The notes under the pieces: generated by a model
Database searches by the model: none
Told to the model about the DNA's origin: nothing
The model's input: the letters and a program-made list of their open reading frames with translations, nothing else
Assembly (NCBI RefSeq): GCF_947491715.1
Contig: NZ_CANLKR010000012.1
Span: 44,501 to 108,500 of the forward strand
From: an uncultured Shewanella sp.
Lineage (GTDB): Bacteria > Pseudomonadota > Gammaproteobacteria > Enterobacterales > Shewanellaceae
Direction of reading: 5' to 3'
Length of the DNA: 64,000 nucleotides
Translations under genes and position numbers: made by a program
Shown here: one piece after another, positions 1 to 64,000 of the stretch
Layout: each line of letters opens with the position of its first letter
Numbering within the stretch: the stretch's first letter is position 1

Positions 1-329
1 AATCTTAGATAAATTTTTCATTCTATTCCTTAATAATCACTAATACATCAGCATATTAATGCTCCAAATATTAGTGCTCCAATAAAAGCACTTTATATCA
101 CTAAACAATAATCATACCTAATTTATTCGACATAGATAATTTATTGATAAACCTAAACCTCTTAAAGGTAAATTCGATTATCAAATTTACCTGCACTTTT
201 CATCGCCTTCACTATACTCATTTTATTCTCAAGGTTTCATCTTTATCAAATCTTCATATGCGCATACTCATTAATCGACACAACAAAATAGATCAGCTTA
301 TTGGTTCTCACAACAAAAATGTGATTAAA

Positions 330-977
330 ATGCTCCTATATCCTTGCCTATTGTTCATGTCGGTCTGTGCTACATCCTATGGCCAAAATAGCACATCAAT
401 ATTAGGGACCAGAATGGGCAGTGATTTAAATAATCCTGAGTTTTTCCCTACTGAAACTAAATTGCCTTTTTGTGTTTGGCTTTCACCTAATACGGAAGGT
501 CAAGCCGCACTCGATGCCATAGTCAAAGAGAACATTGAGGATACTAGCTGTCCCTTTTTCGATGCACATATCACCCTTTTTTGTGGCAGTACCTATTTAC
601 CTAAGCGGGCCCTCATTAATCAATTTAATACCGCCTTTGCCAACAGTGACTCGACCCAAGCAAATATTATTGGCACCCAATGGGGCACAGACTTCTTCAA
701 ACGCTTTTATTACCAAATGGAAAATAATACTCAACTCCAAAACCTCTATGAAATCTCAAACAATGCCTTAGACAATGAGGGTACATACAATTTTTCCCCC
801 CATATCAGTTTATTTTATGGCAATGATAGTGACATTCCTGAGAATAAAGCACTCGCAGCCCCCCATTTAGATAGCCTCACCTTCAATAAGATCAGATTAA
901 TGTCCGATTGCTCTGATGAAACCTATGCCTGTGTTGCTTCATGGGAAGAATACGCCAGTATGGCATTAAACGAGTAG
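330..977 (+). CDS. secreted 2H phosphoesterase superfamily protein (LigT/CPDase-like)
   Basis: Two H-x-T/S-L motifs (FDAHITLF and SPHISLF) spaced as in 2H phosphoesterases. Start moved to the ATG at 330 (MLLYPCLLFMSVCATSYG), which gives a signal-peptide-like N-terminus. The ORF is open from 144. Confidence 0.5.
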   Translation: MLLYPCLLFMSVCATSYGQNSTSILGTRMGSDLNNPEFFPTETKLPFCVWLSPNTEGQAALDAIVKENIEDTSCPFFDAHITLFCGSTYLPKRALINQFNTAFANSDSTQANIIGTQWGTDFFKRFYYQMENNTQLQNLYEISNNALDNEGTYNFSPHISLFYGNDSDIPENKALAAPHLDSLTFNKIRLMSDCSDETYACVASWEEYASMALNE

Positions 978-1027
978 CAGAGCCGACATTCATCTTAACA
1001 AGCTCAACCTGAGTTTGTTAAGATTGA

Positions 1028-2326
1028 TTAAACCCAGAGAAACTTAATTAAAAATGCCAATGCGACGCCCCAAACACACAAATTAAGATCCTTATAACGA
1101 CCTGAGCCTAATTTTATAATGACATAACTCATAAATCCCAAAGCAATACCATCGGTTATGGAAAAACTGAATGGCATCATTATCGCTGTCACAAAGGCTG
1201 GAGCCGCTTCAGTAATATCTTGCCACTTAACTTTTGCCAGTTCTTCCACCATCAATATACCCACATACACTAATGCACCAGCCGCCGCATAAATCGGCAC
1301 CATCTGAATTAATGGAGAAATAAAAATAGCTAATAAAAACAATATGCCAACAACAATAGCAACTAATCCCGTACGGCCACCAACTGAAATACCTGATGCA
1401 CTCTCAATATAAGCACCCACTGAAGAAGTCCCCATTACAGCACCACACATTGACGATGAACTATCGACAAATAAAGCCCTTTTCATTTGTTTTTGACCTT
1501 TACTTCCCTGAATTAACCCCGCTTTGTCTGTTAAGCCAACCAAGGTTCCCGTTGAGTCAAACAAATTCACTAACATGAAAGAAAAAATAATCCCTGCCAA
1601 TTCAGGACGAAGCGCACCAACCAGATCTAACTGACCCAATACAGGACTCAAACTTGGTGGTAATGAAAAGAGACCATGAAATTGCACCTCTCCCATTAAA
1701 AAACTCATCAAAGTGATCACAAACAAAGAAATCAATACCGCAGCATGAATGCCTCTTGATGAAAGACAGACAATGATAAAAAAACCTAAAGCCCCCAGCC
1801 AACTCGAGGTGGCACTGAGATCCCCCAAAGTGAGCATTGTCTCTTCATGCTTCACCACTATGCCCATATTTTGTAATCCCATCAGGGCTATCATCAAACC
1901 AATACCACTAATGATCCCTATTCTCAATGAAACGGGAATATGGTTTAAAATCCAGTATCGAATGCGAAATAACGTTAACAGAAAAACCCCAAATGCGCCC
2001 CAAAAGATGGTTCCCATACCCACTTGCCAGCTATATTGCATGCTTAAAGTCACCACAAAAGCAAAAAAAACATTCAATCCCATTGCCGGTGCTAAGGCGA
2101 TAGGCAAGTTCGCTATCAATCCCATTAAAAGCGAACCTAAGCCTGCAATTAAACAGGTCGTGACAAATACGGCTCCTTTATCCATCCCCGCAACGGCTAA
2201 GATCTGCGGATTAACAAAAATGATATACACCATAGTAAAAAAAGTGGTCACACCGGCAATCATTTCAGTTCGAGCCGTGGTATGGTGTGCGCCTAGTTTA
2301 AATACTCGATCCAAAAAACCTGTCAT
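1028..2326 (-). CDS. NCS2/AzgA-family purine (adenine/guanine/hypoxanthine) permease
   Basis: The N-terminus FLDRVFKLGAHHTTARTEMIAGVTTFFTMVYIIFVNPQIL is typical of the AzgA/PurP-type permease family. The rest is polytopic membrane protein. Confidence 0.85.
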   Translation of the reverse strand: MTGFLDRVFKLGAHHTTARTEMIAGVTTFFTMVYIIFVNPQILAVAGMDKGAVFVTTCLIAGLGSLLMGLIANLPIALAPAMGLNVFFAFVVTLSMQYSWQVGMGTIFWGAFGVFLLTLFRIRYWILNHIPVSLRIGIISGIGLMIALMGLQNMGIVVKHEETMLTLGDLSATSSWLGALGFFIIVCLSSRGIHAAVLISLFVITLMSFLMGEVQFHGLFSLPPSLSPVLGQLDLVGALRPELAGIIFSFMLVNLFDSTGTLVGLTDKAGLIQGSKGQKQMKRALFVDSSSSMCGAVMGTSSVGAYIESASGISVGGRTGLVAIVVGILFLLAIFISPLIQMVPIYAAAGALVYVGILMVEELAKVKWQDITEAAPAFVTAIMMPFSFSITDGIALGFMSYVIIKLGSGRYKDLNLCVWGVALAFLIKFLWV

Positions 2327-2484
2327 AGTCTGTCCTTGTACTTCATTTTTAACACGTCGTCATTGTGCTACTGTGCCGTGTTCAAGCATGAGTGCACAGC
2401 CATGTGTGTACAACAATATCCGATGATGCAGAGCTCAAATAATAAGCATCACATCATTTAATGTTAACCCATTGAACATATTAA

Positions 2485-3780
2485 CTAATGAGTCGCCGCA
2501 TACGCTTCCACTTGCTGCCACACTCGAAGTAAATTACCGGACAAGATTTTCTCGATATCCGACTCACTGTATCCCCGCGTTAAAAAGCCGGCAATTAAAT
2601 GCGGATAACTCGACACATCTTTTAAGCCTTCAGGCAAACTGTCTCCGACACCATCATAATCGGAGCCAATACCCACATGCTCAACCCCCACTAATTGGAT
2701 CACATGATCAAAATGATCCAACACGTCATTCAAGGTCGCAAATGCAAATGGCGTCCGTTTATTGTATTCCTTATTAAACGCTTTCATAGACTCACTGCCC
2801 TCAAGCACATTATTGTCAGCCATAAACGCTGCTTTCGCTTTTTTATACGCCTCATAACTGTCAATAGACTGCTGTGAAATAAAGGTCGAACCAAAATTAA
2901 TTTGAATGATCCCGCCATTCTCAGCCAATAGCTTGATCATGTCATCGCTCATATTACGTTCAAAACCAGGGGTAAAATGCCTTGCAGATGAATGAGAGGC
3001 GATCACTGGTGTTTGACTCAAGTCCATCACTTGATAAAAAGCTTCATCGGAAATATGCGATACATCGATCATAACCCCTAAATTATTCATCTCTTGCACC
3101 AATACCTTGCCAAAATCAGTCAAACCATGAGCAGGTCGCTCAGTATCATAAGATGAATCTGAAATATGATTTGCTTTAGCATGGGCAAGCGTAATATAAC
3201 GAATTCCACGATCGTAGAAATGACTGAGGTTGGCCAGATCCCCTTCGATAGGACTGCCATTTTCCATTCCCATTGGAAAAGAAATTAATCCATTAGCAAA
3301 GTTATCTTGTAATTCTTGCGTAGAATAGGCTAATGCAAATTTATGGGGTGAGGCTTTCACTAAAGCTTCAACACTATCAATCAAAGCATCCGCTAACGCC
3401 TTACTTTTACCCGTTCCCTCCAGTGATGATGGCGTATAAATAGACATAAAAGGGGCATTTAAGCCGCCCACCACCGCTCTTGGGTAATCAAAATCCCCGT
3501 TTTCAGTATGTTCACTCACATCTTCAAAGTGATCATCAAGACGGTACGGCACATCAATATGCGTATCCGCAATTAAATATTGCTGGGCGATGTCATTGGC
3601 TTTCGCTTGTACAGCAAGATCTGTTGGCGACTGAGTCGCATTATGTTGACATGCCGATACGCTCGCCAGAAAAATAAAAGCCGTTATCCCTTTAACAAAC
3701 TGGCGTGTTTTTGACTTTGTCGATGTCATCATAGAATATTCTGGCAAGATGGTGCGTATATTTTTTGTTAATTTAGTCAT
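2485..3780 (-). CDS. membrane dipeptidase, peptidase family M19 (lipoprotein-like N-terminus)
   Basis: DTHIDVPYRL, VIASHSSARHF and GIGSDYDG motifs of renal-type dipeptidases. Signal peptide with FLASVSAC lipobox. Confidence 0.85.
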   Translation of the reverse strand: MTKLTKNIRTILPEYSMMTSTKSKTRQFVKGITAFIFLASVSACQHNATQSPTDLAVQAKANDIAQQYLIADTHIDVPYRLDDHFEDVSEHTENGDFDYPRAVVGGLNAPFMSIYTPSSLEGTGKSKALADALIDSVEALVKASPHKFALAYSTQELQDNFANGLISFPMGMENGSPIEGDLANLSHFYDRGIRYITLAHAKANHISDSSYDTERPAHGLTDFGKVLVQEMNNLGVMIDVSHISDEAFYQVMDLSQTPVIASHSSARHFTPGFERNMSDDMIKLLAENGGIIQINFGSTFISQQSIDSYEAYKKAKAAFMADNNVLEGSESMKAFNKEYNKRTPFAFATLNDVLDHFDHVIQLVGVEHVGIGSDYDGVGDSLPEGLKDVSSYPHLIAGFLTRGYSESDIEKILSGNLLRVWQQVEAYAATH

Positions 3781-3863
3781 GTAAAAGTAATTTATAGGTT
3801 ATTATTTTTCAATACTTTATCTTTGTCATTTCCTTCTGTCAAAAGAGATATCATTCCATCAAA

Positions 3864-4448
3864 TTAGCGGTTGAGCTTACTTCGCAAATTATTCTTCACC
3901 GCACCCCATTCTGTTCCTAAAATAGAATACACCACTGTATCTCTTATGGAGCCATCTCGCATAATTTGATCGCAACGTAAAATACCATCTTGTTTCGCGC
4001 CAAGTCGCTCAATGGCTTTTCTTGAGGCTTGATTAAAAAAGTGGGTTCGAAACTCAACAGCCATTGCTTTATGATTGTCAAATAAATGCTGTAATAATAA
4101 AAATTTACTTTCAGTGTTAATGGGCGTTTTTCTCACTGATTGCGCATACCAAGTGTAACCTAAGCGTGCGCGTTTATTCTTTGCATCCACGTGATAATAA
4201 CGCGTGGTCCCCACAATCTTTTGGGTTTGCAAACACCTTACAGCAAAGGCAAGCTCCCCTTCCTCTGCCCTCATGATGGCTTTTTGAATATATTGCGACA
4301 TCGTCTCTGGTGAAGGCACATTGGCATACCACAACCGCCAAGACTCACCATCTAAAACAGCCTCTTTTAATCCATCAAGGTGGTCCATTGTTAATACTTC
4401 AAGTGATACATATTGTCCGACTAGATTGACAGGGTTCAACCAGCTCAT
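3864..4448 (-). CDS. GNAT family N-acetyltransferase (RimJ/RimL-like)
   Basis: Acetyltransferase-fold pattern (ARLGYTWY, AIERLGAKQDGILR). Start set at the ATG at 4448, preceded by GAGGA with a 5-nt spacer. Confidence 0.7.
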   Translation of the reverse strand: MSWLNPVNLVGQYVSLEVLTMDHLDGLKEAVLDGESWRLWYANVPSPETMSQYIQKAIMRAEEGELAFAVRCLQTQKIVGTTRYYHVDAKNKRARLGYTWYAQSVRKTPINTESKFLLLQHLFDNHKAMAVEFRTHFFNQASRKAIERLGAKQDGILRCDQIMRDGSIRDTVVYSILGTEWGAVKNNLRSKLNR

Positions 4449-4786
4449 TATTTTCCTCATTGAGATCATTCAAACAGCAGATCAATGAATATTAACATAA
4501 AAACAGCACAACACGACTTAGCACTTAGGCATAATATCCCATTCAATGGGCCTTTTTTTCAATTTTGATTGTTTGAACACCCTTGGCACAGCTTCGTGAA
4601 AATGGCCACATAAGCTAATGTGCAGAATGTGTAACAATCATAGCCAACAGCAAACAGAGGTTCAGAAACGGCATAAAAACTGAACAATGAGCGACTGCAT
4701 TAACTATAGGTGTTAACATGAAACACAAATACTTGAGCAAAGAACCATCGATTAACCATCAACAAGGAAAAGTTAAGAGGAAAGGA

Positions 4787-5872
4787 ATGCACTATCTCAT
4801 TATTGGTTTTGGCTGTCTCATTCTCAGCGCATGCGGCACGCATAATAACGTTCAACAAGTCATTCAACCCCAGTCAGTTCTGTCTTATCAAGACATGAAT
4901 GTCTCTGTGAAGAGGTTTAAAAATCTATACCCTAAAAAGCCACAGTACCCTCAAAACTGTACCGACCATTGTTACCCCAAATCCCCCAAAATCACATGCG
5001 AAGCGGATAGCCAACAATGTCAATTTATCGGTAAGCAAAATCCCCCCGCATTGGACTTAGGCTTTCATGTACAATGGTTAGGCCATGCCAGCTTTCTCAT
5101 TCGCAGCCCGAATGGCAGTCAATTATTATTTGATCCCGTCAGTGGGCAATTCGACTGGCCTGTGAATTGGGCTTTTTGGCTGAAAGAAGGGTTTAATCGC
5201 CAACTGCCTTACTGGCCAACTCAAGCTGAATTAGCGCAAACCGATCTGGTGCTGTATTCACACATTCATTATGATCATTTTAATAAAGATGACATTGCTC
5301 TATTAGGTCAAAATACTGAATATGTTGTGCCTTTAGGGCTTGCAGCCCATTTTCCTGATAAGGGATATAAAATCAATGAAATGGCATGGTTTTCGAGCAT
5401 ACAACGAGGCGATTTGACTCTTCATTTTGTTCCTGCCCATCATTTTAGTAACCGTATTTGGGTCCCCTACCTATATGAAGACGATAACACCACACTCTGG
5501 GGAGGCTGGGTGGTTGAATACCAAGGAAAACGCTTATTTTTTGCGGGCGATACGGGTTACTCGCCTCACTTTAGCACGATACAAGACACCTATGGCGATA
5601 TGGATATTTGTCTGCTGCCTATCGCTTCTTATTACCATAAAGAGCATGGAAATTGGTATCGTTATGTGCATACCACACCAGAAGATGCGCTTGCAGCCGC
5701 CAAAACATTAAACTGTAAAGTGATGATCCCTTGGGGCTTTGGTAATGCCAGTTGGCAAATGGGCGATCACAGTTCCCATTCAGCCCTTTACCGTTTATTG
5801 CACATGCACAAAACGCTGGAGTCTGATGTGCCAATATATATTATGAATGAAGGGGAGCACACCCAATTATAA
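4787..5872 (+). CDS. MBL-fold metallo-hydrolase lipoprotein
   Basis: HIHYDHF metal-binding motif and FAGDTGY. Start at the ATG at 4787 after AAGAGGAAAGGA. N-terminus IIGFGCLILSAC is a lipobox. Confidence 0.7.
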   Translation: MHYLIIGFGCLILSACGTHNNVQQVIQPQSVLSYQDMNVSVKRFKNLYPKKPQYPQNCTDHCYPKSPKITCEADSQQCQFIGKQNPPALDLGFHVQWLGHASFLIRSPNGSQLLFDPVSGQFDWPVNWAFWLKEGFNRQLPYWPTQAELAQTDLVLYSHIHYDHFNKDDIALLGQNTEYVVPLGLAAHFPDKGYKINEMAWFSSIQRGDLTLHFVPAHHFSNRIWVPYLYEDDNTTLWGGWVVEYQGKRLFFAGDTGYSPHFSTIQDTYGDMDICLLPIASYYHKEHGNWYRYVHTTPEDALAAAKTLNCKVMIPWGFGNASWQMGDHSSHSALYRLLHMHKTLESDVPIYIMNEGEHTQL

Positions 5873-5919
5873 TCTCATCAGCCAATTTCACCTTGATACA
5901 AAATCGACTGATGTTCCAT

Positions 5920-8900
5920 TCACTCTAGACTCAGTGCGTTCACCGCACAATGAGGAGCGATCGTTGTCGTTGTATTATGAGGAAAATTATTATGGCATCT
6001 CGCATTAGCAGCAGGCACCGCACAGGTTGGAGCTGGCGCGGTTGGCGTTGTAGTGCAATAAAAACTGCCTTCATTATCTGCTATTGCAGTAATATCAGCC
6101 TCCTTCAAAACAGTCCCATCGATTAATGCCAGTTTATGAGAAGCCCAGTTTACCGTCTCATTAGGCGGATAAGACTGAGTATAGTCTCTGCCAGAAGTGG
6201 AGTTATATACATCATCACACGCTGTCGCGCCATAATCATTACCGACTTTTGTGGGCGCATATTTAATTGGCATAGCCCCATCATCCACCACTCGAACGGT
6301 ATATAACACACAACCTTCTGCAGGACAGGGATAGAAATCATTAGCAAGATCGCACATCGCTCCACCAGTGCCATTAGGTCCACATGTAGCAAGCGGTGTC
6401 CCGCCCGTTAAATTGGGCTGTTTCTGTTCAATATAGAAAAATAACATACCTTTACTCCCATCCCACCAATAATATTGATCATCATTGTCTTCGTGGATAA
6501 ATTCACTCCATGAGGGAGCTTGACTTAAGGTTTTGACCTTATCATTGACAGGATCTAACGTACCAGGGCAACCTGGTTGAATATTATTAGGATCGGTACC
6601 ACCCGCAGCGTCAAAGTTATTGACATCAGTAAAAGCTAGATTATTACAACCTGATATCGGTTTCCAACTTGGATCGGTTGGCCCAGTAGGCCCTCCATAG
6701 CTTTTACGGCCTTTTTTCACTTCAAAAAAATCACTTGGAACAATGGCAGACACATTCGGACCTTTTTGGGTTTTATAACACAGACCGACCCGTATTCTAA
6801 ACGGCCGTTTCCAACTGCCATCATGATTAAATTCAGACGTCGCATCAGTGAACCCCATAGACACATAACGAGGTAAGGCTGAAGGAGGCGCGATCAGTGG
6901 CACAGCTTGCCCCTTCACAGTATGTGCCCCTACTTCTGTACATTCCTGAGTCGAATGTAATGTATAACCCATACCATTCATCACCTTAGGCTCTCGTACT
7001 TGCGTATTATTTCGACCAACCAGTGTCATGGAATAATGCGCATCCGTAGGCGCATATGAGCTTGTAGAACCTATATAATCTTGAGCATCTTTGATAAAAG
7101 TAATGGGAAATTTTTTCACCAAATTTAACTCTGGATTGGGACCCGTAATCGAAAAAGTCGGATCCCATGCAGTGAATTCCAACGTTGCAAAACTCTGAGG
7201 GCTCATCAACGCACTGGCACGATTTTCAATGATTTTATCCTGTGCGCCTGTTGCCAAACATTCATCAACTGAATAGGGTGACCCATTAAACGCTAAGTTA
7301 TTTAAAGAGATAGGGTATTTCCCGAGCACATCATTACCAGCATCATCGACCACTTTATAGCCCGATAATGTGCCATCATGATCAAGAATAACGGTATTCT
7401 TATCACCATCAACAAATAATGATAAATTCACTTCTTCAGTGTACACCTGATGGCGTAAATCAACATTTTCAAAAATACTGGCTCGACTATATTGTGTCGG
7501 TGGGTAGTTATTCACATTGGATTGAAACCAGCCCATGGCCGCATCACCTTCATAAGGTGGCAACGTTTGCCCCGGTGCCTTACTTTTATAATTAACAAGG
7601 TAAGTATTGTCAGCCACAGTCAGCAATGACTGCGCTGGCAGTTTATTTGTTGTTGCATTAAAGCCATCGGTGGGATCGACTAAAAAATTCACAAAACGAT
7701 TATTTTCCAATCGCGCGGGGCCATCATAGAACATAAAGCCCGCAAAATTCCAAGATGCTGTGGGTATCGCATTGGCCCCTTTTCCTTGCATGCCATAACA
7801 TGTGCCATCTCCTCCTTGCTGCGGACAAGGTCCAAAACGTTCAGGGTTATTTTGCGATACACCAACAATAACCGCATCTGACAATAAGGACCATTCACCT
7901 GGTGGAGAGCCTTCTGAGCCACCGGCTGACACCAGTGACACACTGTCTCTATTGGTGGCAAGACGCCCATTACTGACATGATACCAATTAGGCCTTAGCC
8001 AGATCCCACGATTACGGTTTCGCGTTGCGGTAACGTTATTAAACACAGCGACGGCATTCTTGCCGTTTTCATAGGGTGTAAAATTTTGACCGATAGAGCC
8101 CATATCAGCTGCGGTATCAAGACCATTATAACAACTATGTACACGATTATTTTCAAAGCTAGTTAATGGCGTGTGCAAAACGGCACTGGTTTCAGGTAAT
8201 ATCCAATAACCTCGACCTTGTAATTGGCAACCTGCGACAAGATTATTGTCAAAACGGTTTCCAGGACTGGAGATCCAAAACCCCGTAGGGTTAGTACTTT
8301 CTACTTTATTAACATTCACAAAGGTCTGTGAACCTGGTGGTACAGCCACAGGGGTGGCACCATTAGTGGTTGTCGTCACATTGATGCCGTCGTAGTGAAT
8401 AATACTGGCAAGATAATCTCCCAGCCAAAATTGATTCTCATCAATACTCGGCATAAACTCCGTCGCCATTGCCCCTGCTGCAAGATTATATTTAAAGGTA
8501 TTATCGACCTCATTACCGCTTTCTAAATAAAAACTATGACCAATCGCGCGAGCACAAATATTATGCTCAATATTGACATTATTGGTCATATGAACCGTCA
8601 CACATTTATTATAACTATGATGAATACTATTACTATTGATCAACGTCGTATTATTCTTAACCTCACCAATCATATGAAAATGAAGAGGATAAGCACTCAT
8701 ATCCAAACCGTTAATAGTTTGCTTAACATCTTGACCAAACTTTTCAATTTCCACTCCTTTTATATTCACCGTATCGTAATTTGCAAGCAATTTTATTTGC
8801 CCACCATAGTGCGCGTTTGGACCCGTCGCTAGGGCATCACTGGTTAATTTAATACTGCGACTGATAAGTCCAACGGCTGCACGCTCATCAATACCATAAT

Positions 8901-10245
8901 TGCGCTCTGCACTATCACAAAAACTACTGGGTAAGCCTGTCACATTTGCCGCACCTTCTAACATCACGCCATTACACAGGGTACTTTTTGGCAGTGGTTC
9001 CGTGCTGGGGGCTAGGCTGCCAAAATGATAATGCTTCAATGGGGTGATACTCTGTAAGGTAAGAATACTGATGCCGCTACTACTATCATTGGTCGCAATT
9101 TGCACAAATTCACTCTCATCGGAAGCAAAGCCCGTACCCGCTACCACAATCCAATCACCCGCTGCCCAGTCAACACTTCGAGATAATGTCAATGTCGTAT
9201 CTGCAGCCTGGGCAGGTACAGGCACGGCAACGCCATTTGTTGCACTAAATCGAGCAGGTCCAGCCGCTTTGCTTAAATAAGTCCAGCTCTTTGTTCCATT
9301 ATTATCGGTAGGATCACCTTCAACAACGCCCTTGCTACCAACCATCAATAGCTCCCCCTTATCACCAACAAAAATACCTTTACCGTCGAGGATATCAGCA
9401 CTGCCATCGCTAGGTCGAGTACCTGTAAATTCAAGTGTTAATTGCGATCCCACATTTCTTATTGGGCAATGTTCTGTCCCTATCACTAACTGCCCCTTTG
9501 GAAGATGATCATCACTACCACCGTTTATCCTTATCGTCTCAGCTGTTAATGTTTGATTTTTATCTAACACGACTAATCGCCCACCAACACCAATATTCAC
9601 CTTCCCCAAAGACAATGTGCTTTGAGTCTTATCAATATAGGCATATTGGCAACTTGCATTGTTATCATTAGAGATGTGAATAATGCCATTGGCATCGGCT
9701 GGGCATTGGGTGATATTTTTCCAAGCAAATGAGTCAATATTTTTACAAGCCATGGTATTGATATGAAATTGATTTTCCAAACAACATGCACCACCAGCTT
9801 CGACGACATTCACAGTCATAATATGCGCTGCACCACTGGTATTAACTTGCGAAGCAAGGTCTATTTCATTAATACTGCGTGCTGCTGGATGAGACGAATG
9901 CCCTGAACTCCCCACTTGTCCATCCCACACTTCAAGATGAAAGGTATAAATACCAATAGCATCGGCCTTTAAATATGGGGTGACTACACCAGTACTTGAT
10001 AGACTCGCAACACTACCTTCAGGTTGAGTTAAAATTGTCCAGTGATATTCCAGTTGATCATCATCTAAATCAAAAGACTTGCTACCGTCAAGCTGCACTG
10101 TATGATCCAACAAGATTTGAGCATCACTGCCTGCATGAGCGATGGGTAAGGTATTTTGTTCATTATCATTACAACCACTTAACCATAAACTTGACATCAA
10201 AAGTACTGCACTGATTAGTGAAAGTGATCTCATCATTGAATTCAT
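5920..10245 (-). CDS. large surface/secreted lipoprotein with PKD-like, G8 and parallel beta-helix (PbH1) regions (CEMIP/TMEM2/fibrocystin-like architecture)
   Basis: Lipobox LWLSGC. PKD-like segment AHAGSDAQILLDHTVQLDGSKSFDLDDDQLEYHW. G8-type end LTLSRSVDWAAGDWIVVAGTGF. Repeated N-rich beta-helix segments (NRVHSCYNG, NRGIWLRPNWY) and a Cys-rich C-terminus. Confidence 0.55.
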   Translation of the reverse strand: MNSMMRSLSLISAVLLMSSLWLSGCNDNEQNTLPIAHAGSDAQILLDHTVQLDGSKSFDLDDDQLEYHWTILTQPEGSVASLSSTGVVTPYLKADAIGIYTFHLEVWDGQVGSSGHSSHPAARSINEIDLASQVNTSGAAHIMTVNVVEAGGACCLENQFHINTMACKNIDSFAWKNITQCPADANGIIHISNDNNASCQYAYIDKTQSTLSLGKVNIGVGGRLVVLDKNQTLTAETIRINGGSDDHLPKGQLVIGTEHCPIRNVGSQLTLEFTGTRPSDGSADILDGKGIFVGDKGELLMVGSKGVVEGDPTDNNGTKSWTYLSKAAGPARFSATNGVAVPVPAQAADTTLTLSRSVDWAAGDWIVVAGTGFASDESEFVQIATNDSSSGISILTLQSITPLKHYHFGSLAPSTEPLPKSTLCNGVMLEGAANVTGLPSSFCDSAERNYGIDERAAVGLISRSIKLTSDALATGPNAHYGGQIKLLANYDTVNIKGVEIEKFGQDVKQTINGLDMSAYPLHFHMIGEVKNNTTLINSNSIHHSYNKCVTVHMTNNVNIEHNICARAIGHSFYLESGNEVDNTFKYNLAAGAMATEFMPSIDENQFWLGDYLASIIHYDGINVTTTTNGATPVAVPPGSQTFVNVNKVESTNPTGFWISSPGNRFDNNLVAGCQLQGRGYWILPETSAVLHTPLTSFENNRVHSCYNGLDTAADMGSIGQNFTPYENGKNAVAVFNNVTATRNRNRGIWLRPNWYHVSNGRLATNRDSVSLVSAGGSEGSPPGEWSLLSDAVIVGVSQNNPERFGPCPQQGGDGTCYGMQGKGANAIPTASWNFAGFMFYDGPARLENNRFVNFLVDPTDGFNATTNKLPAQSLLTVADNTYLVNYKSKAPGQTLPPYEGDAAMGWFQSNVNNYPPTQYSRASIFENVDLRHQVYTEEVNLSLFVDGDKNTVILDHDGTLSGYKVVDDAGNDVLGKYPISLNNLAFNGSPYSVDECLATGAQDKIIENRASALMSPQSFATLEFTAWDPTFSITGPNPELNLVKKFPITFIKDAQDYIGSTSSYAPTDAHYSMTLVGRNNTQVREPKVMNGMGYTLHSTQECTEVGAHTVKGQAVPLIAPPSALPRYVSMGFTDATSEFNHDGSWKRPFRIRVGLCYKTQKGPNVSAIVPSDFFEVKKGRKSYGGPTGPTDPSWKPISGCNNLAFTDVNNFDAAGGTDPNNIQPGCPGTLDPVNDKVKTLSQAPSWSEFIHEDNDDQYYWWDGSKGMLFFYIEQKQPNLTGGTPLATCGPNGTGGAMCDLANDFYPCPAEGCVLYTVRVVDDGAMPIKYAPTKVGNDYGATACDDVYNSTSGRDYTQSYPPNETVNWASHKLALIDGTVLKEADITAIADNEGSFYCTTTPTAPAPTCAVPAANARCHNNFPHNTTTTIAPHCAVNALSLE

Positions 10246-10436
10246 CCTTGCAAAACGGTTGATGTTGACAAGTTGCGTATCTGTGAAGTTATCTACATAA
10301 ACTTAAGATCCGTTTATCTTTAGCGATTCTATATCACAGAGACAAGTTAAGTTTATGCGTAAATATCAATAAGACCAGTTTAGTACCTGCAGCAGCACAA
10401 CATGCTTTCACTTTGGCTTATTCTTAGTATATTTGT

Positions 10437-10880
10437 TCAATCACTGCAGCTAATACAAAAAGGGTGCATAAAAATAGCATGATCGCCTTCAATCCCATCA
10501 TAGCGAACATGCTTGCCCGCTTGCGTCAGTTTAGTGACATAGCGTTCACTTAAATAAGCTTTGGTAATGTTATCCTCAGTACCACAAATCACATGAATAC
10601 ATGCATGACTCGATATTTTATCAATCAATTGAAGAGGAGAAATCCTGTTTAATTGTCCAATAAACAGCGGATTAAAGGAGAACTTAAACATATCACCATG
10701 AATAGCAATAACTAAATAAGGCTGAGCCTGTACTTGATTTTCATGGATATCCAGAATGAGCGCTGTCTTATTATAAACTTGCTCATTGCTAAAACCCGAT
10801 TGATTTTGATGATGCTTTTTTTGTTGAGCTGGCTTGGTTTTCCCAGTCAAGCACAACCAGATGGATTGCAAAATAGACAC
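10437..10880 (-). CDS. hypothetical protein, alpha/beta-hydrolase-like C-terminal remnant
   Basis: GTEDNI...AGKHV...GDHAIF resembles the C-terminal Asp/His part of dienelactone-hydrolase-type folds. No GxSxG nucleophile is visible. Confidence 0.3.
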   Translation of the reverse strand: MSILQSIWLCLTGKTKPAQQKKHHQNQSGFSNEQVYNKTALILDIHENQVQAQPYLVIAIHGDMFKFSFNPLFIGQLNRISPLQLIDKISSHACIHVICGTEDNITKAYLSERYVTKLTQAGKHVRYDGIEGDHAIFMHPFCISCSD

Positions 10881-11017
10881 ACCACTTCCTTGTTTAATGG
10901 TTTTTTCCTAAAAGCCACTATCCCTTTACCGAATAATCGACATATTATAAATAATAATCAGATAGTTGAAATCAAGATAATACTTCAAAATAGTTATTGT
11001 TTCCCATTGATTTCTTG

Positions 11018-11914
11018 CTAAATATTGCACGGATTAATGCGCTTCTCCTTTTCACTGGGTACACATTCTTTCATGTTATCAGTCAGCCATGTGCGCAAAT
11101 CTATTTCACTTTTTTGTGCACTATTCTCTTTCAAGCTTAATAATACATAATCATGCCCAGATAAAGAAAACCCAAACGGCGCGACTAAATTCCCTCGCTT
11201 CAACTCATCAACAACAAAAGGATAAGATCCCATCGCCATTCCCAATCCATCTTGAGCCGCTTGAATACAAAAGTAGAAATGAGCAAAAGTCTGTTGAGCA
11301 TTATTTTGCATCGTGGACCCTTTAGAAGAAAACCATTGTGACCATGCATCTAAGCGAGTTTGACTATGTAACAAAGTAATATTATCGACTTTAGACTCCA
11401 TTTTCCTCCAATATGCTATTGAACATATTGGCCCAACCCACTCAGCCACTAACGGTGTTTGCTGATACTCAGCGGGAATAATAAAATCATTTCGACGAAT
11501 AGCCAAAGAGGTACCATTCTTCCCTAATACCACCGCGCCTCCAGCTGTCGATAATCTCACATTCATATGAGAATGTTTTTCATTAAAGCTCACCAACCTA
11601 GGCATGAGCCAACGCATCGTTAATGTAGGCTCACAAGAGACATCAATACACTGTGCCTGCTTAGATAAGACTTCAATACCTTTATTTAACGCAGAAAAAG
11701 CTTCTTCTGTATAGGTATATAAACATTGGCCCTCAGGTGTCAATCGCATCCTATGACCTTGTCTATAAAATAAAACCTGATCTAAGTATTCCTCCAATAA
11801 TTTGATTTGTTTACTGACTGCACCATGTGTAATGTGTAATATTTTTGCTGCAGCGGTAAAACTTTTCGCTGTCGCGGCGACTTGAAACACATGAAATGCT
11901 TTTAAATGTCTCAT
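11018..11914 (-). CDS. LysR-family transcriptional regulator
   Basis: N-terminal HTH MRHLKAFHVFQVAATAKSFTAAAKILHITHGAVSKQIKLLEEYL. Start set at the ATG at 11914. Divergent from a LysE exporter gene. Confidence 0.85.
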   Translation of the reverse strand: MRHLKAFHVFQVAATAKSFTAAAKILHITHGAVSKQIKLLEEYLDQVLFYRQGHRMRLTPEGQCLYTYTEEAFSALNKGIEVLSKQAQCIDVSCEPTLTMRWLMPRLVSFNEKHSHMNVRLSTAGGAVVLGKNGTSLAIRRNDFIIPAEYQQTPLVAEWVGPICSIAYWRKMESKVDNITLLHSQTRLDAWSQWFSSKGSTMQNNAQQTFAHFYFCIQAAQDGLGMAMGSYPFVVDELKRGNLVAPFGFSLSGHDYVLLSLKENSAQKSEIDLRTWLTDNMKECVPSEKEKRINPCNI

Positions 11915-12012
11915 CTGTGAACTTTTCTCACACTCTATAAACAATAAATCGATTATAACTTTTCTTTTCGAGCGATAACATAGATATTCATTTTTTGACG
12001 TTTAGGAACACT

Positions 12013-12624
12013 ATGGACATTATTAGTCTTGCCGTAATAGGCCTGCTTATTGTTATCAGCCCAGGAGCTGATTTTGTATTAATGATGAAAAATAGCCTCA
12101 ATGCAGGTAGGAAAGCAGGTTTATGGACTGCACTAGGGATAAGTTTAGCCATCGTTATCCACATTGGATATTCATTACTGGGTTTAAGCTACTTGGTCAC
12201 TGAAAATCAAAAACTACTCATTATTATTAAATATTTAGGGGCCATCTATTTAATTTACTTAGGCATTAAAAGTATTATTACAGCTAAGGCTCCACTTGCC
12301 CTGCCTCAGCAGGCTCAAACTCACTTACATTGTTTCCAATATTTATATCAAGGATTTTTGTGTAATTTACTTAACCCTAAAACCGTATTATTTTTCATCA
12401 GTTTATTTAGCCAATTATTTTCAAATCCTGATTATTCATGGTACTTCACTTTAAGCTATGGTGTCTATATTGCGATGTTACATTTCATTTGGTTTAGTTG
12501 CTTAACCCTATTACTCACATCCATGCCTTTAAAAACGAGATTTAATGCATTGAAAACGCACCTAAACCGATTGTGTGGCGGCACATTGATCATATTGGGA
12601 AGTTTACTTGCAATACGAATATAG
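12013..12624 (+). CDS. LysE/RhtB-family amino-acid exporter
   Basis: About 200-aa six-TM protein with PGADF and LLNPKTVLFF motifs. ATG at 12013. Divergent from the LysR gene. Confidence 0.8.
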   Translation: MDIISLAVIGLLIVISPGADFVLMMKNSLNAGRKAGLWTALGISLAIVIHIGYSLLGLSYLVTENQKLLIIIKYLGAIYLIYLGIKSIITAKAPLALPQQAQTHLHCFQYLYQGFLCNLLNPKTVLFFISLFSQLFSNPDYSWYFTLSYGVYIAMLHFIWFSCLTLLLTSMPLKTRFNALKTHLNRLCGGTLIILGSLLAIRI

Positions 12625-12660
12625 TATTCTCCCTATTGATTAACCCTCATAGGGAGAATA
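12625..12660 (+). terminator. stem-loop after the LysE gene (12-bp perfect stem TATTCTCCCTAT/ATAGGGAGAATA)
   Basis: A perfect inverted repeat starts immediately after the stop codon. The following T-tract is weak. Confidence 0.4.
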
Positions 12661-12816
12661 CCCTCCCTTTTACTACTTTAAAAACCATTAACAATCAACT
12701 GCTTGAATAAGAATATAGTATTAATCAAATATAAACGATCCTTATCATGACACTTAAGCGTTACCCATTATACTGATTAACATGCGTTCCATAACAAGAA
12801 GCCTGCTTCCCATTCA

Positions 12817-14241
12817 ATGAAAACACTCTTATCTTTAATCTTATTGAGCTTGTGTACAAATAGCGCTTTCGCGAATTCAGCCAAGCATATTTTATTTTTA
12901 AGTTTTGATTATGGAGATGCCAATAACGTTAATATCTTAATCAATCATATGCCAGCCAATCATCAATACAAGGTGATCGCTATCGGTAAAGCCTATGACT
13001 TATTTGATAATAATTTATTTAACGATAACTCATTTAATAATAACTTGACTCATTCCGGCCAGTGTTTATCAAAAAAGCAAAACAACCAACTAATCGCCAA
13101 TCGAAATCAATTATTGTCACAAAGCAGCTTGCATTGTTTATTCAATACAATGAAACAAGCAGATTTCACCCCCGATGCCATTGTATCGGGCATGTCCAGC
13201 GCAGCGCTGGCACAAATCATTAATGCTTACAAAAATGATACATATCATGCAAGTAGAAATAGTGATCAAAATGACAATAGCCATAAACAGGCAAGTATCA
13301 TCGCCTATTATGACAACTTAGACCCTTACCCTGCACCTCCTCACTTTGTAAAAACAAACGCTCACAACCCACAAGTGCGCTACCCAGAGCATTACACCAC
13401 CCCTTTTTTACATCAACTCGATTATCATGCTTTGACCGCGCTATTCATTCCAAACCAGCGTATTAAAGCCTCATTTATTCATTATTTTAACCCCAATAAA
13501 TTAACCCAAGACATTCACAAGGCCATCCATATCGTGGGCAGCCCAGCCTTAATGCTATGGCAACCGCCACACCATTTAATTGACGACCACGCCTCCACAG
13601 ATAAACAAGGTAAAAAAAATAAACAGACAGCGAATATACCCAATGCTAATCAGGTTACCAAAAGCCCTTTCACAACAACTTGCCCGACAGAGCAACAAAT
13701 GTTAAAGCGCCTTAATATTAACCCAGCTAAAAAACGTCTCATTTTTGCGGGCGACACCTCCCAAAGTTATCAAAGCGCTTTTATACAATTCGTTAAAGCC
13801 ATGACACAAATGCCCCAATATCAAGCATTAGTCACTTATCATCCAAAAACACAAGGCCGCATTGAACAAGAAGCCATAGGCAATAACAACGCACAGCACA
13901 ATATTAAGCTGGTGGATCCTCACCTTATTTCGACTTATTGTTTAGCGACCCTCAGTCCTGTGTTTATTGTGCATCAATCTTCCATGGGCACCGCTGCGCT
14001 GAGCGTCCCTAAAAACGTGATTTTTATCACTAAAAACTATACCAATGATGCCATCGAACATCATTTAGCCGATAAAGCCTATCAGATTGATGATATTAAA
14101 AAGGCCATCATTAACGCATTCAACAAAAAGCCCAATAGCCACAACTTTTATACGTATTTTGGCATGCCCAAACACGCCATTGAGGCTTTCTACCTGGCAC
14201 TAGAAAGCCAAATAAAAAACACATTCGTCGAACAAAACTGA
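12817..14241 (+). CDS. hypothetical secreted protein
   Basis: Signal peptide MKTLLSLILLSLCTNSAFA. N/Q-rich. No motif I can name with confidence. Confidence 0.5.
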   Translation: MKTLLSLILLSLCTNSAFANSAKHILFLSFDYGDANNVNILINHMPANHQYKVIAIGKAYDLFDNNLFNDNSFNNNLTHSGQCLSKKQNNQLIANRNQLLSQSSLHCLFNTMKQADFTPDAIVSGMSSAALAQIINAYKNDTYHASRNSDQNDNSHKQASIIAYYDNLDPYPAPPHFVKTNAHNPQVRYPEHYTTPFLHQLDYHALTALFIPNQRIKASFIHYFNPNKLTQDIHKAIHIVGSPALMLWQPPHHLIDDHASTDKQGKKNKQTANIPNANQVTKSPFTTTCPTEQQMLKRLNINPAKKRLIFAGDTSQSYQSAFIQFVKAMTQMPQYQALVTYHPKTQGRIEQEAIGNNNAQHNIKLVDPHLISTYCLATLSPVFIVHQSSMGTAALSVPKNVIFITKNYTNDAIEHHLADKAYQIDDIKKAIINAFNKKPNSHNFYTYFGMPKHAIEAFYLALESQIKNTFVEQN

Positions 14242-14418
14242 ACCCGATTACAGAACATACAAACGAGAAAAATGACAGTGCATAAATAAGCTTATGGCGT
14301 TTAATAGTCATTAAATCTGTCAGGCAAAACGGCAGTATAATCTGCATAAGTTAAGCTAATATTAAATAAGAATAGGCTTCATTATCAATAAAACATAAGA
14401 CTGCAGCGGTCACTAACC

Positions 14419-15723
14419 ATGAAAATACGACATCACTTTATTAGCTCACTTTTACTCATTTATTTACTAACAGCTTGCCGTTCCGATGATTTGGAACACG
14501 ATCATAGGATCCAATTATCCTTAGAACATATTACCTCAAGCGAACAGGATGTAACCTATGAAGGCCCCAACCTTTCTGATAATGGAACAGAGATCATACT
14601 CAGAGGCACTTTATTTAACCAACCAGCCATTTTTTTAAGCCAATTGATTGATACAAGCTGGACCCCCCTGCAAGCAATCATTACTCCATCGACCCCTATA
14701 AACAATTCAAACGCGAAGTTTATCAGTTTTTCTAAAAATATTACGAGCCATGGTTCAATCAACTATAACGGCCCCATGGTGTATCAAGGAACCATAGTAT
14801 TTGCAGCAGAACTGGATAACCTAAAAAATGGTGTTTTCTACTCAATACAGAAACAAGGAGAATGGATAACAAACGCCATTATGCAAACTGGTGATATCAT
14901 TGAAAATAATAAAGTCATCAATTTAGATGCCCCCTATATTAATAAAAACAAGGTTTATTTCTTAACTTCATTAAAAACAGAAGATGAAAAAACAATCTAC
15001 ACTATTTTTACATTTGATATTCCATCCCAGACCCTCAATATGGTATTAACTTCAAATAATAATGATATTAGTCAGTACTGGGATATGTCATTAAACAAAA
15101 TAAATTTTGCTATCAGAGGCGAAAGTCAAACAACACATGCGCAAAATATTTATTTACATGAGCAATCCAATGTATTGAAAAGTGTTTATTCAACATTATA
15201 TTTACCACCAGGCACAAATAGGTATACCTTTGGCGGCCCCAGTTATTTTAGTGATAACAAACAGGAATATGTGGTTAATTTAGTGCGTTTTTACGATGTG
15301 CTCACATCAAAATATACAGCCCTTTATTCAAACATTTTCCCTAACTTCTTATGGGTTGCCACTCACGATACGATAATGGATCCCCAAACAAACAATATCA
15401 AAGACAAAATAATCGATGTAGGCAATCCAACGCTCGAAATCAATGCAAACAAAGCATGGATTGCATTTCAAGGAACAGCAACAAAGCACAAAGACCGCAT
15501 AGGCATTTATGCCTCATCTGTCAATTTACACACTATTGCAAGCCTGACATCGAGAGCACCAATATTTCCAGTGATAGAACCCGATGACATATTGCAAGGA
15601 ATAGGCACAGTATCACAGATTTTCCTTGGTTCAGTGAGTCTTAGACAACAAAAAATTACCGTCGCCACTCAACTCCATACCGGAGAATACGAAATACTGC
15701 TATTTCATATTGCTAATATTTAA
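14419..15723 (+). CDS. hypothetical lipoprotein
   Basis: LLTAC lipobox and a repetitive beta-rich pattern. No recognisable catalytic motif. Confidence 0.5.
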   Translation: MKIRHHFISSLLLIYLLTACRSDDLEHDHRIQLSLEHITSSEQDVTYEGPNLSDNGTEIILRGTLFNQPAIFLSQLIDTSWTPLQAIITPSTPINNSNAKFISFSKNITSHGSINYNGPMVYQGTIVFAAELDNLKNGVFYSIQKQGEWITNAIMQTGDIIENNKVINLDAPYINKNKVYFLTSLKTEDEKTIYTIFTFDIPSQTLNMVLTSNNNDISQYWDMSLNKINFAIRGESQTTHAQNIYLHEQSNVLKSVYSTLYLPPGTNRYTFGGPSYFSDNKQEYVVNLVRFYDVLTSKYTALYSNIFPNFLWVATHDTIMDPQTNNIKDKIIDVGNPTLEINANKAWIAFQGTATKHKDRIGIYASSVNLHTIASLTSRAPIFPVIEPDDILQGIGTVSQIFLGSVSLRQQKITVATQLHTGEYEILLFHIANI

Positions 15724-15735
15724 AATAGGCTACTT

Positions 15736-16329
15736 TCAAGGTCGGCTTAAATGAAGTGATACTCGAGCATATTGCAGCGATAAATCATTTAATTGCGATA
15801 TAATACTCTCGCCATGTTCAGCCGCTCTTTGCACAATTTCCTTTTTGGTGTTTTCTCTATCAGGGAGGCATACCATACTGTGGGAAACAATCGGCGTATT
15901 AAATATCATGCCTGTAAATTTGGCCATTTGTTCAAATGGTTTCAAAAACTCTTGCACGGTAAAGGTATTCGTTCCCCCAGTTTGATAACTTTCCTCAGGC
16001 CCGCCTATCGTCGTCGAAACCAACAATGTTTTTCCCTCTAGTTTTCGTCCTGAGCCATAAGCAAATCCACGAACAAAAACGCGATCGATCCACTCTTTTA
16101 ACATACCAGGTACGTTGTACCAGTGAAAAGGGTATTGAAAAAGCACAACATCAGCATTAAGTATTGCCTGTTGCTCTGCCTCAACATTGATACTGAAATC
16201 AGGATAAAGTTGATACAGATCTCTAATTTCAACCCCATCAGCTGTTTTTAATCTATTAATAATATGGCGGTTTGCAATAGAAGTATTATTGACATCAGAG
16301 TGTACAAATATAACCAATGTTCTCATCAT
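15736..16329 (-). CDS. flavodoxin-like-fold NAD(P)H dehydrogenase (quinone)
   Basis: MRTLVIFVHS..., FQYPFHWYNVPGMLKEWIDRVF, typical of the Flavodoxin_2/KefF/MdaB-type family. Divergent from an HxlR regulator gene. Confidence 0.75.
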   Translation of the reverse strand: MMRTLVIFVHSDVNNTSIANRHIINRLKTADGVEIRDLYQLYPDFSINVEAEQQAILNADVVLFQYPFHWYNVPGMLKEWIDRVFVRGFAYGSGRKLEGKTLLVSTTIGGPEESYQTGGTNTFTVQEFLKPFEQMAKFTGMIFNTPIVSHSMVCLPDRENTKKEIVQRAAEHGESIISQLNDLSLQYARVSLHLSRP

Positions 16330-16452
16330 TTACCTCAGTTATTAACGTATTGTTTAACGTATGGCTAAGATAATCTATATTTACAATTAATATAAGTACG
16401 CACATTTTTGGTATATAGTACCCTTAAGTATACTATGGGCGTGAGAAAAAAC

Positions 16453-16791
16453 ATGAAACATACCGACTATGATTGCAACTTAGGTTGTCCCGTTGAGGCA
16501 ACACTCAATACCATTGGAGGGAAGTGGAAAGGCGTCATCCTTTATCACTTACTCACCAAAACACACCGTTTTAACGAACTGGACCGATTGATGCCTAGTA
16601 TTACACAACGCATGCTAACGAAACAGCTACGAGAGCTCGAAGCTGATAATGTGATTTTAAGAAAGGTCTACCCAGAAATACCACCCAAAGTCGAGTATTC
16701 TATGACGCCATATGGGCAAACATTAGCCCCTATCATCAATGCCCTACATGCTTGGGGAATTCAACATCTCGAATCAACACCGAGAAAATAA
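16453..16791 (+). CDS. HxlR-family transcriptional regulator
   Basis: CPVEATLNTIGGKWKGVILYHL and PPKVEYSMTPYG are HxlR signatures. ATG at 16453. Confidence 0.85.
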   Translation: MKHTDYDCNLGCPVEATLNTIGGKWKGVILYHLLTKTHRFNELDRLMPSITQRMLTKQLRELEADNVILRKVYPEIPPKVEYSMTPYGQTLAPIINALHAWGIQHLESTPRK

Positions 16792-16960
16792 TAACATGCA
16801 ACCCCTAATAAAGCTGCTGCCCCTCATATGCCTCGATTGTTAAAGACTCGAGTCGATATATTGAGACTACCAACATGTATCTCTATTTATGACCATTTAG
16901 AGCGAATATATAAAGTGAATCCCCCCTCACGACTACAGTGATATGATTGAGTCCGTTTAG

Positions 16961-17259
16961 CTAGGGCCTGTTGAACTTTGGTGATGATTTCTGCAGCAGC
17001 TTGTGGGTTATTTATACAAGGCAGAGCTTATGCGGTGTAGTTATTCTACATAAATAAGCGATAACGCCGTAAAAAGGAGCCACAAACGCTGTCCTCATTC
17101 TTTTATAAAGCAGGATCCGGCTAAACGTGTTTTACTCTTTGTTGGGAGCCCCTTTGTTAAAGAAAGAGGGCTTAGATCACTAGCCGTCATCCCTCCCGTC
17201 GCGATTAAAACACGTTTATCTCGGACATAATTTAACCACCAAAGATCAACAGGCCCTAG
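16961..17259. mobile_element. MITE-like non-coding element bounded by 23-bp inverted repeats
   Basis: CTAGGGCCTGTTGAACTTTGGTG (16961-16983) versus the reverse complement of CACCAAAGATCAACAGGCCCTAG (17237-17259), 22/23 matches. There is a nested inner inverted repeat CTAAACGTGTTTTA / TAAAACACGTTTAT. No ORF. Confidence 0.6.
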
Positions 17260-17313
17260 TGCCCCCGTGAATACAAAGCCATTTTGTCTCGAATAAAAAC
17301 GGCAGCTCTCTTG

Positions 17314-17847
17314 TTAGGCGATGTGACGCACAGCTGGCTCTTTATCAATAAAGTGCTCTTCAAATGCTTCAATTTCTCTATTCCAGTCTTGTTTATATAA
17401 AGCGGGAGATGTTTCAGTTAAGTGATTCCATTTTCGACATATTTTTTTAAGGAATTGATAGGGATCATCACTCACATTATTTGCAGAATGATAATGCTTA
17501 GATATTTCGATAGACAGATCCCGTTTAAGCGACGAAAACTTCGCTGCCGCATAGTGATGCTCTTTCGATCTCACATTAAAATTTAAAAACGTCGTTAACG
17601 ATGCAAAAACCGGTACGAAAAGCGCTAATAACACCCTGATTGCAAAACCCCAGCTGGAATCAAACCAATCCATATTGGATTCACTTTCAGATAAAGCTGT
17701 AATCGTTGTGGCTAAAGATGCACTAAAAATGGTTGCTCCTCCCCAGATGTAATGCCACTTTCGAAAACGCACACAGGCTTTAAAATGGGCTTTTTCTACT
17801 GCACGAGTCCTTGCTAACCAGCTATTCATGACTTCAATGTGATTCAA
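17314..17847 (-). CDS. two-TM membrane protein, possibly SLATT-domain-like
   Basis: N-terminal amphipathic helix, two predicted TM helices (IWGGATIFSASLATTITAL and IRVLLALFVPVFASLTTFL), then a helical tail with HHYAAAKFSSLKRDL. The assignment rests on architecture only. Confidence 0.35.
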   Translation of the reverse strand: MNHIEVMNSWLARTRAVEKAHFKACVRFRKWHYIWGGATIFSASLATTITALSESESNMDWFDSSWGFAIRVLLALFVPVFASLTTFLNFNVRSKEHHYAAAKFSSLKRDLSIEISKHYHSANNVSDDPYQFLKKICRKWNHLTETSPALYKQDWNREIEAFEEHFIDKEPAVRHIA

Positions 17848-17925
17848 TTAACGCTCTCCCTATGACGCTTTATTTTTGATTTCCATTTAAATTAACAAAC
17901 CTTTATTCTAAGGCCTCTCGATCTC

Positions 17926-18735
17926 CTACACCCTTTTTTCGCTTTCCACTTTCTCTATATGCCATTTGGGCTCAATATGAATGTGATGGTCTGTGAGTTT
18001 ATCCATGTACGAGCCTAATTTGACTTGACTCTTCGCTGCCTTAAACGCCCCTTGACAATACTGCTGGTGGCACTGTTCATTTTTCCAAAAAGAAATCTCT
18101 AAGAAGCGATTTTTTTCTTTATTAAAGCGTGCAACAGCACCCCCTAACATACCTTCACAAGCTTGCATTGCAGGGTTCCAAACATGAATTTGATCCTGCA
18201 AAAATGCGTGTTCAGCCCATTCAGGCTCATCTGTTTTCAGCGTACGATCGGCGATGCGAATAAAGCCAATATGACCAATATGACCAATATGACCAATATG
18301 ACCAAGTGCATTATGACTGATTTCAGTTTCACTAAATTCAGTATACAGTGCATGCTCAGACTCAGACTTGCTTGGCATCAAAGGATCATGAGCGCAAAGT
18401 GCTAATTCAAGCTGCAAATAGTACACTGCACAAGTTTGATAGGTCTCAGCTTGGTGATTATTATCGGCAATGGCATCGTGTTTATGGGCCATAAACCCAT
18501 CAATGGCGGGCTGATCATCCCAAAAAGCCAAGATCATCGCCCGTGAATTAGCACTGGCACTTTCATTAGTGCTGGTGCTGTCACTTGCACTGGGGCCTTG
18601 TTGAACTGCCGTCCAGCCACCAAGCTGACCATTAAACCCTGCGCATTCATTGGTGGCCGCCCATGCTTCTTGGGCCACAGAAAACGCCTGTGCTTGCCCT
18701 TTTAAGGGCAACACGTCTATCCATTTTATGATCAT
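17926..18735 (-). CDS. hypothetical protein with two related halves (ABM/DUF4937-like) joined by a HIG repeat
   Basis: The N-half (IIKWIDVLPL...AQEAWAA...GFNGQLGGW...ILAFWDD) and the C-half (FIRIADRTL...GMLGGAV...EISFWKN) share a pattern. The linker is HIGHIGHIGHIG. Confidence 0.4.
   Translation of the reverse strand: MIIKWIDVLPLKGQAQAFSVAQEAWAATNECAGFNGQLGGWTAVQQGPSASDSTSTNESASANSRAMILAFWDDQPAIDGFMAHKHDAIADNNHQAETYQTCAVYYLQLELALCAHDPLMPSKSESEHALYTEFSETEISHNALGHIGHIGHIGHIGFIRIADRTLKTDEPEWAEHAFLQDQIHVWNPAMQACEGMLGGAVARFNKEKNRFLEISFWKNEQCHQQYCQGAFKAAKSQVKLGSYMDKLTDHHIHIEPKWHIEKVESEKRV
18266..18304. repeat. 9-bp microsatellite (CCAATATGA)x4 inside a CDS
   Basis: Four perfect tandem copies plus a degenerate fifth. 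It encodes the in-frame (HIG)n tract on the minus strand. Confidence 0.9.
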
Positions 18736-18798
18736 CTTTATCCCTGTTATTGAGACGTCTCTTATAGCTTACACATTACTTATTGGAAAAAGCCATTG

Positions 18799-19254
18799 TT
18801 AGAGCCCCGATATTACATAGTCTCCCAGAGCATTAATGTGAAGTGAGTTTATTGTCACAATGGCCTCTCGATTTAAGGCACCGTATAAATGCGGATAAAG
18901 CTCCGTGGCCTTATTCCGCTCGGGGCTCCTATCTTGCTCAAGGCTGTCTGACTCCGTGCTGGCAGCTAGATCAGTGCTTAGGCCCACAGCGGGCTCATCG
19001 ACAACTTTGGCGGTTAATCTCTCAGGTGTGATTTCAACTAAGTAAAGTCCAACCTGCTGTAACCCCTCTCCTTTATTGAGTACACCCGCTTTCAAAAAAG
19101 GTGGCACAAAAAATTGCTGAATAATAAAAGGCAGCTGCTCCTTATAGGCTAAATGAATAAAGCCATCAAGGGCTAATGAGTCGGGCTCGTACCGTTCACT
19201 CGTTTTAAGTTGTTCGAGATCGGCTTGCTGAATTAAATGATAAAGCGGTTTCAT
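18799..19254 (-). CDS. DUF952-family protein
   Basis: PLYHLI...DGFIHLAYKEQL...YPHLYGALN pattern. ATG at 19254 preceded by AAGGAAG. Confidence 0.6.
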   Translation of the reverse strand: MKPLYHLIQQADLEQLKTSERYEPDSLALDGFIHLAYKEQLPFIIQQFFVPPFLKAGVLNKGEGLQQVGLYLVEITPERLTAKVVDEPAVGLSTDLAASTESDSLEQDRSPERNKATELYPHLYGALNREAIVTINSLHINALGDYVISGL

Positions 19255-19360
19255 ATTGATGACTTCCTTAAAACTCAGGTCTAAATGATCCAAGGCCGTG
19301 GTATGTAGTGGTGCAGTAATGATAACGACCAGCCCATAAAAAAAGGGTTATTGGCTAGGC

Positions 19361-19792
19361 TCAACCCATAAACCCTTGTGGATGTTGTTTACCCTGATCT
19401 GCGACACTATCCCACGGCGCTTTAGAGTCAACCCAAATATGGTGAGCAACACCTAACGACTCGGCGCCCTCTGTTAATAATCCCACGGGAATATACATGC
19501 GCTCATCATCATTCATTCCAGGTAAATTTGAGCCACAGGTTGGACAAAATGATGTTTCCCAATCATGATCGGGTTTACGCCAAGTCTTAAGGCTATTGGC
19601 CCCTTTTAACCAACAAAAATCTTGTTTATTCACCACAATCACCGCAATACCATTTGTGCCAGTGGCTCGACGACAAATAGAGCAATGGCAGATATAAATA
19701 TCCGACGTTGATGTCGACACCTCAAACATCACTTCCTTGCAGTTACACGCACCTTTCATCACTCTTTTAAGTGCTTTCTCATCGTGCGCCAT
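19361..19792 (-). CDS. GFA/CENP-V family protein (Zn-binding Cys-rich fold)
   Basis: CNC...CHCSICRR...CPTCG cysteine pattern. Overlaps the upstream cupin gene by 14 nt. Confidence 0.75.
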   Translation of the reverse strand: MAHDEKALKRVMKGACNCKEVMFEVSTSTSDIYICHCSICRRATGTNGIAVIVVNKQDFCWLKGANSLKTWRKPDHDWETSFCPTCGSNLPGMNDDERMYIPVGLLTEGAESLGVAHHIWVDSKAPWDSVADQGKQHPQGFMG

Positions 19793-20246
19793 CTAATTTG
19801 TCCGTATGTTTAGGATGCGAAATACTGTGCAAGCTTGGCTGCGGGGTAATGGTCATGACTTTAATGCCTTTGGGGGATTCAAAGCGATGCCACACCCCTT
19901 GAGGCACTACCATCATTTGCCCGCTGGTCAACAAGTGACTTTGGTCTCTGCCATCAAGCCATAAGACTAAGTGTGTCTCTCCCTCCATCACCTGCACAAA
20001 CTCATCCCCTTGTGGATGTTGCTCCCACTCACTAAAGCCTGAATAGTCGGTCACATAAACCCCACCATCTCGGTATGTAGACAATAATGCCGATGCGCCT
20101 TGCATCTCTTCATCGGTAATTTCTGGGGTTCTGCCTTGAAAGCGTTTCACGGTTGAAAAAGCATCTAAGATATTGATGGGCGCAGGGTTGGGTTTATGCG
20201 CTTGTTTAAGCTCTGATATAGGTTTAGACATTAAAAACGACTCCAT
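19779..20246 (-). CDS. cupin-domain protein
   Basis: GDEFVQVMEGE...VVPQGVWHRF cupin motifs. An alternative start lies at 20231. Confidence 0.65.
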   Translation of the reverse strand: MESFLMSKPISELKQAHKPNPAPINILDAFSTVKRFQGRTPEITDEEMQGASALLSTYRDGGVYVTDYSGFSEWEQHPQGDEFVQVMEGETHLVLWLDGRDQSHLLTSGQMMVVPQGVWHRFESPKGIKVMTITPQPSLHSISHPKHTDKLDGAR

Positions 20247-20307
20247 TCGATTATGACAAATATTTATGGTTTAAGGTTTAAGGTTTATGCTTATCTTTAT
20301 TAAGCGC

Positions 20308-20751
20308 TTACTGATTTTCCTCATCATAACGCTTAAGCATAAAAAAACGACCAGGGCTTTTTGCAAATCCTGGAACAGTACCGATAATATCAAAACCCAT
20401 TTTTTGATAAAAAATCGGCGCTTGAAACGATAAGGTATCGAGCTGGGCCGCTAAACAATCTCGCCTCTTAGCCTCATTTTCAGCTTGCATCATTAACTGA
20501 CGCCCTAACCCTGAGCCTCGATGCGCTTCATCCACCCAAACGATATTGATCAAAAAATTCTGATAAATCGTCACACCCGCAACGCCGCCGATAAGCTTAC
20601 CCTCGCAGTCCCGAGCTACCACCATCAAAGGCTTCGTTTTTTCATCACCCAGGTGTTCAACATTGTATTGGCGCAGACCACTGATGAGCGCTTCCAGTAC
20701 AGCGGGATTATCCTCGAGAATGACCTGCATGGCTATACTACTTGCTTCCAT
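20308..20751 (-). CDS. GNAT family N-acetyltransferase
   Basis: VWVDEAHRGSGLGRQLM (motif A). ATG at 20751. Confidence 0.8.
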   Translation of the reverse strand: MEASSIAMQVILEDNPAVLEALISGLRQYNVEHLGDEKTKPLMVVARDCEGKLIGGVAGVTIYQNFLINIVWVDEAHRGSGLGRQLMMQAENEAKRRDCLAAQLDTLSFQAPIFYQKMGFDIIGTVPGFAKSPGRFFMLKRYDEENQ

Positions 20752-20873
20752 TTTTAACGACTTCCTTTTGTTTTTATTATTTATTTTTATTGCTATTTTC
20801 AATATGGTACGGGCCGTTGATACTCGCTATTTTCATTTTAGTATTCAGTAATCAATCAGCTCTAGTATCCACT

Positions 20874-21488
20874 TTACCCTTTAACCGCCACTAACACACC
20901 TGTCGACACCATAATACTACCCGCTGTTTTATTGATCACATTGAAAGTATTAGATGATTTAAAAATGCCTTTGGCTTTCACTGCCATAAACGCATAGCCT
21001 AAGTTAACGCTGCCAAACGCAACCGTTGCCGCCAACATAATGAGTCCCGCATCAAAAACAGACACGGTATCAATACTGACAAATGCTGGAAAGAAACCCA
21101 CATAAAATAAAATCGCCTTTGGATTTCCTAAGGTGACGATTAATCCCGTCATAAAACTTGATTTCAATGATGATTGAGCATTTGCTTCCACATCCATTTT
21201 GGTGGCCCTTGATGAGAGTAATTTATACCCCAACCAGATAAGATACACTGCGCTTACATATTTTATAACGATAAACGCTGTCCCCATGACTGTCGATAAA
21301 GCCGATAAGCCAAATAGTGCCAACACGATAAAAAGGTAATCGGCCACGAGCATTCCCATTGTCATCGCGACTCCCCGAGAAAACCCCGACGAGAAAGCAC
21401 GAGCAATAATTGCAAACACACCTGGACCTGGCACAATCGCCAACAGTAACATGGCCCCCATTAACGTGAATAAACTGATAATAGACAT
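20874..21488 (-). CDS. LysE/RhtB-family exporter
   Basis: PGPGVF, LGNPKAILFY and six TM segments. Confidence 0.8.
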   Translation of the reverse strand: MSIISLFTLMGAMLLLAIVPGPGVFAIIARAFSSGFSRGVAMTMGMLVADYLFIVLALFGLSALSTVMGTAFIVIKYVSAVYLIWLGYKLLSSRATKMDVEANAQSSLKSSFMTGLIVTLGNPKAILFYVGFFPAFVSIDTVSVFDAGLIMLAATVAFGSVNLGYAFMAVKAKGIFKSSNTFNVINKTAGSIMVSTGVLVAVKG

Positions 21489-21566
21489 GACAGTATTCCT
21501 TTTTACATCTTATTATATTGATAATATAGAAAATAATTTCAAGGATTATTCGCAAAAAACACGCAT

Positions 21567-21965
21567 CTACTCTTTGATAAGATACATGCCTTCACTCTCA
21601 GGACGGCTCAGTTTAAAACCAAACTTTTTATATAGCGCGGGCACATCAGCCATTAAGGTGATATAGGCTGTCGGCAACGCTTCACGCTCAAGATAATCCA
21701 TAATCGATTGCATGATCAAGCGGCCAAAACCCTGACCTTGATAATCAGGATCCACGGCAACATCGACAATATCGAAATTCAAGGCGCCATCTCCCACTAC
21801 TCGCCCCATGCCCACTGTCAGCTCGTTAATCACAATCTGCACACCAAATAAACTCTTGGGTAGCCCTTTTTCAACCGCTTCATACAGGCGTGGGCTTAAT
21901 CCTGAGACTTGCCTTAATCGAATAAAGTCATTCACTGAAGCGACCTGTTCTACAACTTGAATCAT
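21567..21965 (-). CDS. GNAT family N-acetyltransferase
   Basis: VAVDPDYQGQGFGRLIM motif A. Confidence 0.8.
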   Translation of the reverse strand: MIQVVEQVASVNDFIRLRQVSGLSPRLYEAVEKGLPKSLFGVQIVINELTVGMGRVVGDGALNFDIVDVAVDPDYQGQGFGRLIMQSIMDYLEREALPTAYITLMADVPALYKKFGFKLSRPESEGMYLIKE

Positions 21966-22000
21966 AATATTTCCCTATATTTTATAATATGTTAATTCCA

Positions 22001-22807
22001 TTAAACGATAATTTTACCTTTCAATGTGGTGACGGCTTGCCCAATCAAATTCACGTGTTCATTCGACAAGACTTCCATTTCAACAACGCCACCGCGTTGA
22101 GATGCTTGATAGCCCTTTAAACACGCTTTATTCAACTTTTCTTGCCAATAAACAGCAAGAGCGCAATGGGCTGACCCCGTTACAGGATCTTCATTGACCC
22201 CCACCCAAGGGGCAAAATAGCGAGAGCAAAAATGGTAGTCAGTGTTTGCAGCATCATTTTTCGCTGTCACAATAACACCTCGGCCCGGTAGCCGCTTTAA
22301 ACTCTCAAAATTCGGTCTCAATGCCCGCACGATCTGCTCATCATTCACTTCAATTAACCCTTTACCATCAAAACCGCAGTAACTGACCACTTGATCAGAT
22401 TGAATACCTAACGAAGTCATTAACACACCATCATTATCAAGTGAAAAATCAAGCCTCGGGGCCGGAAACAACATGGAAATGCTATCAGGCTTAATCGCTA
22501 CCTTTAAAGGCCCTGATAGAGTATTAAAACGCATTTCATCACCGACATCGAGCACACCGGTTTCCTGTAAAATATGCACCACAGATAAGGTACCATGGCC
22601 ACATAAACTCACTTCCACTTGCGGCGTAAACCAACGTAAAGTGAGATCACTTAAAGAGAGAAAAGCCGTTTCCGACACCGCCATTTCAGCAGCGATTGCC
22701 AGCATTAGACGCTCATCTAACCCTTTTTCGGTGATACACACGCCTGCAGGATTACCTTTAAATCGTTCAGATGTAAAAGCATCTACTTGGTAAATGGCTA
22801 ATTCCAA
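22001..22807 (-). CDS. PhzF-family isomerase-like protein
   Basis: IYQVDAFTSERFKGNPAGV, SETAFL, LCGHGTL and PVTGSAH motifs. Confidence 0.85.
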   Translation of the reverse strand: MELAIYQVDAFTSERFKGNPAGVCITEKGLDERLMLAIAAEMAVSETAFLSLSDLTLRWFTPQVEVSLCGHGTLSVVHILQETGVLDVGDEMRFNTLSGPLKVAIKPDSISMLFPAPRLDFSLDNDGVLMTSLGIQSDQVVSYCGFDGKGLIEVNDEQIVRALRPNFESLKRLPGRGVIVTAKNDAANTDYHFCSRYFAPWVGVNEDPVTGSAHCALAVYWQEKLNKACLKGYQASQRGGVVEMEVLSNEHVNLIGQAVTTLKGKIIV

Positions 22808-22877
22808 TATGATAACTCCAAGCTATTAATCGAGTGAATAAACAACAAACACAAGGCACTTCAAAACAAAGGTAAAC

Positions 22878-24302
22878 TTAACGCTTTCGATGATCCAATG
22901 CTCTTCTTCTAGCCCGTTTTTTCTGGGCCGCTTTAGTATTTTTATAATCCACAGGTGTGCTTTTAGTGAGATCCGGCTCAAAACCCGTCAGCCATTGCTG
23001 GGGCAGACGGGTATCTAATAAGGTTTCAATTTGTTCAAGCAATAAGGCATCTTCTTCGCTGTATAAGGTGATCGCTCGACCTGTGTTACCCGCTCGCCCC
23101 GTCCGCCCAATTCGATGCACATAATCCTCAGCATTAAATGGCAGTTCATAATTAAAAACGAATGCAAGGGCATTGATATTCAACCCCCGCGCCGCCACGT
23201 CAGTGGCGACCAACACTTGAGTGTCAGCTTGTTTAAATTGCGTTAATACTTGCTCGCGCACACTTTGTGATAAATCCCCATGAAGTGCTTGTGCTAAAAT
23301 GCCTTGTTGTTGTAATGCCTGCACTAATGTATCCACCCCTTGCTTCTTTCGGCAAAAGATTAACGCTTGCGGCGCACGATCAAGATGATCCACTGGATTA
23401 TTTAGCTTGATTTTATTAAGCAAATTTTTATTAAACAGGTTTTTATTCAGCAAGTGACTAATAATGGAGATTTTTTTATCGCTATCCACTTGATAAACAA
23501 CTTGCTCAACTTGACTCGCCACCCTATTTTTTTCAGCCATTTCTATCAATGTTGGCTTATTAAGCCATTTTTGACTCAAGCTATAGACAGACGGATTAAA
23601 GGTGGCTGAAAACAGTAAGGTTTGCCTCTTTTTATTCATAGCCGTTTTAGGCAAGGCTTTAAGGATCTTATTAATATCGTCTTTAAAACCTAAATCCAAC
23701 ATGCGATCCGCTTCATCCAGCACCAAAAAGTCCAAGGCATTGAGCTGTAAATTGCCTCTGCTCAGATGATCCAATAACCGGCCCGGTGTTGCCACAATAA
23801 TATCAATGCCCTCAGCTAACACTGCTGCCTGCTTATCAATACTGACGCCACCATAAATGAGTGCACTGCGTAAACCTAAGCCGCCTTGATGCTCAGCGCT
23901 ATCCTTCACTGTTGATGACTCTGGATCTTGCGCATAAGTATCAACACTCTTATGGACTTGCATAGCCAATTCTCTTGTCGGCGTTAAGATTAATGCACCA
24001 ACTGCCTGTTTCTTTTGCTGGCACTCGCCGTTCACACCGTGACTAATACTCTTATCAGCACTATTATCAACACTTTTATCAGCACTACTATCAAAAGCTC
24101 TGCGGGACGAGACTAAATGTTGCAAAATCGGTAACGTAAAAGCGGCGGTCTTTCCCGTGCCCGTTTGGGCTTTTCCCATCACATCCTGCCCTGCTAATAT
24201 GGCAGGAATAGCCAATGATTGAATAGGTGTTGGCTCCGTATAACCCAAAGATGATAAACGACTGACAAGCTCAGGCATTAACCCTATTGATGAAAAAGAC
24301 AT
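22878..24302 (-). CDS. DEAD-box ATP-dependent RNA helicase (RhlE-like) with low-complexity insertions
   Basis: Q-motif, AQTGTGKT, PTRELA, DEAD, SAT, HRIGRTGRAG and a basic C-tail. Extra repeats DKSVDNSADKS and NKNLFNKNLLNK. Confidence 0.9.
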   Translation of the reverse strand: MSFSSIGLMPELVSRLSSLGYTEPTPIQSLAIPAILAGQDVMGKAQTGTGKTAAFTLPILQHLVSSRRAFDSSADKSVDNSADKSISHGVNGECQQKKQAVGALILTPTRELAMQVHKSVDTYAQDPESSTVKDSAEHQGGLGLRSALIYGGVSIDKQAAVLAEGIDIIVATPGRLLDHLSRGNLQLNALDFLVLDEADRMLDLGFKDDINKILKALPKTAMNKKRQTLLFSATFNPSVYSLSQKWLNKPTLIEMAEKNRVASQVEQVVYQVDSDKKISIISHLLNKNLFNKNLLNKIKLNNPVDHLDRAPQALIFCRKKQGVDTLVQALQQQGILAQALHGDLSQSVREQVLTQFKQADTQVLVATDVAARGLNINALAFVFNYELPFNAEDYVHRIGRTGRAGNTGRAITLYSEEDALLLEQIETLLDTRLPQQWLTGFEPDLTKSTPVDYKNTKAAQKKRARRRALDHRKR

Positions 24303-24381
24303 AAAAGTTGACCAATAAAAAAGCGCTAAAAAATAACGCTTATTCTATCATTACAATCTACAAAGGCATAAATATTGAGGA

Positions 24382-24726
24382 TTAAAAACTCGCACCATCG
24401 ACTTTTCTCACCGCAATGCTTTGAACCTGTTCGCTTTCAAATAAGCGGAAATTGACTCCCACACGGTCCATCTCGGCCTTAGGACGACAGGTATAATGCG
24501 TGATGCACCCACATTGACTACAACGATGAAAATCAATATATTCATCTCCCCAGCAATAGGTTTGCAAAGGCTCAGTGTTGACAGTAACAGAAACTTGGGC
24601 TTGTGGGTAATAGCCCCAAAGAGCGGCCGTTCTTCGGCAAATTGAGCAATTGCAACTTGTTAGGGTGTCGGGCAATGCGTCGACTTCAACGTGAACATTG
24701 CCGCAATGGCAGGAGGCTGTTGGCAT
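24382..24726 (-). CDS. GFA/CENP-V family protein
   Basis: CHCGNV...CNCSICRR...CSQCG. ATG at 24726. The ORF is open to 24777. Confidence 0.75.
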   Translation of the reverse strand: MPTASCHCGNVHVEVDALPDTLTSCNCSICRRTAALWGYYPQAQVSVTVNTEPLQTYCWGDEYIDFHRCSQCGCITHYTCRPKAEMDRVGVNFRLFESEQVQSIAVRKVDGASF

Positions 24727-24801
24727 ATTAATTTCCTTATTCACTGATATTATTAAGAGTCCTTTAGTATTCGGCACTCATTTACAATAAACGAAAAACA
24801 A

Positions 24802-24829
24802 CTGTATATACATACAGCTTCAGAGTCAA
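24802..24829 (-). promoter_or_regulatory. LexA (SOS) box CTGTATATACATACAG overlapping a sigma70-like promoter
   Basis: Perfect CTGT-N8-ACAG at 24802-24817. On the minus strand TTGACT (24824-24829) lies upstream and the box covers the spacer and -10 region. It faces the GFA gene. Confidence 0.6.
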
Positions 24830-24883
24830 TAATGATTTTACTTTTACCTGCTGCATCACAATCTTGCCCCCTATTGAATCGAT

Positions 24884-25246
24884 CTAGCTTGCATGAGCCC
24901 ACACAGCAAACTCATTACCGCTTGGCTCAGTGAAGTGAAAGCGTCTGCCTCCAGGAAATGAAAATATCGGTTTAATCACCTTTCCACCTGATTTAATAAT
25001 TTTATCTTGCGTTTCTTCTAAGTTTTCACTAAAAAACACCATCAAGGCACTGCCATTAGTTGTTGATGCATGTAACTCTGAACGAAAGAAGCCTCCTCTA
25101 AGGCCCGCATTATCAAAGGCAGTATAATCTGGCCCAAAATCTTCAAAAGTCCAAGCAAATACTTGACTAAAAAAAGCCTTGGTCGCCGCTAAATCTGTTG
25201 CTGAAAACTCAATATAATCCATTTTCTCATGTTGACTCATATTCAA
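24884..25246 (-). CDS. VOC/glyoxalase-bleomycin-resistance fold protein
   Basis: About 120 aa with a VOC-type pattern (YIEFSATDLAATKAFF...GGRRFHFTEPSGNEFAVW). 4-nt overlap with the upstream gene. Confidence 0.7.
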   Translation of the reverse strand: MNMSQHEKMDYIEFSATDLAATKAFFSQVFAWTFEDFGPDYTAFDNAGLRGGFFRSELHASTTNGSALMVFFSENLEETQDKIIKSGGKVIKPIFSFPGGRRFHFTEPSGNEFAVWAHAS

Positions 25247-25809
25247 TCCTTTTCGTTATTATCACGCACTTGAATCATGTTATTAAACACGTCAAAAAGT
25301 GCTTTTCCTTCAGGCCAATCACCAATATTGACATCGGTGTTTATATGCCCTAGTGCACCAACAGGGATCAATTCAGCCTGCCAATGCTTCGCAAAAAAAT
25401 GAGCCTGTTCGATACGACAGTAGGGATCATTACTGCTGGCACACATCACGCAAGGGAAAGGCAACGGCGTTAATGGTGGCGTGCTATAACCTGTAATAAC
25501 CTTCGGAAAGTCATCTCGCTGGACATCCGGCACTGCCACCATAAAAGCCCCTTTTATCATTGCCGCTTTCTCTGGATAACGTTGGCACCAGTGTGCAACC
25601 GTGCTTCCGCCTAAACTGTGAGTGATAAACATTGTCGGCCCTGATACACTGTCGACTAACTTATTCAATGTCGACACCCACTTATTGCAATCTGGATAGG
25701 CCCAGTCTTCTTGTTCCACCCAATAACTACCAACAAATTCTTCAAACCAAAATCGCTGCCAATGCCCTGCTAGAGAATTAAGATAGCCGGGTACAAATAT
25801 AATATTCAT
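25243..25809 (-). CDS. alpha/beta hydrolase, YdeN/RBBP9-like serine hydrolase
   Basis: IIFVPGY, THSLGG nucleophile elbow and a distal GHIN histidine. Confidence 0.7.
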   Translation of the reverse strand: MNIIFVPGYLNSLAGHWQRFWFEEFVGSYWVEQEDWAYPDCNKWVSTLNKLVDSVSGPTMFITHSLGGSTVAHWCQRYPEKAAMIKGAFMVAVPDVQRDDFPKVITGYSTPPLTPLPFPCVMCASSNDPYCRIEQAHFFAKHWQAELIPVGALGHINTDVNIGDWPEGKALFDVFNNMIQVRDNNEKD

Positions 25810-25904
25810 TATCCATCTTCCTGAAGCATATTGATCTTTAAAGCTTAAACGATATTCAAAGTGTATCTTTTGTATTCAAGGAGTCGAGGGGTTAGCCTAC
25901 ACTT

Positions 25905-26624
25905 TTATTTTGGCGGCATCATTTGAAAGGATTGTGCAAATGCCATCAAGCTTAACCTTGGTTTATCCTCATCCGTCTTAAGCCATTGCTCACCAAACAA
26001 AAGTACTCTTGTTTTTTCATTAATGATAATAAACTGGTTGAGAAGTTCATTACCTTCAGATGATTGACTAAATAACCATTCTCCCCCATTAAGCCCATTC
26101 ACTTCCACCGATTTTTTTGAGATTAACCTAGGCTCCAGTTGAGATTGCCCTAATTGTGCCAAGTAGTTGTCGAACAAAATCTGCACTGCTTCATCTTGGG
26201 TGTATTGTTGACTTTGTAGTGAAATCTTTTTCACAATCAACATTCGATAAATCGACCTGTCCATCGCCGCAGGGCCAAAACTGACATAATCGCTCTCTTT
26301 ACTAAACTGCTCTTTCATTTGCATATAACGATATTCATATGTCTCTTCTTTATGGGGAAGCGCGATTGAAAAATCACCGTTAGGAGAAAAATAACGATCT
26401 TGACGAATGTCTCCATCAGTAAACTTAGGAGCAGGAAATAACCCGGCAATATCCCCCCCAGTTGTAGAAGAGCAAGCTGAAATAAAGACAAACATGCTCA
26501 ATAATATGACTAATCGCAGAGGCATGAATAAAGCAGATACAAGCACAGAAACAAGATTGTTAGACCAAACCATAAAAAATCCTTTTAACTGAGTGCTATT
26601 ATGATGAGGATAAAGTGTAGTCAA
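25905..26624 (-). CDS. hypothetical lipoprotein
   Basis: FVFISACSS lipobox. The start is uncertain (26624 or 26573). Confidence 0.45.
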   Translation of the reverse strand: MTTLYPHHNSTQLKGFFMVWSNNLVSVLVSALFMPLRLVILLSMFVFISACSSTTGGDIAGLFPAPKFTDGDIRQDRYFSPNGDFSIALPHKEETYEYRYMQMKEQFSKESDYVSFGPAAMDRSIYRMLIVKKISLQSQQYTQDEAVQILFDNYLAQLGQSQLEPRLISKKSVEVNGLNGGEWLFSQSSEGNELLNQFIIINEKTRVLLFGEQWLKTDEDKPRLSLMAFAQSFQMMPPK

Positions 26625-26712
26625 TGAGGAATGAGAACGCTAAATAATACGCAGACAGATAGATCAATGATTGCTCGCAGACAATAATATTTTTAAATTA
26701 TAAATAAGTAGG

Positions 26713-27108
26713 TTACAAAAAACGAATAACAGTGTAATACAAAGCACTACTCTGTATATCTTTCGCTGAATATTCCCACTGAGACACAGCTTTAACCGCT
26801 GCAAAACCAAACCGTGTTTCTGAAGCATTGTAAATTTTGACGTTTTGAGGAACGAATAATTCACCTTGAGAATTAGGCTTTATTGATAATGTAAAGGTCA
26901 CCGCAGCACAACCAGGCTCATGGGGCGGTCGAAATACCTTGTTTGAATGCGGGGCCTTAAAAGGAATTTCAGGGTAAACAGCCAACACTTTAACCTTTGG
27001 ATGATCAGCGCGCATAGCGTTAATATTATCGATATTGCCACACATTGCTTCTCTAGCAGCAGCTTGTAAACTCATCAAACAAAGCAAAAAAACAAGACAA
27101 TATTTCAT
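26713..27108 (-). CDS. small secreted protein with a TonB-C-terminal-like domain
   Basis: Signal peptide, then YPEIP...GCAAVTFTL...FGFAAVKAVSQWEY resembling the TonB_C fold pattern. Confidence 0.4.
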   Translation of the reverse strand: MKYCLVFLLCLMSLQAAAREAMCGNIDNINAMRADHPKVKVLAVYPEIPFKAPHSNKVFRPPHEPGCAAVTFTLSIKPNSQGELFVPQNVKIYNASETRFGFAAVKAVSQWEYSAKDIQSSALYYTVIRFL

Positions 27109-27187
27109 CTACACATACCCAGTCACCGATAATTAAATGAGCTCAAACATACTCAAAAACAAGACATTAGTATCAAGTCATATTGAT

Positions 27188-27456
27188 ATATACCCAAACC
27201 ACTTGAAAGTGCATGTTTTCAGAGCCCGTAAAAAGGCTTAATTCAAGGCGCATTATTGAAAGAATGCTTATTGCCTTTTGAGGTGATGCAACGTAGAAGT
27301 TAGTCTTTTTACAGGCTCCCAACGGGCTGGTTTAAAACACTTTTATTCTGCGTTATTGAATATCAACTTAGAATAACTAAGCCCTCAACTCAATGCCTTG
27401 CCTAAACGCGTTTTAATTCCAGCTGAATCCTGCATCTTCAAGTGGTTTGGGTATAT
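27188..27456. mobile_element. MITE-like non-coding element with 20-bp perfect terminal inverted repeats
   Basis: ATATACCCAAACCACTTGAA (27188-27207) and its exact reverse complement TTCAAGTGGTTTGGGTATAT (27437-27456). Its internal modules are shared with the element at 16961-17259. Confidence 0.6.
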
Positions 27457-28142
27457 TAACTTATATTACTAAATGAACGTCTCTCCGTAATCATACACTT
27501 ATTCAACCTTTATCAGCAATCAAACTTGATTTTTATTAAATCAATTTCATTAAAATAAGGCATCCTTAATATAATACCGCTAAGCAACTCATTTTATCCT
27601 AGTCTTTTTTACTTGATGCACAACAATAGTCATGCTATGAATTCCTCAACCAATACAAGCAAATTCACGCCACTAGCTGGTGCCATTAACAAAAAAATCC
27701 TGATGAGTTATCACCTCCCCCCTTCATGTAAATCCCTTTTACCAAAAAGCAGGTCCATGGCATTGAGGCACCTTACCTTGGCAGTGAAACCTCGTGATTA
27801 CTTAAGCTTTTCAAATACCAAAACATCGGCTAACTGAGATAAAAGCAGAGCACCTGATAATGACACATTATCAACAGTATCAAGTCGCCTATTGAATTTA
27901 GACACATATTTAACCATTGCGTATTAAATATCGTCACCAGCAAATTGATTGATTTCCTCTCAAATGGCTAAACACGTTACCCATTTTTCTGTGGGAAGAT
28001 ATCACTTTAACGAAGGTTATGCCGATCCTACGGTGCTCCAAAACCCTTACAATATTAGGCTATAAACGCCCAAGTCACGACAACTAATATAACACTCAGC
28101 CATACTATGGCGCGGATCTTTTAATAGCATGGGCATACACGG

Positions 28143-28628
28143 TTAACGTAAACATTTTGACATAGGCACACACTCAAGCTTCACCCCTGAAGGGTGCAAC
28201 CAAAAGCTGGGTTCTTGCGCAATAAAGCCAAGGCTCTGATAAAAGGGAACGGCATTTAACGAAGCCGACAAAGATAATGCCTGCACACCTGTTTCTATCG
28301 CCTGTTGTTGTAGTGCAAGCGTCAATATTTTCCCAATGCCCCTACCATGATGAAAAGGGTCAACAAACACAGATTCAAGCGATTGTTTATCGCTATCGAT
28401 AAAACCAAAGCCTAAAACCTTACTTTTTTCTTCATATACAATAGCCTTGAGTGTAACCAAAATATGAGAAAAATCTTTTGGCATAGGTGAATCAGCCCAA
28501 GCGCTAACCTTCTGAGCTGCATAAAATTGAGCACAACTTTTTAAAATAGCCTCTGTTCGAATAGCCCAAACTCTCTCGACATCTTGATGTGTTGCAAAGC
28601 GGATACAAGGGTTAACTTTAACATCCAT
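28143..28628 (-). CDS. GNAT family N-acetyltransferase
   Basis: VFVDPFHHGRGIGKIL motif A. ATG at 28628. Confidence 0.8.
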   Translation of the reverse strand: MDVKVNPCIRFATHQDVERVWAIRTEAILKSCAQFYAAQKVSAWADSPMPKDFSHILVTLKAIVYEEKSKVLGFGFIDSDKQSLESVFVDPFHHGRGIGKILTLALQQQAIETGVQALSLSASLNAVPFYQSLGFIAQEPSFWLHPSGVKLECVPMSKCLR

Positions 28629-29098
28629 GAAAAACCTCTTAGATTCCCTATAAGAATCCATATACTTCAATGACAAAACCAATCTATATTAAAACACAAT
28701 CGCAGTCCACCACCGTCTAGCCCTAAATGAAGAATATCTAATCATTTATTAATATATTGAATTTAAATGAAGTATTTAAATTCGTTGACACTCGTTACCC
28801 CGAATTCAGGTTTATTAAGCCAGACTTGACAGAAGAACAATCAATTTAAAGTTTTTATCTAAACTGTTTAACCTCACTATTGTAAGTGCAGGTTATGTAA
28901 ACCAACTCGCATCAATTAAATACCAAGTTAATCATATTAAGTAACACTGATATTGATATTACCCTACGTTTAAAAATACTTTTTATTAACAATAATACTT
29001 ATATGAGTAAATTACGTTGTTTATTAACTTTAATAAATATAATTTAATATCGATTTTAATAAAGCGTCATAAAGAAAAAATAAGTAAAAGAGGTGAGA

Positions 29099-30718
29099 AT
29101 GAAACTATCTAAAATAGCAACATTAATAACAGCAGCATCTTTAAGCTTTTCCGCTGCATCTGAGGTTGATAATAATCGCTATATTATCAAAGTTGATAAT
29201 AATAATAAAAAAGTGATCAAAGCACTCGCCCAAAAACTCGGTGCTAAAATAAACCTTGATGGTAATGGGTTTTTCTCAGCAAGTTTCAAAGGAAAAGCAC
29301 TTTCTCAGGTTAAAAGTTTACTCAACAACACGAATATCCAATTAATTGAAGTGGATCAACCCCGCTATTTATTCTCAAACACGACTAATGCCAAAACACT
29401 GGCCACCGAAACAGTTTATCAAGATGATAGTGGCGATCCTACGCTCACTCAAGTCACACCCTATGCGATTTATCAATCTCAAGCAGACCAAGTCAGCTTT
29501 AACACCAATGCAGGAATTAAAGTCTGCATTATCGACTCAGGCCTTGATGCCAGTGCAACCGATTTCAATTGGAACAACATCAGCGGTGATAATGATTCAG
29601 GCACCGGCAATTGGAATGAAAATGGAGGGCCTCACGGTACGCATGTTGCCGGAACCATCGCTGCATCAAACAATGACATTGGTGTTGTAGGAATGGCGCC
29701 TGACGTCGACTTACACATTATCAAAGTTTTTAATGAAGATGGTTGGGGTTATTCTTCTGATCTTGCCAGTGCCGCGCAGCTTTGCCAAGATGCTGGCGCC
29801 AATATTATCAGCATGAGCTTAGGGGGAAGTGGATCGAGCACGACAGAAGAGGCAGCCTTTCAATCTTTTGCCGACTCAGGTGGACTCGCGGTTGCCGCTG
29901 CAGGCAATGATGGCAATGCTATACGATCCTACCCTGCAGGTTATCCCGCTGTCATGATGGTGGGCGCAGTGGACGGTGACAACAATATTGCTGATTTTTC
30001 TCAATACCCAAAATGTTCAACTGGCTTCTTATTTAATCAACAAGAAAACGATCGTGTTTGTGTCGAAGTGAGTGCAGGAGGTGTCAATACACTATCCACC
30101 TATCCTGAAGATATGGCAACCTTAGCCTCATTGTCTGCAGATAATGTGAGCTACGAAAGCAGTGCTATGGAAAACTTAGGCACGGTCTCTAAGGTCAGTA
30201 GTTATTATATTGGCACAGCCGAAGCCGTTGATAGTAATGCTAACGGAAAAGTGTGCCTTATTGATAGAGGTAATAACACCTTCTATGAAAAAGTCGCTAA
30301 TTGTGAAAGTTCCGGGGGAGTAGGCGCCGTCATCATCAATAATGTCTCAGGCGTATTAACAGCAACATTAGGTACAGATAATGACACCACTATTCCAGCC
30401 ATTGGAGCAGACTTTAACGACAAAAGTGCGCTTTTAACGGCCGCTAGCATCAGTATTGATATTAACACCAGTGACTACGGTTACATGAGTGGCACTTCCA
30501 TGGCCACTCCCGCAGTATCTGGTGTTGCTGCATTAGTTTGGTCCAATCATAATCAATGCTCAGGGGAGGAAATTCGCAACGCATTAATACAGTCAGCCTT
30601 GTATCCTGGCACCGATGGATCAGCGCATGATGTGTACTATGGCTATGGAATTATTCAAGCTGCTAACGCCAATCAGTATTTAATCGATAATCCTTGCACA
30701 GGTTCATCGTCACTTTAA
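29099..30718 (+). CDS. secreted subtilisin-like serine protease (S8) with a PA-type insert
   Basis: Catalytic triad contexts IIDSGLD, HGTHVAGTI and SGTSMATP. Signal peptide. ATG at 29099 after AAAAGAGG. Confidence 0.9.
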   Translation: MKLSKIATLITAASLSFSAASEVDNNRYIIKVDNNNKKVIKALAQKLGAKINLDGNGFFSASFKGKALSQVKSLLNNTNIQLIEVDQPRYLFSNTTNAKTLATETVYQDDSGDPTLTQVTPYAIYQSQADQVSFNTNAGIKVCIIDSGLDASATDFNWNNISGDNDSGTGNWNENGGPHGTHVAGTIAASNNDIGVVGMAPDVDLHIIKVFNEDGWGYSSDLASAAQLCQDAGANIISMSLGGSGSSTTEEAAFQSFADSGGLAVAAAGNDGNAIRSYPAGYPAVMMVGAVDGDNNIADFSQYPKCSTGFLFNQQENDRVCVEVSAGGVNTLSTYPEDMATLASLSADNVSYESSAMENLGTVSKVSSYYIGTAEAVDSNANGKVCLIDRGNNTFYEKVANCESSGGVGAVIINNVSGVLTATLGTDNDTTIPAIGADFNDKSALLTAASISIDINTSDYGYMSGTSMATPAVSGVAALVWSNHNQCSGEEIRNALIQSALYPGTDGSAHDVYYGYGIIQAANANQYLIDNPCTGSSSL

Positions 30719-30751
30719 TTCACTGCTAAATCTCTATAAAACGGATTAACA

Positions 30752-30779
30752 AGAGTGCAAACGTTCTTTTTTGCACTCC
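30752..30779. terminator. bidirectional stem-loop between convergent genes
   Basis: GAGTGCAAA...TTTGCACTC stem with T-rich flanks, between the S8 protease and SDR stops. Confidence 0.5.
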
Positions 30780-30813
30780 TGTTATTTGATAAATGATGCT
30801 TTATTAAGCGACG

Positions 30814-31686
30814 TTAAACATGAGGTAAAAAAGTATCCAACACTTTTTGCTGCAGCCGCTTACCATCGGGATCAGTTTGCGTTTTGATATGACAAAAGTC
30901 CTCTGCCCATTGTGAAGTTCTCATACGCACTGGTGGGCTATCCATGACGATACAATCAAGCACCACTTGTGCGACTTCTTCACTCGTTTGATACACACCA
31001 TCATCACTTCGATTTTTCGCACCTTGAATATACTGCTCTATAATGGGTCTATATTCATCATCCCGCATGCCACCTGCTTCTTGAAATTGACTCAAGGCAT
31101 TATTGGCAAACTCCGACACTATCCCACCAGGTTCAACAAGTGTAAAACTCACATTGAAACAAGGCTGAATGTAACTCGCCATCGACTCAGTGTACCCTTC
31201 AACGGCAAACTTAGCTGCGCAATAAATCTCATTAAAAGGCTGACCCACCAATCCTCCCACAGAGGAAATGTTAATAATATGCCCCGTTCTTGCTTCACGC
31301 ATCTTAGGCAATACAGCTTTCGTGCAGCGAATAACCCCCAATAAATTGACATCCAACGCCCACTTGATCTCTTCTTCTGTCGCTTGCTCTGTGGTTCTGA
31401 TAAAACCTGCTCCCGCATTATTAACGAGAACATCGATTTTACCCACTTTTTGTAAAATCGCATTAATGCAAGTTTGAACGCTACTCGACTCCTCTACATC
31501 AAGCTGTTTAACAATCAGTTCTTCGCCTATTTTAATACCCTGTTTGTGTGCTTCATCCAATAACGCTCGATTTTTATCAAGGTTTCTCATCGTGGCATAG
31601 GTCACCATCCCCTGTTTTGCTAACATGATTGATAAATGCAGCCCTAACCCTGTCGATGCGCCCGTTACTACAGCAACTTTAGCCAT
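30814..31686 (-). CDS. short-chain dehydrogenase/reductase (SDR)
   Basis: VAVVTGASTGLG, NNAG and the YCAAK catalytic motif. Start at 31686 or 31698. Confidence 0.85.
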   Translation of the reverse strand: MAKVAVVTGASTGLGLHLSIMLAKQGMVTYATMRNLDKNRALLDEAHKQGIKIGEELIVKQLDVEESSSVQTCINAILQKVGKIDVLVNNAGAGFIRTTEQATEEEIKWALDVNLLGVIRCTKAVLPKMREARTGHIINISSVGGLVGQPFNEIYCAAKFAVEGYTESMASYIQPCFNVSFTLVEPGGIVSEFANNALSQFQEAGGMRDDEYRPIIEQYIQGAKNRSDDGVYQTSEEVAQVVLDCIVMDSPPVRMRTSQWAEDFCHIKTQTDPDGKRLQQKVLDTFLPHV

Positions 31687-31904
31687 TGCTAACTCCATAA
31701 TTGATGAATACTCACAATGATTAAGCAAATTACGCCTTATCGATATAAAATACGATATAAAAATCGTTAATATTCACCCAATATCACATTAATTTTTTCA
31801 TTTCCCTGAACTTGCACAAGTCTCAATCACTACTTACCCTTAAATTATTCCTCAAGCGGTTTCGCATAGTCGTATGGCTGCATCTCTCTATCTGAAGGCA
31901 ATCA

Positions 31905-33026
31905 ATGGAAAATGAACAGGCATTTTTACAGTTTTGTGCAATTAAAAAGAGTTATGACCGCCACCAGTTGGTCGTTAAAGATTTTAATTTAAACATTGCA
32001 GCAGGTGAATTTGTCACCTTACTGGGTCCATCAGGATCAGGAAAAACCTCTGTATTAATGCTAGTCGCCGGATTTGAAGGGGTAACCAGTGGTGACATTT
32101 TACTGAATGGGCACTCAATAAAACGCCTTGCTCCACATGAACGTAATATTGGTATGGTATTTCAAAATTACGCCCTTTTTCCTCACATGACGGTATCACA
32201 AAATCTTGCTTACCCTTTAAAAGTCAGGAAGTGGTCAAAAAAACGACGTGCCCAGCAAGTTAACACCTTTCTGGAAATGATTGAACTCACTGATTTTTCG
32301 CACCGATACCCCAGTCAACTCTCCGGAGGACAAAAACAGCGTGTCGCGTTAGCCAGAGCACTTATTTTTGAACCAAGCTTAGTCTTAATGGATGAGCCAC
32401 TAGGAGCATTAGATAAAAAGCTTCGAGAGCAAATGCAACTTGAAATCACTCAATTACATCAAAAGCTCAAATTTACTGTCTTATACGTGACGCACGATCA
32501 AGAAGAAGCATTAACCATGTCAGATAGGATCGCCGTCTTTAATCAAGGTGTTGTACAACAGTGCGCCAAACCCCAAATGTTATATGAGCAACCCAGTAAT
32601 GCATTTGTCGCAGGCTTTATTGGTGAAAACAATATCTTGGTAGGCCATTGTATACGTCAAGAAACACAACAGACGAAGATTAAGCTCTCGAATAATCAGC
32701 ATATCAATGTCAGCACCAATCAAACATTACAACCCAATCAAGCCTGCATCATCTCAATTCGTCCCGAAAAAATCATTATGTCCCCCATAAATACCGCATC
32801 AAAAGACATTCAAGCCAACGCATTAATTGCCACATTCTCTTTTAAACATTTTGTTGGTGATTACATTCGTTATTATTTCCAACTCAGTCATGAAGATAGT
32901 CCTAAAAAGCAAACCATTATTGTGAAAAGCCTCAACACTCACCACCCACAGAACTTAGCCCCACAGGATAAAATGCAGTTAACTTGGCCTATGGAGCATG
33001 CACATATCTTTCCACTAGAAAGATAA
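31905..33026 (+). CDS. ABC transporter ATP-binding protein (PotA/PotG-like)
   Basis: Walker A GPSGSGKT, signature LSGGQKQR and Walker B LVLMDEP, with a C-terminal TOBE-like region. Confidence 0.9.
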   Translation: MENEQAFLQFCAIKKSYDRHQLVVKDFNLNIAAGEFVTLLGPSGSGKTSVLMLVAGFEGVTSGDILLNGHSIKRLAPHERNIGMVFQNYALFPHMTVSQNLAYPLKVRKWSKKRRAQQVNTFLEMIELTDFSHRYPSQLSGGQKQRVALARALIFEPSLVLMDEPLGALDKKLREQMQLEITQLHQKLKFTVLYVTHDQEEALTMSDRIAVFNQGVVQQCAKPQMLYEQPSNAFVAGFIGENNILVGHCIRQETQQTKIKLSNNQHINVSTNQTLQPNQACIISIRPEKIIMSPINTASKDIQANALIATFSFKHFVGDYIRYYFQLSHEDSPKKQTIIVKSLNTHHPQNLAPQDKMQLTWPMEHAHIFPLER

Positions 33027-33107
33027 AAAAACCGTCATTGTGTCTAAAGACTGGCAAAAATAAACTACACTCCAAAGAGTTTATGTACATCGATTAAGGA
33101 AAAACTA

Positions 33108-34172
33108 ATGCAACACTCAGTGATGTTCTCCCTACTCCTTTTTCTTAACCAATTCATTTTCTCTGCTTTTGCTGAAGACTCCCCCTTAACGGTTGTCTCT
33201 TTTGGCGGTGCTTATGGTGCCACACAGAAAAAACACATGATCGATCCCTATGTGGCCAAAACAAAAAAAACAATATTATTTGACAATTATTCTGGGGGTG
33301 TGGCAGAAATGAAGGCGCAGGTCGAGGCCAATAAAATTCTTTGGGATGTGGTCGATATTGAAGCCATTGATTTAGAGCGCGCCTGCAGTGAAGGGTTACT
33401 TGAAGTGATCCCCAAAAGCATTTTACACAAAGGCACTAATGGTACCCCCGCCGAGCAAGATTTCTTACCCGAAGCCCTAGCGAACGAGTGTGGTATTGGG
33501 ATCATGGTTTGGGCTAATATTTTTGCCTTTAATACAAAAACTATCGGAAAAACGCCCCCCACCAGCATTAGTGATATCTTTGATACACAGAAAATTCCCG
33601 GTAAACGTGCGTTTCGTAAGCGCCCACAAGTCAACTTAGAGTGGGCACTGCTGGCCGATGGCGTCCCCAAAGAAAAAATCTACCAAATCCTAGCCACAGA
33701 AAAAGGCCAACAAAGAGCCTTTGCTAAACTCGATACCATTAAAAAGGACATTATCTGGTTTAACAGTTGGTCTCAAGCCCCCCAACTGCTCAATGATGGC
33801 GGTGCCGTTATTGTTCAATCTGCCAATGGCCGCATTTATGATGCCATAGCAAAAGATAAAAAGCCTTTTCAAATAGTCTGGGATGGCAATTTATATGATC
33901 TGGATGTGTGGTCGATTGTCAAAGGCACTCAACATAAGCAAGCCGCCTTGGATTTTATCGCATTCGCCACAAATTCCAAGCCCTTAGCTGGTATGGCTGA
34001 TATTGCTTACGGTCCCACCAGAAAATCATCAATGGCCTTTGTTTCATCTGATGTACTCCCATTTTTACCCAGCTCACACATGCCAAAAGGGATAAAAGTC
34101 GATTCGCTTTTTTGGAGTGATTATGGTGAGTCTTTAGGCGTCAAATTCAACCAATGGTTATTGGAGAAATAG
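33108..34172 (+). CDS. ABC transporter periplasmic substrate-binding protein (PotD/PotF-like), copy 1
   Basis: Signal peptide and family-1 SBP size. Operon context. Confidence 0.75.
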   Translation: MQHSVMFSLLLFLNQFIFSAFAEDSPLTVVSFGGAYGATQKKHMIDPYVAKTKKTILFDNYSGGVAEMKAQVEANKILWDVVDIEAIDLERACSEGLLEVIPKSILHKGTNGTPAEQDFLPEALANECGIGIMVWANIFAFNTKTIGKTPPTSISDIFDTQKIPGKRAFRKRPQVNLEWALLADGVPKEKIYQILATEKGQQRAFAKLDTIKKDIIWFNSWSQAPQLLNDGGAVIVQSANGRIYDAIAKDKKPFQIVWDGNLYDLDVWSIVKGTQHKQAALDFIAFATNSKPLAGMADIAYGPTRKSSMAFVSSDVLPFLPSSHMPKGIKVDSLFWSDYGESLGVKFNQWLLEK

Positions 34173-34340
34173 CCCGTTTTATTAGCTTAACGAATTATTG
34201 GGTTATTGAATGACTCAATTAACGACTTAGCGAAACGCCAAATGAGTGGATGATTCGATTAACGCATAGCTGAAATGAGCAGATGATTGGCCACTCATTC
34301 ACCAATAACATCACCGCCCCCAGAATAAGGCTCAGCCAAT

Positions 34341-35411
34341 ATGGCACATATTTTTTTCAAAGTCATTGCTATTCTCTTTATTCATTTATTTGGCCTTATC
34401 TCTGTCAGTTTCGCAGAAGAAAACGAGCTCACTGTCGTTTCTTTTGGAGGTGCTTATGGAGCCATACAGAAAAAATACATGATTGATCCTTATATGGAGC
34501 AAACTCAAAATACCTTATTATTTGATAGCTATTCTGGTGGCGTGGCAGAAATTAAGGCGCAAGTAAAAGCCCAAAAAATACTATGGGATGTCGTGGATAT
34601 TGAAGCCATTGATTTAGAACGTGCTTGCAGTGAAGGTTTGTTAGAAGTGATCCCAAGGAGTATTTTACCCAAAGGCAGTAACGGCACAGCTGCTACACAA
34701 GATTTTTTACCTGACGCTTTAACCAATGAATGCGGAGTCGGTGTTATTATTTGGGCAAATATTTTTGCTTTTAACACGAAAACCATTGGCAACATTCATC
34801 CAAAAACAATCAAAGATATCTTCAACACCAAAAAAATCCCCGGTAAACGCGCCTTACGTAAACGACCACAAGTGAATTTAGAGTGGGCGCTACTTGCTGA
34901 TGGTGTACCTAAGGAAAAACTCTATGAAGTACTGGCTACAGAAGCAGGTCAACAAAGAGCCTTTGCTAAACTCGATACCATAAAAGATGACATTATCTGG
35001 TTTAACAGCTGGTCTCAAGCCCCTCAACTGCTCAATGATGGTGGTGCAGTGATCGTTCAATCTGCAAACGGGCGTATTTTTGATGCGATAACAAAAGATA
35101 AAAAGCCTTTTCAAATCGTCTGGGATGGCAATTTATATGATCTTGATGTGTGGTCAATTGTCAAAGGCAGCGAACATAAAAAAGAAGCGCTGAATTTTAT
35201 TGCTTTTGCAACAAGTACTCGACCATTAGCAGGATTGGCCAATATAGCATATGCCCCCACCAGAAAATCCTCAATGGCTTACGTCTCTTCCAGTATCTTG
35301 CCCTTTTTACCGACCTCACATATAAAACAAGGTCTCAAAGCCAATTCTCTCTTTTGGAGTGATTATGGTGAATCTTTAGGCGTCAAATTTAACCAGTGGT
35401 TATTAAAATAA
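34341..35411 (+). CDS. ABC transporter periplasmic substrate-binding protein, tandem paralogue (copy 2)
   Basis: Collinear with copy 1 and identical at most positions by eye (for example ILWDVVDIEAIDLERACSEGLLEVIP and SWSQAPQLLNDGGAVIVQSANGRI). Confidence 0.75.
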   Translation: MAHIFFKVIAILFIHLFGLISVSFAEENELTVVSFGGAYGAIQKKYMIDPYMEQTQNTLLFDSYSGGVAEIKAQVKAQKILWDVVDIEAIDLERACSEGLLEVIPRSILPKGSNGTAATQDFLPDALTNECGVGVIIWANIFAFNTKTIGNIHPKTIKDIFNTKKIPGKRALRKRPQVNLEWALLADGVPKEKLYEVLATEAGQQRAFAKLDTIKDDIIWFNSWSQAPQLLNDGGAVIVQSANGRIFDAITKDKKPFQIVWDGNLYDLDVWSIVKGSEHKKEALNFIAFATSTRPLAGLANIAYAPTRKSSMAYVSSSILPFLPTSHIKQGLKANSLFWSDYGESLGVKFNQWLLK

Positions 35412-35412
35412 C

Positions 35413-36675
35413 ATGAAGTCACAACATCAGCACTCTTCACACTATACCGTCCTTTCTGCAGATGAAAAAGCCGCCGCTCGTGCAGAGCATCACCGCCATC
35501 AATGGCTAGCTTTTTCACTGACGCTTCCCTTAATTTGCTTTCTCGTTTTTAGCTTTATTGCACCTATTGCAACACTCTTATTTCGTAGTGTTTATCATCC
35601 TAATGTACAACAATTAATACCTCAAACCATCGCATTACTGAATCAGTGGCAAGGTGATAAACTGCCCAATGAACAAGTGATGACCCAGATGGCGCTTGAA
35701 TTAAAAGTACTTGCCAAAGAAAGGAAAGCCGGTCAATTGGCACAAGAAGTCAATCGAAATTTACCTGGCGCTGCCTCTTCAATCAAAATCAGTGCAAGGA
35801 AATTAGGTAAAATAGACGACGCAATATTATTACATCAAGGCCAAGATTATTTATTCAATAGTCATCCTAACTGGAAAAACAAAGCCATTTGGACAGCCAT
35901 TAAAGAGGCAGGTCAAGTTATAACGGCCCAATATTATTTAACCGCTTTAAGCCTTGAAAGCACAGTGCAAGGACACATCCAATTCAAGCCAGAAAACAAA
36001 CTTTATATTGATTTGTTTTTTAAAACCTTAAAAATGGCATTCATTGTCACCAGTTTGACATTAATATTAGGCTACCCATTAGCCTATTACTTAGCACATG
36101 TTCCAAGTCGCACAGCCAATATCTTATTTATCTTCGTCTTATTACCCTTTTGGACATCCATACTGGTCAGAACCACAGCTTGGATTGCACTATTACAAAG
36201 CCATGGTGTAATAAATTCAACGCTACTTTGGCTTAATATTATTCAACAGCCCTTACCATTACTATACAATCAATTTTCAACCATTTTGGTCATGACACAT
36301 ATTCTATTACCTTTAATGATCTTACCCCTATATTCAGTAATGAAAAGTATTGACCCTTGCTATGTCCGCGCCGCAGGTTCATTAGGTGCAAAGCCAATTC
36401 GGATTTTCTGTACCGTCTATTTCCCCATGACATTATCAGGAGTCAGCGCCGGTATATTATTAGTATTCATTCTCTTTATTGGCTATTTTATTACTCCTGC
36501 ATTAGTCGGAGGAACCGATGGCCAACTTATTTCTAATATTATTGCGTTTCACATGCAAAAATCCAATAACTGGGCTCTGGCTTCTGCACTAGGAGCCTTA
36601 CTGCTCTTATTTATTATTATACTTTATTGGGTTTTTGACCGATTAACCGATCCCAATAAGCTGAAATTGGTATAA
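35413..36675 (+). CDS. ABC transporter permease (PotB-like, extended N-terminus)
   Basis: Polytopic, with the EAA-type loop region SIDPCYVRAAGSLGA. Confidence 0.8.
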   Translation: MKSQHQHSSHYTVLSADEKAAARAEHHRHQWLAFSLTLPLICFLVFSFIAPIATLLFRSVYHPNVQQLIPQTIALLNQWQGDKLPNEQVMTQMALELKVLAKERKAGQLAQEVNRNLPGAASSIKISARKLGKIDDAILLHQGQDYLFNSHPNWKNKAIWTAIKEAGQVITAQYYLTALSLESTVQGHIQFKPENKLYIDLFFKTLKMAFIVTSLTLILGYPLAYYLAHVPSRTANILFIFVLLPFWTSILVRTTAWIALLQSHGVINSTLLWLNIIQQPLPLLYNQFSTILVMTHILLPLMILPLYSVMKSIDPCYVRAAGSLGAKPIRIFCTVYFPMTLSGVSAGILLVFILFIGYFITPALVGGTDGQLISNIIAFHMQKSNNWALASALGALLLLFIIILYWVFDRLTDPNKLKLV

Positions 36676-36679
36676 CATT

Positions 36680-37528
36680 ATGGCTCATTACCCTAGCTAT
36701 TATAAGATGTCACAAAAGCTATTTTTTATTATATTAAAGCTCTTTTCTTTTTTAGTTCTATTTTTTCTAATCTTACCTCTACTTATTGTGATCCCACTAT
36801 CCTTTAATGCCGAGCCCTATTTTAGCTTCACTCAAAGCATGCTCAATCTAGACCCCCAAGCCTATTCACTAAAATGGTACCAAGCCTTTTTTACCACTCC
36901 AATTTGGCTAACGGCCATTAAAAATAGCCTCTTCGTTGCCGTGATCAGCACTCTTCTGGCCACTGTGCTCGGCACACTTGCCGCTTTGGGGTTAAATGCG
37001 AATACCATGCCTTTCAAACGATTCATTATGGCACTTTTTTTATCCCCTATGATCGTTCCTCTGATTATCACTGCGGCGGGCATGTTTTTCTTCTATGCAA
37101 AATTCAACCTTGTTGGCAGCTATTTAGGCTTAATACTCGCGCACACTTCATTAGGGATCCCGTTTGTCATCATTACAGTCTGCGCAGCATTAAAAAGCTT
37201 TGATCAAAGCTTATATAATGCCGCACGCTTATGTGGCGCGACCCCCTTAAAAGCATTTTTTACGGTCACCTTTGTGCTGATTAAACCCGGTGTGCTATCA
37301 GGTGCACTCTTTGCTTTTGTCACCTCTCTCGATGAAATCGTATTAGTGCTTTTTTTAGCTGGCCCCGAGCAACGTACCATTCCAAGGCAAATGTTCTCTG
37401 GCCTAAGAGAGCAAATCAACCCTACCATACTTGCGGTTTCCAGCTTGCTGACCTTAACAACACTTTTACTCCTCATTACCATTTTAGTCGTACGTCATAA
37501 AGAAAAAGCACATGTGAACCATGAATGA
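36680..37528 (+). CDS. ABC transporter permease (PotC-like)
   Basis: Polytopic, with the EAA loop SFDQSLYNAARLCGA. Confidence 0.8.
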   Translation: MAHYPSYYKMSQKLFFIILKLFSFLVLFFLILPLLIVIPLSFNAEPYFSFTQSMLNLDPQAYSLKWYQAFFTTPIWLTAIKNSLFVAVISTLLATVLGTLAALGLNANTMPFKRFIMALFLSPMIVPLIITAAGMFFFYAKFNLVGSYLGLILAHTSLGIPFVIITVCAALKSFDQSLYNAARLCGATPLKAFFTVTFVLIKPGVLSGALFAFVTSLDEIVLVLFLAGPEQRTIPRQMFSGLREQINPTILAVSSLLTLTTLLLLITILVVRHKEKAHVNHE

Positions 37529-37624
37529 TTCATGCCATAGGTATATTCATTTCAAAAAGCATCAAAAACGCACAACACATTAAGGGTGCTATTATCTACT
37601 TTTTAAAATCAACTTCTTATACCG

Positions 37625-37864
37625 CTAGTCATCTTCAGGTAAATCCTCAAATTGCGCTTTTATATTATCAAACCAAGCTTGCATTTCAGTGGGGTTTTGC
37701 ATCAGGATATTGACTTTCGCCATCGCCTGTACATGCGCAGCATCTTGCTTTTTCAGCATGTCCATACCGTGCTGTTTACTCAGCTCAACCAGCTCCTCAA
37801 AGGTATTGGCACTAAAGGTTTTCTTACAGGCCCCACCCAGCTGTTTACAATTCATGGTTTTCAT
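37625..37864 (-). CDS. DUF1059 small protein
   Basis: NCKQLGGACKKTFSANTFEELVELSKQHG is the typical DUF1059 N-terminus. Confidence 0.6.
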   Translation of the reverse strand: MKTMNCKQLGGACKKTFSANTFEELVELSKQHGMDMLKKQDAAHVQAMAKVNILMQNPTEMQAWFDNIKAQFEDLPEDD

Positions 37865-38244
37865 TAGTTGTCCCTTTGTATGTTAAATGAGATTACTGCC
37901 ATAAAAATACTTAGAGTATGGGTAACCAAACTGACTATTAATTATAGCCTGGTAAATTCCTTTGATTAATCTTGTGCAATGTATTGATGACATCGTTTGA
38001 ATTTTACCAGGTACATATTTTCATATGAAAAAGAAAAAAGGATCATTCATACTTAATACGCATATTGACTAGAGGTCAATATTACAACAAAACGAAGGTA
38101 TGCTGCCTCTGATATGAACATTTACAATCCATTATCTATCTTTTTAACCCCTTATAAGAACGGAGCTTTGAGTCTCCCCGCTAATAGTCCTTTATTATGA
38201 CTAGAGCACTAGAGACGATAAGGGTCAAAGTACTCACATCACAG

Positions 38245-39003
38245 TCAATGACCCTTTCTAGCCGCATTCTGTGGCAACATAAGAACAAGAAAAATTATCG
38301 TTAGAATGAGTACACCGGAAGCAGTATATCGACTGAGTGCTAATCCTCCATGAACAACAGGTTTATCGAGAAAATCCCCCACAACAGCGCCTAAAGGGCG
38401 AGTAAGCACAAAAGCCAGCCAAAATAACAATGTTCTCGACATGCTAGTGAAGTAATAGATAGCAATAATTAAGCACAACCCAGCACCAAAAATATAAGCG
38501 GCCCCCACATACCCAAGGCCTGCAGTATCGGCAGTCCAATCCCCAAGCGCTGTGCCTAATGTCTGAGAAAACATTATTGTCAGCCAATAAAACATTTCAG
38601 CTTTGGGCTCTGATACTGAGCCGACATGAATAGAACCTAATGTACGCTGCCAAGCAAAAAGGGTCAGGGCTAACAAAGTGATTAATATTAACGATCCCCC
38701 TAAGTAACCAATCCCTAGAGAACGGTCAACAAAATCGGCTAGCGTGGTGCCAAGCGTGGTTGAAGCAATAATGGTGACCCAATATAAAAATGGATGAAAA
38801 CGATTAGCCTTAATTTGTGCAAAAACAACGATGATAAAGAAAGCAATAAATATCCCAGTCCCCAGTAAATAGCCCATATTCATTGACATCGATACAGCAT
38901 CACCACCGGTTTCTCCAAGTGTAGTGGCAAGTATTTTTATCACCCAAAAACCAAGCGTCACAGCCGGTACTTTACTTAATACTTGTTTCGTATCAGTATT
39001 CAT
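38245..39003 (-). CDS. integral membrane protein with internal repeats (COG4705-like)
   Basis: Repeated ...TTLGETGGD / TTLADFVDR / QTLGTALGDW / RPLGAVVGDF helix-end motifs. The start is uncertain (39003 or 39027). Confidence 0.5.
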   Translation of the reverse strand: MNTDTKQVLSKVPAVTLGFWVIKILATTLGETGGDAVSMSMNMGYLLGTGIFIAFFIIVVFAQIKANRFHPFLYWVTIIASTTLGTTLADFVDRSLGIGYLGGSLILITLLALTLFAWQRTLGSIHVGSVSEPKAEMFYWLTIMFSQTLGTALGDWTADTAGLGYVGAAYIFGAGLCLIIAIYYFTSMSRTLLFWLAFVLTRPLGAVVGDFLDKPVVHGGLALSRYTASGVLILTIIFLVLMLPQNAARKGH

Positions 39004-39140
39004 ATCGTTTATTTCCTTCCTCATCACTCATTCAATGAATACTAACAAAATAATCTATCTCCTTATTTATATTTTTGTTCATTAAATTTAATCAATTATC
39101 ATCAATAAATCAGATGGTTATTGTTACACAATGTAAACAA

Positions 39141-40373
39141 CTAATCTTTGTCATTCCGATGAAGCTTAATCACAAGCCGATAGAATTCATCACGTGAAAT
39201 GAGTCCATTATCATCAAAATCTGCATATTGAAACATACTCTTCATCTCTAAATTTGTTATTTTAGGGTTAATCGTATTGACACAAGAATAAAACTCATCG
39301 GATGTAATTTGACCGTCATTATCTTGGTCGAACATCGAAAAAAATTCACCAATCGTTGGCGATAAACAAGCCTCACCTAAGTCCATTTCCATAATTTCAA
39401 CAAATTTCTGAAAACCAATTCCCATTGAACCACTTTGATTAACCTTGCCAAGATGCGTAATAAGGTCTTGTATTTTTTCGATAGAATATCGCTTCCCCGA
39501 AGACTCCAATAAAATAATCAGCTCTTGCATATCTAAATCCCCACTACCATCAACATCAAGTTGACCAAACAAGGTTCGATATTCCTCCTCCTTTTCTTGA
39601 GAAATCTGATGGGACAATAATGCTTGCTTCCCATCATTCATTAGATAACCAAATTGTTGCCAAGCTTTTAGTTCACTGTGGAACAATAACCATAGCGTAT
39701 TAGGATCTCGACCAAACATCATTTTTCCTGTTGCCGGATCAATACGAGTCATGAGATCAAATCGACAAGAAGATCCATGCATAAATTCAATTTCTTCAGC
39801 TGTTGATTGCCGCCTTAGCAGGTCATTTCTATGTGGAAAATGGCCAAATGTCTGAATGACCTCAAAATGCTTCACAAAAATAGAGCGAAACCCATGAAAC
39901 GCAATAGGTAAACGTGGTTCAATTTTTAAATAATGTTGCACACACTGCTTTTGAGACTCAAGATCTTCAATGTGGGTGAGGATCAATCCTGGAAGAAATA
40001 ACTGATGGACAGGTGAAAGAACCGACTGCCAATCATGTGATTGATTAACAATCGCTAAAGCAACCTCTTCACCTGCAAACATATCGATACTGTCACGATA
40101 AATGTTACGTGGGAATTGATCCACAAGGATCATTAATCCCACGCAGCCAATTGGAGATTGCATCCAATGATTATAATAACCTTCAATTGCTTTCTCCACA
40201 TGCTGATGAAAATGCTCGCGAATATCTCGATCAATTTTCGCACTCTTTTTAAACCAACACTCTACGCACTTTAACGCATTTGGCTCACCATTCTGATCTT
40301 TAATAAACATATAATGAATAAGAGACTCAATTAAATTGTGATCAACTTGGGTTAATTGCTTCTTCATCTTCAC
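39141..40373 (-). CDS. DUF924-domain protein fused to C-terminal EF-hand calcium-binding motifs
   Basis: The N-half has a DUF924-like pattern (WFKKS...DRDI...ILVDQFPRNIYR). The C-half has three canonical 12-residue EF loops: DVDGSGDLDMQE, DQDNDGQITSDE and DFDDNGLISRDE. Confidence 0.6.
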   Translation of the reverse strand: MKMKKQLTQVDHNLIESLIHYMFIKDQNGEPNALKCVECWFKKSAKIDRDIREHFHQHVEKAIEGYYNHWMQSPIGCVGLMILVDQFPRNIYRDSIDMFAGEEVALAIVNQSHDWQSVLSPVHQLFLPGLILTHIEDLESQKQCVQHYLKIEPRLPIAFHGFRSIFVKHFEVIQTFGHFPHRNDLLRRQSTAEEIEFMHGSSCRFDLMTRIDPATGKMMFGRDPNTLWLLFHSELKAWQQFGYLMNDGKQALLSHQISQEKEEEYRTLFGQLDVDGSGDLDMQELIILLESSGKRYSIEKIQDLITHLGKVNQSGSMGIGFQKFVEIMEMDLGEACLSPTIGEFFSMFDQDNDGQITSDEFYSCVNTINPKITNLEMKSMFQYADFDDNGLISRDEFYRLVIKLHRNDKD

Positions 40374-40491
40374 TCCATCATCTCTTTGAACATGTTAATA
40401 CCATGCTAACTCAGATCTCATTTATTCATACCACCATTCCATTTTTTTGAATAAAAGCCACTGGCATACTTTACCAACAAAGCCCCCCTAA

Positions 40492-42747
40492 TCAAAACTG
40501 ATACCGAAAATAACCACCCGATGTCGCGTTATCTGGATACCAGTCAAATTCAATGGGCGTTACACCATCCACATAAAAATCGTTATTGCCAAACACAATA
40601 AAATTCATCGCATGAGTTGGGCTGTTAATCCAATGCAATGGTAAAAACACCTCCCCCGTCTGGCCGCTCCAAATCCGGCCCATTTCATAACCGCCACTAT
40701 TGGGTGAGACAATCCATTGCCAATCATTTCCAGAACCTGAATATTGGTAAACATTCACCCCTTCGATTAAGTAATCAGCGCCAATGGGAAAGGCAGTAAT
40801 CCCCCCAAAGCTGCCTTTAAATCCAGTGGTGGCATCATCGTCACTATCGATAAAGACTTGAAAACCCCAGCTGATGTAAATGTTAGTTTCATTGGTATAG
40901 GCCATCAATAATTCATTGGTATCAGTCGTATGAGCAACGTGAATACCTCTCCAATTGGCTTGATTGCCTTGACCACTGATGTTATCCGCAGCGCTGACTT
41001 CAACGATATCGTCAGGATCCACCGGATAGGCTACAATCGTCGACCAATCTCCTAATAAACCATCTAACGTAATTAAGGATTTAAGGATAGGGTTTGACAT
41101 GGGCGTTGCAAGTGAATAGGTCAAGCCCAAATCCTCTTCATTTCGATTCCCTTTAGCATCTTCTGTATAAACTTTGACACGAAAATCATCACCTAAGGTC
41201 AAACCGGAAATCACGGCTTGGTTGGCGCTATGCTCGATTGGATTATGTAACCATGCAGGATTAGTGGTAAAGGCAACATCATCATGCACAGTAATACTGC
41301 CTGTTGACAGGTTTTCAACCGAAATGTCGTAATGGACGGGATAGGATTGATCGATAGCCATATCCCATGTAATAACCATATCTGTTGAGGTCGCCCCTTC
41401 TGTTACCGATTGCGCGCCGACTCTCATGTTGGTATTTGGCGTGTTATATAAATGGTGACCCGTATTATCCCAAGCGGGTGGTGTGCTATCGTTATGGCTG
41501 TCTGGTAACAACGCTGCCATTGCCAAACTATACGTGGCTAAATCACCATTCGGTGCTAAATAGTTAACCAAGCCCATTTCTCTTACAGCAATCTCAAAAC
41601 TGTCTAATTCAACGTGTTGGCGACCACTTTGATAATCTAAACCAAACACAGTGAAGCCGTCTTCTCGATTCGATTCAGCAATGACTTTGGGGGCACTGTT
41701 AAAACGGTTCTCGTTATAGTACTCAGACACACCATTTGTTCCATCCGTTGAGGGATCGCTGTCATAGCGAAAGCTCTCAAACAAAAATGCGTTTATATAA
41801 GGACGAATATTGTAATCTATTGAATATTCATTCGTAACGGGGCTTTTGAGCCCAGGTGAGAAATAAAAGGCGCCACGATTGGCCATCACGAGTTTATTAG
41901 GATATTGATCGCTAATGAATTTAACCGTTTGTTGCATGGCCTGAGCAGTCCAAGGGTACCAGCCAGCATTATCGTAAGGCCCCGCGGTATCAATGGTATC
42001 TAAAAAGAATCCATCAAAACCGAAGTTTGTTGAGCGTTCACGAAGGTTGGAGGCGTCTCTACCACCCGCTAATTGCGCTAAGCCTGCCTTGTATTGACGG
42101 CCAGCGACATTGGCAGAGCCTATCCTCATGTTATCCAAAACCCAGCGCCAATTCGCATCGGGATACACCATAAATCCATGAAAGTGCGGATTTAAATCAG
42201 GTAAACCATCGGGGGTTAATCGAGCAGTCGTTGTCACGCTTTCAACATCACCGTTTGGGTGATAAGTGACTGTTTGTGTATCAACATCCATATAAAAACT
42301 TTGTAGCGTCGTAGCCGGTACAGTGACAAGTTGATGAGAGGATGGATCGTATGCCCTCATGCCAGTGCCGTTACCTAATGCCGATTCTAGTGATTGATTA
42401 ACATAGTCTTCACCAATACTGATGTAACCCAATACCTTGTCCACGCCACCCGCTTTTAAAGCCTGAACAATTTCAGGGGTAAACGTCCATTGGTTTGGTT
42501 GCACCACGACCACATCAAAGTCCGACAACGTATTAATGAGAGATTGGTTAATAACCCAATTCTCTGAACTGGCTTGAGTATTGGTATAAAAATCATTGCC
42601 GTAATAAACAATAAATGTAGAATCACTGTTTATATTAGGGATCGGCCCTCGGTCTGCTAACACATTTGTTGTAAGTAGCGTTGAGAGTAATGTTATAAGG
42701 AGTGCTGAGCGCACTAAAACGAGATAATTGACATTGAGAGTATTCAT
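40492..42747 (-). CDS. secreted multidomain protein with a GH114-like TIM-barrel (putative exopolysaccharide hydrolase)
   Basis: Signal peptide. DVVVVQP...VLGYISIGE and GFDGFFLDTID resemble GH114/GHL-type motifs. The C-terminal beta-rich domains could not be assigned. Confidence 0.4.
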   Translation of the reverse strand: MNTLNVNYLVLVRSALLITLLSTLLTTNVLADRGPIPNINSDSTFIVYYGNDFYTNTQASSENWVINQSLINTLSDFDVVVVQPNQWTFTPEIVQALKAGGVDKVLGYISIGEDYVNQSLESALGNGTGMRAYDPSSHQLVTVPATTLQSFYMDVDTQTVTYHPNGDVESVTTTARLTPDGLPDLNPHFHGFMVYPDANWRWVLDNMRIGSANVAGRQYKAGLAQLAGGRDASNLRERSTNFGFDGFFLDTIDTAGPYDNAGWYPWTAQAMQQTVKFISDQYPNKLVMANRGAFYFSPGLKSPVTNEYSIDYNIRPYINAFLFESFRYDSDPSTDGTNGVSEYYNENRFNSAPKVIAESNREDGFTVFGLDYQSGRQHVELDSFEIAVREMGLVNYLAPNGDLATYSLAMAALLPDSHNDSTPPAWDNTGHHLYNTPNTNMRVGAQSVTEGATSTDMVITWDMAIDQSYPVHYDISVENLSTGSITVHDDVAFTTNPAWLHNPIEHSANQAVISGLTLGDDFRVKVYTEDAKGNRNEEDLGLTYSLATPMSNPILKSLITLDGLLGDWSTIVAYPVDPDDIVEVSAADNISGQGNQANWRGIHVAHTTDTNELLMAYTNETNIYISWGFQVFIDSDDDATTGFKGSFGGITAFPIGADYLIEGVNVYQYSGSGNDWQWIVSPNSGGYEMGRIWSGQTGEVFLPLHWINSPTHAMNFIVFGNNDFYVDGVTPIEFDWYPDNATSGGYFRYQF

Positions 42748-42945
42748 AACATTAATCCTTTACTTTAATGAACAAGTCCATTGTCACAACATTCATTGAT
42801 CCCTTAATTTTAGCCTCAAATCGTGACATCAGACATTAAAATGGTTAAATGTTCCCCCTTCTAGTCCCCTTCTAGCCAATCTTCTAGTTAATAAAAAGCC
42901 AAGCAAAAGCCAATCAAAAGCTGATCGGGTCAACGAGTAAGCCTT

Positions 42946-42996
42946 GTTAAATGCTTAAGCTTTATTAACAGCTTAACCACTAGCAAGAATGGTCAC
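42946..42996. repeat. left copy of an approximately 48-bp direct repeat
   Basis: GTTAAATGCTTAAGCTTTATTAACAGCTTAACCACTAGCAAGAATGGTCAC compared with the copy at 44335-44383. Confidence 0.7.
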
Positions 42997-43078
42997 TTTG
43001 GCCTAAGCAGCTTATTTTCAATACGTTATAGATAGTTGTGCTTGCTGGTTGCTTAAAAGTTTACTCTGACCCCACTTT

Positions 43079-43885
43079 TTACAATTTAACGGATCTTACC
43101 GCTATCATGGTTTGCATATATTCCTCAATAAGAAAACGAGGACTCGGGTGATCATCCTCATAAAATCCTGATACTACAAATCCAGCCTCTATCTGTTGAC
43201 CAATCTGCTGTGTCAATGTATGACCAAAAACTAATGCTTCTCCATTTAACCGTTTCTCTTTATAGTCCTTTTCTTCCAAGCTACTAACGTCAGAATAAGG
43301 CAACACATATTTAGGCTTCAGTAATCCTTGTTCAATTGTTGGCGTATCTTTATCAAATATAAAAAGAACCGGATTATAAAAACTGGTCAGCAATACACCA
43401 CTTTGTTTCAACACACGGTAACACTCTCGCCACAGTGACTCCAAAGCAGGAATGTATAAATTTGAAATAGGTGAAAGGATAAAATCAAAGGTGTTATCAC
43501 TAAAAACGGAAAGATCGCGCATATCACCTTGAATGGTTTTAAGCGTCAATCCATCCCGTTGAGCGATGAAATCATCTTTTTCCAACTGACCTTTAGATAT
43601 ATCGTAAACGGTAACGTCTGCACCTGCAGCAGAGAGAACAGGCGCTTGCTGACCTCCGGCGGATGCAAGGCAAAGAATTTTCTTTCCTCTTATATCCTTT
43701 GGTAACCAATCATCATCTAAGGCTTTCTTGGTGATATGAACATTCCAATGCCCTTGTTTCGCTTGCTCGATAATCTCTTGTGATACAGGCCTAGACCAAG
43801 CCCCATTTGCTTGCGCATAACCATCCCAAACAACACCGTTGTGCTCAACGACATATTTATCTTTATCTAAATTATTTTCAGTCAT
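43079..43885 (-). CDS. class I SAM-dependent methyltransferase
   Basis: Rossmann-type motif I ILCLASAGGQQ, an acidic residue after beta-2 (VYDIS), and post-I/II motifs. Confidence 0.65.
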   Translation of the reverse strand: MTENNLDKDKYVVEHNGVVWDGYAQANGAWSRPVSQEIIEQAKQGHWNVHITKKALDDDWLPKDIRGKKILCLASAGGQQAPVLSAAGADVTVYDISKGQLEKDDFIAQRDGLTLKTIQGDMRDLSVFSDNTFDFILSPISNLYIPALESLWRECYRVLKQSGVLLTSFYNPVLFIFDKDTPTIEQGLLKPKYVLPYSDVSSLEEKDYKEKRLNGEALVFGHTLTQQIGQQIEAGFVVSGFYEDDHPSPRFLIEEYMQTMIAVRSVKL

Positions 43886-43995
43886 AATACATTTCCAGAA
43901 TAGCGACCATCACTGCGTATTTAATAACAAACGTATTAATGATCGACTTATGATGACAGTCGGTTTTAACCCTCAATGCCTAATACATGCCCTGA

Positions 43996-44039
43996 TTAAA
44001 ATAGAGTTAAAATAGGGCCAAAATAGGGTTAAAATAGAC
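43996..44039. repeat. four tandem 11-bp iteron-like repeats (TTAAAATAGRG)
   Basis: TTAAAATAGAG TTAAAATAGGG CCAAAATAGGG TTAAAATAGAC, contiguous with an 11-bp period. Confidence 0.8.
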
Positions 44040-44334
44040 ACCACAGATAATGCTTACTTTAAAATATGATGAAACTGCTAAGCATGGCTCTACTTCGATA
44101 ATAGAACGGATAGAAACAATAGCAGTGAGAAAAATATCCTTATGAACATATCTGCAACGATAAAATACACTTAAATTTTTATAAAAAATAATAGTGTCAT
44201 TTTAGTTACTTGTTCATATCGGTATTCTCCATTGTTGAAGGGGATAACAATTCAGACCATGGAGCATACCTCCCCTGCCCTCAAGATTCAACTGCAACCC
44301 AAATAATAAAAAATCGTTAACCAAACCATCCATG

Positions 44335-44383
44335 GTTAAATCCTTAAACTTTATTAACAACTTAGCCACCAGCAAAGGATCAC
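44335..44383. repeat. right copy of the approximately 48-bp direct repeat
   Basis: GTTAAATCCTTAAACTTTATTAACAACTTAGCCACCAGCAAAGGATCAC. Most positions are identical to the left copy. Confidence 0.7.
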
Positions 44384-44486
44384 AACTCTCAACCTCAATA
44401 TTTTCTAACTTACCATCTACTTTACTTTCAATTGTTTAGAAGTAAATAATTGTGGGGAGGTTATGGCAAGCCCCAAAAATTTAAAA

Positions 44487-45323
44487 CTAACTGGTTTCAC
44501 TTTCAGTTGCTAACTTTACCCGATTAAATAAACATAGTTGTTGTTTACCAGATGCTATTAACTTTTGCTCTAGAAATCTTGTTACATCTGCATCAAGATC
44601 ATCACTATTAATTTTTTCTACAAGCATATCGAGACCATATAGTTCAGAATGAGTTTCTTTACTCTCTAATAAATAAATAATTAAAATCGCTACCGAATTG
44701 GAATACTTCGAAACCCAATCCTTTTTACTCAAACTGTACAAGAGGTTAGAATGAGTAAGATCTGATACAGGCATAAGTTTTATCAGGCTAACCATCTTCT
44801 CGAAAAGATCTGGAATATTCTTAAGTAAACTCAACATAGCTCCAGCTTCCTTAGCATCAAAGAGCATTGGTTTTCCCTTAATACGGTTCTGCCAATATGG
44901 TTTAAACCAACTTATCCATATATCTGACTGACGAATAGATTTCTGCTTAGAGAAAAAACGAGACAAGTGACAAGCGAAAATGACCTTATGCTCACCTGAC
45001 ATACCATCTGATAATAACTTGGGTAACCAATCTATATGTGGATTTTCAACACACCAAAATGCAACTGCAACATAGTGCTCAATAAACTTAGCTTCTTTCC
45101 CAGGCAAAAGTTCTTCAAACATTCCTCTCATTTTTTCAAAGTACGGTCTAACACTGGCAAACAAAGTAGCGCTTATACCACTACTAGCCAATAATCCATG
45201 CCAAGCTTGCTCAGTTCTTTTAGATGTTGACTCAAGTAATTGTAATATATGCTCCACCGTCCATTCAGCATCTACATTGTAAAGAAAATTAATCTGCCGA
45301 CAGAGTAATGCTAATTCAGACAC
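44487..45323 (-). CDS. hypothetical all-helical protein, possibly the 3' remnant of a larger gene
   Basis: The ORF opens with GTG three codons after an in-frame stop, with no SD, and the first ATG comes only after about 60 codons. No motif recognised. Confidence 0.35.
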   Translation of the reverse strand: MSELALLCRQINFLYNVDAEWTVEHILQLLESTSKRTEQAWHGLLASSGISATLFASVRPYFEKMRGMFEELLPGKEAKFIEHYVAVAFWCVENPHIDWLPKLLSDGMSGEHKVIFACHLSRFFSKQKSIRQSDIWISWFKPYWQNRIKGKPMLFDAKEAGAMLSLLKNIPDLFEKMVSLIKLMPVSDLTHSNLLYSLSKKDWVSKYSNSVAILIIYLLESKETHSELYGLDMLVEKINSDDLDADVTRFLEQKLIASGKQQLCLFNRVKLATESETS

Positions 45324-45559
45324 CCAAAATTAATTTCTTACGACACAGCCCAAAATCCACGGGCTACAAAGCGACTCTTTGAGCTATCTCAGTGACATCA
45401 AGGTGAATTTAACATCATCATCGTCAGTAATGATATAAAAATAACTGATCCATATGGGTTTCAGACAAGAGTCAATCGCAGAGCAATATTTTAAGCGTGT
45501 TCAGAGCGATATAAAGATGGGAGGACACATGATTAGAACTCAATACTCATCAAAAGCCA

Positions 45560-46579
45560 TTAAGCACTATCAAGCCAACGATGACAATTCCCAGCGCCTT
45601 GTCGCCGCTTTCGCTCTAAATGAGCACAATAGGCATCCAGTTCTTGTAAGCTACCTGCTGGGCCTTTAAATAAACGAGTAAACTCTGTCGTCAATTTAAG
45701 CCAGTTTTCTTGGGGAATATTCAATCTATTGAGAATAGGCATAGCTAACTCACTGATTGAACCTCGCTTATCGTTTCGCTTATTATGAAGAATTAGTCGC
45801 CCCGTTTCATCTACTAACTTCAAATAATCACCCAAATGAAAGTGTAATCCTTTTGGCATATCAAGCCTTTCATTACCTACAAACGCCAATAAATTTGCAG
45901 GTTGTTCACCTTTAAACGCAGCCTTTATGCGCCTTTGAATACTGGTAAAATCTGACTGCTCTGGCGTGTCTGCAATTTTTGCGCGAATAGGATTTAAATC
46001 GACATAGGCCATACAAGAAAGTACCGCCGCCTCATCTAATAATGCTTGGCTTTTAAACCGTCCTTCCCAAAACCGTCCACTACACTTGTCCTCAAAATTC
46101 GCTTTTCTTGCAATAGGTTCATTTAGTGCTCTCATGAACCAGCTTATATCACTTAGGCGACTTCGGTACTTTGCAATCGTTTTTGATAATAAAACCATTT
46201 CATGAGGCTCTAATGACACATCATTAGTCAATTTTTGGGTAATATCAGTTCCATTGAATAACTGATGCCAGCGCTCGGCAACTTCAAGTTCAGACCAAGA
46301 GTTTGCTTTATAAATATCCACATTTAATACTAAATGCAGATGATTTGACATCACCGCATAGGCACAGATATCAATGGCAAAAACGTCTGCAAGCTCAAGG
46401 ATTCGGTCTTCAACCCATTCACGTCGATGCTCATAAGATTGGCCTGTGTAATCATCAACACCACACAGGTAAGCCCGCCTAACACAGCGAGATACACAAT
46501 GATAAAAGGAAGTGTCTTCCAAGCTCACTATCGCTTTCCTTGATGTCGGCATAAATCCATCCATTGATAGCTTATTCAC
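45560..46579 (-). CDS. Y1 HUH (IS200-like, COG1943-type) transposase-like protein, long form
   Basis: HUH motif SNHLHLVL and catalytic-Tyr context AYVDLNPIRAKI. N-terminus TSFYHCVSRCVRRAYL is typical of this family. Confidence 0.7.
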   Translation of the reverse strand: MNKLSMDGFMPTSRKAIVSLEDTSFYHCVSRCVRRAYLCGVDDYTGQSYEHRREWVEDRILELADVFAIDICAYAVMSNHLHLVLNVDIYKANSWSELEVAERWHQLFNGTDITQKLTNDVSLEPHEMVLLSKTIAKYRSRLSDISWFMRALNEPIARKANFEDKCSGRFWEGRFKSQALLDEAAVLSCMAYVDLNPIRAKIADTPEQSDFTSIQRRIKAAFKGEQPANLLAFVGNERLDMPKGLHFHLGDYLKLVDETGRLILHNKRNDKRGSISELAMPILNRLNIPQENWLKLTTEFTRLFKGPAGSLQELDAYCAHLERKRRQGAGNCHRWLDSA

Positions 46580-46619
46580 TCATCAAAGCCTAGTTTATGG
46601 TCATTAATAAGTCAAATAA

Positions 46620-47450
46620 CTATGGGTGTCTAAATTGATCCGATAACTTGCCATGAATACGCAAAAGATAAGACCATGGGTCTTCTGACTCTATACGATG
46701 AACTGCTCGATGACAGTTTGCACATATGATTGCAAGATCAGATTCCTTAGTTTTTTCACCAGCCTTTATTTTATTCAATGGTTTTTTATGATGTGCCTCT
46801 GCATAACTAAAACCATACTTGGGCAGAAAGTCATAGCCGCACACTTCACAAAATAAAGAGCCATTTTCCTTAACAAATCTCTCTTTTGCTTTTTTTACCA
46901 ACAGGCTATCTCGTTCCCTTACTTTGTGAGTCCTAAGGCGCGTTTTACTTTCATCTGTTTCATACTCATCATCTTCAAGGTCGAGTGTTTCTTCATGCCA
47001 CAACGACCAAATTTTGCTAAATTCGCTTATTGTTAACTTGAAGTTTGTACCTTGTCTTGCAGTTAAGAGCTGCATCTTTGACAGCTCTTTATCTCTGAGC
47101 AGCAGGCTCGACTCGACCAGTCCCTTGTTAATATCAAGCCGAGTTTCCTCGATCCTTATTCCAACCTTAATCTCAGAAACCTCTCTTTTCTCCCAGTACT
47201 CCTCAAGTAAGAATTCAGGGTGAAGCACTTTGTTTTTATCTGTGGGAGCTTCAGTTATTTTTCCGTACGCAACTAGCCCATACGGATCTTTAGATTTACC
47301 TTTAGAACGCCATATGAAAACTCTGTCACCAACTAGCATTTCAGCTTGATGCTTTCGGTGCTTAACAGCCCAGTAGATGTAGTCGAAGTCTTTAAGATAC
47401 GTATCTATATCAAAGTCTTCTCTATTTCCTCTAAATATCCAGTCGGTCAC
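46620..47450 (-). CDS. EVE (PUA-like) domain fused to an HNH nuclease; candidate modification-dependent (type IV) restriction endonuclease
   Basis: The N-terminal pattern WIFRGN...YWAVKH...VGDRVFIW...GLVAYGKI resembles EVE domains. The C-terminal CEVCGYDF...AHHKKPL...CANCHRAVH is an HNH zinc-finger nuclease motif. GTG start preceded by GGAGAG. Confidence 0.65.
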   Translation of the reverse strand: MTDWIFRGNREDFDIDTYLKDFDYIYWAVKHRKHQAEMLVGDRVFIWRSKGKSKDPYGLVAYGKITEAPTDKNKVLHPEFLLEEYWEKREVSEIKVGIRIEETRLDINKGLVESSLLLRDKELSKMQLLTARQGTNFKLTISEFSKIWSLWHEETLDLEDDEYETDESKTRLRTHKVRERDSLLVKKAKERFVKENGSLFCEVCGYDFLPKYGFSYAEAHHKKPLNKIKAGEKTKESDLAIICANCHRAVHRIESEDPWSYLLRIHGKLSDQFRHP

Positions 47451-47464
47451 AATCTCTCCGCAGA

Positions 47465-47528
47465 GTTATAACGCACGTGTCACGGGGACCGAGCGTAGCG
47501 AGGGATCCCGTGGACACGCTTGTTAAGT
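47465..47528 (-). other. integron attC site (end of the cupin cassette)
   Basis: Minus strand reads ACTTAAC-AAGCGTGTCCACGGGATCCC...GGTCCCCGTGACACGTGC-GTTATAA: RYYYAAC and GTT cores flanking an imperfect palindrome with bulges. The gene's stop codon lies inside the first core. Confidence 0.75.
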
Positions 47529-47897
47529 GGTTTTTTTTGATTGGCTTGGATATGAAACTTCTAATACCAAACATTCTTCTTCACACACAAATGGCCCATG
47601 AATCTCTCCAGGAGGCCTACTAGCAAAATGGCCCGCCTCCAGCCAAACATCAAAGGCCTCATCATACAAACGACCCGACACTATATAAATTTCTTCTGGG
47701 TATTCATGTGATTTACCACCAAAGCTTTTTGTGTCAGCTCCTTTTTTGAATCTTGTTAATCGTGTGTAATCCCCTGTATTTAGATCCATTGCCAAAGTAA
47801 GCTCTTCCAGCATACCATTTGTTCCATCAATGGGTTTCCATTTATCTTTGTTTTCACTTGCAAGAACATTCCAGTATGTGGCTGTATCTTTTCCCAT
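47523..47897 (-). CDS. cupin-domain protein (integron cassette 2)
   Basis: Small beta-barrel pattern (HEYPEEIYIVSGRL...PPGEIHGPF), bounded by attC sites. Confidence 0.6.
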   Translation of the reverse strand: MGKDTATYWNVLASENKDKWKPIDGTNGMLEELTLAMDLNTGDYTRLTRFKKGADTKSFGGKSHEYPEEIYIVSGRLYDEAFDVWLEAGHFASRPPGEIHGPFVCEEECLVLEVSYPSQSKKTT

Positions 47898-48017
47898 GCA
47901 TCCCCCTCTTATTACTCAGTACTTTTCCATTCCATACCAGAATAAATTTACAACAATGCAAAGTTCTTGACTATCGTTTTTTAAATTTTCATGCAGGATT
48001 TATATTCGCTAATTACC

Positions 48018-48079
48018 ACTTAACGCCAAGCACACCGGCTGCGCGTCTAGCGCAGTCCGAGTGGTGCGCCTTGTTATAT
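48018..48079 (-). other. integron attC site (end of the LysE cassette)
   Basis: Minus strand reads ATATAAC-AAGGCGCACCACTCGGACTGCG...CGCAGCCGGTGTGCTTGGC-GTTAAGT. It starts 6 nt after the LysE stop and is an imperfect palindrome with extrahelical bases. Confidence 0.75.
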
Positions 48080-48085
48080 GGCTAT

Positions 48086-48697
48086 TTATCGGCTTGAGGC
48101 TGCTAAACCAATACCAAAGCTAATGAAAATACTACCACTGATTTTGTTAAATAATGATTTATTATTATGAGGAAGTAGTTTTGATTTTGCTATAACTGCA
48201 AATATGGCATACAACATATGAATAATTATTACTAAAATACTAAACGTAACTGCTAGTATAAATAATTGACTGCTGTAATCTTGAGTTTTATCAATAAATT
48301 GAGGAAGTATTGATATGAAGAATATTATTGCTTTTGGGTTCGATGTGGAAACCATAAAACCTTCAAAAAAACACTTTAAGGTTGAAGTATTTGTGGTGTT
48401 CATTGATGTTTTAATTTCAGATTTATCTCGCAACATTTTCAACCCTAGATAGACCAAATAAGCTGCACCAACAAACTTTAAAATTGTAAATGCTACTACT
48501 GACTGTTCTAACAATACTCCTAAGCCAGTAGCCGAAATAAGGGCGATTAAAAGAATCCCAAGAGCAACTCCCAAAATTCCAGAAATGGCCTTCACTAACC
48601 CTTTTTGAATTGAGTTATTTATAGTCAGCAATACTGCTGGCCCAGGTAATGAAATGGTAGCCATAGCTACACCTATATACACTAGATAAATATCCAT
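48086..48697 (-). CDS. LysE/RhtB-family exporter (integron cassette 1)
   Basis: PGPAVL, TSNPKAIIFF and six TM segments. It is the first gene after the attI junction. Confidence 0.75.
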   Translation of the reverse strand: MDIYLVYIGVAMATISLPGPAVLLTINNSIQKGLVKAISGILGVALGILLIALISATGLGVLLEQSVVAFTILKFVGAAYLVYLGLKMLRDKSEIKTSMNTTNTSTLKCFFEGFMVSTSNPKAIIFFISILPQFIDKTQDYSSQLFILAVTFSILVIIIHMLYAIFAVIAKSKLLPHNNKSLFNKISGSIFISFGIGLAASSR

Positions 48698-48728
48698 TCT
48701 TACTCCTTAGGATAGATTTTTTGGGAGT

Positions 48729-48738
48729 GCCATATAAC
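48729..48738 (-). other. probable attI/first-cassette recombination junction
   Basis: Plus-strand GCCATATAAC here is the exact reverse complement of GTTATATGGC at 48073-48082 in the LysE attC. This is expected if the cassette was inserted at G/TT. Confidence 0.55.
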
Positions 48739-49073
48739 AGCTTATTCAACAGCAGCAGGATAATCTTCCAGACTGCATACTATTTTTAAGCTAGAGTATA
48801 CTACTAACCCATTGTTATACAATCATTATCAATCAAAAGTTAACTATTTACTAACTAGAAACCAAGAAAAAAACATGCAGCAGTGTTTACGAGGTCTGCA
48901 TATCACTTTTTAACATATAATTAAAAGTTAAATTATATCAATTAATTGTGTAACTTTTCTACTTTATACTCAATATTATCGCTGCATCGAATATTGCTAT
49001 CCCTATGATAATGACCTTATGGTAAATGAGTCGCGCATCTTTTTTCTTGCACAATATTCAAAACCAGCTATAA

Positions 49074-49089
49074 CTGTATATAAACACAG
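49074..49089. promoter_or_regulatory. LexA (SOS) box CTGTATATAAACACAG at the intI promoter
   Basis: Perfect CTGT-N8-ACAG, 19 nt upstream of the intI ATG. TTGCAC (49047-49052) and TATAAC (49069-49074) form a plausible -35/-10 that abuts or overlaps it. Confidence 0.7.
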
Positions 49090-49107
49090 TTGTATATTGG
49101 TAATCAC

Positions 49108-50066
49108 ATGGGCCAGTTACAGTATTTAGAAGCGATACGAACGGAAATAAGAATACGTCATTATAGCTATCAAACGGAAAAATCCTATCTCTATTGGAAT
49201 CGATATTTTATTCGTTATTCAACGATCCGCCATGGCTCAGAAATTACCAGCGCATTAATAGAGCGGTTTCTTTGTTATTTAGCTAAGCAACGTCAGGTTT
49301 CCGCAAATACGCAAAAGCAAGCCTTATGCGCCATTGTATTTGCATGTCGATATGTATTAAAAATAGATACTGAACACTTAATCTTTCCTTATGCAAAAGC
49401 GCCAAAAAAATTACCACAAGTATTATCAAGTGAAGAAGCTAAGTTGATAATCGATCAATTACCCGGTTATCATCACCTGATTGGGCGATTCTTTTCGGCT
49501 CAGGACTACGATTAAAAGAAGCACTACGGATCCGAATAAAAGACATTGATTTCGGAGAAAAGTCGATTTTTGTGTATCAAGGAAAAGGTCAAAAAGACCG
49601 TGTCTGCATGTTACCTCAAACAATAATATCTCAATTAAACGTCCAAATTACACACGTTAAAGCAATTCATGATCATGATCTAGCAGCAGGATTTGGGCTA
49701 GCATCATTACCCATTTCACTTATGCGCAAATATCAAAATAGTGCCGCACAGTTTCATTGGCAATACCTTTTTCCTGCGAGTCGCCGCTGTGTACACCCTA
49801 GTGATCATTATATTTGTCGTCATCACATACATCCCACCGCATTTTCACGTGAATTAAGACAAGCAACAAAACGAGCTCAGATCAATAAACGTGTCACAGC
49901 ACATACTTTCCGTCATTCGTTCGCGACATGTTTATTACGCAAAGGCTATGATATCCGTACAATTCAAGAAATGTTAGGTCACACTGATGTTAAGACAACA
50001 CAAATATACACCCATGTCATTGGTGGACATTATAGCGGTGTGATAAGCCCTCTTGATCATCAATAA
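49108..50066 (+). pseudogene. intI: integron integrase, disrupted by a one-base frameshift
   Basis: N-terminus IRIRHYSYQTEKSYLYWNRYFI. IntI-specific insertion [25 protein letters not shown]...RHHIHP. Catalytic HTFRHSF, LGH and IYTHV. The frame changes in the T-run at 49492-49495, and the alternate frame reads [20 protein letters not shown]. Confidence 0.85.
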
Positions 50067-50223
50067 ATATCTTCATCGTTCATATTGACCTTACTTGGTT
50101 TATTCGTTAATCAACAAGATCACTTAACCTTCATTCAAAGGCGCTCGTTATTCGACAAAAATCCCAATAGAAACTAAAAAGCCAATTCAAAGCAACCCTC
50201 CTGATTTTTCTTTTGATTTAAAT

Positions 50224-50598
50224 CCCCATCGAAGTTGCCGAAGATATTTTATCAGTCATTGCGTGAGCGAGGGACGGCAGTTCCTTAACGTCCATGTTAT
50301 CACTGCATTTGTGGATCCCTTCACATCAGTGCCGCAATAGCCTTAGTTGAGTCAAGGTCGTTCCTTGACGGCCCTGTCACCACGACATTTGTTAGTCCTA
50401 AACATCAGACGACGAATATGAGGCGATAACTATTCTTGTCCTTTGAATTATAAAGCGCTTTGCTCCGCTAGAGGCGGCACAGGTGATCCAAGAGGGGATT
50501 GCTGTTGATCCCCTTTTGATCCAGTGTGGATGGAAATTCACGACTTTAGCCTCACCGCAGGTGATAATAAATAAACTCCGTTGGGCGTTATGATTATT
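50224..50598. repeat. structured non-coding block downstream of the DUF900 gene (shared 20-nt motif plus internal imperfect tandem repeat of about 80 bp)
   Basis: CCCCATCGAAGTTGCCGAAG (50224-50243) recurs as CCCCATCGAAATTGCTGAAA at 51849-51868. The units at 50281-50339 and 50361-50418 are related (TTCCTTRACG...CATTTGT...ACATCAG...GAATA). Confidence 0.5.
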
Positions 50599-51696
50599 CT
50601 ACTGTCTAAATATCCAATAAACCCCATCATCACTCACTTGCTCCAACAACCCCGCTCTCTCCTTTGCTCGTAAATTGTTGTGGATTATATAAAACATATC
50701 TGCAATCAAAGATCGCTCATCCGCATAGTATGAATGCCCCAAGAAACCAGTTTCAACACTCGTGGCATCAATAGTCTCTATGCCATCAAACACGATTATA
50801 TTTTCTCCAGTGTCACCCGCTCTAGGATAGCCACCATGGATCAGTTTAGAGGCGTTTAAAGGCACATCCTTTGATGAGGCGTACAAGGTTATAGGACGCT
50901 TTGCCTCAACTAAAGCAGGAGCTATTTCTCTTTTAAATACTTCAGCATCGATATCGGGTGCCGCTAGGATGACTTCTCTAATACGAGATCTCACTGACGG
51001 GTTTTCTTTAACCACATTAATATAAGCACGCGTTAGAGCTCTATTGCCCATACTGTGTGCAATTAAATAGATGTTTTCTGCACTTGTTTGAGTCAGAACA
51101 TCAGCTAAGAAATTCTTGATATTATTCTCAGCCCACTGAATGTTGGCTTCATCAAATGTATACTTTGGAATGCTTCCATGTGATGGCCAACTATAGAATA
51201 TTGGCGCACCATCAAAGCCAAGATCATAAGACATTTGAGCCGTTCGGCGCGCTGCATCCTCAAAAGTGACATTGTAACCGTGCACAAATATGAATGCGTT
51301 ATTCGTCGATGAACTGCCTATCTCTTTAGTCAGTAAGTCAAAATAGATTTCTTTTTTTAAGGGCTCAATAGCAAGAAGAACGATATGATCTTTGGCATCT
51401 TCACTAAATTCAAACCTCCAAATTGATGGCGATTCCAACTCACCCATTCTGTGATCCCTAGGAATACTGACTTTCGTTTTCCCGTATGAAATAACACCTC
51501 TTTCAGCGCCAAAGTATGATTTCATATTAGACATATCATCTTGCTTTCTATCAGTAGCAAAAAAGACTTCCATAATGGCGTAGTCTGCTTCTGAACTCGC
51601 CTTTGCTACGATGTTATTTGGGCTTTCATTTCGATTCTGGCAACCGATTACAATGATAGGGATAAAGATAAAAAGTAACGTTTTAATTCTGTCCAT
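50599..51696 (-). CDS. DUF900-family alpha/beta hydrolase lipoprotein
   Basis: FVHGYNVTFEDAARRTAQMSYDLGF...FYSWPS and the IAHSMGN nucleophile elbow. ATG at 51696 gives MDRIKTLLFIFIPIIVIGC, a lipobox. Confidence 0.7.
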   Translation of the reverse strand: MDRIKTLLFIFIPIIVIGCQNRNESPNNIVAKASSEADYAIMEVFFATDRKQDDMSNMKSYFGAERGVISYGKTKVSIPRDHRMGELESPSIWRFEFSEDAKDHIVLLAIEPLKKEIYFDLLTKEIGSSSTNNAFIFVHGYNVTFEDAARRTAQMSYDLGFDGAPIFYSWPSHGSIPKYTFDEANIQWAENNIKNFLADVLTQTSAENIYLIAHSMGNRALTRAYINVVKENPSVRSRIREVILAAPDIDAEVFKREIAPALVEAKRPITLYASSKDVPLNASKLIHGGYPRAGDTGENIIVFDGIETIDATSVETGFLGHSYYADERSLIADMFYIIHNNLRAKERAGLLEQVSDDGVYWIFRQ

Positions 51697-51829
51697 CGCT
51701 ATTATCCTATTTCTGACAATTGAATCGAAACATAACGCTAAATTGAGCCGCTGCGATAATCCATGCACAACTTGATTGTTACATAATTGAAACTATTGTA
51801 AATGATTAAATTTAACCCACTGGCTGTAA

Positions 51830-52095
51830 TGCTTTTGCTTTTAAGGCTCCCCATCGAAATTGCTGAAATGCATTCAACAAATCATGTGAAACGTATAGGG
51901 AGATACGGTTAGCTTTCGCGGGACAGGACGTCCCATCGGAAGCGCTAATGATTTTTTGAATAAGCATGAAGCTCGTACTTAATTGCAGGTAATTTCGTCG
52001 GGCTTTATGGTGAATACTGGAGGGCGAAGACCATAATAATGGCCTCTTTGAGCAAGAGATAGGGCCGTTTCATAGCATCCCTGCTATCACGGCAT
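51830..52095. repeat. second structured non-coding block carrying the shared 20-nt motif
   Basis: The motif at 51849-51868 has a partial inverted partner AATTGCAGGTAATTTCGTCGGGC about 130 bp downstream. The block abuts the stop of a small ORF. Confidence 0.45.
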
Positions 52096-52302
52096 TCATA
52101 AATCCCCTTCTATCGATACCGAAACCACCTTCGCATCAAAATCAAGCTGAGATAAGTAATATGCAAGTAGATTAGATACAACACCGCAAGAGCCTATAGG
52201 AAAATCAGTTAATGCTTCACTCCCTTCGAATTCTAAAGCATCCTCTGCTGATAAGCGTTGCACTGCTTGCCTAAATTGACTCACCAACTGATACAGTTTC
52301 AT
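52096..52302 (-). CDS. small hypothetical protein, possibly a truncated gene
   Basis: ATG at 52302 (MKLYQLVSQF...). It ends exactly where the repeat block begins. No motif recognised. Confidence 0.3.
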   Translation of the reverse strand: MKLYQLVSQFRQAVQRLSAEDALEFEGSEALTDFPIGSCGVVSNLLAYYLSQLDFDAKVVSVSIEGDL

Positions 52303-52383
52303 CCTTTCTCCTACTGTAATAAATAGATCAAAAATAACGCAATAATATTTACGATACAAAAATCCAGTAAACCTATTACAATC

Positions 52384-52407
52384 AAAAAAGGCCAGCGAAT
52401 GCTGACC
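52384..52407 (-). terminator. rho-independent terminator after ruvB
   Basis: Minus strand reads GGTCAGC-ATTC-GCTGGCC followed by TTTTTT, 40 nt after the ruvB stop. Confidence 0.65.
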
Positions 52408-52447
52408 TTCTCATTTTGCAACCATTTACAACAATGATTACGCTAAC

Positions 52448-53455
52448 CTACTCTGGCTTGGCCAAATCAAAATGCTGATAGGCTCTTTGGGTGGCGATAC
52501 GGCCTCTAGGGGTCCGCTGAATAAAACCTTGTTGGATCAAAAACGGCTCCAACACATCTTCAATGGTTTCGCGCTCCTCACCAATGGCGGCAGCGAGATT
52601 ATCCAGCCCAACAGGCCCGCCCATGAATTTATCGATAATGGCAAATAACAGTTTCCTGTCCATGTAATCGAAACCTTCATTATCCACATCCAGTACATCC
52701 AGCGCTTGCTGAGCAATCAATTGGGTGATGGCGCCATCATGCTTCACTTCAGCAAAATCTCGCACGCGGCGTAACAACCGGTTGGCAATACGCGGAGTGC
52801 CACGAGAGCGCCTAGCGATTTCACCAGCCCCCAGCGCATCAATTTCCAGCCCCATCACATTGGCCGAGCGGGTCACAATGGCGCTCAAATCTTTGACATT
52901 ATAAAACTCAAGCCGCAAGGGAATACCAAAGCGAGCACGAAGAGGCGAGGTTAACGCGCCTGCACGTGTGGTAGCACCAATTAACGTGAACGGCGGTAAG
53001 TCTAATTTTATCGAACGCGCCGCAGGTCCCTCACCTATCATAATATCCAGCTGATAATCTTCCATCGCCGGGTATAAAATCTCTTCCACAACGGGGCTTA
53101 AACGATGAATTTCATCAATAAACAACACATCATGAGGCTCAAGGTTGGTGAGCAATGCAGCCAAATCGCCTGCTTTTTCAAGTACAGGGCCTGAGGTCGA
53201 TTTAATGTTGACGCCCATCTCCCCTGCCACAATCATGGCAAGCGTCGTTTTCCCCAATCCCGGCGGACCATAGATCAGAATATGATCTAAGGCTTCTTCC
53301 CGTTTTTTTGCCGCTTCAATGAAAATCTTTAACTGGGCGCGGGTATCATCTTGACCTGTGTATTCATCGAGTAATTTAGGGCGCATCGCCCGATCGACCA
53401 CTTCATCTTGTATGATGGCTTGCGGCTGAATAAGCCTATCTGCCTCTATCATCAC
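52448..53455 (-). CDS. ruvB: Holliday junction branch migration ATPase RuvB
   Basis: Near-collinear with E. coli RuvB as I recall it: [36 protein letters not shown] and [20 protein letters not shown]. Confidence 0.97.
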
Positions 53456-53488
53456 TTATCCTTTAAACAATACATAACACAAGGGAGC

Positions 53489-54106
53489 CTATAACATCGC
53501 CTTTAGAGCCGATTTGATTAACGCACCTGAGTCCATACCATCAACATAAACTGCCGCAACGGCTTTCGTCGCTTGAGCAGGCTTATAGCCTAAAGATAAT
53601 AATGCACTGATCGCATCTTCTTCGGCACTATTTGCCACGGGCTCTGGCGCATAATTGGTCTGCAACACGAATTCTCTTTCAGAGCCAACAGAGGCTTCTA
53701 ATAATGCTTTAAGCTTATCACGCATTTCAACCAATAAACGCTCTGCCGTTTTTTTACCAACGCCAGGCAGTTTCACTAAGGTCACCACATCATCGCGTTC
53801 AACACAGGTCACAAACTCGCTCGCGCTCATGCCAGACAAAATGGTTAACGCTAATTTTGGCCCAACGCCATTGGTTTTAATTAACAATCTAAACAAGGCG
53901 CGCTCTTGCTTAGTAATAAAGCCATAAAGTAATTGCGCATCTTCACGCACCACAAAATGGGTATAAAGTATCACCTCTGTACCAACTTCCGGTAATTCAC
54001 AAAAGCAACTGAGAGGCAATTGCAACTCATAGCCCACACCACTCACTTCTAATAGCACTTCTGGCGCCTGCTTTTCAAGCAAGCTGCCCCGTAATCGACC
54101 TATCAT
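53489..54106 (-). CDS. ruvA: Holliday junction DNA helicase subunit RuvA
   Basis: MIGRLRG...VGYE, HhH motifs ([21 protein letters not shown]), upstream of ruvB. Confidence 0.95.
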
Positions 54107-54195
54107 ATGACGCTCTCATTTATTATGCTGCTTTTTAATTTCTGATTAACCATGGCCATTTTTTATCCCATTGTCGATTGTTAATGGTAACCAGT

Positions 54196-54717
54196 CTATT
54201 TATATCGGCCATAAGTCCGACGAGCCGCTTTTCCTGCCAGTGCCACTAAGCTTTGACTCGTATGGAAGTGGCACACAGCCACCCCTAATGCATCCGCCGC
54301 ATCCGCTTGAGGCGCAGCAGGCAAATTAAACAATTGCTGGATCATATGCTGCACTTGTGTTTTTTGTGCACGGCCCGACCCCACCACGGCACTTTTTATT
54401 TGCGTCGCACTGTACTCCGCAACGGGCAAGTCTGCCACCGTTGCCGCCACGATAGCGGCGCCTCGAGCTTGGCCAAGTTTAAGTGCTGAATCGGCATTTT
54501 TTGCCATAAACACCCGCTCGATGGCAAATTCTGTAGGTTGATATTGACGAATGATCTCTGATAAGCCATTAAAGATTTGTTTCAACCTTAGCGGCAGTTC
54601 ATCACTTGATGTACGAATACAGCCGCTACCTAGGTATTGCTGGTGCCGACCTTGACATTGGATCACGCCATAGCCTGTGATCCTAGAACCGGGATCCACA
54701 CCTAAAATAATCGCCAT
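54196..54717 (-). CDS. ruvC: crossover junction endodeoxyribonuclease RuvC
   Basis: [23 protein letters not shown] and [12 protein letters not shown] motifs. Confidence 0.95.
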
Positions 54718-54738
54718 AATATCCTATATTGATGGAAA

Positions 54739-54919
54739 AAAATGAAGCCGCCACTCGCCACTACACTATATGGACGGCATAACAACAAGGCACCTGATAA
54801 TCCAATATCAGCTTAAAATTCAACTTGAATAAAATGAAGCCGCCACTGCACTATATGGGTAATGAAGACAGCATAATAACAAGGCAACCAGATAACCTCA
54901 TAACCCAATATCAGCTTAG
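54739..54919. repeat. imperfect tandem duplication (about 90 bp x2) in the ruvC-yebC spacer
   Basis: Both copies start AAAATGAAGCCGCCACT..CACTATATGG and end CAATATCAGCTTA (54739-54818 and 54831-54919). Confidence 0.75.
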
Positions 54920-54987
54920 GCGAGCCCGAAAAAATTCAGTCTACATAAGACAAGCGTTAACGCTTTGGTGCCTCATTTTATTCACCA

Positions 54988-55734
54988 TTATTCGAGATTT
55001 TCCATGATTTCATCGGAAATGTCAGCGTTATGGTACACTTCTTGAACATCATCATGATCTTCTAGATTATCAATAAGACGCATAAATTTAGGGGCCGTAT
55101 CTGCATCCAAATCCGCTTTCGTTGAAGGGATCATCGTCACTTCAGCATTGAGCGCTTCAAAGCCTGCCGCGTCCAGCCCGTCTTTGACACTGCCAAACTC
55201 TTCTGGTGTGGTAAACACATCAATGGAACTGTCTTCATGAGTGACCACATCTTCTGCGCCTGCTTCTAATGCCGCATCCATCAACGCATCTTCATCTGCG
55301 CCTTCGCCGTAAGAAATGATGCCTTTCTTATCAAACAAATAAGAGACTGAGCCATCTGTCCCTAAATTACCGCCCGACTTACTAAACGCATTGCGCACGC
55401 CCGATACCGTACGATTACGATTATCCGTCATGGTTTCCACCATCACCGCAGTACCGCCCGGACCATAACCTTCATACATAATCGTTTCAAGCACTTGCCC
55501 GTCAAGTTCACCCGCACCACGTTTCACTGCACGCTCCACAGTATCACGGGTCATATTATTAGACAGGGCTTTATCGATAGCCGCACGTAAGCGAGGATTC
55601 GAATCCGGATCCGATCCCCCTTCACGGGCTGAAACCGTTAACTCTCGAATGAATTTTGTGAATAATTTTCCGCGTTTCGCATCTTGGGCCGCTTTACGGT
55701 GTTTGATATTTGCCCATTTACTGTGACCTGCCAT
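54988..55734 (-). CDS. yebC: YebC/PmpR-family transcriptional regulator
   Basis: [23 protein letters not shown] is the invariant N-terminus. Conserved position next to ruvC. Confidence 0.95.
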
Positions 55735-55839
55735 TGATAACTCCCCAAAGAGGTTAAAATCAAAAAGGAAATGAACCTATTCATTCACTTCCTTGTGCTG
55801 TCTATCCTTAATCTCAATACTGCTTAAAACAGTGAGACT

Positions 55840-57621
55840 TTATTCAGCCTCATCTTTTGGCGCTTCTAACACCCCAATACCTAATTCAACCAACTGAGTC
55901 GGATTCGCTTCACCGGGTGCATTGGTTAACGGACAGGCCGCCGTCGTGGTTTTTGGAAAAGCCATCACATCACGAATAGAGCTGGCACCTGTCATCAACA
56001 TGACAATGCGGTCAAGTCCAAAAGCCAGACCCGCATGAGGAGGCGTACCGTAACGCAATGCTTCCAATAAGAAACCAAACTTTTCATTAGCCTCTTGCTC
56101 TTCAATACCCAAAATACGGAAAACAGCCGCTTGCATATCTGCATTATGAATACGCACAGAACCGCCACCTAGCTCACACCCATTTAATACCATATCATAA
56201 GCATCAGAAATAGCCGCCGTTGGATTAGCTTCCAATTCTTCTGGCGTCATATTGCTCGGCGCCGTAAAAGGATGATGCATGGCATGTAAACCGCCATCAG
56301 AAGTGCGTTCAAACATCGGGAAATCAACCACCCAAAGTGGACGCCAGTCCCCTTCAAGTAACTCAAAATCCTCGCCCGCTTTCAAGCGTAATGCGCCCAT
56401 GGCTTCTGCCACCACATTGGCTTTATCGGCACCAAATAAAATAATATCGCCGGTTTGCGCATCGGTGCGATCCAATATGCCATTGACCACATCTTCTGTT
56501 AAGAATTTAAGCACTGGCGATTGAATACCTTCCATGCCTTTATTCAAATCATTCACCTTCATCCATGCAAGGCCTTTCGCCCCATAGATGGTGACGTATT
56601 TAGCATAGTCATCTAACTGCTTACGTGATAACTTCGCGCCACCTGGAATACGCAGCACCGCCACTCGACCATCAACATCGTTAGCAGGGCCTTTAAAGAC
56701 GGCAAATTCAACCTCTTTAACCAAATCTGCCACATCAACAAGTTCAAGCGGGTTACGCAAATCAGGCTTATCTGAACCAAAACGGCGCATGGCCTCTTCA
56801 AAGGTCATTTTAGGGAATTCACCTAAATCGACATTTAACAGCTCTTTAAAGAGTCCGCGTGTCATGGCCTCCGTTTGTGCCATCACTTGCGTTGAGCTCA
56901 TGAACGAGGTTTCAATATCGATTTGCGTAAATTCAGGTTGACGATCGGCACGTAAATCTTCATCACGGAAACACTTTACAATTTGATAATAACGATCAAA
57001 ACCCGACATCATCAATAATTGCTTAAACAATTGAGGTGATTGTGGTAGCGCGAAAAATTGCCCTTTATAGGTTCTACTTGGCACGAGATAATCACGTGCC
57101 CCTTCAGGCGTCGCCTTGGTTAAAATAGGGGTTTCGATGTCTAAGAAGCCATTACCGTCTAAAAAGCGACGGACGCTACTGGTGACTTTAGAGCGAAAGA
57201 TGATCCGTTCAGCCATTTCGGGGCGGCGAAGGTCTAAATAACGGTACTTAAGACGTTGCTCTTCGGTGTTGTGCTGATTTTTATCCATATTGATGGGCAA
57301 GGCAGGTGCACTATTGAGTATGGTGAGCCCTTTGCCGAGTACTTCAATCTCGCCGGTACGCATGTCTTTATTCACTTGGCTATCAGGACGAGCACGTACC
57401 AGACCAGTCACTTGTACACAAAACTCACTGCGCAGTGAGCTGGCGACATCAAAGACCTCAGGCAAATCAGGATCGTAGACAACCTGCACTATACCTTCTC
57501 TATCTCGCAAATCTAAAAATACCACACCACCGAGATCGCGGCTTCGATTGACCCAACCGACTAACGTTACTTCCTGTCCAACGTGAGACGCATTGACGTC
57601 CCCACAATATTGACTGCGCAT
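55840..57621 (-). CDS. aspS: aspartate--tRNA ligase
   Basis: MRSQYCG start at 57621. Class II motifs [18 protein letters not shown] and [10 protein letters not shown]-fold N-terminus. Confidence 0.96.
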
Positions 57622-57823
57622 TTCATTCCTTCCTTTAAATCCGCAAACTAGTGCTTGAGGAATATTCAAAATAAGACAAAAGCGGCATTATAATAAAATA
57701 TCGCCCACTTCGAAACCATTCATCTCTCAGTCGGTGAACTATCAACCAACTTTTTCACATTTATTCTGCCCAAATAAAAGAGCACGTTAAAAACAGCGCA
57801 CACTTTCAAACATAGCGCCACCT

Positions 57824-60103
57824 TTACGTTTGATTTTTTCCATAGCGAACTAACCAAATTAATACCAATAAACTGACCAAAACAAGTGACATAACCACAA
57901 TCAAATCAAGCCAGGTTTTTTGATGGACGCCTTTGACAGGCAAGGAGGATTTCACCCATTTATCTTGGATTTTCCTTTGAACTGAGGCATCCATACTTGA
58001 AAGCACTTTATTGATGAGTGGCGGTAATAATGCATGCTTTGGGTGAATACCAATATGGCTACGTTGCTGGGATAAATCCACTAAAAGCGCCAATTTTAAT
58101 GTATGGCTTCGACGTTGTTTAAGCCTGATCCCAAGATTAACCAACTTATCAATAAACACATCGGCATTCCCCTTTGTCATCGCATCGATCCCCGCATCAA
58201 TATCAGACACAAGAACCAGCTGCAAAGTCGGATGTTCTCTGATAAATGTGGGCACTAAATGATAACCTTCAACAACAGCGACTCTTAGCCCTGATAAATC
58301 TTCAAGATGAAAAAAATTAACGGCATCTAAGTGCGTCAACACGCCCCATGAAGATGGCCAATAAGATTGACTAAAAAGCAGTTGATGTTGACGCTCAGGA
58401 ATATTGGCCACACTGCCCGCCATATCCACTTCGCCTTGATATAGCGCCGTGAGTAATTCATTCCAATGCTCAAAAGCAACTGGCTCAATGGTTAAACCAA
58501 GATCTGTCGAAATTCGAGCGAACACATCACTATTAATCCCAGAAAACTCACCCTGATTATTGGTAAACTCCATGGGCTTCCAATTGGCCAAGTAACCGAT
58601 TTTTAATCGCTTTAGCTGTGTCAAATAAGCCTTTTCACTTGCATTAATTAACCCCCTTTGAGACGTTGAATTCAGTGTATAATCCTGTTTATCTACAATC
58701 CAACGTCGCTCGATATCGGCTAGCTTTTCTGCTGAAAGCAGAGGTAATTGCAATAAATGATTGTCCTTAGCATTTATTCCCTTAGCAGCTGTTATCAACC
58801 CAATACCAACATTAAACGTCAATGATGGGTCCTGATAAAACCTGTCCCATTTTTGCGCTAATAGCAGATAATGCTGTGTTAAAGCACTCGGGGCGATAAA
58901 ACCAATAACATCATTATTTTCAGTGGCTTTAATCATAGCCTTCATATCATCCATGTAAACAATATTCACATCAGACAAACCTTTATGAGTCACATTAACC
59001 GACTCAAAATCACGACTCATCGCCACAGACTGACCCGCTAAAAGCGATAAATCGGTCATTGGAAACTGACTAAATAAACGCATTTTCATCTGATAAACAC
59101 TTTGTTGCTTATTAAAAGTGGGCTGACTCATACCATTATTGAAGTAAGCTAATATTCCATCTAGCCGCCCAGCGTTCAACGCCTTAACATTGGCTTGATG
59201 TTCATCAAACACAAAATCCACTTTCACACCCGACTGTTGTGACCAAGCGTGCCAAATATCAACCAATAATCCATGAGCAAGTCCATCAATACCAATACTG
59301 GCATAAGGCGCAAACGCCAATGGAAGCCCTAAAGTCAAATGAGCCTGACCTTGCCCTTTACCTAACCATTTTTGCGTCAATAATGCTGTGGCCATATTGT
59401 TCGTATAAAGTTGACTCACCTTTTCGATAAGCGGCAACTGACTTGACAACGCCCAAGGATGAAACAGTGACTGCTTTAACAGCAAGAGGTGGTAACTTTG
59501 TAACCCCTTTGTCACTTGCCGCTCTGCTTGATGACTAGCTAATAGCCCCTCCGTTGCCGCAATGATATAAACTTGACTCTTTTCAGCGCCAAGCAGCAAC
59601 GCATTTCTGTCCGCATAATAATGTAACCGTAAAAAAGTAAAATCCGTTTCCAAAACGCTTGCAGCTGAACTTCCCCTTACCACACCAATTGTAAATGCCG
59701 ATAATGTCTTAATATCATTAGGTACCGATAAGGCTTGGTGCAAGTACAAATAATGGTTCACACTGGTTAACGCCGCTAGTGCTGCAAATTGACTATCAAT
59801 AGGCTTATTTGATTTAACAACCCCAATATGTAAATCGATTTTTTTATCCATGAGTGATTGTTTAACTTCATTATTTTCAAGTGCAGTAAACTGGATCTGC
59901 GTTTGTGTTTCTTTAGCCCATAAGCGCCAACGATCAACTAATAAACCCGCAGGTTTCCCCATCTCATCGATAAATTGCAGTGGGTAAGCCTGTCCATCCA
60001 TACCTAAAATCAGATCTTTATCCCTTCCCTCTTCATCAGCGATAACAAAGGAGGCCAGACTATAACTGCCTAAAATGAACATAAAATAAACGAGAATTTT
60101 CAA
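57824..60103 (-). CDS. periplasmic protein with three tandem SBP_bac_3/Venus-flytrap domains and one C-terminal TM helix, with no cytoplasmic output domain
   Basis: Three repeats of the motif context (LILGMDGQAYPLQFID, LTLGLPLAFAPYASIG, LKIGYLANWKPMEFTN). It ends WLDLIVVMSLVLVSLLVLIWLVRYGKNQT-stop. Confidence 0.6.
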   Translation of the reverse strand: MKILVYFMFILGSYSLASFVIADEEGRDKDLILGMDGQAYPLQFIDEMGKPAGLLVDRWRLWAKETQTQIQFTALENNEVKQSLMDKKIDLHIGVVKSNKPIDSQFAALAALTSVNHYLYLHQALSVPNDIKTLSAFTIGVVRGSSAASVLETDFTFLRLHYYADRNALLLGAEKSQVYIIAATEGLLASHQAERQVTKGLQSYHLLLLKQSLFHPWALSSQLPLIEKVSQLYTNNMATALLTQKWLGKGQGQAHLTLGLPLAFAPYASIGIDGLAHGLLVDIWHAWSQQSGVKVDFVFDEHQANVKALNAGRLDGILAYFNNGMSQPTFNKQQSVYQMKMRLFSQFPMTDLSLLAGQSVAMSRDFESVNVTHKGLSDVNIVYMDDMKAMIKATENNDVIGFIAPSALTQHYLLLAQKWDRFYQDPSLTFNVGIGLITAAKGINAKDNHLLQLPLLSAEKLADIERRWIVDKQDYTLNSTSQRGLINASEKAYLTQLKRLKIGYLANWKPMEFTNNQGEFSGINSDVFARISTDLGLTIEPVAFEHWNELLTALYQGEVDMAGSVANIPERQHQLLFSQSYWPSSWGVLTHLDAVNFFHLEDLSGLRVAVVEGYHLVPTFIREHPTLQLVLVSDIDAGIDAMTKGNADVFIDKLVNLGIRLKQRRSHTLKLALLVDLSQQRSHIGIHPKHALLPPLINKVLSSMDASVQRKIQDKWVKSSLPVKGVHQKTWLDLIVVMSLVLVSLLVLIWLVRYGKNQT

Positions 60104-60252
60104 TGATGATCCTAATGTTGATATACTGATGTGACAAAGATGTATCTAAAATGATATTAAACCGAATTTTTCTAAAGATTTCCAGTGCTAGTCAGCCGAG
60201 TAATTGCTATCATACAGCCAATAATGGGCTCTATTTTCACACTGTAAACGAA

Positions 60253-60984
60253 ATGAATTCTTCTCAAGATACACTTTTTGCCACACCCTTAACCCAAGTC
60301 AGCGATTTTCAATTTGATAGTAAAGTGGTAGGCGTATTTAACGACATGATCCGTCGTTCCGTTCCAGGGTATGGGCAAATTATTAATTCAATTGGGGATT
60401 TAGCCCATAAATTTGTCACCCCAAACAGCCATGTCTATGACTTAGGTTGCTCATTAGGCGCTGCCACCTTAAGTGTGAGGCGACGCATTCAAGATAAACA
60501 TTGTCGCATTATTGCCGTTGATAATAGTCAAGCAATGATTGAACGTTGCCAAGAAAATCTCGCCTCCTATGTCAGTCAAACCCCCGTTGATTTAATTTGT
60601 GGAGACATTAGGGACATTGACATTAATAATGCTTCATTAGTTATTTTGAATTTCACCATGCAATTTCTTGCGCCACATGATAGAGATCAATTAATCAAAA
60701 AGATTTATGATGGCCTTAATCCTGGGGGGATATTAATTTTGTCTGAAAAATTATATTTTGCACATGATGAAATCCAAAATACGCTTGATGAGCTACATCT
60801 CGATTTTAAACGTGCCAATGGCTACAGTGAACTTGAAATCAGTCAAAAACGCAGTTCTCTTGAAAATGTAATGAAGCCCGATACACTACAAGAACATGAA
60901 CAACGCTTAAAATCACAAGGGTTTGAACATTTCAATATCTGGTTCCAATGTTTTAATTTTGCTTCTATGATCGCAATAAAATAA
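60253..60984 (+). CDS. cmoA: carboxy-S-adenosyl-L-methionine synthase
   Basis: DTLFA...[63 protein letters not shown]. Collinear with E. coli CmoA as I recall it. Confidence 0.95.
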
Positions 60985-61075
60985 ATGCCGTGTTAAATCG
61001 ATAACAAATCAACACCGAATAATGACCCTTTCATGTGATACTACAAACATGATGCAACCATGGTGGCCAAAATTA

Positions 61076-62071
61076 GTGATTAGCTTTAGCTCATTTTACA
61101 AACAAATTGCCGACTCCAATTTACAACATTGGTTAGAAACGCTGCCGACTATTTTAGGGCAATGGCAACGGGAACATAAACATGGCACTTTACCCAAATG
61201 GGAAAAAGTCCTCAATAAATTACACTATCCCGCTCCTGATCTGATTGATTTTAAAAGTAGTGTTACCATAGGCTCAGGCAATCAGCTTTCATCTGGCGAG
61301 CAAGAGAAACTCAAAAACTTATTAAGCATTTTTAAACCTTGGCGAAAAGGCCCCTATTCCATACATGGCATAGACATTGATACTGAATGGCGTTCGGATT
61401 GGAAATGGGAACGACTACAAGCCCATATATCTCCCTTAGCCAATCGTACCGTTCTCGATGTCGGTTGCGGCAGTGGTTATCATATGTGGAGAATGTTAGG
61501 CGAAGGCGCTAAACATGTTGTAGGAATTGATCCTTCAACATTGTTTTTATGTCAATTCGAGGCCATTAAACGCCTTGCAGGTCAACATCAACCAATTCAT
61601 TTGCTCCCCTTGGGCATAGAGTCGCTCCCACCATTGGATGCATTCGATACCGTTTTCTCCATGGGCGTGCTTTACCACAGACGTTCACCTATTGATCACC
61701 TAATACAACTTAGAGATCAATTACGCACAGGTGGAGAATTGGTCTTAGAGACTTTAGTCATTGATGGCGATGAAAATACTGTACTGGTTCCCGAAGATAG
61801 ATACGGTAAAATGAACAATGTGTGGTTTCTCCCCTCTGTTGCCGCATTAATGTTATGGCTAAGAAAAAGTGACTTTATTGATATAAAATGCGTTAATATC
61901 GATGTAACGTCATTGGCAGAGCAACGGAGCACTGACTGGATGCCGAATGAATCGCTTGTTGATTATTTAGATCCCAATGATATTAACCTGACTGTGGAAG
62001 GTTATCCAGCACCTAAACGAGCGACAATTATTGCAACCAAAAACCAGCCAAATAAAGATCTTATCGAGTAA
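61076..62071 (+). CDS. cmoB: tRNA U34 carboxymethyltransferase
   Basis: [52 protein letters not shown] and [11 protein letters not shown]. The GTG at 61076 gives MISFSSFY, matching the E. coli N-terminus. ATG alternatives lie at 61049 and 61052. Confidence 0.93.
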
Positions 62072-62078
62072 TTGTGTT

Positions 62079-62864
62079 ATGAGAAACTCTATGTTGAAGC
62101 GAATGACCTGTATAATTGCACTCTCTAGCCTAATGGCAGCATGTGCCACCAAAGACGCAGTAACCCCAACACCTAAACCTGTCGATGCTGAGGACCTTCA
62201 AACCAGTTTAGCCCAGCAAAGAGACACAATTTTAACGGGGATTTATCTCGGCAGCGCATCCCAACAAGCCAGTTTAGATGCCCTCAATGATCAATTAGCC
62301 TCATTACAAAATCAAGTCAAAACACTAAAAGCGGCATCGCATGCTCAAGCAGTCAAACCTGCCACGAAAGAGAGTCAACCGACAATGAATAAGAAGTGTC
62401 CGTCTCCCTTAGGTGATAAATTCATTTTAGGCGCCATTGAGCGTGTCTATGTCGATGAAGTCAAAGCCAGTTTCAATACCCGTATTGATACTGGCGCTGA
62501 GTCTTCTTCATTAGATTCACGTAATATCGTTTTATTTGAACGAGATGGCAATTCTTGGGTTCGTTTTGATGTTTTTGTCGATGGCCCCGATAAACCCGCA
62601 AAAACCTTTGAAGCAAAAGTCGTCCGCTTTGTGCGTATTAAACAAGACGCAGATGATGGCGCCGATCGCCGACCCGTTATCCTCGCCCACCTCAAAATTG
62701 GTGAATACGAAGCCCAAACGGAATTAAATTTAGTCAATCGAAGTCATCTGGATTACCCCTTACTGTTAGGCAGAAAATTCATGAAAGATATTGCCGTTGT
62801 TGATGTAGGAAAAACCTTTATTCATGGAAAGAAGGACCCAAACAATAACATTTCTAACAAATAG
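62079..62864 (+). CDS. lipoprotein with a C-terminal RimB-like retropepsin / 'ATP-dependent zinc protease' (COG4067) domain
   Basis: LMAAC lipobox. The C-terminal half ILGAIERVYV...NTRIDTGAESSSLD...PLLLGRKFM is typical of this family. Confidence 0.65.
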   Translation: MRNSMLKRMTCIIALSSLMAACATKDAVTPTPKPVDAEDLQTSLAQQRDTILTGIYLGSASQQASLDALNDQLASLQNQVKTLKAASHAQAVKPATKESQPTMNKKCPSPLGDKFILGAIERVYVDEVKASFNTRIDTGAESSSLDSRNIVLFERDGNSWVRFDVFVDGPDKPAKTFEAKVVRFVRIKQDADDGADRRPVILAHLKIGEYEAQTELNLVNRSHLDYPLLLGRKFMKDIAVVDVGKTFIHGKKDPNNNISNK

Positions 62865-62876
62865 GGATACTCCGAT

Positions 62877-64000
62877 GCATTCTAAGAAACCCTTCTATAT
62901 TTTAGTTGCCTTCTTATTTATTTTAGGTGTTGCAGCCTGCGTGTATCGCAGTGTGGAACACCATGTCCCTTTTTTACCTGGTCAACAGGTACAAAGTTGG
63001 GCTGTCGATGCTAAAGTGAGCTTTCAAGGAACGGGAAAACCCGTCGAAGCGTCTTTTTCATTACCTCAAGATCCCGCATATGAAGTGCTAGTGGAAAATA
63101 CCACCTCACCTGGATATGGCTTGAGTATCAGCAATAGCGATAATCGTGATAAACGCGCCATTTGGTCAAAGCGCTCTGCCACAGGACGACAAGATCTCTA
63201 CTATAAAGTCACCCTGATCCCGACAGGCCAAACCAGAATTATGGCCACAAAAAAACCCGAGGCGCCGACCCCTTATATTTGGCCTGCAACAGAAAAAGCT
63301 GCCGCAGAACAAGTCACGCAGGAAGTCTGGGATCACAGTGCAACCAATTTGTCTTTTGCCCAGCAATTAAATAAAGAGTTTAATGCCGCAGAGCGCAGTC
63401 AAAATGTAGAGCTACTCCTATCAGGAAACTCTGCCACAAACTTATTTATTAATATCTTACATAACAAAGCAATACCAGCACGTGAAGTCAGCGGCCTGTA
63501 TTTGCAAGATCAACGACGTCGACAAGAATTAATTAATTTTGTTGAAGTATACAATGAAGGTCAATGGTACTTGTTTAACCCAAATGACGGCACACAAGGA
63601 CGCCCTGAAAACCTACTATTATGGGGGCAATCTGGCAAATCAGTATTAGATGTGATCGGCGGGACTAATTCACAAGTCAGCTTCTCGATGTTACAAGATA
63701 CCCGCTCTGCACTTGCCACCTCTATCGATATTTTACGTAATAATGACGCATTAAGCTTTTCTCTTTACCAACTCCCCTTGGAAGAGCAAAGTTTATTCAA
63801 AGGCATATTACTTATCCCTATTGGTGTACTTATGGTGGTCTTTTTACGCGTACTGATTGGCATTAAAACCTCAGGCACCTTTATGCCCGTCTTAATTGCC
63901 TTGGCCTTTATTCAAACGACCTTATTCACTGGACTCGTTGGCTTCTTACTTATTGTGGCCTGTGGACTCATGATCCGAGCCTATTTATCCCAGCTAAACT
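62877..64000 (+). CDS. inactive-transglutaminase / 7TM fusion membrane protein (3' end outside the window)
   Basis: I translated the frame by hand and it stays open from the ATG at 62877 to the window end. There is an N-terminal TM helix, and the 7TM block begins LIGIKTSGTFMPVLIALAF. It is the usual partner of the upstream COG4067 gene. Confidence 0.6.

Follow-up and report, generated by a model that had tools for sequence, protein, structure and literature searches.

Type IV restriction enzymes of EVE-HNH architecture, some predicted and others tested, are a class known from the literature (PMC6765204, PMC7897488, 10.1101/2020.08.06.240630). Three of them, TspA15I, VcaM4I and CmeDI, cut DNA containing 5hmC or 5mC and restrict phage T4gt (PMC6765204). 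In VcaM4I, it is the EVE domain that flips out the modified cytosine, for which it has a hydrophobic pocket; as long as no DNA is bound, this domain and a linker helix keep the nuclease blocked (PMC7897488). Integrons, too, have been reported to carry streamlined type IV restriction genes, as stated in PMC12409362, which cites Darracq et al. (10.1101/2024.07.02.601686). Here, we describe an EVE-HNH gene found in a stretch of 64,000 nucleotides from an uncultured Shewanella sp. (hereafter, the window), where it lies in the last cassette of a chromosomal integron that is falling apart.

Results

A conserved gene encoding an EVE-HNH protein

The EVE-HNH open reading frame (Table 1) starts with GTG, and its ribosome-binding site, GGAGAG, is located at 47454-47459, 3 nt 5′ of the start codon; this start context, RBS included, is shared with the homologues. 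An initial annotation made from the sequence had described a 276-aa protein with its own GGAGAG site, and this is what we find, though the native length of the protein is 269 aa. Database searches retrieved 57 relatives, at most 91% identical and nearly all with both Pfam domains, and an exhaustive profile search returned 551 representative clusters at E≤1e-30, mostly of 265-290 aa. The dN/dS of the gene against its two closest relatives is 0.08-0.09. The relatives, the clusters and this ratio indicate that the ORF is not a product of chance: it is a conserved protein-coding gene under purifying selection. Its coding sequence contains no internal stop or frameshift, and all 19 invariant columns of the family are intact in a 37-sequence alignment for which the window protein itself served as the reference.

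Table 1. Coordinates of the features at the EVE-HNH locus, listed from the integrase gene towards the Dsr1 fragment (positions in the window).
Feature	Position	Strand	Basis or remarks
intI, integron integrase gene, with one frameshift	49090..50066	+	Pfam domains, three-frame translation, TIGR02249
Pc-like promoter candidate, TAGAAA-18-TATAAT with extended TG	48932..48961	-	Consensus scan
attI/cassette 1 junction, GTTATAT	48732..48738	-	Read from the sequence
Cassette 1: LysE-type translocator (ORF 48086-48697) and attC1 (48018-48079)	48024..48737	-	
Cassette 2: ChrR-like cupin (ORF 47523-47897) and attC2 (47466-47528)	47472..48023	-	
Cassette 3 as surviving: TTATAAC, RBS GGAGAG and EVE-HNH coding sequence to codon 269	46643..47471	-	Comparison of homologous cassettes
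EVE-HNH ORF	46620..47450	-	276 aa (269 native and 7 junction-encoded); AlphaFold mean pLDDT 81.3
EVE (PUA-superfamily) domain, predicted modified-base reader	47007..47441	-	aa 4-148; Pfam PF01878, Foldseek, profile search
HNH nuclease core with Cys4 zinc site	46698..46850	-	aa 201-251; Pfam PF01844, profile match to EcoKMcrA
11 nt of unknown origin (CGGATCAATTT)	46632..46642	-	Between the cassette breakpoint and the terminal repeat of the element
RAYT-like element, 1314 bp, with a 330-aa Y1-transposase-like gene (45560-46552)	45318..46631	-	Inverted repeats, NCBIfam/Pfam
Dsr1-type sirtuin defence gene, C-terminal fragment (DUF4020)	44487..45323	-	Pfam DUF4020, PADLOC, NCBIfam

Domain architecture and predicted structure

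The same annotation had read an EVE/PUA-like domain in the N-terminal ~150 residues and a CxxC...HH...CxxCH HNH nuclease at the C-terminus. Both readings are borne out by Pfam, which places the two domains above their curated cut-offs, with 35.2 bits for EVE over aa 4-148 (PF01878, cut-off 23) and 35.6 bits for HNH over aa 201-251 (PF01844, cut-off 21.4). The HNH motif of the window protein reads C201xxC204...H220H221...C243-A-N245-C246-H247...H251, and its nine numbered residues (C201, C204, H220, H221, C243, N245, C246, H247 and H251) are invariant across 37 homologues. When compared with the PDB, the family profile matched the HNH domain of EcoKMcrA (6ghc) at E = 3.4e-6, with CxxC, HH and CxxCH aligned and all metal and zinc residues in register with the McrA active site; this match spans query residues 188-263 only, nothing similar being detected outside the HNH region. 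The profile also matched the EVE structures 2ar1 and 2g2x by sequence. As for dedicated defence models, PADLOC gave a weak type IV match (mREase_IV, E = 2.9e-4, 18.7 bits) that covers aa 175-252, that is, the HNH part, and no full-length match.

In the AlphaFold model (mean pLDDT 81) both domains are confident and the acidic linker between them, aa 155-179, has low confidence. For the N-terminal domain, Foldseek searches of the PDB placed EVE structures at the top, the first matches being 2ar1, 5j3e (human THYN1 with 5mC DNA), 2g2x, 2eve and 1zce, with YTH and ASCH readers ranking lower among the structural neighbours. The HNH part of the model matched EcoKMcrA, and VcaM4I (6yex) aligned to the whole protein over 292 columns with a Foldseek probability of 1.00 and 13% identity. 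Neither phmmer nor the family profile found VcaM4I in the PDB, even at E≤10.

Invariant aromatic and polar residues occur in four candidate pocket segments: W4/R7-N9, Y26-W27, W47-R48 and R132-F137. The base-flipping pocket of VcaM4I includes P24, W82 and Y130, and the position that we tentatively equate with W82, through a weak HMMER alignment to 2ar1, is an invariant glycine (G97) in the family. Because of this residue, the pocket of the window protein, and hence its ligand, may differ from those of VcaM4I.

A small, decaying chromosomal integron

The gene resides in a small, decaying chromosomal integron of three cassettes that adjoins ruvCAB; the chromosomal location follows from the flanking genes, which are ruvCAB, yebC and aspS. 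The integrase gene lies upstream of the cassette array and is divergent from it. It is split into two ORFs in different frames, 49090-49515 and 49572-50066, that carry Phage_int_SAM_4 and Phage_integrase, the N- and C-terminal tyrosine recombinase domains. Three-frame translation revealed a single frame change beside a GGG run (~49482-49484; region 49480-49486), and once conceptually repaired, IntI scored 366.8 bits on the TIGR02249 'integron integrase' model (cut-off 265). The frameshift could be genuine and inactivate the gene, or it could be a sequencing error in a homopolymer. Between intI and attI, the best promoter match of the region (10/12) is directed into the array; since promoter-like sites in this region are not more numerous than in shuffled sequences, it is only a candidate Pc.

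The attC sites were defined by reading the sequence and then folding it. Cassette 1, whose ORF matches Pfam LysE with 131 bits, starts with GTTATATGGC, which is exactly complementary to GCCATATAAC on the R″ side of attC1, and attC1 forms a hairpin with paired R″ and R′ boxes (z = -2.4 to -3.2 vs shuffled sequence). In cassette 2, the ORF matches Pfam Cupin_7 with 39.7 bits and its stop codon, TAA, falls within the R″ box of attC2, ACTTAAC. The 5′ end of this cassette, GTTAAGTGGT, is the complement of its own R″, ACCACTTAAC, and the attC2 hairpin has the AAC and GTT boxes paired (z = -2.1 to -2.2 vs shuffled sequence). Because both attC sites fold and the first ten bases of each cassette exactly complement its own R″ side, as recombination of circular cassettes predicts, cassettes 1 and 2 are true cassettes. 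An Rfam scan of 42-51 kb yielded nothing relevant.

Cassette 3 has lost its recombination site

The R′ box of attC2, GTTATAA at 47472->47466, sets the start of cassette 3 at the TT of position 47471, so the EVE-HNH unit does begin, as had been proposed, at the crossover of the second attC, which folds. The starting sequence, GTTATAAC, is common to the window and to four homologous cassettes from Kistimonas, Alishewanella, Shewanella and V. vulnificus. The proteins of the homologues are 269 aa long and end in ...IHGKL*, the stop codon being located within the R″ box, AAGTTATAAC, of their own attC, which the homologous cassettes retain in full. Identity between these cassettes and the window extends through GGCAAGTTAT and breaks between 46643 and 46642, after GTTAT. 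Past this point, the window ORF gains seven foreign codons (SDQFRHP) and a stop; the last three of them (R-H-P) and the stop are supplied by the RAYT-like element. At the 3′ side of cassette 3 no attC of its own was found, as only GTTAT of the R″ box is left and the 80 nt that follow form no hairpin. Cassette 3 is a remnant that is no longer excisable: it is immobile because its own attC has been lost and intI is frameshifted, which leaves an intact gene stranded. In principle, a dimer interface at the C-terminus might be upset by the seven foreign residues. The earlier view of the gene as the third unit of an integron array is thus right in that the integron is a true one, with a TIGR02249 integrase, an attI and folding attC sites, and has to be corrected in that the array is degenerate, with a frameshifted intI and the unit's own attC replaced by other DNA.

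The RAYT-like element and the Dsr1 fragment

The element that follows the breakpoint is bounded by the terminal inverted repeats AGACACCCA and TGGGTGTCT. Its 330-aa protein shows partial matches to NCBIfam REP_Tyr_transpos and Pfam Y1_Tnp (RAYT/DUF1568-like), and is 100% identical to a database entry named transposase of uncultured Shewanella sp.; its relatives in Shewanella number in the thousands, often several per genome. These terminal repeats also border homologous genes at three unrelated Shewanella loci and, for this reason, the element can be regarded as a discrete mobile unit. On its other side lies what remains of a Dsr1 gene, namely the last ~278 aa: the Dsr1 models of PADLOC and NCBIfam match it only at their positions ~986-1244 of ~1250. 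The element truncates this gene on the 5′ side, which leaves a second defence-gene remnant beside the integron. Since the attC of the cassette is missing on one side and only the C-terminus of Dsr1 is found on the other, we conclude that the array is broken here by a rearrangement involving the RAYT-like element.

Two other interpretations of the junction were rejected. IS1111-attC elements target attC sites, and the RAYT-like element might have done likewise; nevertheless, 11 unrelated bases separate its repeat from the attC break, the remainder of the attC is absent from its other side, and three other copies lie at sites that are not attC (one after an Rhs gene and two intergenic). The EVE-HNH gene and the DUF4020 fragment are not the halves of one split gene either, because the homologues stop at 269 aa inside the attC and the two frames do not join. 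Also, 16 metagenome matches to a 17-mer from the end of the element were discarded as chance, with no similarity beyond the 17-mer. With regard to other elements of this kind, in Logan-assembled contigs with a transposase labelled Shewanella psychrophila a gene for an Rhs-repeat toxin runs straight into the left end, as the EVE-HNH gene does in the window (L103 1-1500), and in Shewanella eurypsychrophilus the right end is tandemly duplicated, a block of ~59 nt that includes the terminal repeat occurring twice (L105 ~2380-2500).

Relatives of the EVE-HNH gene in cassettes and in other architectures

The close homologues in Kistimonas, Alishewanella, Shewanella and V. vulnificus are all cassettes; that of V. 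vulnificus is flanked by attC sites within a cassette array, visible as a run of small genes on the same strand. More distant full-length relatives (34-42% identity) lie between attC boxes in Ignavibacteriaceae, Anaerolineaceae, Motiliproteus and Rhodanobacter, and for the relative from Marinobacter only the upstream GTT box was seen. In all, cassette copies of this family occur in at least three phyla. The copies of Veronia and Rahnella are ordinary genes, that of Rahnella being followed by a terminator-like hairpin and a T run. A search of the PLSDB plasmids gave no close homologue, the best full-length match being 25% identical.

In one relative (P0231), an EVE domain of the same subfamily is joined to an AAA_5 ATPase domain of McrB type. 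In such a fusion, EVE occupies the reader position of McrBC-type systems. Longer EVE-insert-HNH forms of the subfamily exist as well, and one relative of this EVE type is fused to NUDIX (P0262). In the window, the neighbours of cassette 3 are the cupin cassette and the transposase-bearing element, and no DNA methyltransferase family was detected adjacent to the gene or in the scanned ORFs of 100 aa or more across the 64 kb.

The V. vulnificus array that contains the EVE-HNH homologue also holds a 273-aa SRA_ScoMcrA-HNH cassette (L085 1250-2071), so that a single integron carries two different reader-HNH candidates.

Other features of the window

A 41-nt direct repeat (88% identical), at 42946-42986 and 44335-44375, brackets a SAM-methyltransferase gene (43079-43885), and is in part similar to the sequence that immediately precedes the attI junction (48735-48754, TAACAGCTTATTCAACAGCA). 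Upstream of this methyltransferase gene, the intergenic stretch 43998-44037 is built from a tandem 11-nt unit (AAAATAGGGTT-like) in three overlapping 18-nt copies. Farther away, 17314-28682 contains ~15 small genes on the same strand with cassette-like functions (three GNAT, two GFA, a cupin, LysE, glyoxalase, DUF952 and a SLATT_5 effector-like protein), interrupted by a DEAD-box helicase gene; no attC sites were seen in the intergenic regions of this run. Finally, two adjacent paralogous genes for solute-binding proteins of an ABC transporter operon, 33108-34172 and 34341-35411, are 78% identical over 300 nt, which looks like an ordinary tandem duplication.

Discussion

What might the stranded gene encode? 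The reading that we favour, and consider reasonably probable, is that of a single-chain, type IV-like, modification-dependent restriction endonuclease, intact although no longer mobile, whose most likely role is to cut modified DNA as a defence against phages. The mechanism that we propose is modelled on the characterised EVE-HNH enzymes. In incoming DNA, the EVE domain would flip out a modified base and hold it in a conserved pocket, and this binding would release or position the C-terminal, zinc-stabilised HNH domain, which would cut nearby. In the nuclease, H221 would be the general base, H220 and H251 would be metal ligands, N245 would play a structural role, and C201, C204, C243 and C246 would hold the zinc. 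Host DNA lacking the mark would be spared, and hence no partner methyltransferase would be needed. As to its expression, the gene would travel as a promoter-less cassette and be read from the integron promoter; cassette 3, the third in the array, has indeed no promoter of its own. As a speculation, the acidic linker might act as a safety catch, in analogy with the negatively charged loop of CMoRE (PMC12923530).

The initial annotation had taken the protein for a candidate modification-dependent restriction enzyme, noting that EVE-HNH fusions have been characterised as 5mC/5hmC-dependent type IV enzymes. The domain architecture and the structural match to VcaM4I speak for this assignment, and the missing sequence homology to characterised members speaks against it; because the sequence family differs from that of the characterised EVE-HNH enzymes, the specificity for 5mC/5hmC is an extrapolation. 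Indeed, as similarity to the VcaM4I group is not detectable at the sequence level, the cassette family may be an independent fusion, and its reader may recognise another mark, such as a hypermodified base from marine phages or a modified base in RNA. We regard this as unlikely. It would agree with the mere 13% identity to VcaM4I, outside the reach of HMMER, with the invariant glycine at the tentative equivalent of W82 in the 2ar1 alignment, with the presence among the structural neighbours of YTH and ASCH readers, which bind m6A RNA and other ligands, with the NUDIX fusion of a relative of this EVE type, and with the broad activity of the TspA15I group on 5hmU DNA (PMC6765204). However, the closest structures are those of EVE proteins, one of them solved on 5mC DNA, and a DNA nuclease and, in a relative, a McrB-type ATPase domain as fusion partners argue for a DNA substrate. 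If a different mark were nonetheless the target, the family would represent a class of type IV enzymes with a new specificity that integrons have spread.

The restriction enzyme that we favour could also have ceased to matter to its host, or the HNH domain could serve something other than defence. An intact coding sequence left untranscribed in a dead integron, contributing nothing to the cell, is what one could expect from the frameshifted intI, the loss of the cassette attC with an ORF that ends in foreign DNA, the adjoining Dsr1 gene that is just a fragment, and the absence of a cassette promoter, given that expression is often poor in cassettes remote from Pc (PMC12409362). Nevertheless, the gene is only ~1.5 kb from the Pc candidate, its RBS and start context are conserved with the homologues, and it has kept every invariant column of the family, free of stops and frameshifts, in the alignment that takes the window protein as reference; the dN/dS of 0.09 points in the same direction, but mostly reflects the history before stranding. 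On these grounds, we find a silent gene rather improbable. A selfish or toxic nuclease, either of homing type or as part of an addiction module stabilising the array, seems to us very improbable. HNH domains are common in homing endonucleases, a reverse transcriptase/maturase chain (6me0) weakly matches the HNH region, and toxin-antitoxin cassettes are many in chromosomal integrons according to 10.1101/2024.07.02.601686; in contrast, the cassette holds a single gene, with no intron, intein or antitoxin partner, and the layout of reader plus nuclease, the McrA-like HNH and the EVE-McrB relatives point to restriction.

The locus illustrates how a cassette gene gets fixed, its recombination site being replaced by foreign DNA that leads into a mobile element and the integrase broken. 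Beyond this locus, the family is a further concrete and widespread example in support of the view that compact anti-phage genes are stored in chromosomal integrons, and its modification specificity could serve restriction biology or epigenetic tools. The EVE-HNH architecture and the link between integrons and defence have both been published before, and the current understanding of them is unchanged by our results.

Comparison with known systems

In the literature that we searched, integron, EVE domain and HNH co-occur only in one review, which is not proof of novelty, and the window family is not among the defence systems named for sedentary chromosomal integrons in the accessible parts of the two reports concerned (Darracq et al., 10.1101/2024.07.02.601686; Kieffer et al., 10.1101/2024.07.02.601719). 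The defence cassettes of sedentary integrons resemble cassette 3 in being compact, single-gene and promoter-less, and differ from it in residing in large, active arrays, whereas the integron of the window is tiny, with three cassettes, and decaying.

With respect to the parts of the protein, the stand-alone EVE proteins and THYN1 (2AR1, 2G2X, 2EVE, 5J3E) are the best matches for aa 1-150 and lack a nuclease domain. The 5mC-dependent EcoKMcrA (PDB 6GHC) has the HNH that is closest by sequence among solved structures, and is likewise a single chain of reader plus HNH. The SRA-HNH enzymes (TagI, ScoMcrA/ScoA3IV group) also join a base-flipping reader of the PUA superfamily to an HNH nuclease; their reader, however, is SRA and not EVE, and ScoMcrA is only a marginal structural match. 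To our knowledge, the N-terminal 5mC reader of EcoKMcrA is not an EVE/PUA domain.

The whole protein compares best with TspA15I, VcaM4I and CmeDI (PDB 6YEX), single-chain proteins of ~270-310 aa with the same order of N-terminal EVE, linker and C-terminal HNH and with no partner methyltransferase, and the structure of VcaM4I aligns over the entire length of the window model. The differences lie in the sequence, since VcaM4I is 13% identical and undetected by HMMER, in the context, since PMC6765204 and PMC7897488 mention no integron for this group, and in the nuclease: the HNH of VcaM4I has a Ser before the catalytic His and an Asp replacing the last His (PMC7897488), whereas the window protein has the canonical HH...N...H and a Cys4 zinc site. 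The EVE-HNH protein of the window therefore belongs to an uncharacterised lineage that is repeatedly cassette-borne, has a McrA-like zinc-finger HNH and forms a sequence family separate from that of VcaM4I.

Follow-up and report, generated by a model that had tools for sequence, protein, structure and literature searches.

A small chromosomal integron with a frameshifted integrase gene and two captured cassettes in a Shewanella genome

Features of the locus

The 64,000-nucleotide stretch of Shewanella DNA analysed here (the window) contains an integron integrase gene, intI, on the plus strand and, on its upstream side, an attI region followed by genes on the opposite strand that are bounded by attC sites. 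Its closest relative among the loci compared is one from a sister genome, designated L001. The features are as follows, listed from the integrase gene leftward.

49108–50066, plus strand: intI, an integron integrase pseudogene in which a single −1 frameshift divides an N-terminal SAM-like part from a C-terminal catalytic part; the repaired product has 319 aa
49481–49483, plus strand: frameshift site, reading GGG where the closest relative has GGGG (loss of one G); placed by nucleotide alignments with L001, stop-codon bracketing and the fit to the family after repair
49074–49089, plus strand: LexA (SOS) box CTGTATATAAACACAG, pattern CTGTAT-N6-ACAG, 18 nt ahead of the ATG at 49108
48736–49046, minus strand: attI region, with the crossover core GTT at 48738–48736 (G/TT), placed by the end of the L001 homology
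48932–48961, minus strand: candidate cassette promoter Pc (TAGAAA, 18 nt, TG-TATAAT), a consensus match that points into the cassettes
48024–48737, minus strand: cassette 1, 714 bp, a LysE/RhtB-family exporter gene (48086–48697; Pfam LysE, E = 3.7e-38) plus its attC, with limits set by the attI and attC crossover points
48016–48081, plus (folding, bottom) strand: attC of cassette 1 (covariance model R1, 40.7 bits, E = 1.3e-7), folding at −17 kcal/mol into a hairpin whose 3′ arm has three bulged bases
47472–48023, minus strand: cassette 2, 552 bp, a ChrR-type cupin gene (47523–47897; Pfam Cupin_7, E = 4.6e-10) plus its attC
47464–47530, plus strand: attC of cassette 2, the last of the array (R1, 34.2 bits, E = 5.1e-6), folding at −13.3 kcal/mol into a hairpin whose 3′ arm has a bulged G
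46620–47471, minus strand: EVE-HNH gene (Pfam EVE and HNH), possibly a third, truncated cassette without an attC of its own
45330–46634, minus strand: IS-like element encoding a RAYT-like HUH/Y1 transposase (ORF 45560–46579), which ends the recognisable array; its 3′ limit is approximate

The surrounding genes are chromosomal housekeeping genes, with an ABC transporter on the left side and, 2.4 kb away on the right, ruvB (assigned by position and product).

The integrase gene, its lesion and its control region

The two parts of the broken gene match the Pfam families Phage_int_SAM_4 (49108–49494) and Phage_integrase (49494–50066). With the frame repaired, the protein scores 370.7 bits against the integron-integrase model TIGR02249, which has a cut-off of 265. 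The XerC and XerD models return 130 and 127 bits, far under their cut-offs of ∼330, and their matches fall into two pieces divided by the IntI-specific insertion. The repaired protein aligns over residues 5–317 with PDB 2a3v, the V. cholerae integrase IntI4/VchIntIA (E = 6e-72), such that the IntI-specific segment is covered and no gap occurs through residues ∼186–245, and it carries the extra IntI domain. Alignment with eight database homologues, six of which are named ‘integron integrase’ in their source, is also free of gaps. In the homologue alignment W218, Q219, F222 and P223 are invariant, as are the columns that hold the six catalytic residues of the repaired protein (R135, K160, H266, R269, H292 and Y301), and the RHHIHP motif and catalytic context are found in the translation. 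These results bear out the preliminary description of the locus, made from the sequence alone, which had called the gene at 49108–50066 an integron integrase with the IntI-specific insertion. That description had also named an outcome that would speak against it, namely grouping with XerC/D and not IntI together with lack of the extra domain. It was not found when the comparison was run in an equivalent form.

The nearest intact IntI proteins are encoded in Shewanella chromosomes and are 59–77% identical to the repaired protein. Among 5.8 billion sequences there is no intact protein with more than 77% identity, the sole closer match being a 3′ fragment from L001.

The reading frame that starts with the ATG at 49108 meets a stop at 49513, and the downstream frame runs from 49443 without interruption until its stop at 50064–50066, so that a single −1 shift must lie inside 49443–49512. 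At this place L001 reads GATTGGGGCAATT and the window reads GATTGGGCGATT; the TTTT run is identical in both, and once one G is added, the protein aligns gap-free with intact relatives. This places the missing base among the Gs at 49481–49483. A one-base frameshift had been recognised in the preliminary description but was placed in the T-run at 49492–49495. The frameshift itself stands, whereas the L001 nucleotide alignment and the protein alignment rule out the T-run in favor of the G run ∼10 nt upstream. Outside this lesion, intI contains no other stop or indel. In the sequence as assembled there is thus no intact intI frame; translation would end after 135 residues, ahead of the catalytic domain. 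The intI gene of L001 is broken as well, by a different lesion, a 17-bp duplication that is evident in the nucleotide alignment.

The pattern CTGTAT-N6-ACAG occurs at two sites in the window, compared with 0.09 expected by chance. Of 31 related intI loci, 27 have a box of this pattern at the equivalent position, and that of L001 is identical, which upholds the earlier report of a perfect LexA box before the intI ATG, save that the distance is 18 nt and not 19 nt. As read from the sequence, a candidate PintI is formed by a −35-like TTGCAC (49047–49052) and, after 16 nt, a −10-like TATAAC (49069–49074) that abuts the LexA box. An E. coli-type LexA box would thus overlap the putative intI promoter, suggesting SOS regulation of intI in this organism. 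Promoter-like consensus matches in the searches for Pc and PintI are no more numerous than expected from shuffled sequences, and both promoters are candidates in this sense.

attC sites, cassette junctions and attI

To locate attC sites we used a home-made covariance model, R1, as a substitute for the model of IntegronFinder; a hairpin heuristic had picked its 40 training attC sites from other Shewanella integrons. The training alignment is 94.9% paired and holds 159 compensatory cells versus 42 in shuffles, with slid controls pairing at <50%. In 31 related loci R1 gives 93 matches, all on the intI-sense strand and almost all upstream of intI. Across the window it gives exactly two, the plus-strand sites listed above. 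No further attC was found in the whole window with default filters, nor over 38000–53000 with filters off (E ≤ 10) beyond noise of ≤13 bits. The cores, of the form TAAC...GTTA, lie at 47469–47525 and 48021–48076, and an independent single-hairpin scan of the 64 kb for this form recovers the same two sites only. A stricter heuristic, requiring at least 5/7 R-box matches inside a single attC, picked up neither site, since the outer portion of R′ is part of the following cassette; a looser version worked.

In both folds the R boxes pair, a spacer is present and bases bulge out of the plus-strand 3′ arm, and the hairpin z-scores by themselves are modest (−2.5 to −2.9). The two are not close copies of each other, and are short variants compared with the ∼92-nt repeat that dominates other Shewanella arrays. 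Rfam searches gave nothing relevant and no attC match, either at gathering thresholds across the whole window or at permissive thresholds over 47000–50700. The palindromes at 48018–48079 and 47465–47528 that had been proposed as attC sites occupy the same places as the R1 matches, whose limits are a few nucleotides wider. The covariance-model test suggested for them, run in equivalent form with R1, scores both (E = 1e-7 and 5e-6). Elsewhere in the window, 15 small same-strand genes at 17.3–27.1 kb (GNAT, glyoxalase, LysE and GFA, with 60–100 bp spacers) were considered as a second, integrase-less array and were rejected: the spacers are AT-rich and lack AAC/GTT hairpins, and R1 has no match there.

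The junctions can be read directly from the sequence. For cassette 1, GCCATATAAC (48729–48738) pairs with GTTATATGGC (48073–48082) at 10/10 positions, and for cassette 2, ACCACTTAAC (48015–48024) pairs with GTTAAGTGGT (47522–47531), again at 10/10. Each pair includes 7 matched bases besides the common AAC/GTT, for which the chance is ∼6e-5 per pair. The proposal that the start of each cassette is complementary to the inner core of its own attC therefore holds for both cassettes. Neither cassette gene is present in the other 79 loci compared, distant LysE paralogues aside.

Comparison with L001 defines the attI region. The two loci have 48735–50223 in common at 94.6% nucleotide identity and nothing else. 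Identity in the attI region is ∼93% up to the TAAC at 48735–48738 and stops exactly there, and beyond this point L001 carries cassettes and attC sites unlike those of the window. On the right, different chromosomal genes start in L001 ∼120–155 bp past the intI stop. The 1.49-kb attI-intI platform (48735–50223) thus behaves as a discrete module with both flanks unrelated. The attI region adjoins intI and is divergent from it, and the first cassette is joined to it at the GTT core. A comparison of sister genomes for cassette turnover had been recommended in the preliminary description; it places the break in homology at the predicted attI crossover, with different cassettes there. The differing cassette content at the same attI is the only sign, and an indirect one, of site-specific recombination.

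In integrons, production of IntI follows the removal of LexA upon DNA damage. The integrase binds the folded bottom strand of the attC hairpin; recombination between attC and attI inserts a cassette, and recombination between two attC sites excises one. Crossover occurs at G/TT, and a promoter in the attI/intI region drives cassette transcription. At this locus intI lies on the plus strand behind a putative LexA-repressed promoter, with attI divergent from it. Two promoterless cassettes are inserted at attI on the minus strand, the LysE-family exporter first and the cupin second, each closing with its own attC, and the bottom (folding) strand of these attC sites is the plus strand. With the integrase truncated, the platform would not move its own cassettes unless another integrase of the cell acts in trans, and the two cassettes would in effect be fixed genes.

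Beyond attC2 lies an EVE-HNH gene that resembles a cassette gene and is cut off by the IS-like element. The array may once have been longer. On this view the EVE-HNH gene (46620–47471) is a third cassette, which lost its 3′ end and attC through insertion of the RAYT-like IS and the accompanying rearrangement. We put this forward tentatively, as a possibility somewhat short of probable; it extends the main explanation and does not compete with it. On the cassette strand, the EVE-HNH ORF begins 22 nt beyond the attC2 crossover. The IS-like element supplies the final codons of this ORF and its stop, which lies within the conserved IS end motif TAGACACCCAT at 46622–46632. The opposite side of the element adjoins a 5′-truncated gene fragment, and GCCTTGTTAAAT at 42941–42952 is similar to the attC consensus at its 3′ end. 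Further left, a Dsr1-like fragment and a methyltransferase flanked by 45-nt repeats may be cassette remnants or other accessory DNA. Elements of the same IS family lie inside other Shewanella arrays, where they interrupt cassette ORFs: a 1293-bp IS unit occurs twice in L009, and homologues are found in or adjoining the arrays of L010, L014, L019 and L023. Against a longer array, R1 finds no attC or half-attC left of 47464, and GTTATAAC, the core expected for the partner attC of EVE-HNH, was not found downstream. Moreover, the last attC of any array must adjoin non-cassette DNA, so the nearby gene start can be coincidence. The NCBIfam model REP_Tyr_transpos gives 38 bits with the transposase, under its cut-off. 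The idea that RAYT-like elements target attC hairpins is unsupported, since in L009 the element sits inside cassette ORFs and not at attC.

Alternative explanations and relation to other integrons

The locus is very probably a small chromosomal integron of a Shewanella genome, with a frameshifted intI under a presumably SOS-controlled promoter, an attI and two captured cassettes. It belongs to a well-known kind and is described as an ordinary chromosomal integron. It is best described as small and strain-specific, with two attC sites, and not as a large sedentary array. The name “chromosomal integron” given in the preliminary description is sound as regards the integron, to which the integrase model, the attC model, the junctions and the sister genome all testify. 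It does not extend to a large sedentary array: rather than tens of cassettes with near-alike, species-typical attC at a fixed locus, there are two attC sites, and the context of L001 differs.

The view that the locus is no integron, but a tyrosine recombinase of XerC/D-like or phage type with REP-like or terminator palindromes nearby by chance, is already effectively refuted. Weak secondary matches to the XerC, XerD and XerA models would be obtained with any tyrosine recombinase. The gene passes the integron-integrase model and falls far under the Xer cut-offs, with the Xer matches split by the IntI-specific insertion. Hairpin z-scores alone are modest, as this view would have it; nevertheless, the palindromes fit a structure-based attC model, are strand-specific and unique in the window, and match no Rfam family, and both the junction logic and the sister-genome comparison fit integron recombination. 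It is also very improbable that a mobile integron of the class 1–5 type, carried on a transposon or plasmid, has integrated into the chromosome. An IS-like element is close by, and the platform is highly similar in L001 while both flanks differ, so that it sits in another context there. However, the repaired IntI reaches just 264 bits against NF011946 (the PRK15417 integron-integrase equivalog; cut-off 435), its nearest intact relatives are chromosomal Shewanella proteins of ≤77% identity, and housekeeping genes lie to either side of the locus. No transposition module, resistance cassette, transposon ends or terminal inverted repeats were seen.

More weight attaches to the alternative of a complete, functional integron, in which the absence of a G at 49481–49483 is a homopolymer sequencing or assembly error and the cell makes a full-length, SOS-inducible IntI. 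The lesion is one base in a G run, and loss of one base from a short homopolymer is a classic assembly error; it leaves every catalytic residue, the LexA box and the rest of the gene undamaged. Conversely, a run of three or four bases is short for systematic homopolymer error, the other long ORFs of the window are unbroken, and no close homologue in the protein collection is intact. Loss of integrase function is common in general, with ∼43–46% of intI homologues inactivated and LexA control being ancestral (PMC3108266). Real decay is likelier than sequencing error because the intI of L001, the only close relative, carries an independent 17-bp duplication. We therefore consider the functional reading rather unlikely and the frameshift probably genuine, in which case the integrase would now be inactive.

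Among known systems, the V. cholerae chromosomal integron (VchIntIA/IntI4, with VCR attC sites) has the same integrase family, IntI-specific domain and catalytic residues. It likewise has intI and cassettes divergent, attC sites that are bottom-strand hairpins with bulged bases, and a LexA box in the intI promoter (PMC3108266). It differs in holding ∼180 cassettes, compared with two attC sites and two or three cassettes here. In addition, the attC sites here are short (about 57–62 nt between cores) and not near-identical repeats, and the integrase is frameshifted. Closer still are the chromosomal integrons of Shewanella (SonIntIA, SamIntIA and the ‘strain-specific’ integrase types of Ayala Nunez et al. 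2022, PMC9229058, which names 22 types), which come from the same genus and have the same attC shape, TAACGCC...CTTGTTA. In this genus intI genes are strain-specific and located at differing chromosomal sites (PMC9229058), a pattern to which the L001 copy, in its different context, conforms. Unlike those integrons, the one described here has an intI pseudogene, and its IntI is ≤77% identical to any intact protein in the collection.

A third parallel is provided by Xanthomonas and other integrons with inactivated intI (PMC2426708; PMC3108266), in which a frameshifted integrase and retained attC-bounded cassettes likewise mark a platform decaying into fixed genes. In those lineages LexA control is usually lost along with the integrase, whereas the LexA box is perfect here and identical in the equally broken L001 copy, suggesting that inactivation of intI may be recent. 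It is conceivable, albeit unlikely, that Shewanella integron platforms relocate or are exchanged among chromosomal sites without their own integrase and are then repeatedly silenced on arrival, with the LexA-controlled promoter region being kept and perhaps still driving or regulating cassettes. Consistent with this possibility, intI carries independent lesions in the two platforms while the LexA box is perfect in each.

The locus matters little beyond correct annotation, adding to the strain-specific chromosomal integrons of Shewanella another small one whose integrase has decayed. In annotation, LysE and cupin should be entered as captured cassettes, and intI as a pseudogene whose lesion is a lost G at 49481–49483. 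The locus also illustrates that close reading of raw sequence can place cassette limits to the single base. Finally, it provides another data point that integrase inactivation can come before loss of the LexA box, and it shows that close relatives can carry the same platform in chromosomal surroundings that differ, which had previously been proposed for Shewanella (PMC9229058).

attC sites and cassette boundaries

Three genes lie upstream of the + strand integrase gene intI and are divergent from it, and GC-rich imperfect palindromes follow the first two of them. The preliminary description had proposed that these palindromes are attC sites and that they bound two cassettes.

Genes, attC sites and cassettes upstream of intI (bit scores and E values from covariance model R1)
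48086-48697, -, LysE-family exporter gene
47523-47897, -, ChrR-type cupin gene
46620-47450, -, EVE-HNH gene
48016-48081, +, attC1, 40.7 bits, E = 1.3e-7
47464-47530, +, attC2, 34.2 bits, E = 5.1e-6
TT 48737-48736 to G 48024, -, cassette 1, 714 bp
48023 to G 47472, -, cassette 2, 552 bp

In 26 related loci, the DNA upstream of intI was scanned for hairpins. Dozens of the AACGCC...CTTGTT type emerged, and 40 of these, none from the window, were aligned to train R1. In this alignment 94.9% of cells are paired and 159 are compensatory, compared with 42 in shuffles; pairing is below 50% in a slid-partner control. The consensus structure of the 40 hairpins is thus strongly supported by covariation. 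Across 31 related loci, R1 has 93 hits, some of them outside the training set, in Zobellella and in an Alteromonadaceae genome. Every hit is on the intI-sense strand, and nearly all are upstream of intI.

Over the whole 64-kb window, R1 detects only attC1 and attC2. Nothing else exceeds 13 bits between 38 and 53 kb when filters are turned off, and a separate scan of the window for single TAAC...GTTA hairpins also recovers these two alone. Because this substitute attC model scores both palindromes rather than leaving them below threshold, the attC reading stands. Folded as DNA, both sites pair at their R boxes, leave a short spacer unpaired and form an L stem; one to three bases bulge from the 3′ arm of the + strand. 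Extrahelical bases would be predicted on this arm if recombination used the + strand as bottom strand and the cassettes read on the - strand.

In the circular form of a cassette, the cassette start supplies the outer part of its own R′ core. Complementarity between a cassette start and its attC is therefore expected of G/TT crossover, and the claim that each start complements the inner core of its own attC proved exact in both cases: GCCATATAAC (48729-48738) pairs with GTTATATGGC (48073-48082), and ACCACTTAAC (48015-48024) with GTTAAGTGGT (47522-47531).

Comparison with the closest relative, an uncultured Shewanella contig termed L001, bears out cassette turnover at attI. L001 is 94.6% identical over 48735-50223 and matches the window only there. 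The matching stretch has the attI core TAAC as its left end, and beyond it L001 has other genes and other attC sites, so that the relatives diverge in cassette content precisely at the predicted attI crossover.

The integrase and its frameshift

The ATG frame of intI runs from 49108 to a stop at 49513, and another frame stays open between 49443 and its stop at 50064-50066. In a domain search, the first half matches the SAM-like N-terminal domain of tyrosine recombinases and the second half their catalytic domain. Joining the frames through one added G yields a repaired protein of 319 amino acids, which passes NCBIfam TIGR02249 “integron integrase” with 370.7 bits (cut-off 265). The XerC and XerD models give only 130 and 127 bits against cut-offs of ∼330, with matches split into two stretches. 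Residues 5-317 align with the V. cholerae IntI4/VchIntIA structure 2a3v (E = 6e-72), and the segment that sets IntI apart from other tyrosine recombinases is crossed with a single one-residue gap. Integrase homologues number in the thousands among 5.8 billion proteins; the source records call many of them “integron integrase”, and the closest intact one is 77% identical. In an alignment with eight homologues, R135, K160, H266, R269, H292 and Y301 are invariant and no gap falls at the repaired position. As had been claimed, these results together place the protein with IntI, extra domain included, and not with XerC/D.

A single-base break had been placed in a T-run; the break stands, its position does not. 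Stop codons alone bracket it to 49443-49512. In a nucleotide alignment, L001 has GATTGGGGCAATT where the window has GATTGGGCGATT, with no difference in the TTTT run. Repair at the G run restores a 14-residue stretch that fits intact relatives, which carry HHLIGSILFGAGLR and a second 14-residue version. This places the lesion at 49481-49483, as the loss of one G.

An assembly error could produce such a break, and real decay is probably the better explanation, since long open reading frames elsewhere in the window are intact and the intI of L001 is also broken. That gene (L001 10001-10977) carries a 17-bp tandem duplication, TGTTATTTAGCTAAGCA, at the equivalent of 49272. The sole protein more than 77% identical to repaired IntI among the 5.8 billion is a 207-residue C-terminal fragment whose contig agrees with L001's in length (226,146 bp). 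With different lesions in the two genes, both known members of this IntI lineage appear to have been inactivated independently. Integrase inactivation is common, affecting 43-46% of homologues (PMC3108266). Frameshifted intI genes are also present in L029, L030 and L031.

Regulation and the end of the array

The LexA box described for intI is canonical (CTGTATATAAACACAG, 49074-49089), with 0.09 occurrences of the pattern expected by chance in the window. It is identical in L001, and a box of the same type occupies the equivalent relative position in 27 of the 31 related intI loci. A TATAAC hexamer abuts the box, with TTGCAC 16 nt before it, forming a plausible intI promoter. Box and putative promoter agree with the account of SOS control given by Cambray et al. 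(PMC3108266). On the - strand, TAGAAA, 18 nt and TG-TATAAT (48961-48932) could be the cassette promoter Pc, by consensus match only.

In L003, L006 and L016, the left half of the LexA box upstream of intI is replaced by ...GGATAGCCC/TTATATAAACACAG, which suggests that the same insertion or rearrangement end disrupted SOS control. Elsewhere in the window, a GFA-family gene (24382-24777, -) has a second canonical LexA-type box, CTGTATATACATACAG (24802-24817), 25 nt upstream and may be a so far unrecognised SOS-regulated gene.

The EVE-HNH gene begins 22 nt past the attC2 crossover on the cassette strand and has no attC of its own. Its last codons and stop fall within TAGACACCCAT (46622-46632), the conserved 5′ end of an IS-like element.

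Element at the end of the array
45330-46634, -, IS-like element; ORF 45560-46579 encodes a 339-aa RAYT-like HUH/Y1 transposase

The transposase, whose HUH motif reads NHLHLV, also contains the motif YVDLNPIRAK; its 38 bits on NCBIfam REP_Tyr_transpos are below cut-off. On its other side the element adjoins a 5′-truncated Dsr1-like fragment. The EVE-HNH gene may tentatively be viewed as a former third cassette that lost its end through an IS-mediated rearrangement, a reading we hold at somewhat less than even odds. In L009 the element is a 1293-bp unit with two copies in the array (820-2112 and 4784-6075; 94% identical) that interrupt cassette open reading frames, and L010, L014, L019 and L023 have homologues within or next to their arrays. 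At least six of ∼26 Shewanella integron loci have it in or beside their cassette arrays. The arrays compared give no sign of attC targeting, and may be permissive sinks for the element.

Neighbouring repeats and classification

Just right of intI is a 375-bp non-coding gap that holds two 44-nt units (50269-50312 and 50349-50392), 80 nt apart and 73% identical, directly past the end of homology to the L001 platform (∼50183-50223). They have no other copy in the window and match no Rfam family. A ∼45-nt direct repeat (42940-42986 and 44330-44375; 88% identical) flanks a SAM-methyltransferase gene (43079-43885), and GCCTTGTTAAAT before the first copy resembles the 3′ end of the bottom-strand attC consensus. 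The attC model has no match in this region, and the repeats could be a relic recombination site or unrelated.

Nine related genomes have a near-invariant 48-nt hairpin (AACACTTGGGATAAGGNCGCGGC..GCGCGGCCTATCCTTATTTGTTA) at the far side of their arrays, which is absent from the window.

Positions of the 48-nt hairpin
L002, 70-117
L005, 76-123
L006, 700-747
L007, 5936-5983
L012, 29-76
L018, 1594-1641
L025, 77-124
L030, ∼6190-6240
L043, ∼6790-6840

The DNA to its left is conserved in most copies, and that directly after GTTA is variable in all. Several contigs break just left of it, and L007 and L018 have a degenerate tyrosine-recombinase fragment ∼1.4 kb to its left. The hairpin may mark where another mobile element ends, or it may be a fixed terminal site of recombination.

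The stretch 17314-27108 holds 15 small genes, all on one strand and spaced 60-100 bp apart (GNAT acetyltransferases, a glyoxalase, a second LysE, GFA, PhzF, a serine hydrolase and others). This cluster is cassette-like in content; it was rejected as an array because its AT-rich spacers lack attC.

The evidence supports the integron reading of the preliminary description, except that the frameshift is now placed in the G run; the integron is of an already well-known kind. A class 1-type mobile integron is ruled out by a score of 264 bits on the PRK15417 integron-integrase equivalog NF011946 (cut-off 435), and a large sedentary array by the presence of only two attC sites. Its relatives mark the host as a Shewanella. 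The integron has ABC-transporter genes and other chromosomal genes to its left, and to its right a gene for a DUF900 hydrolase together with ruvB. These flanks recur in no other Shewanella locus compared, and those of L001 are unrelated. This agrees with the report that Shewanella integrase genes are strain-specific and located at different chromosomal sites (PMC9229058).
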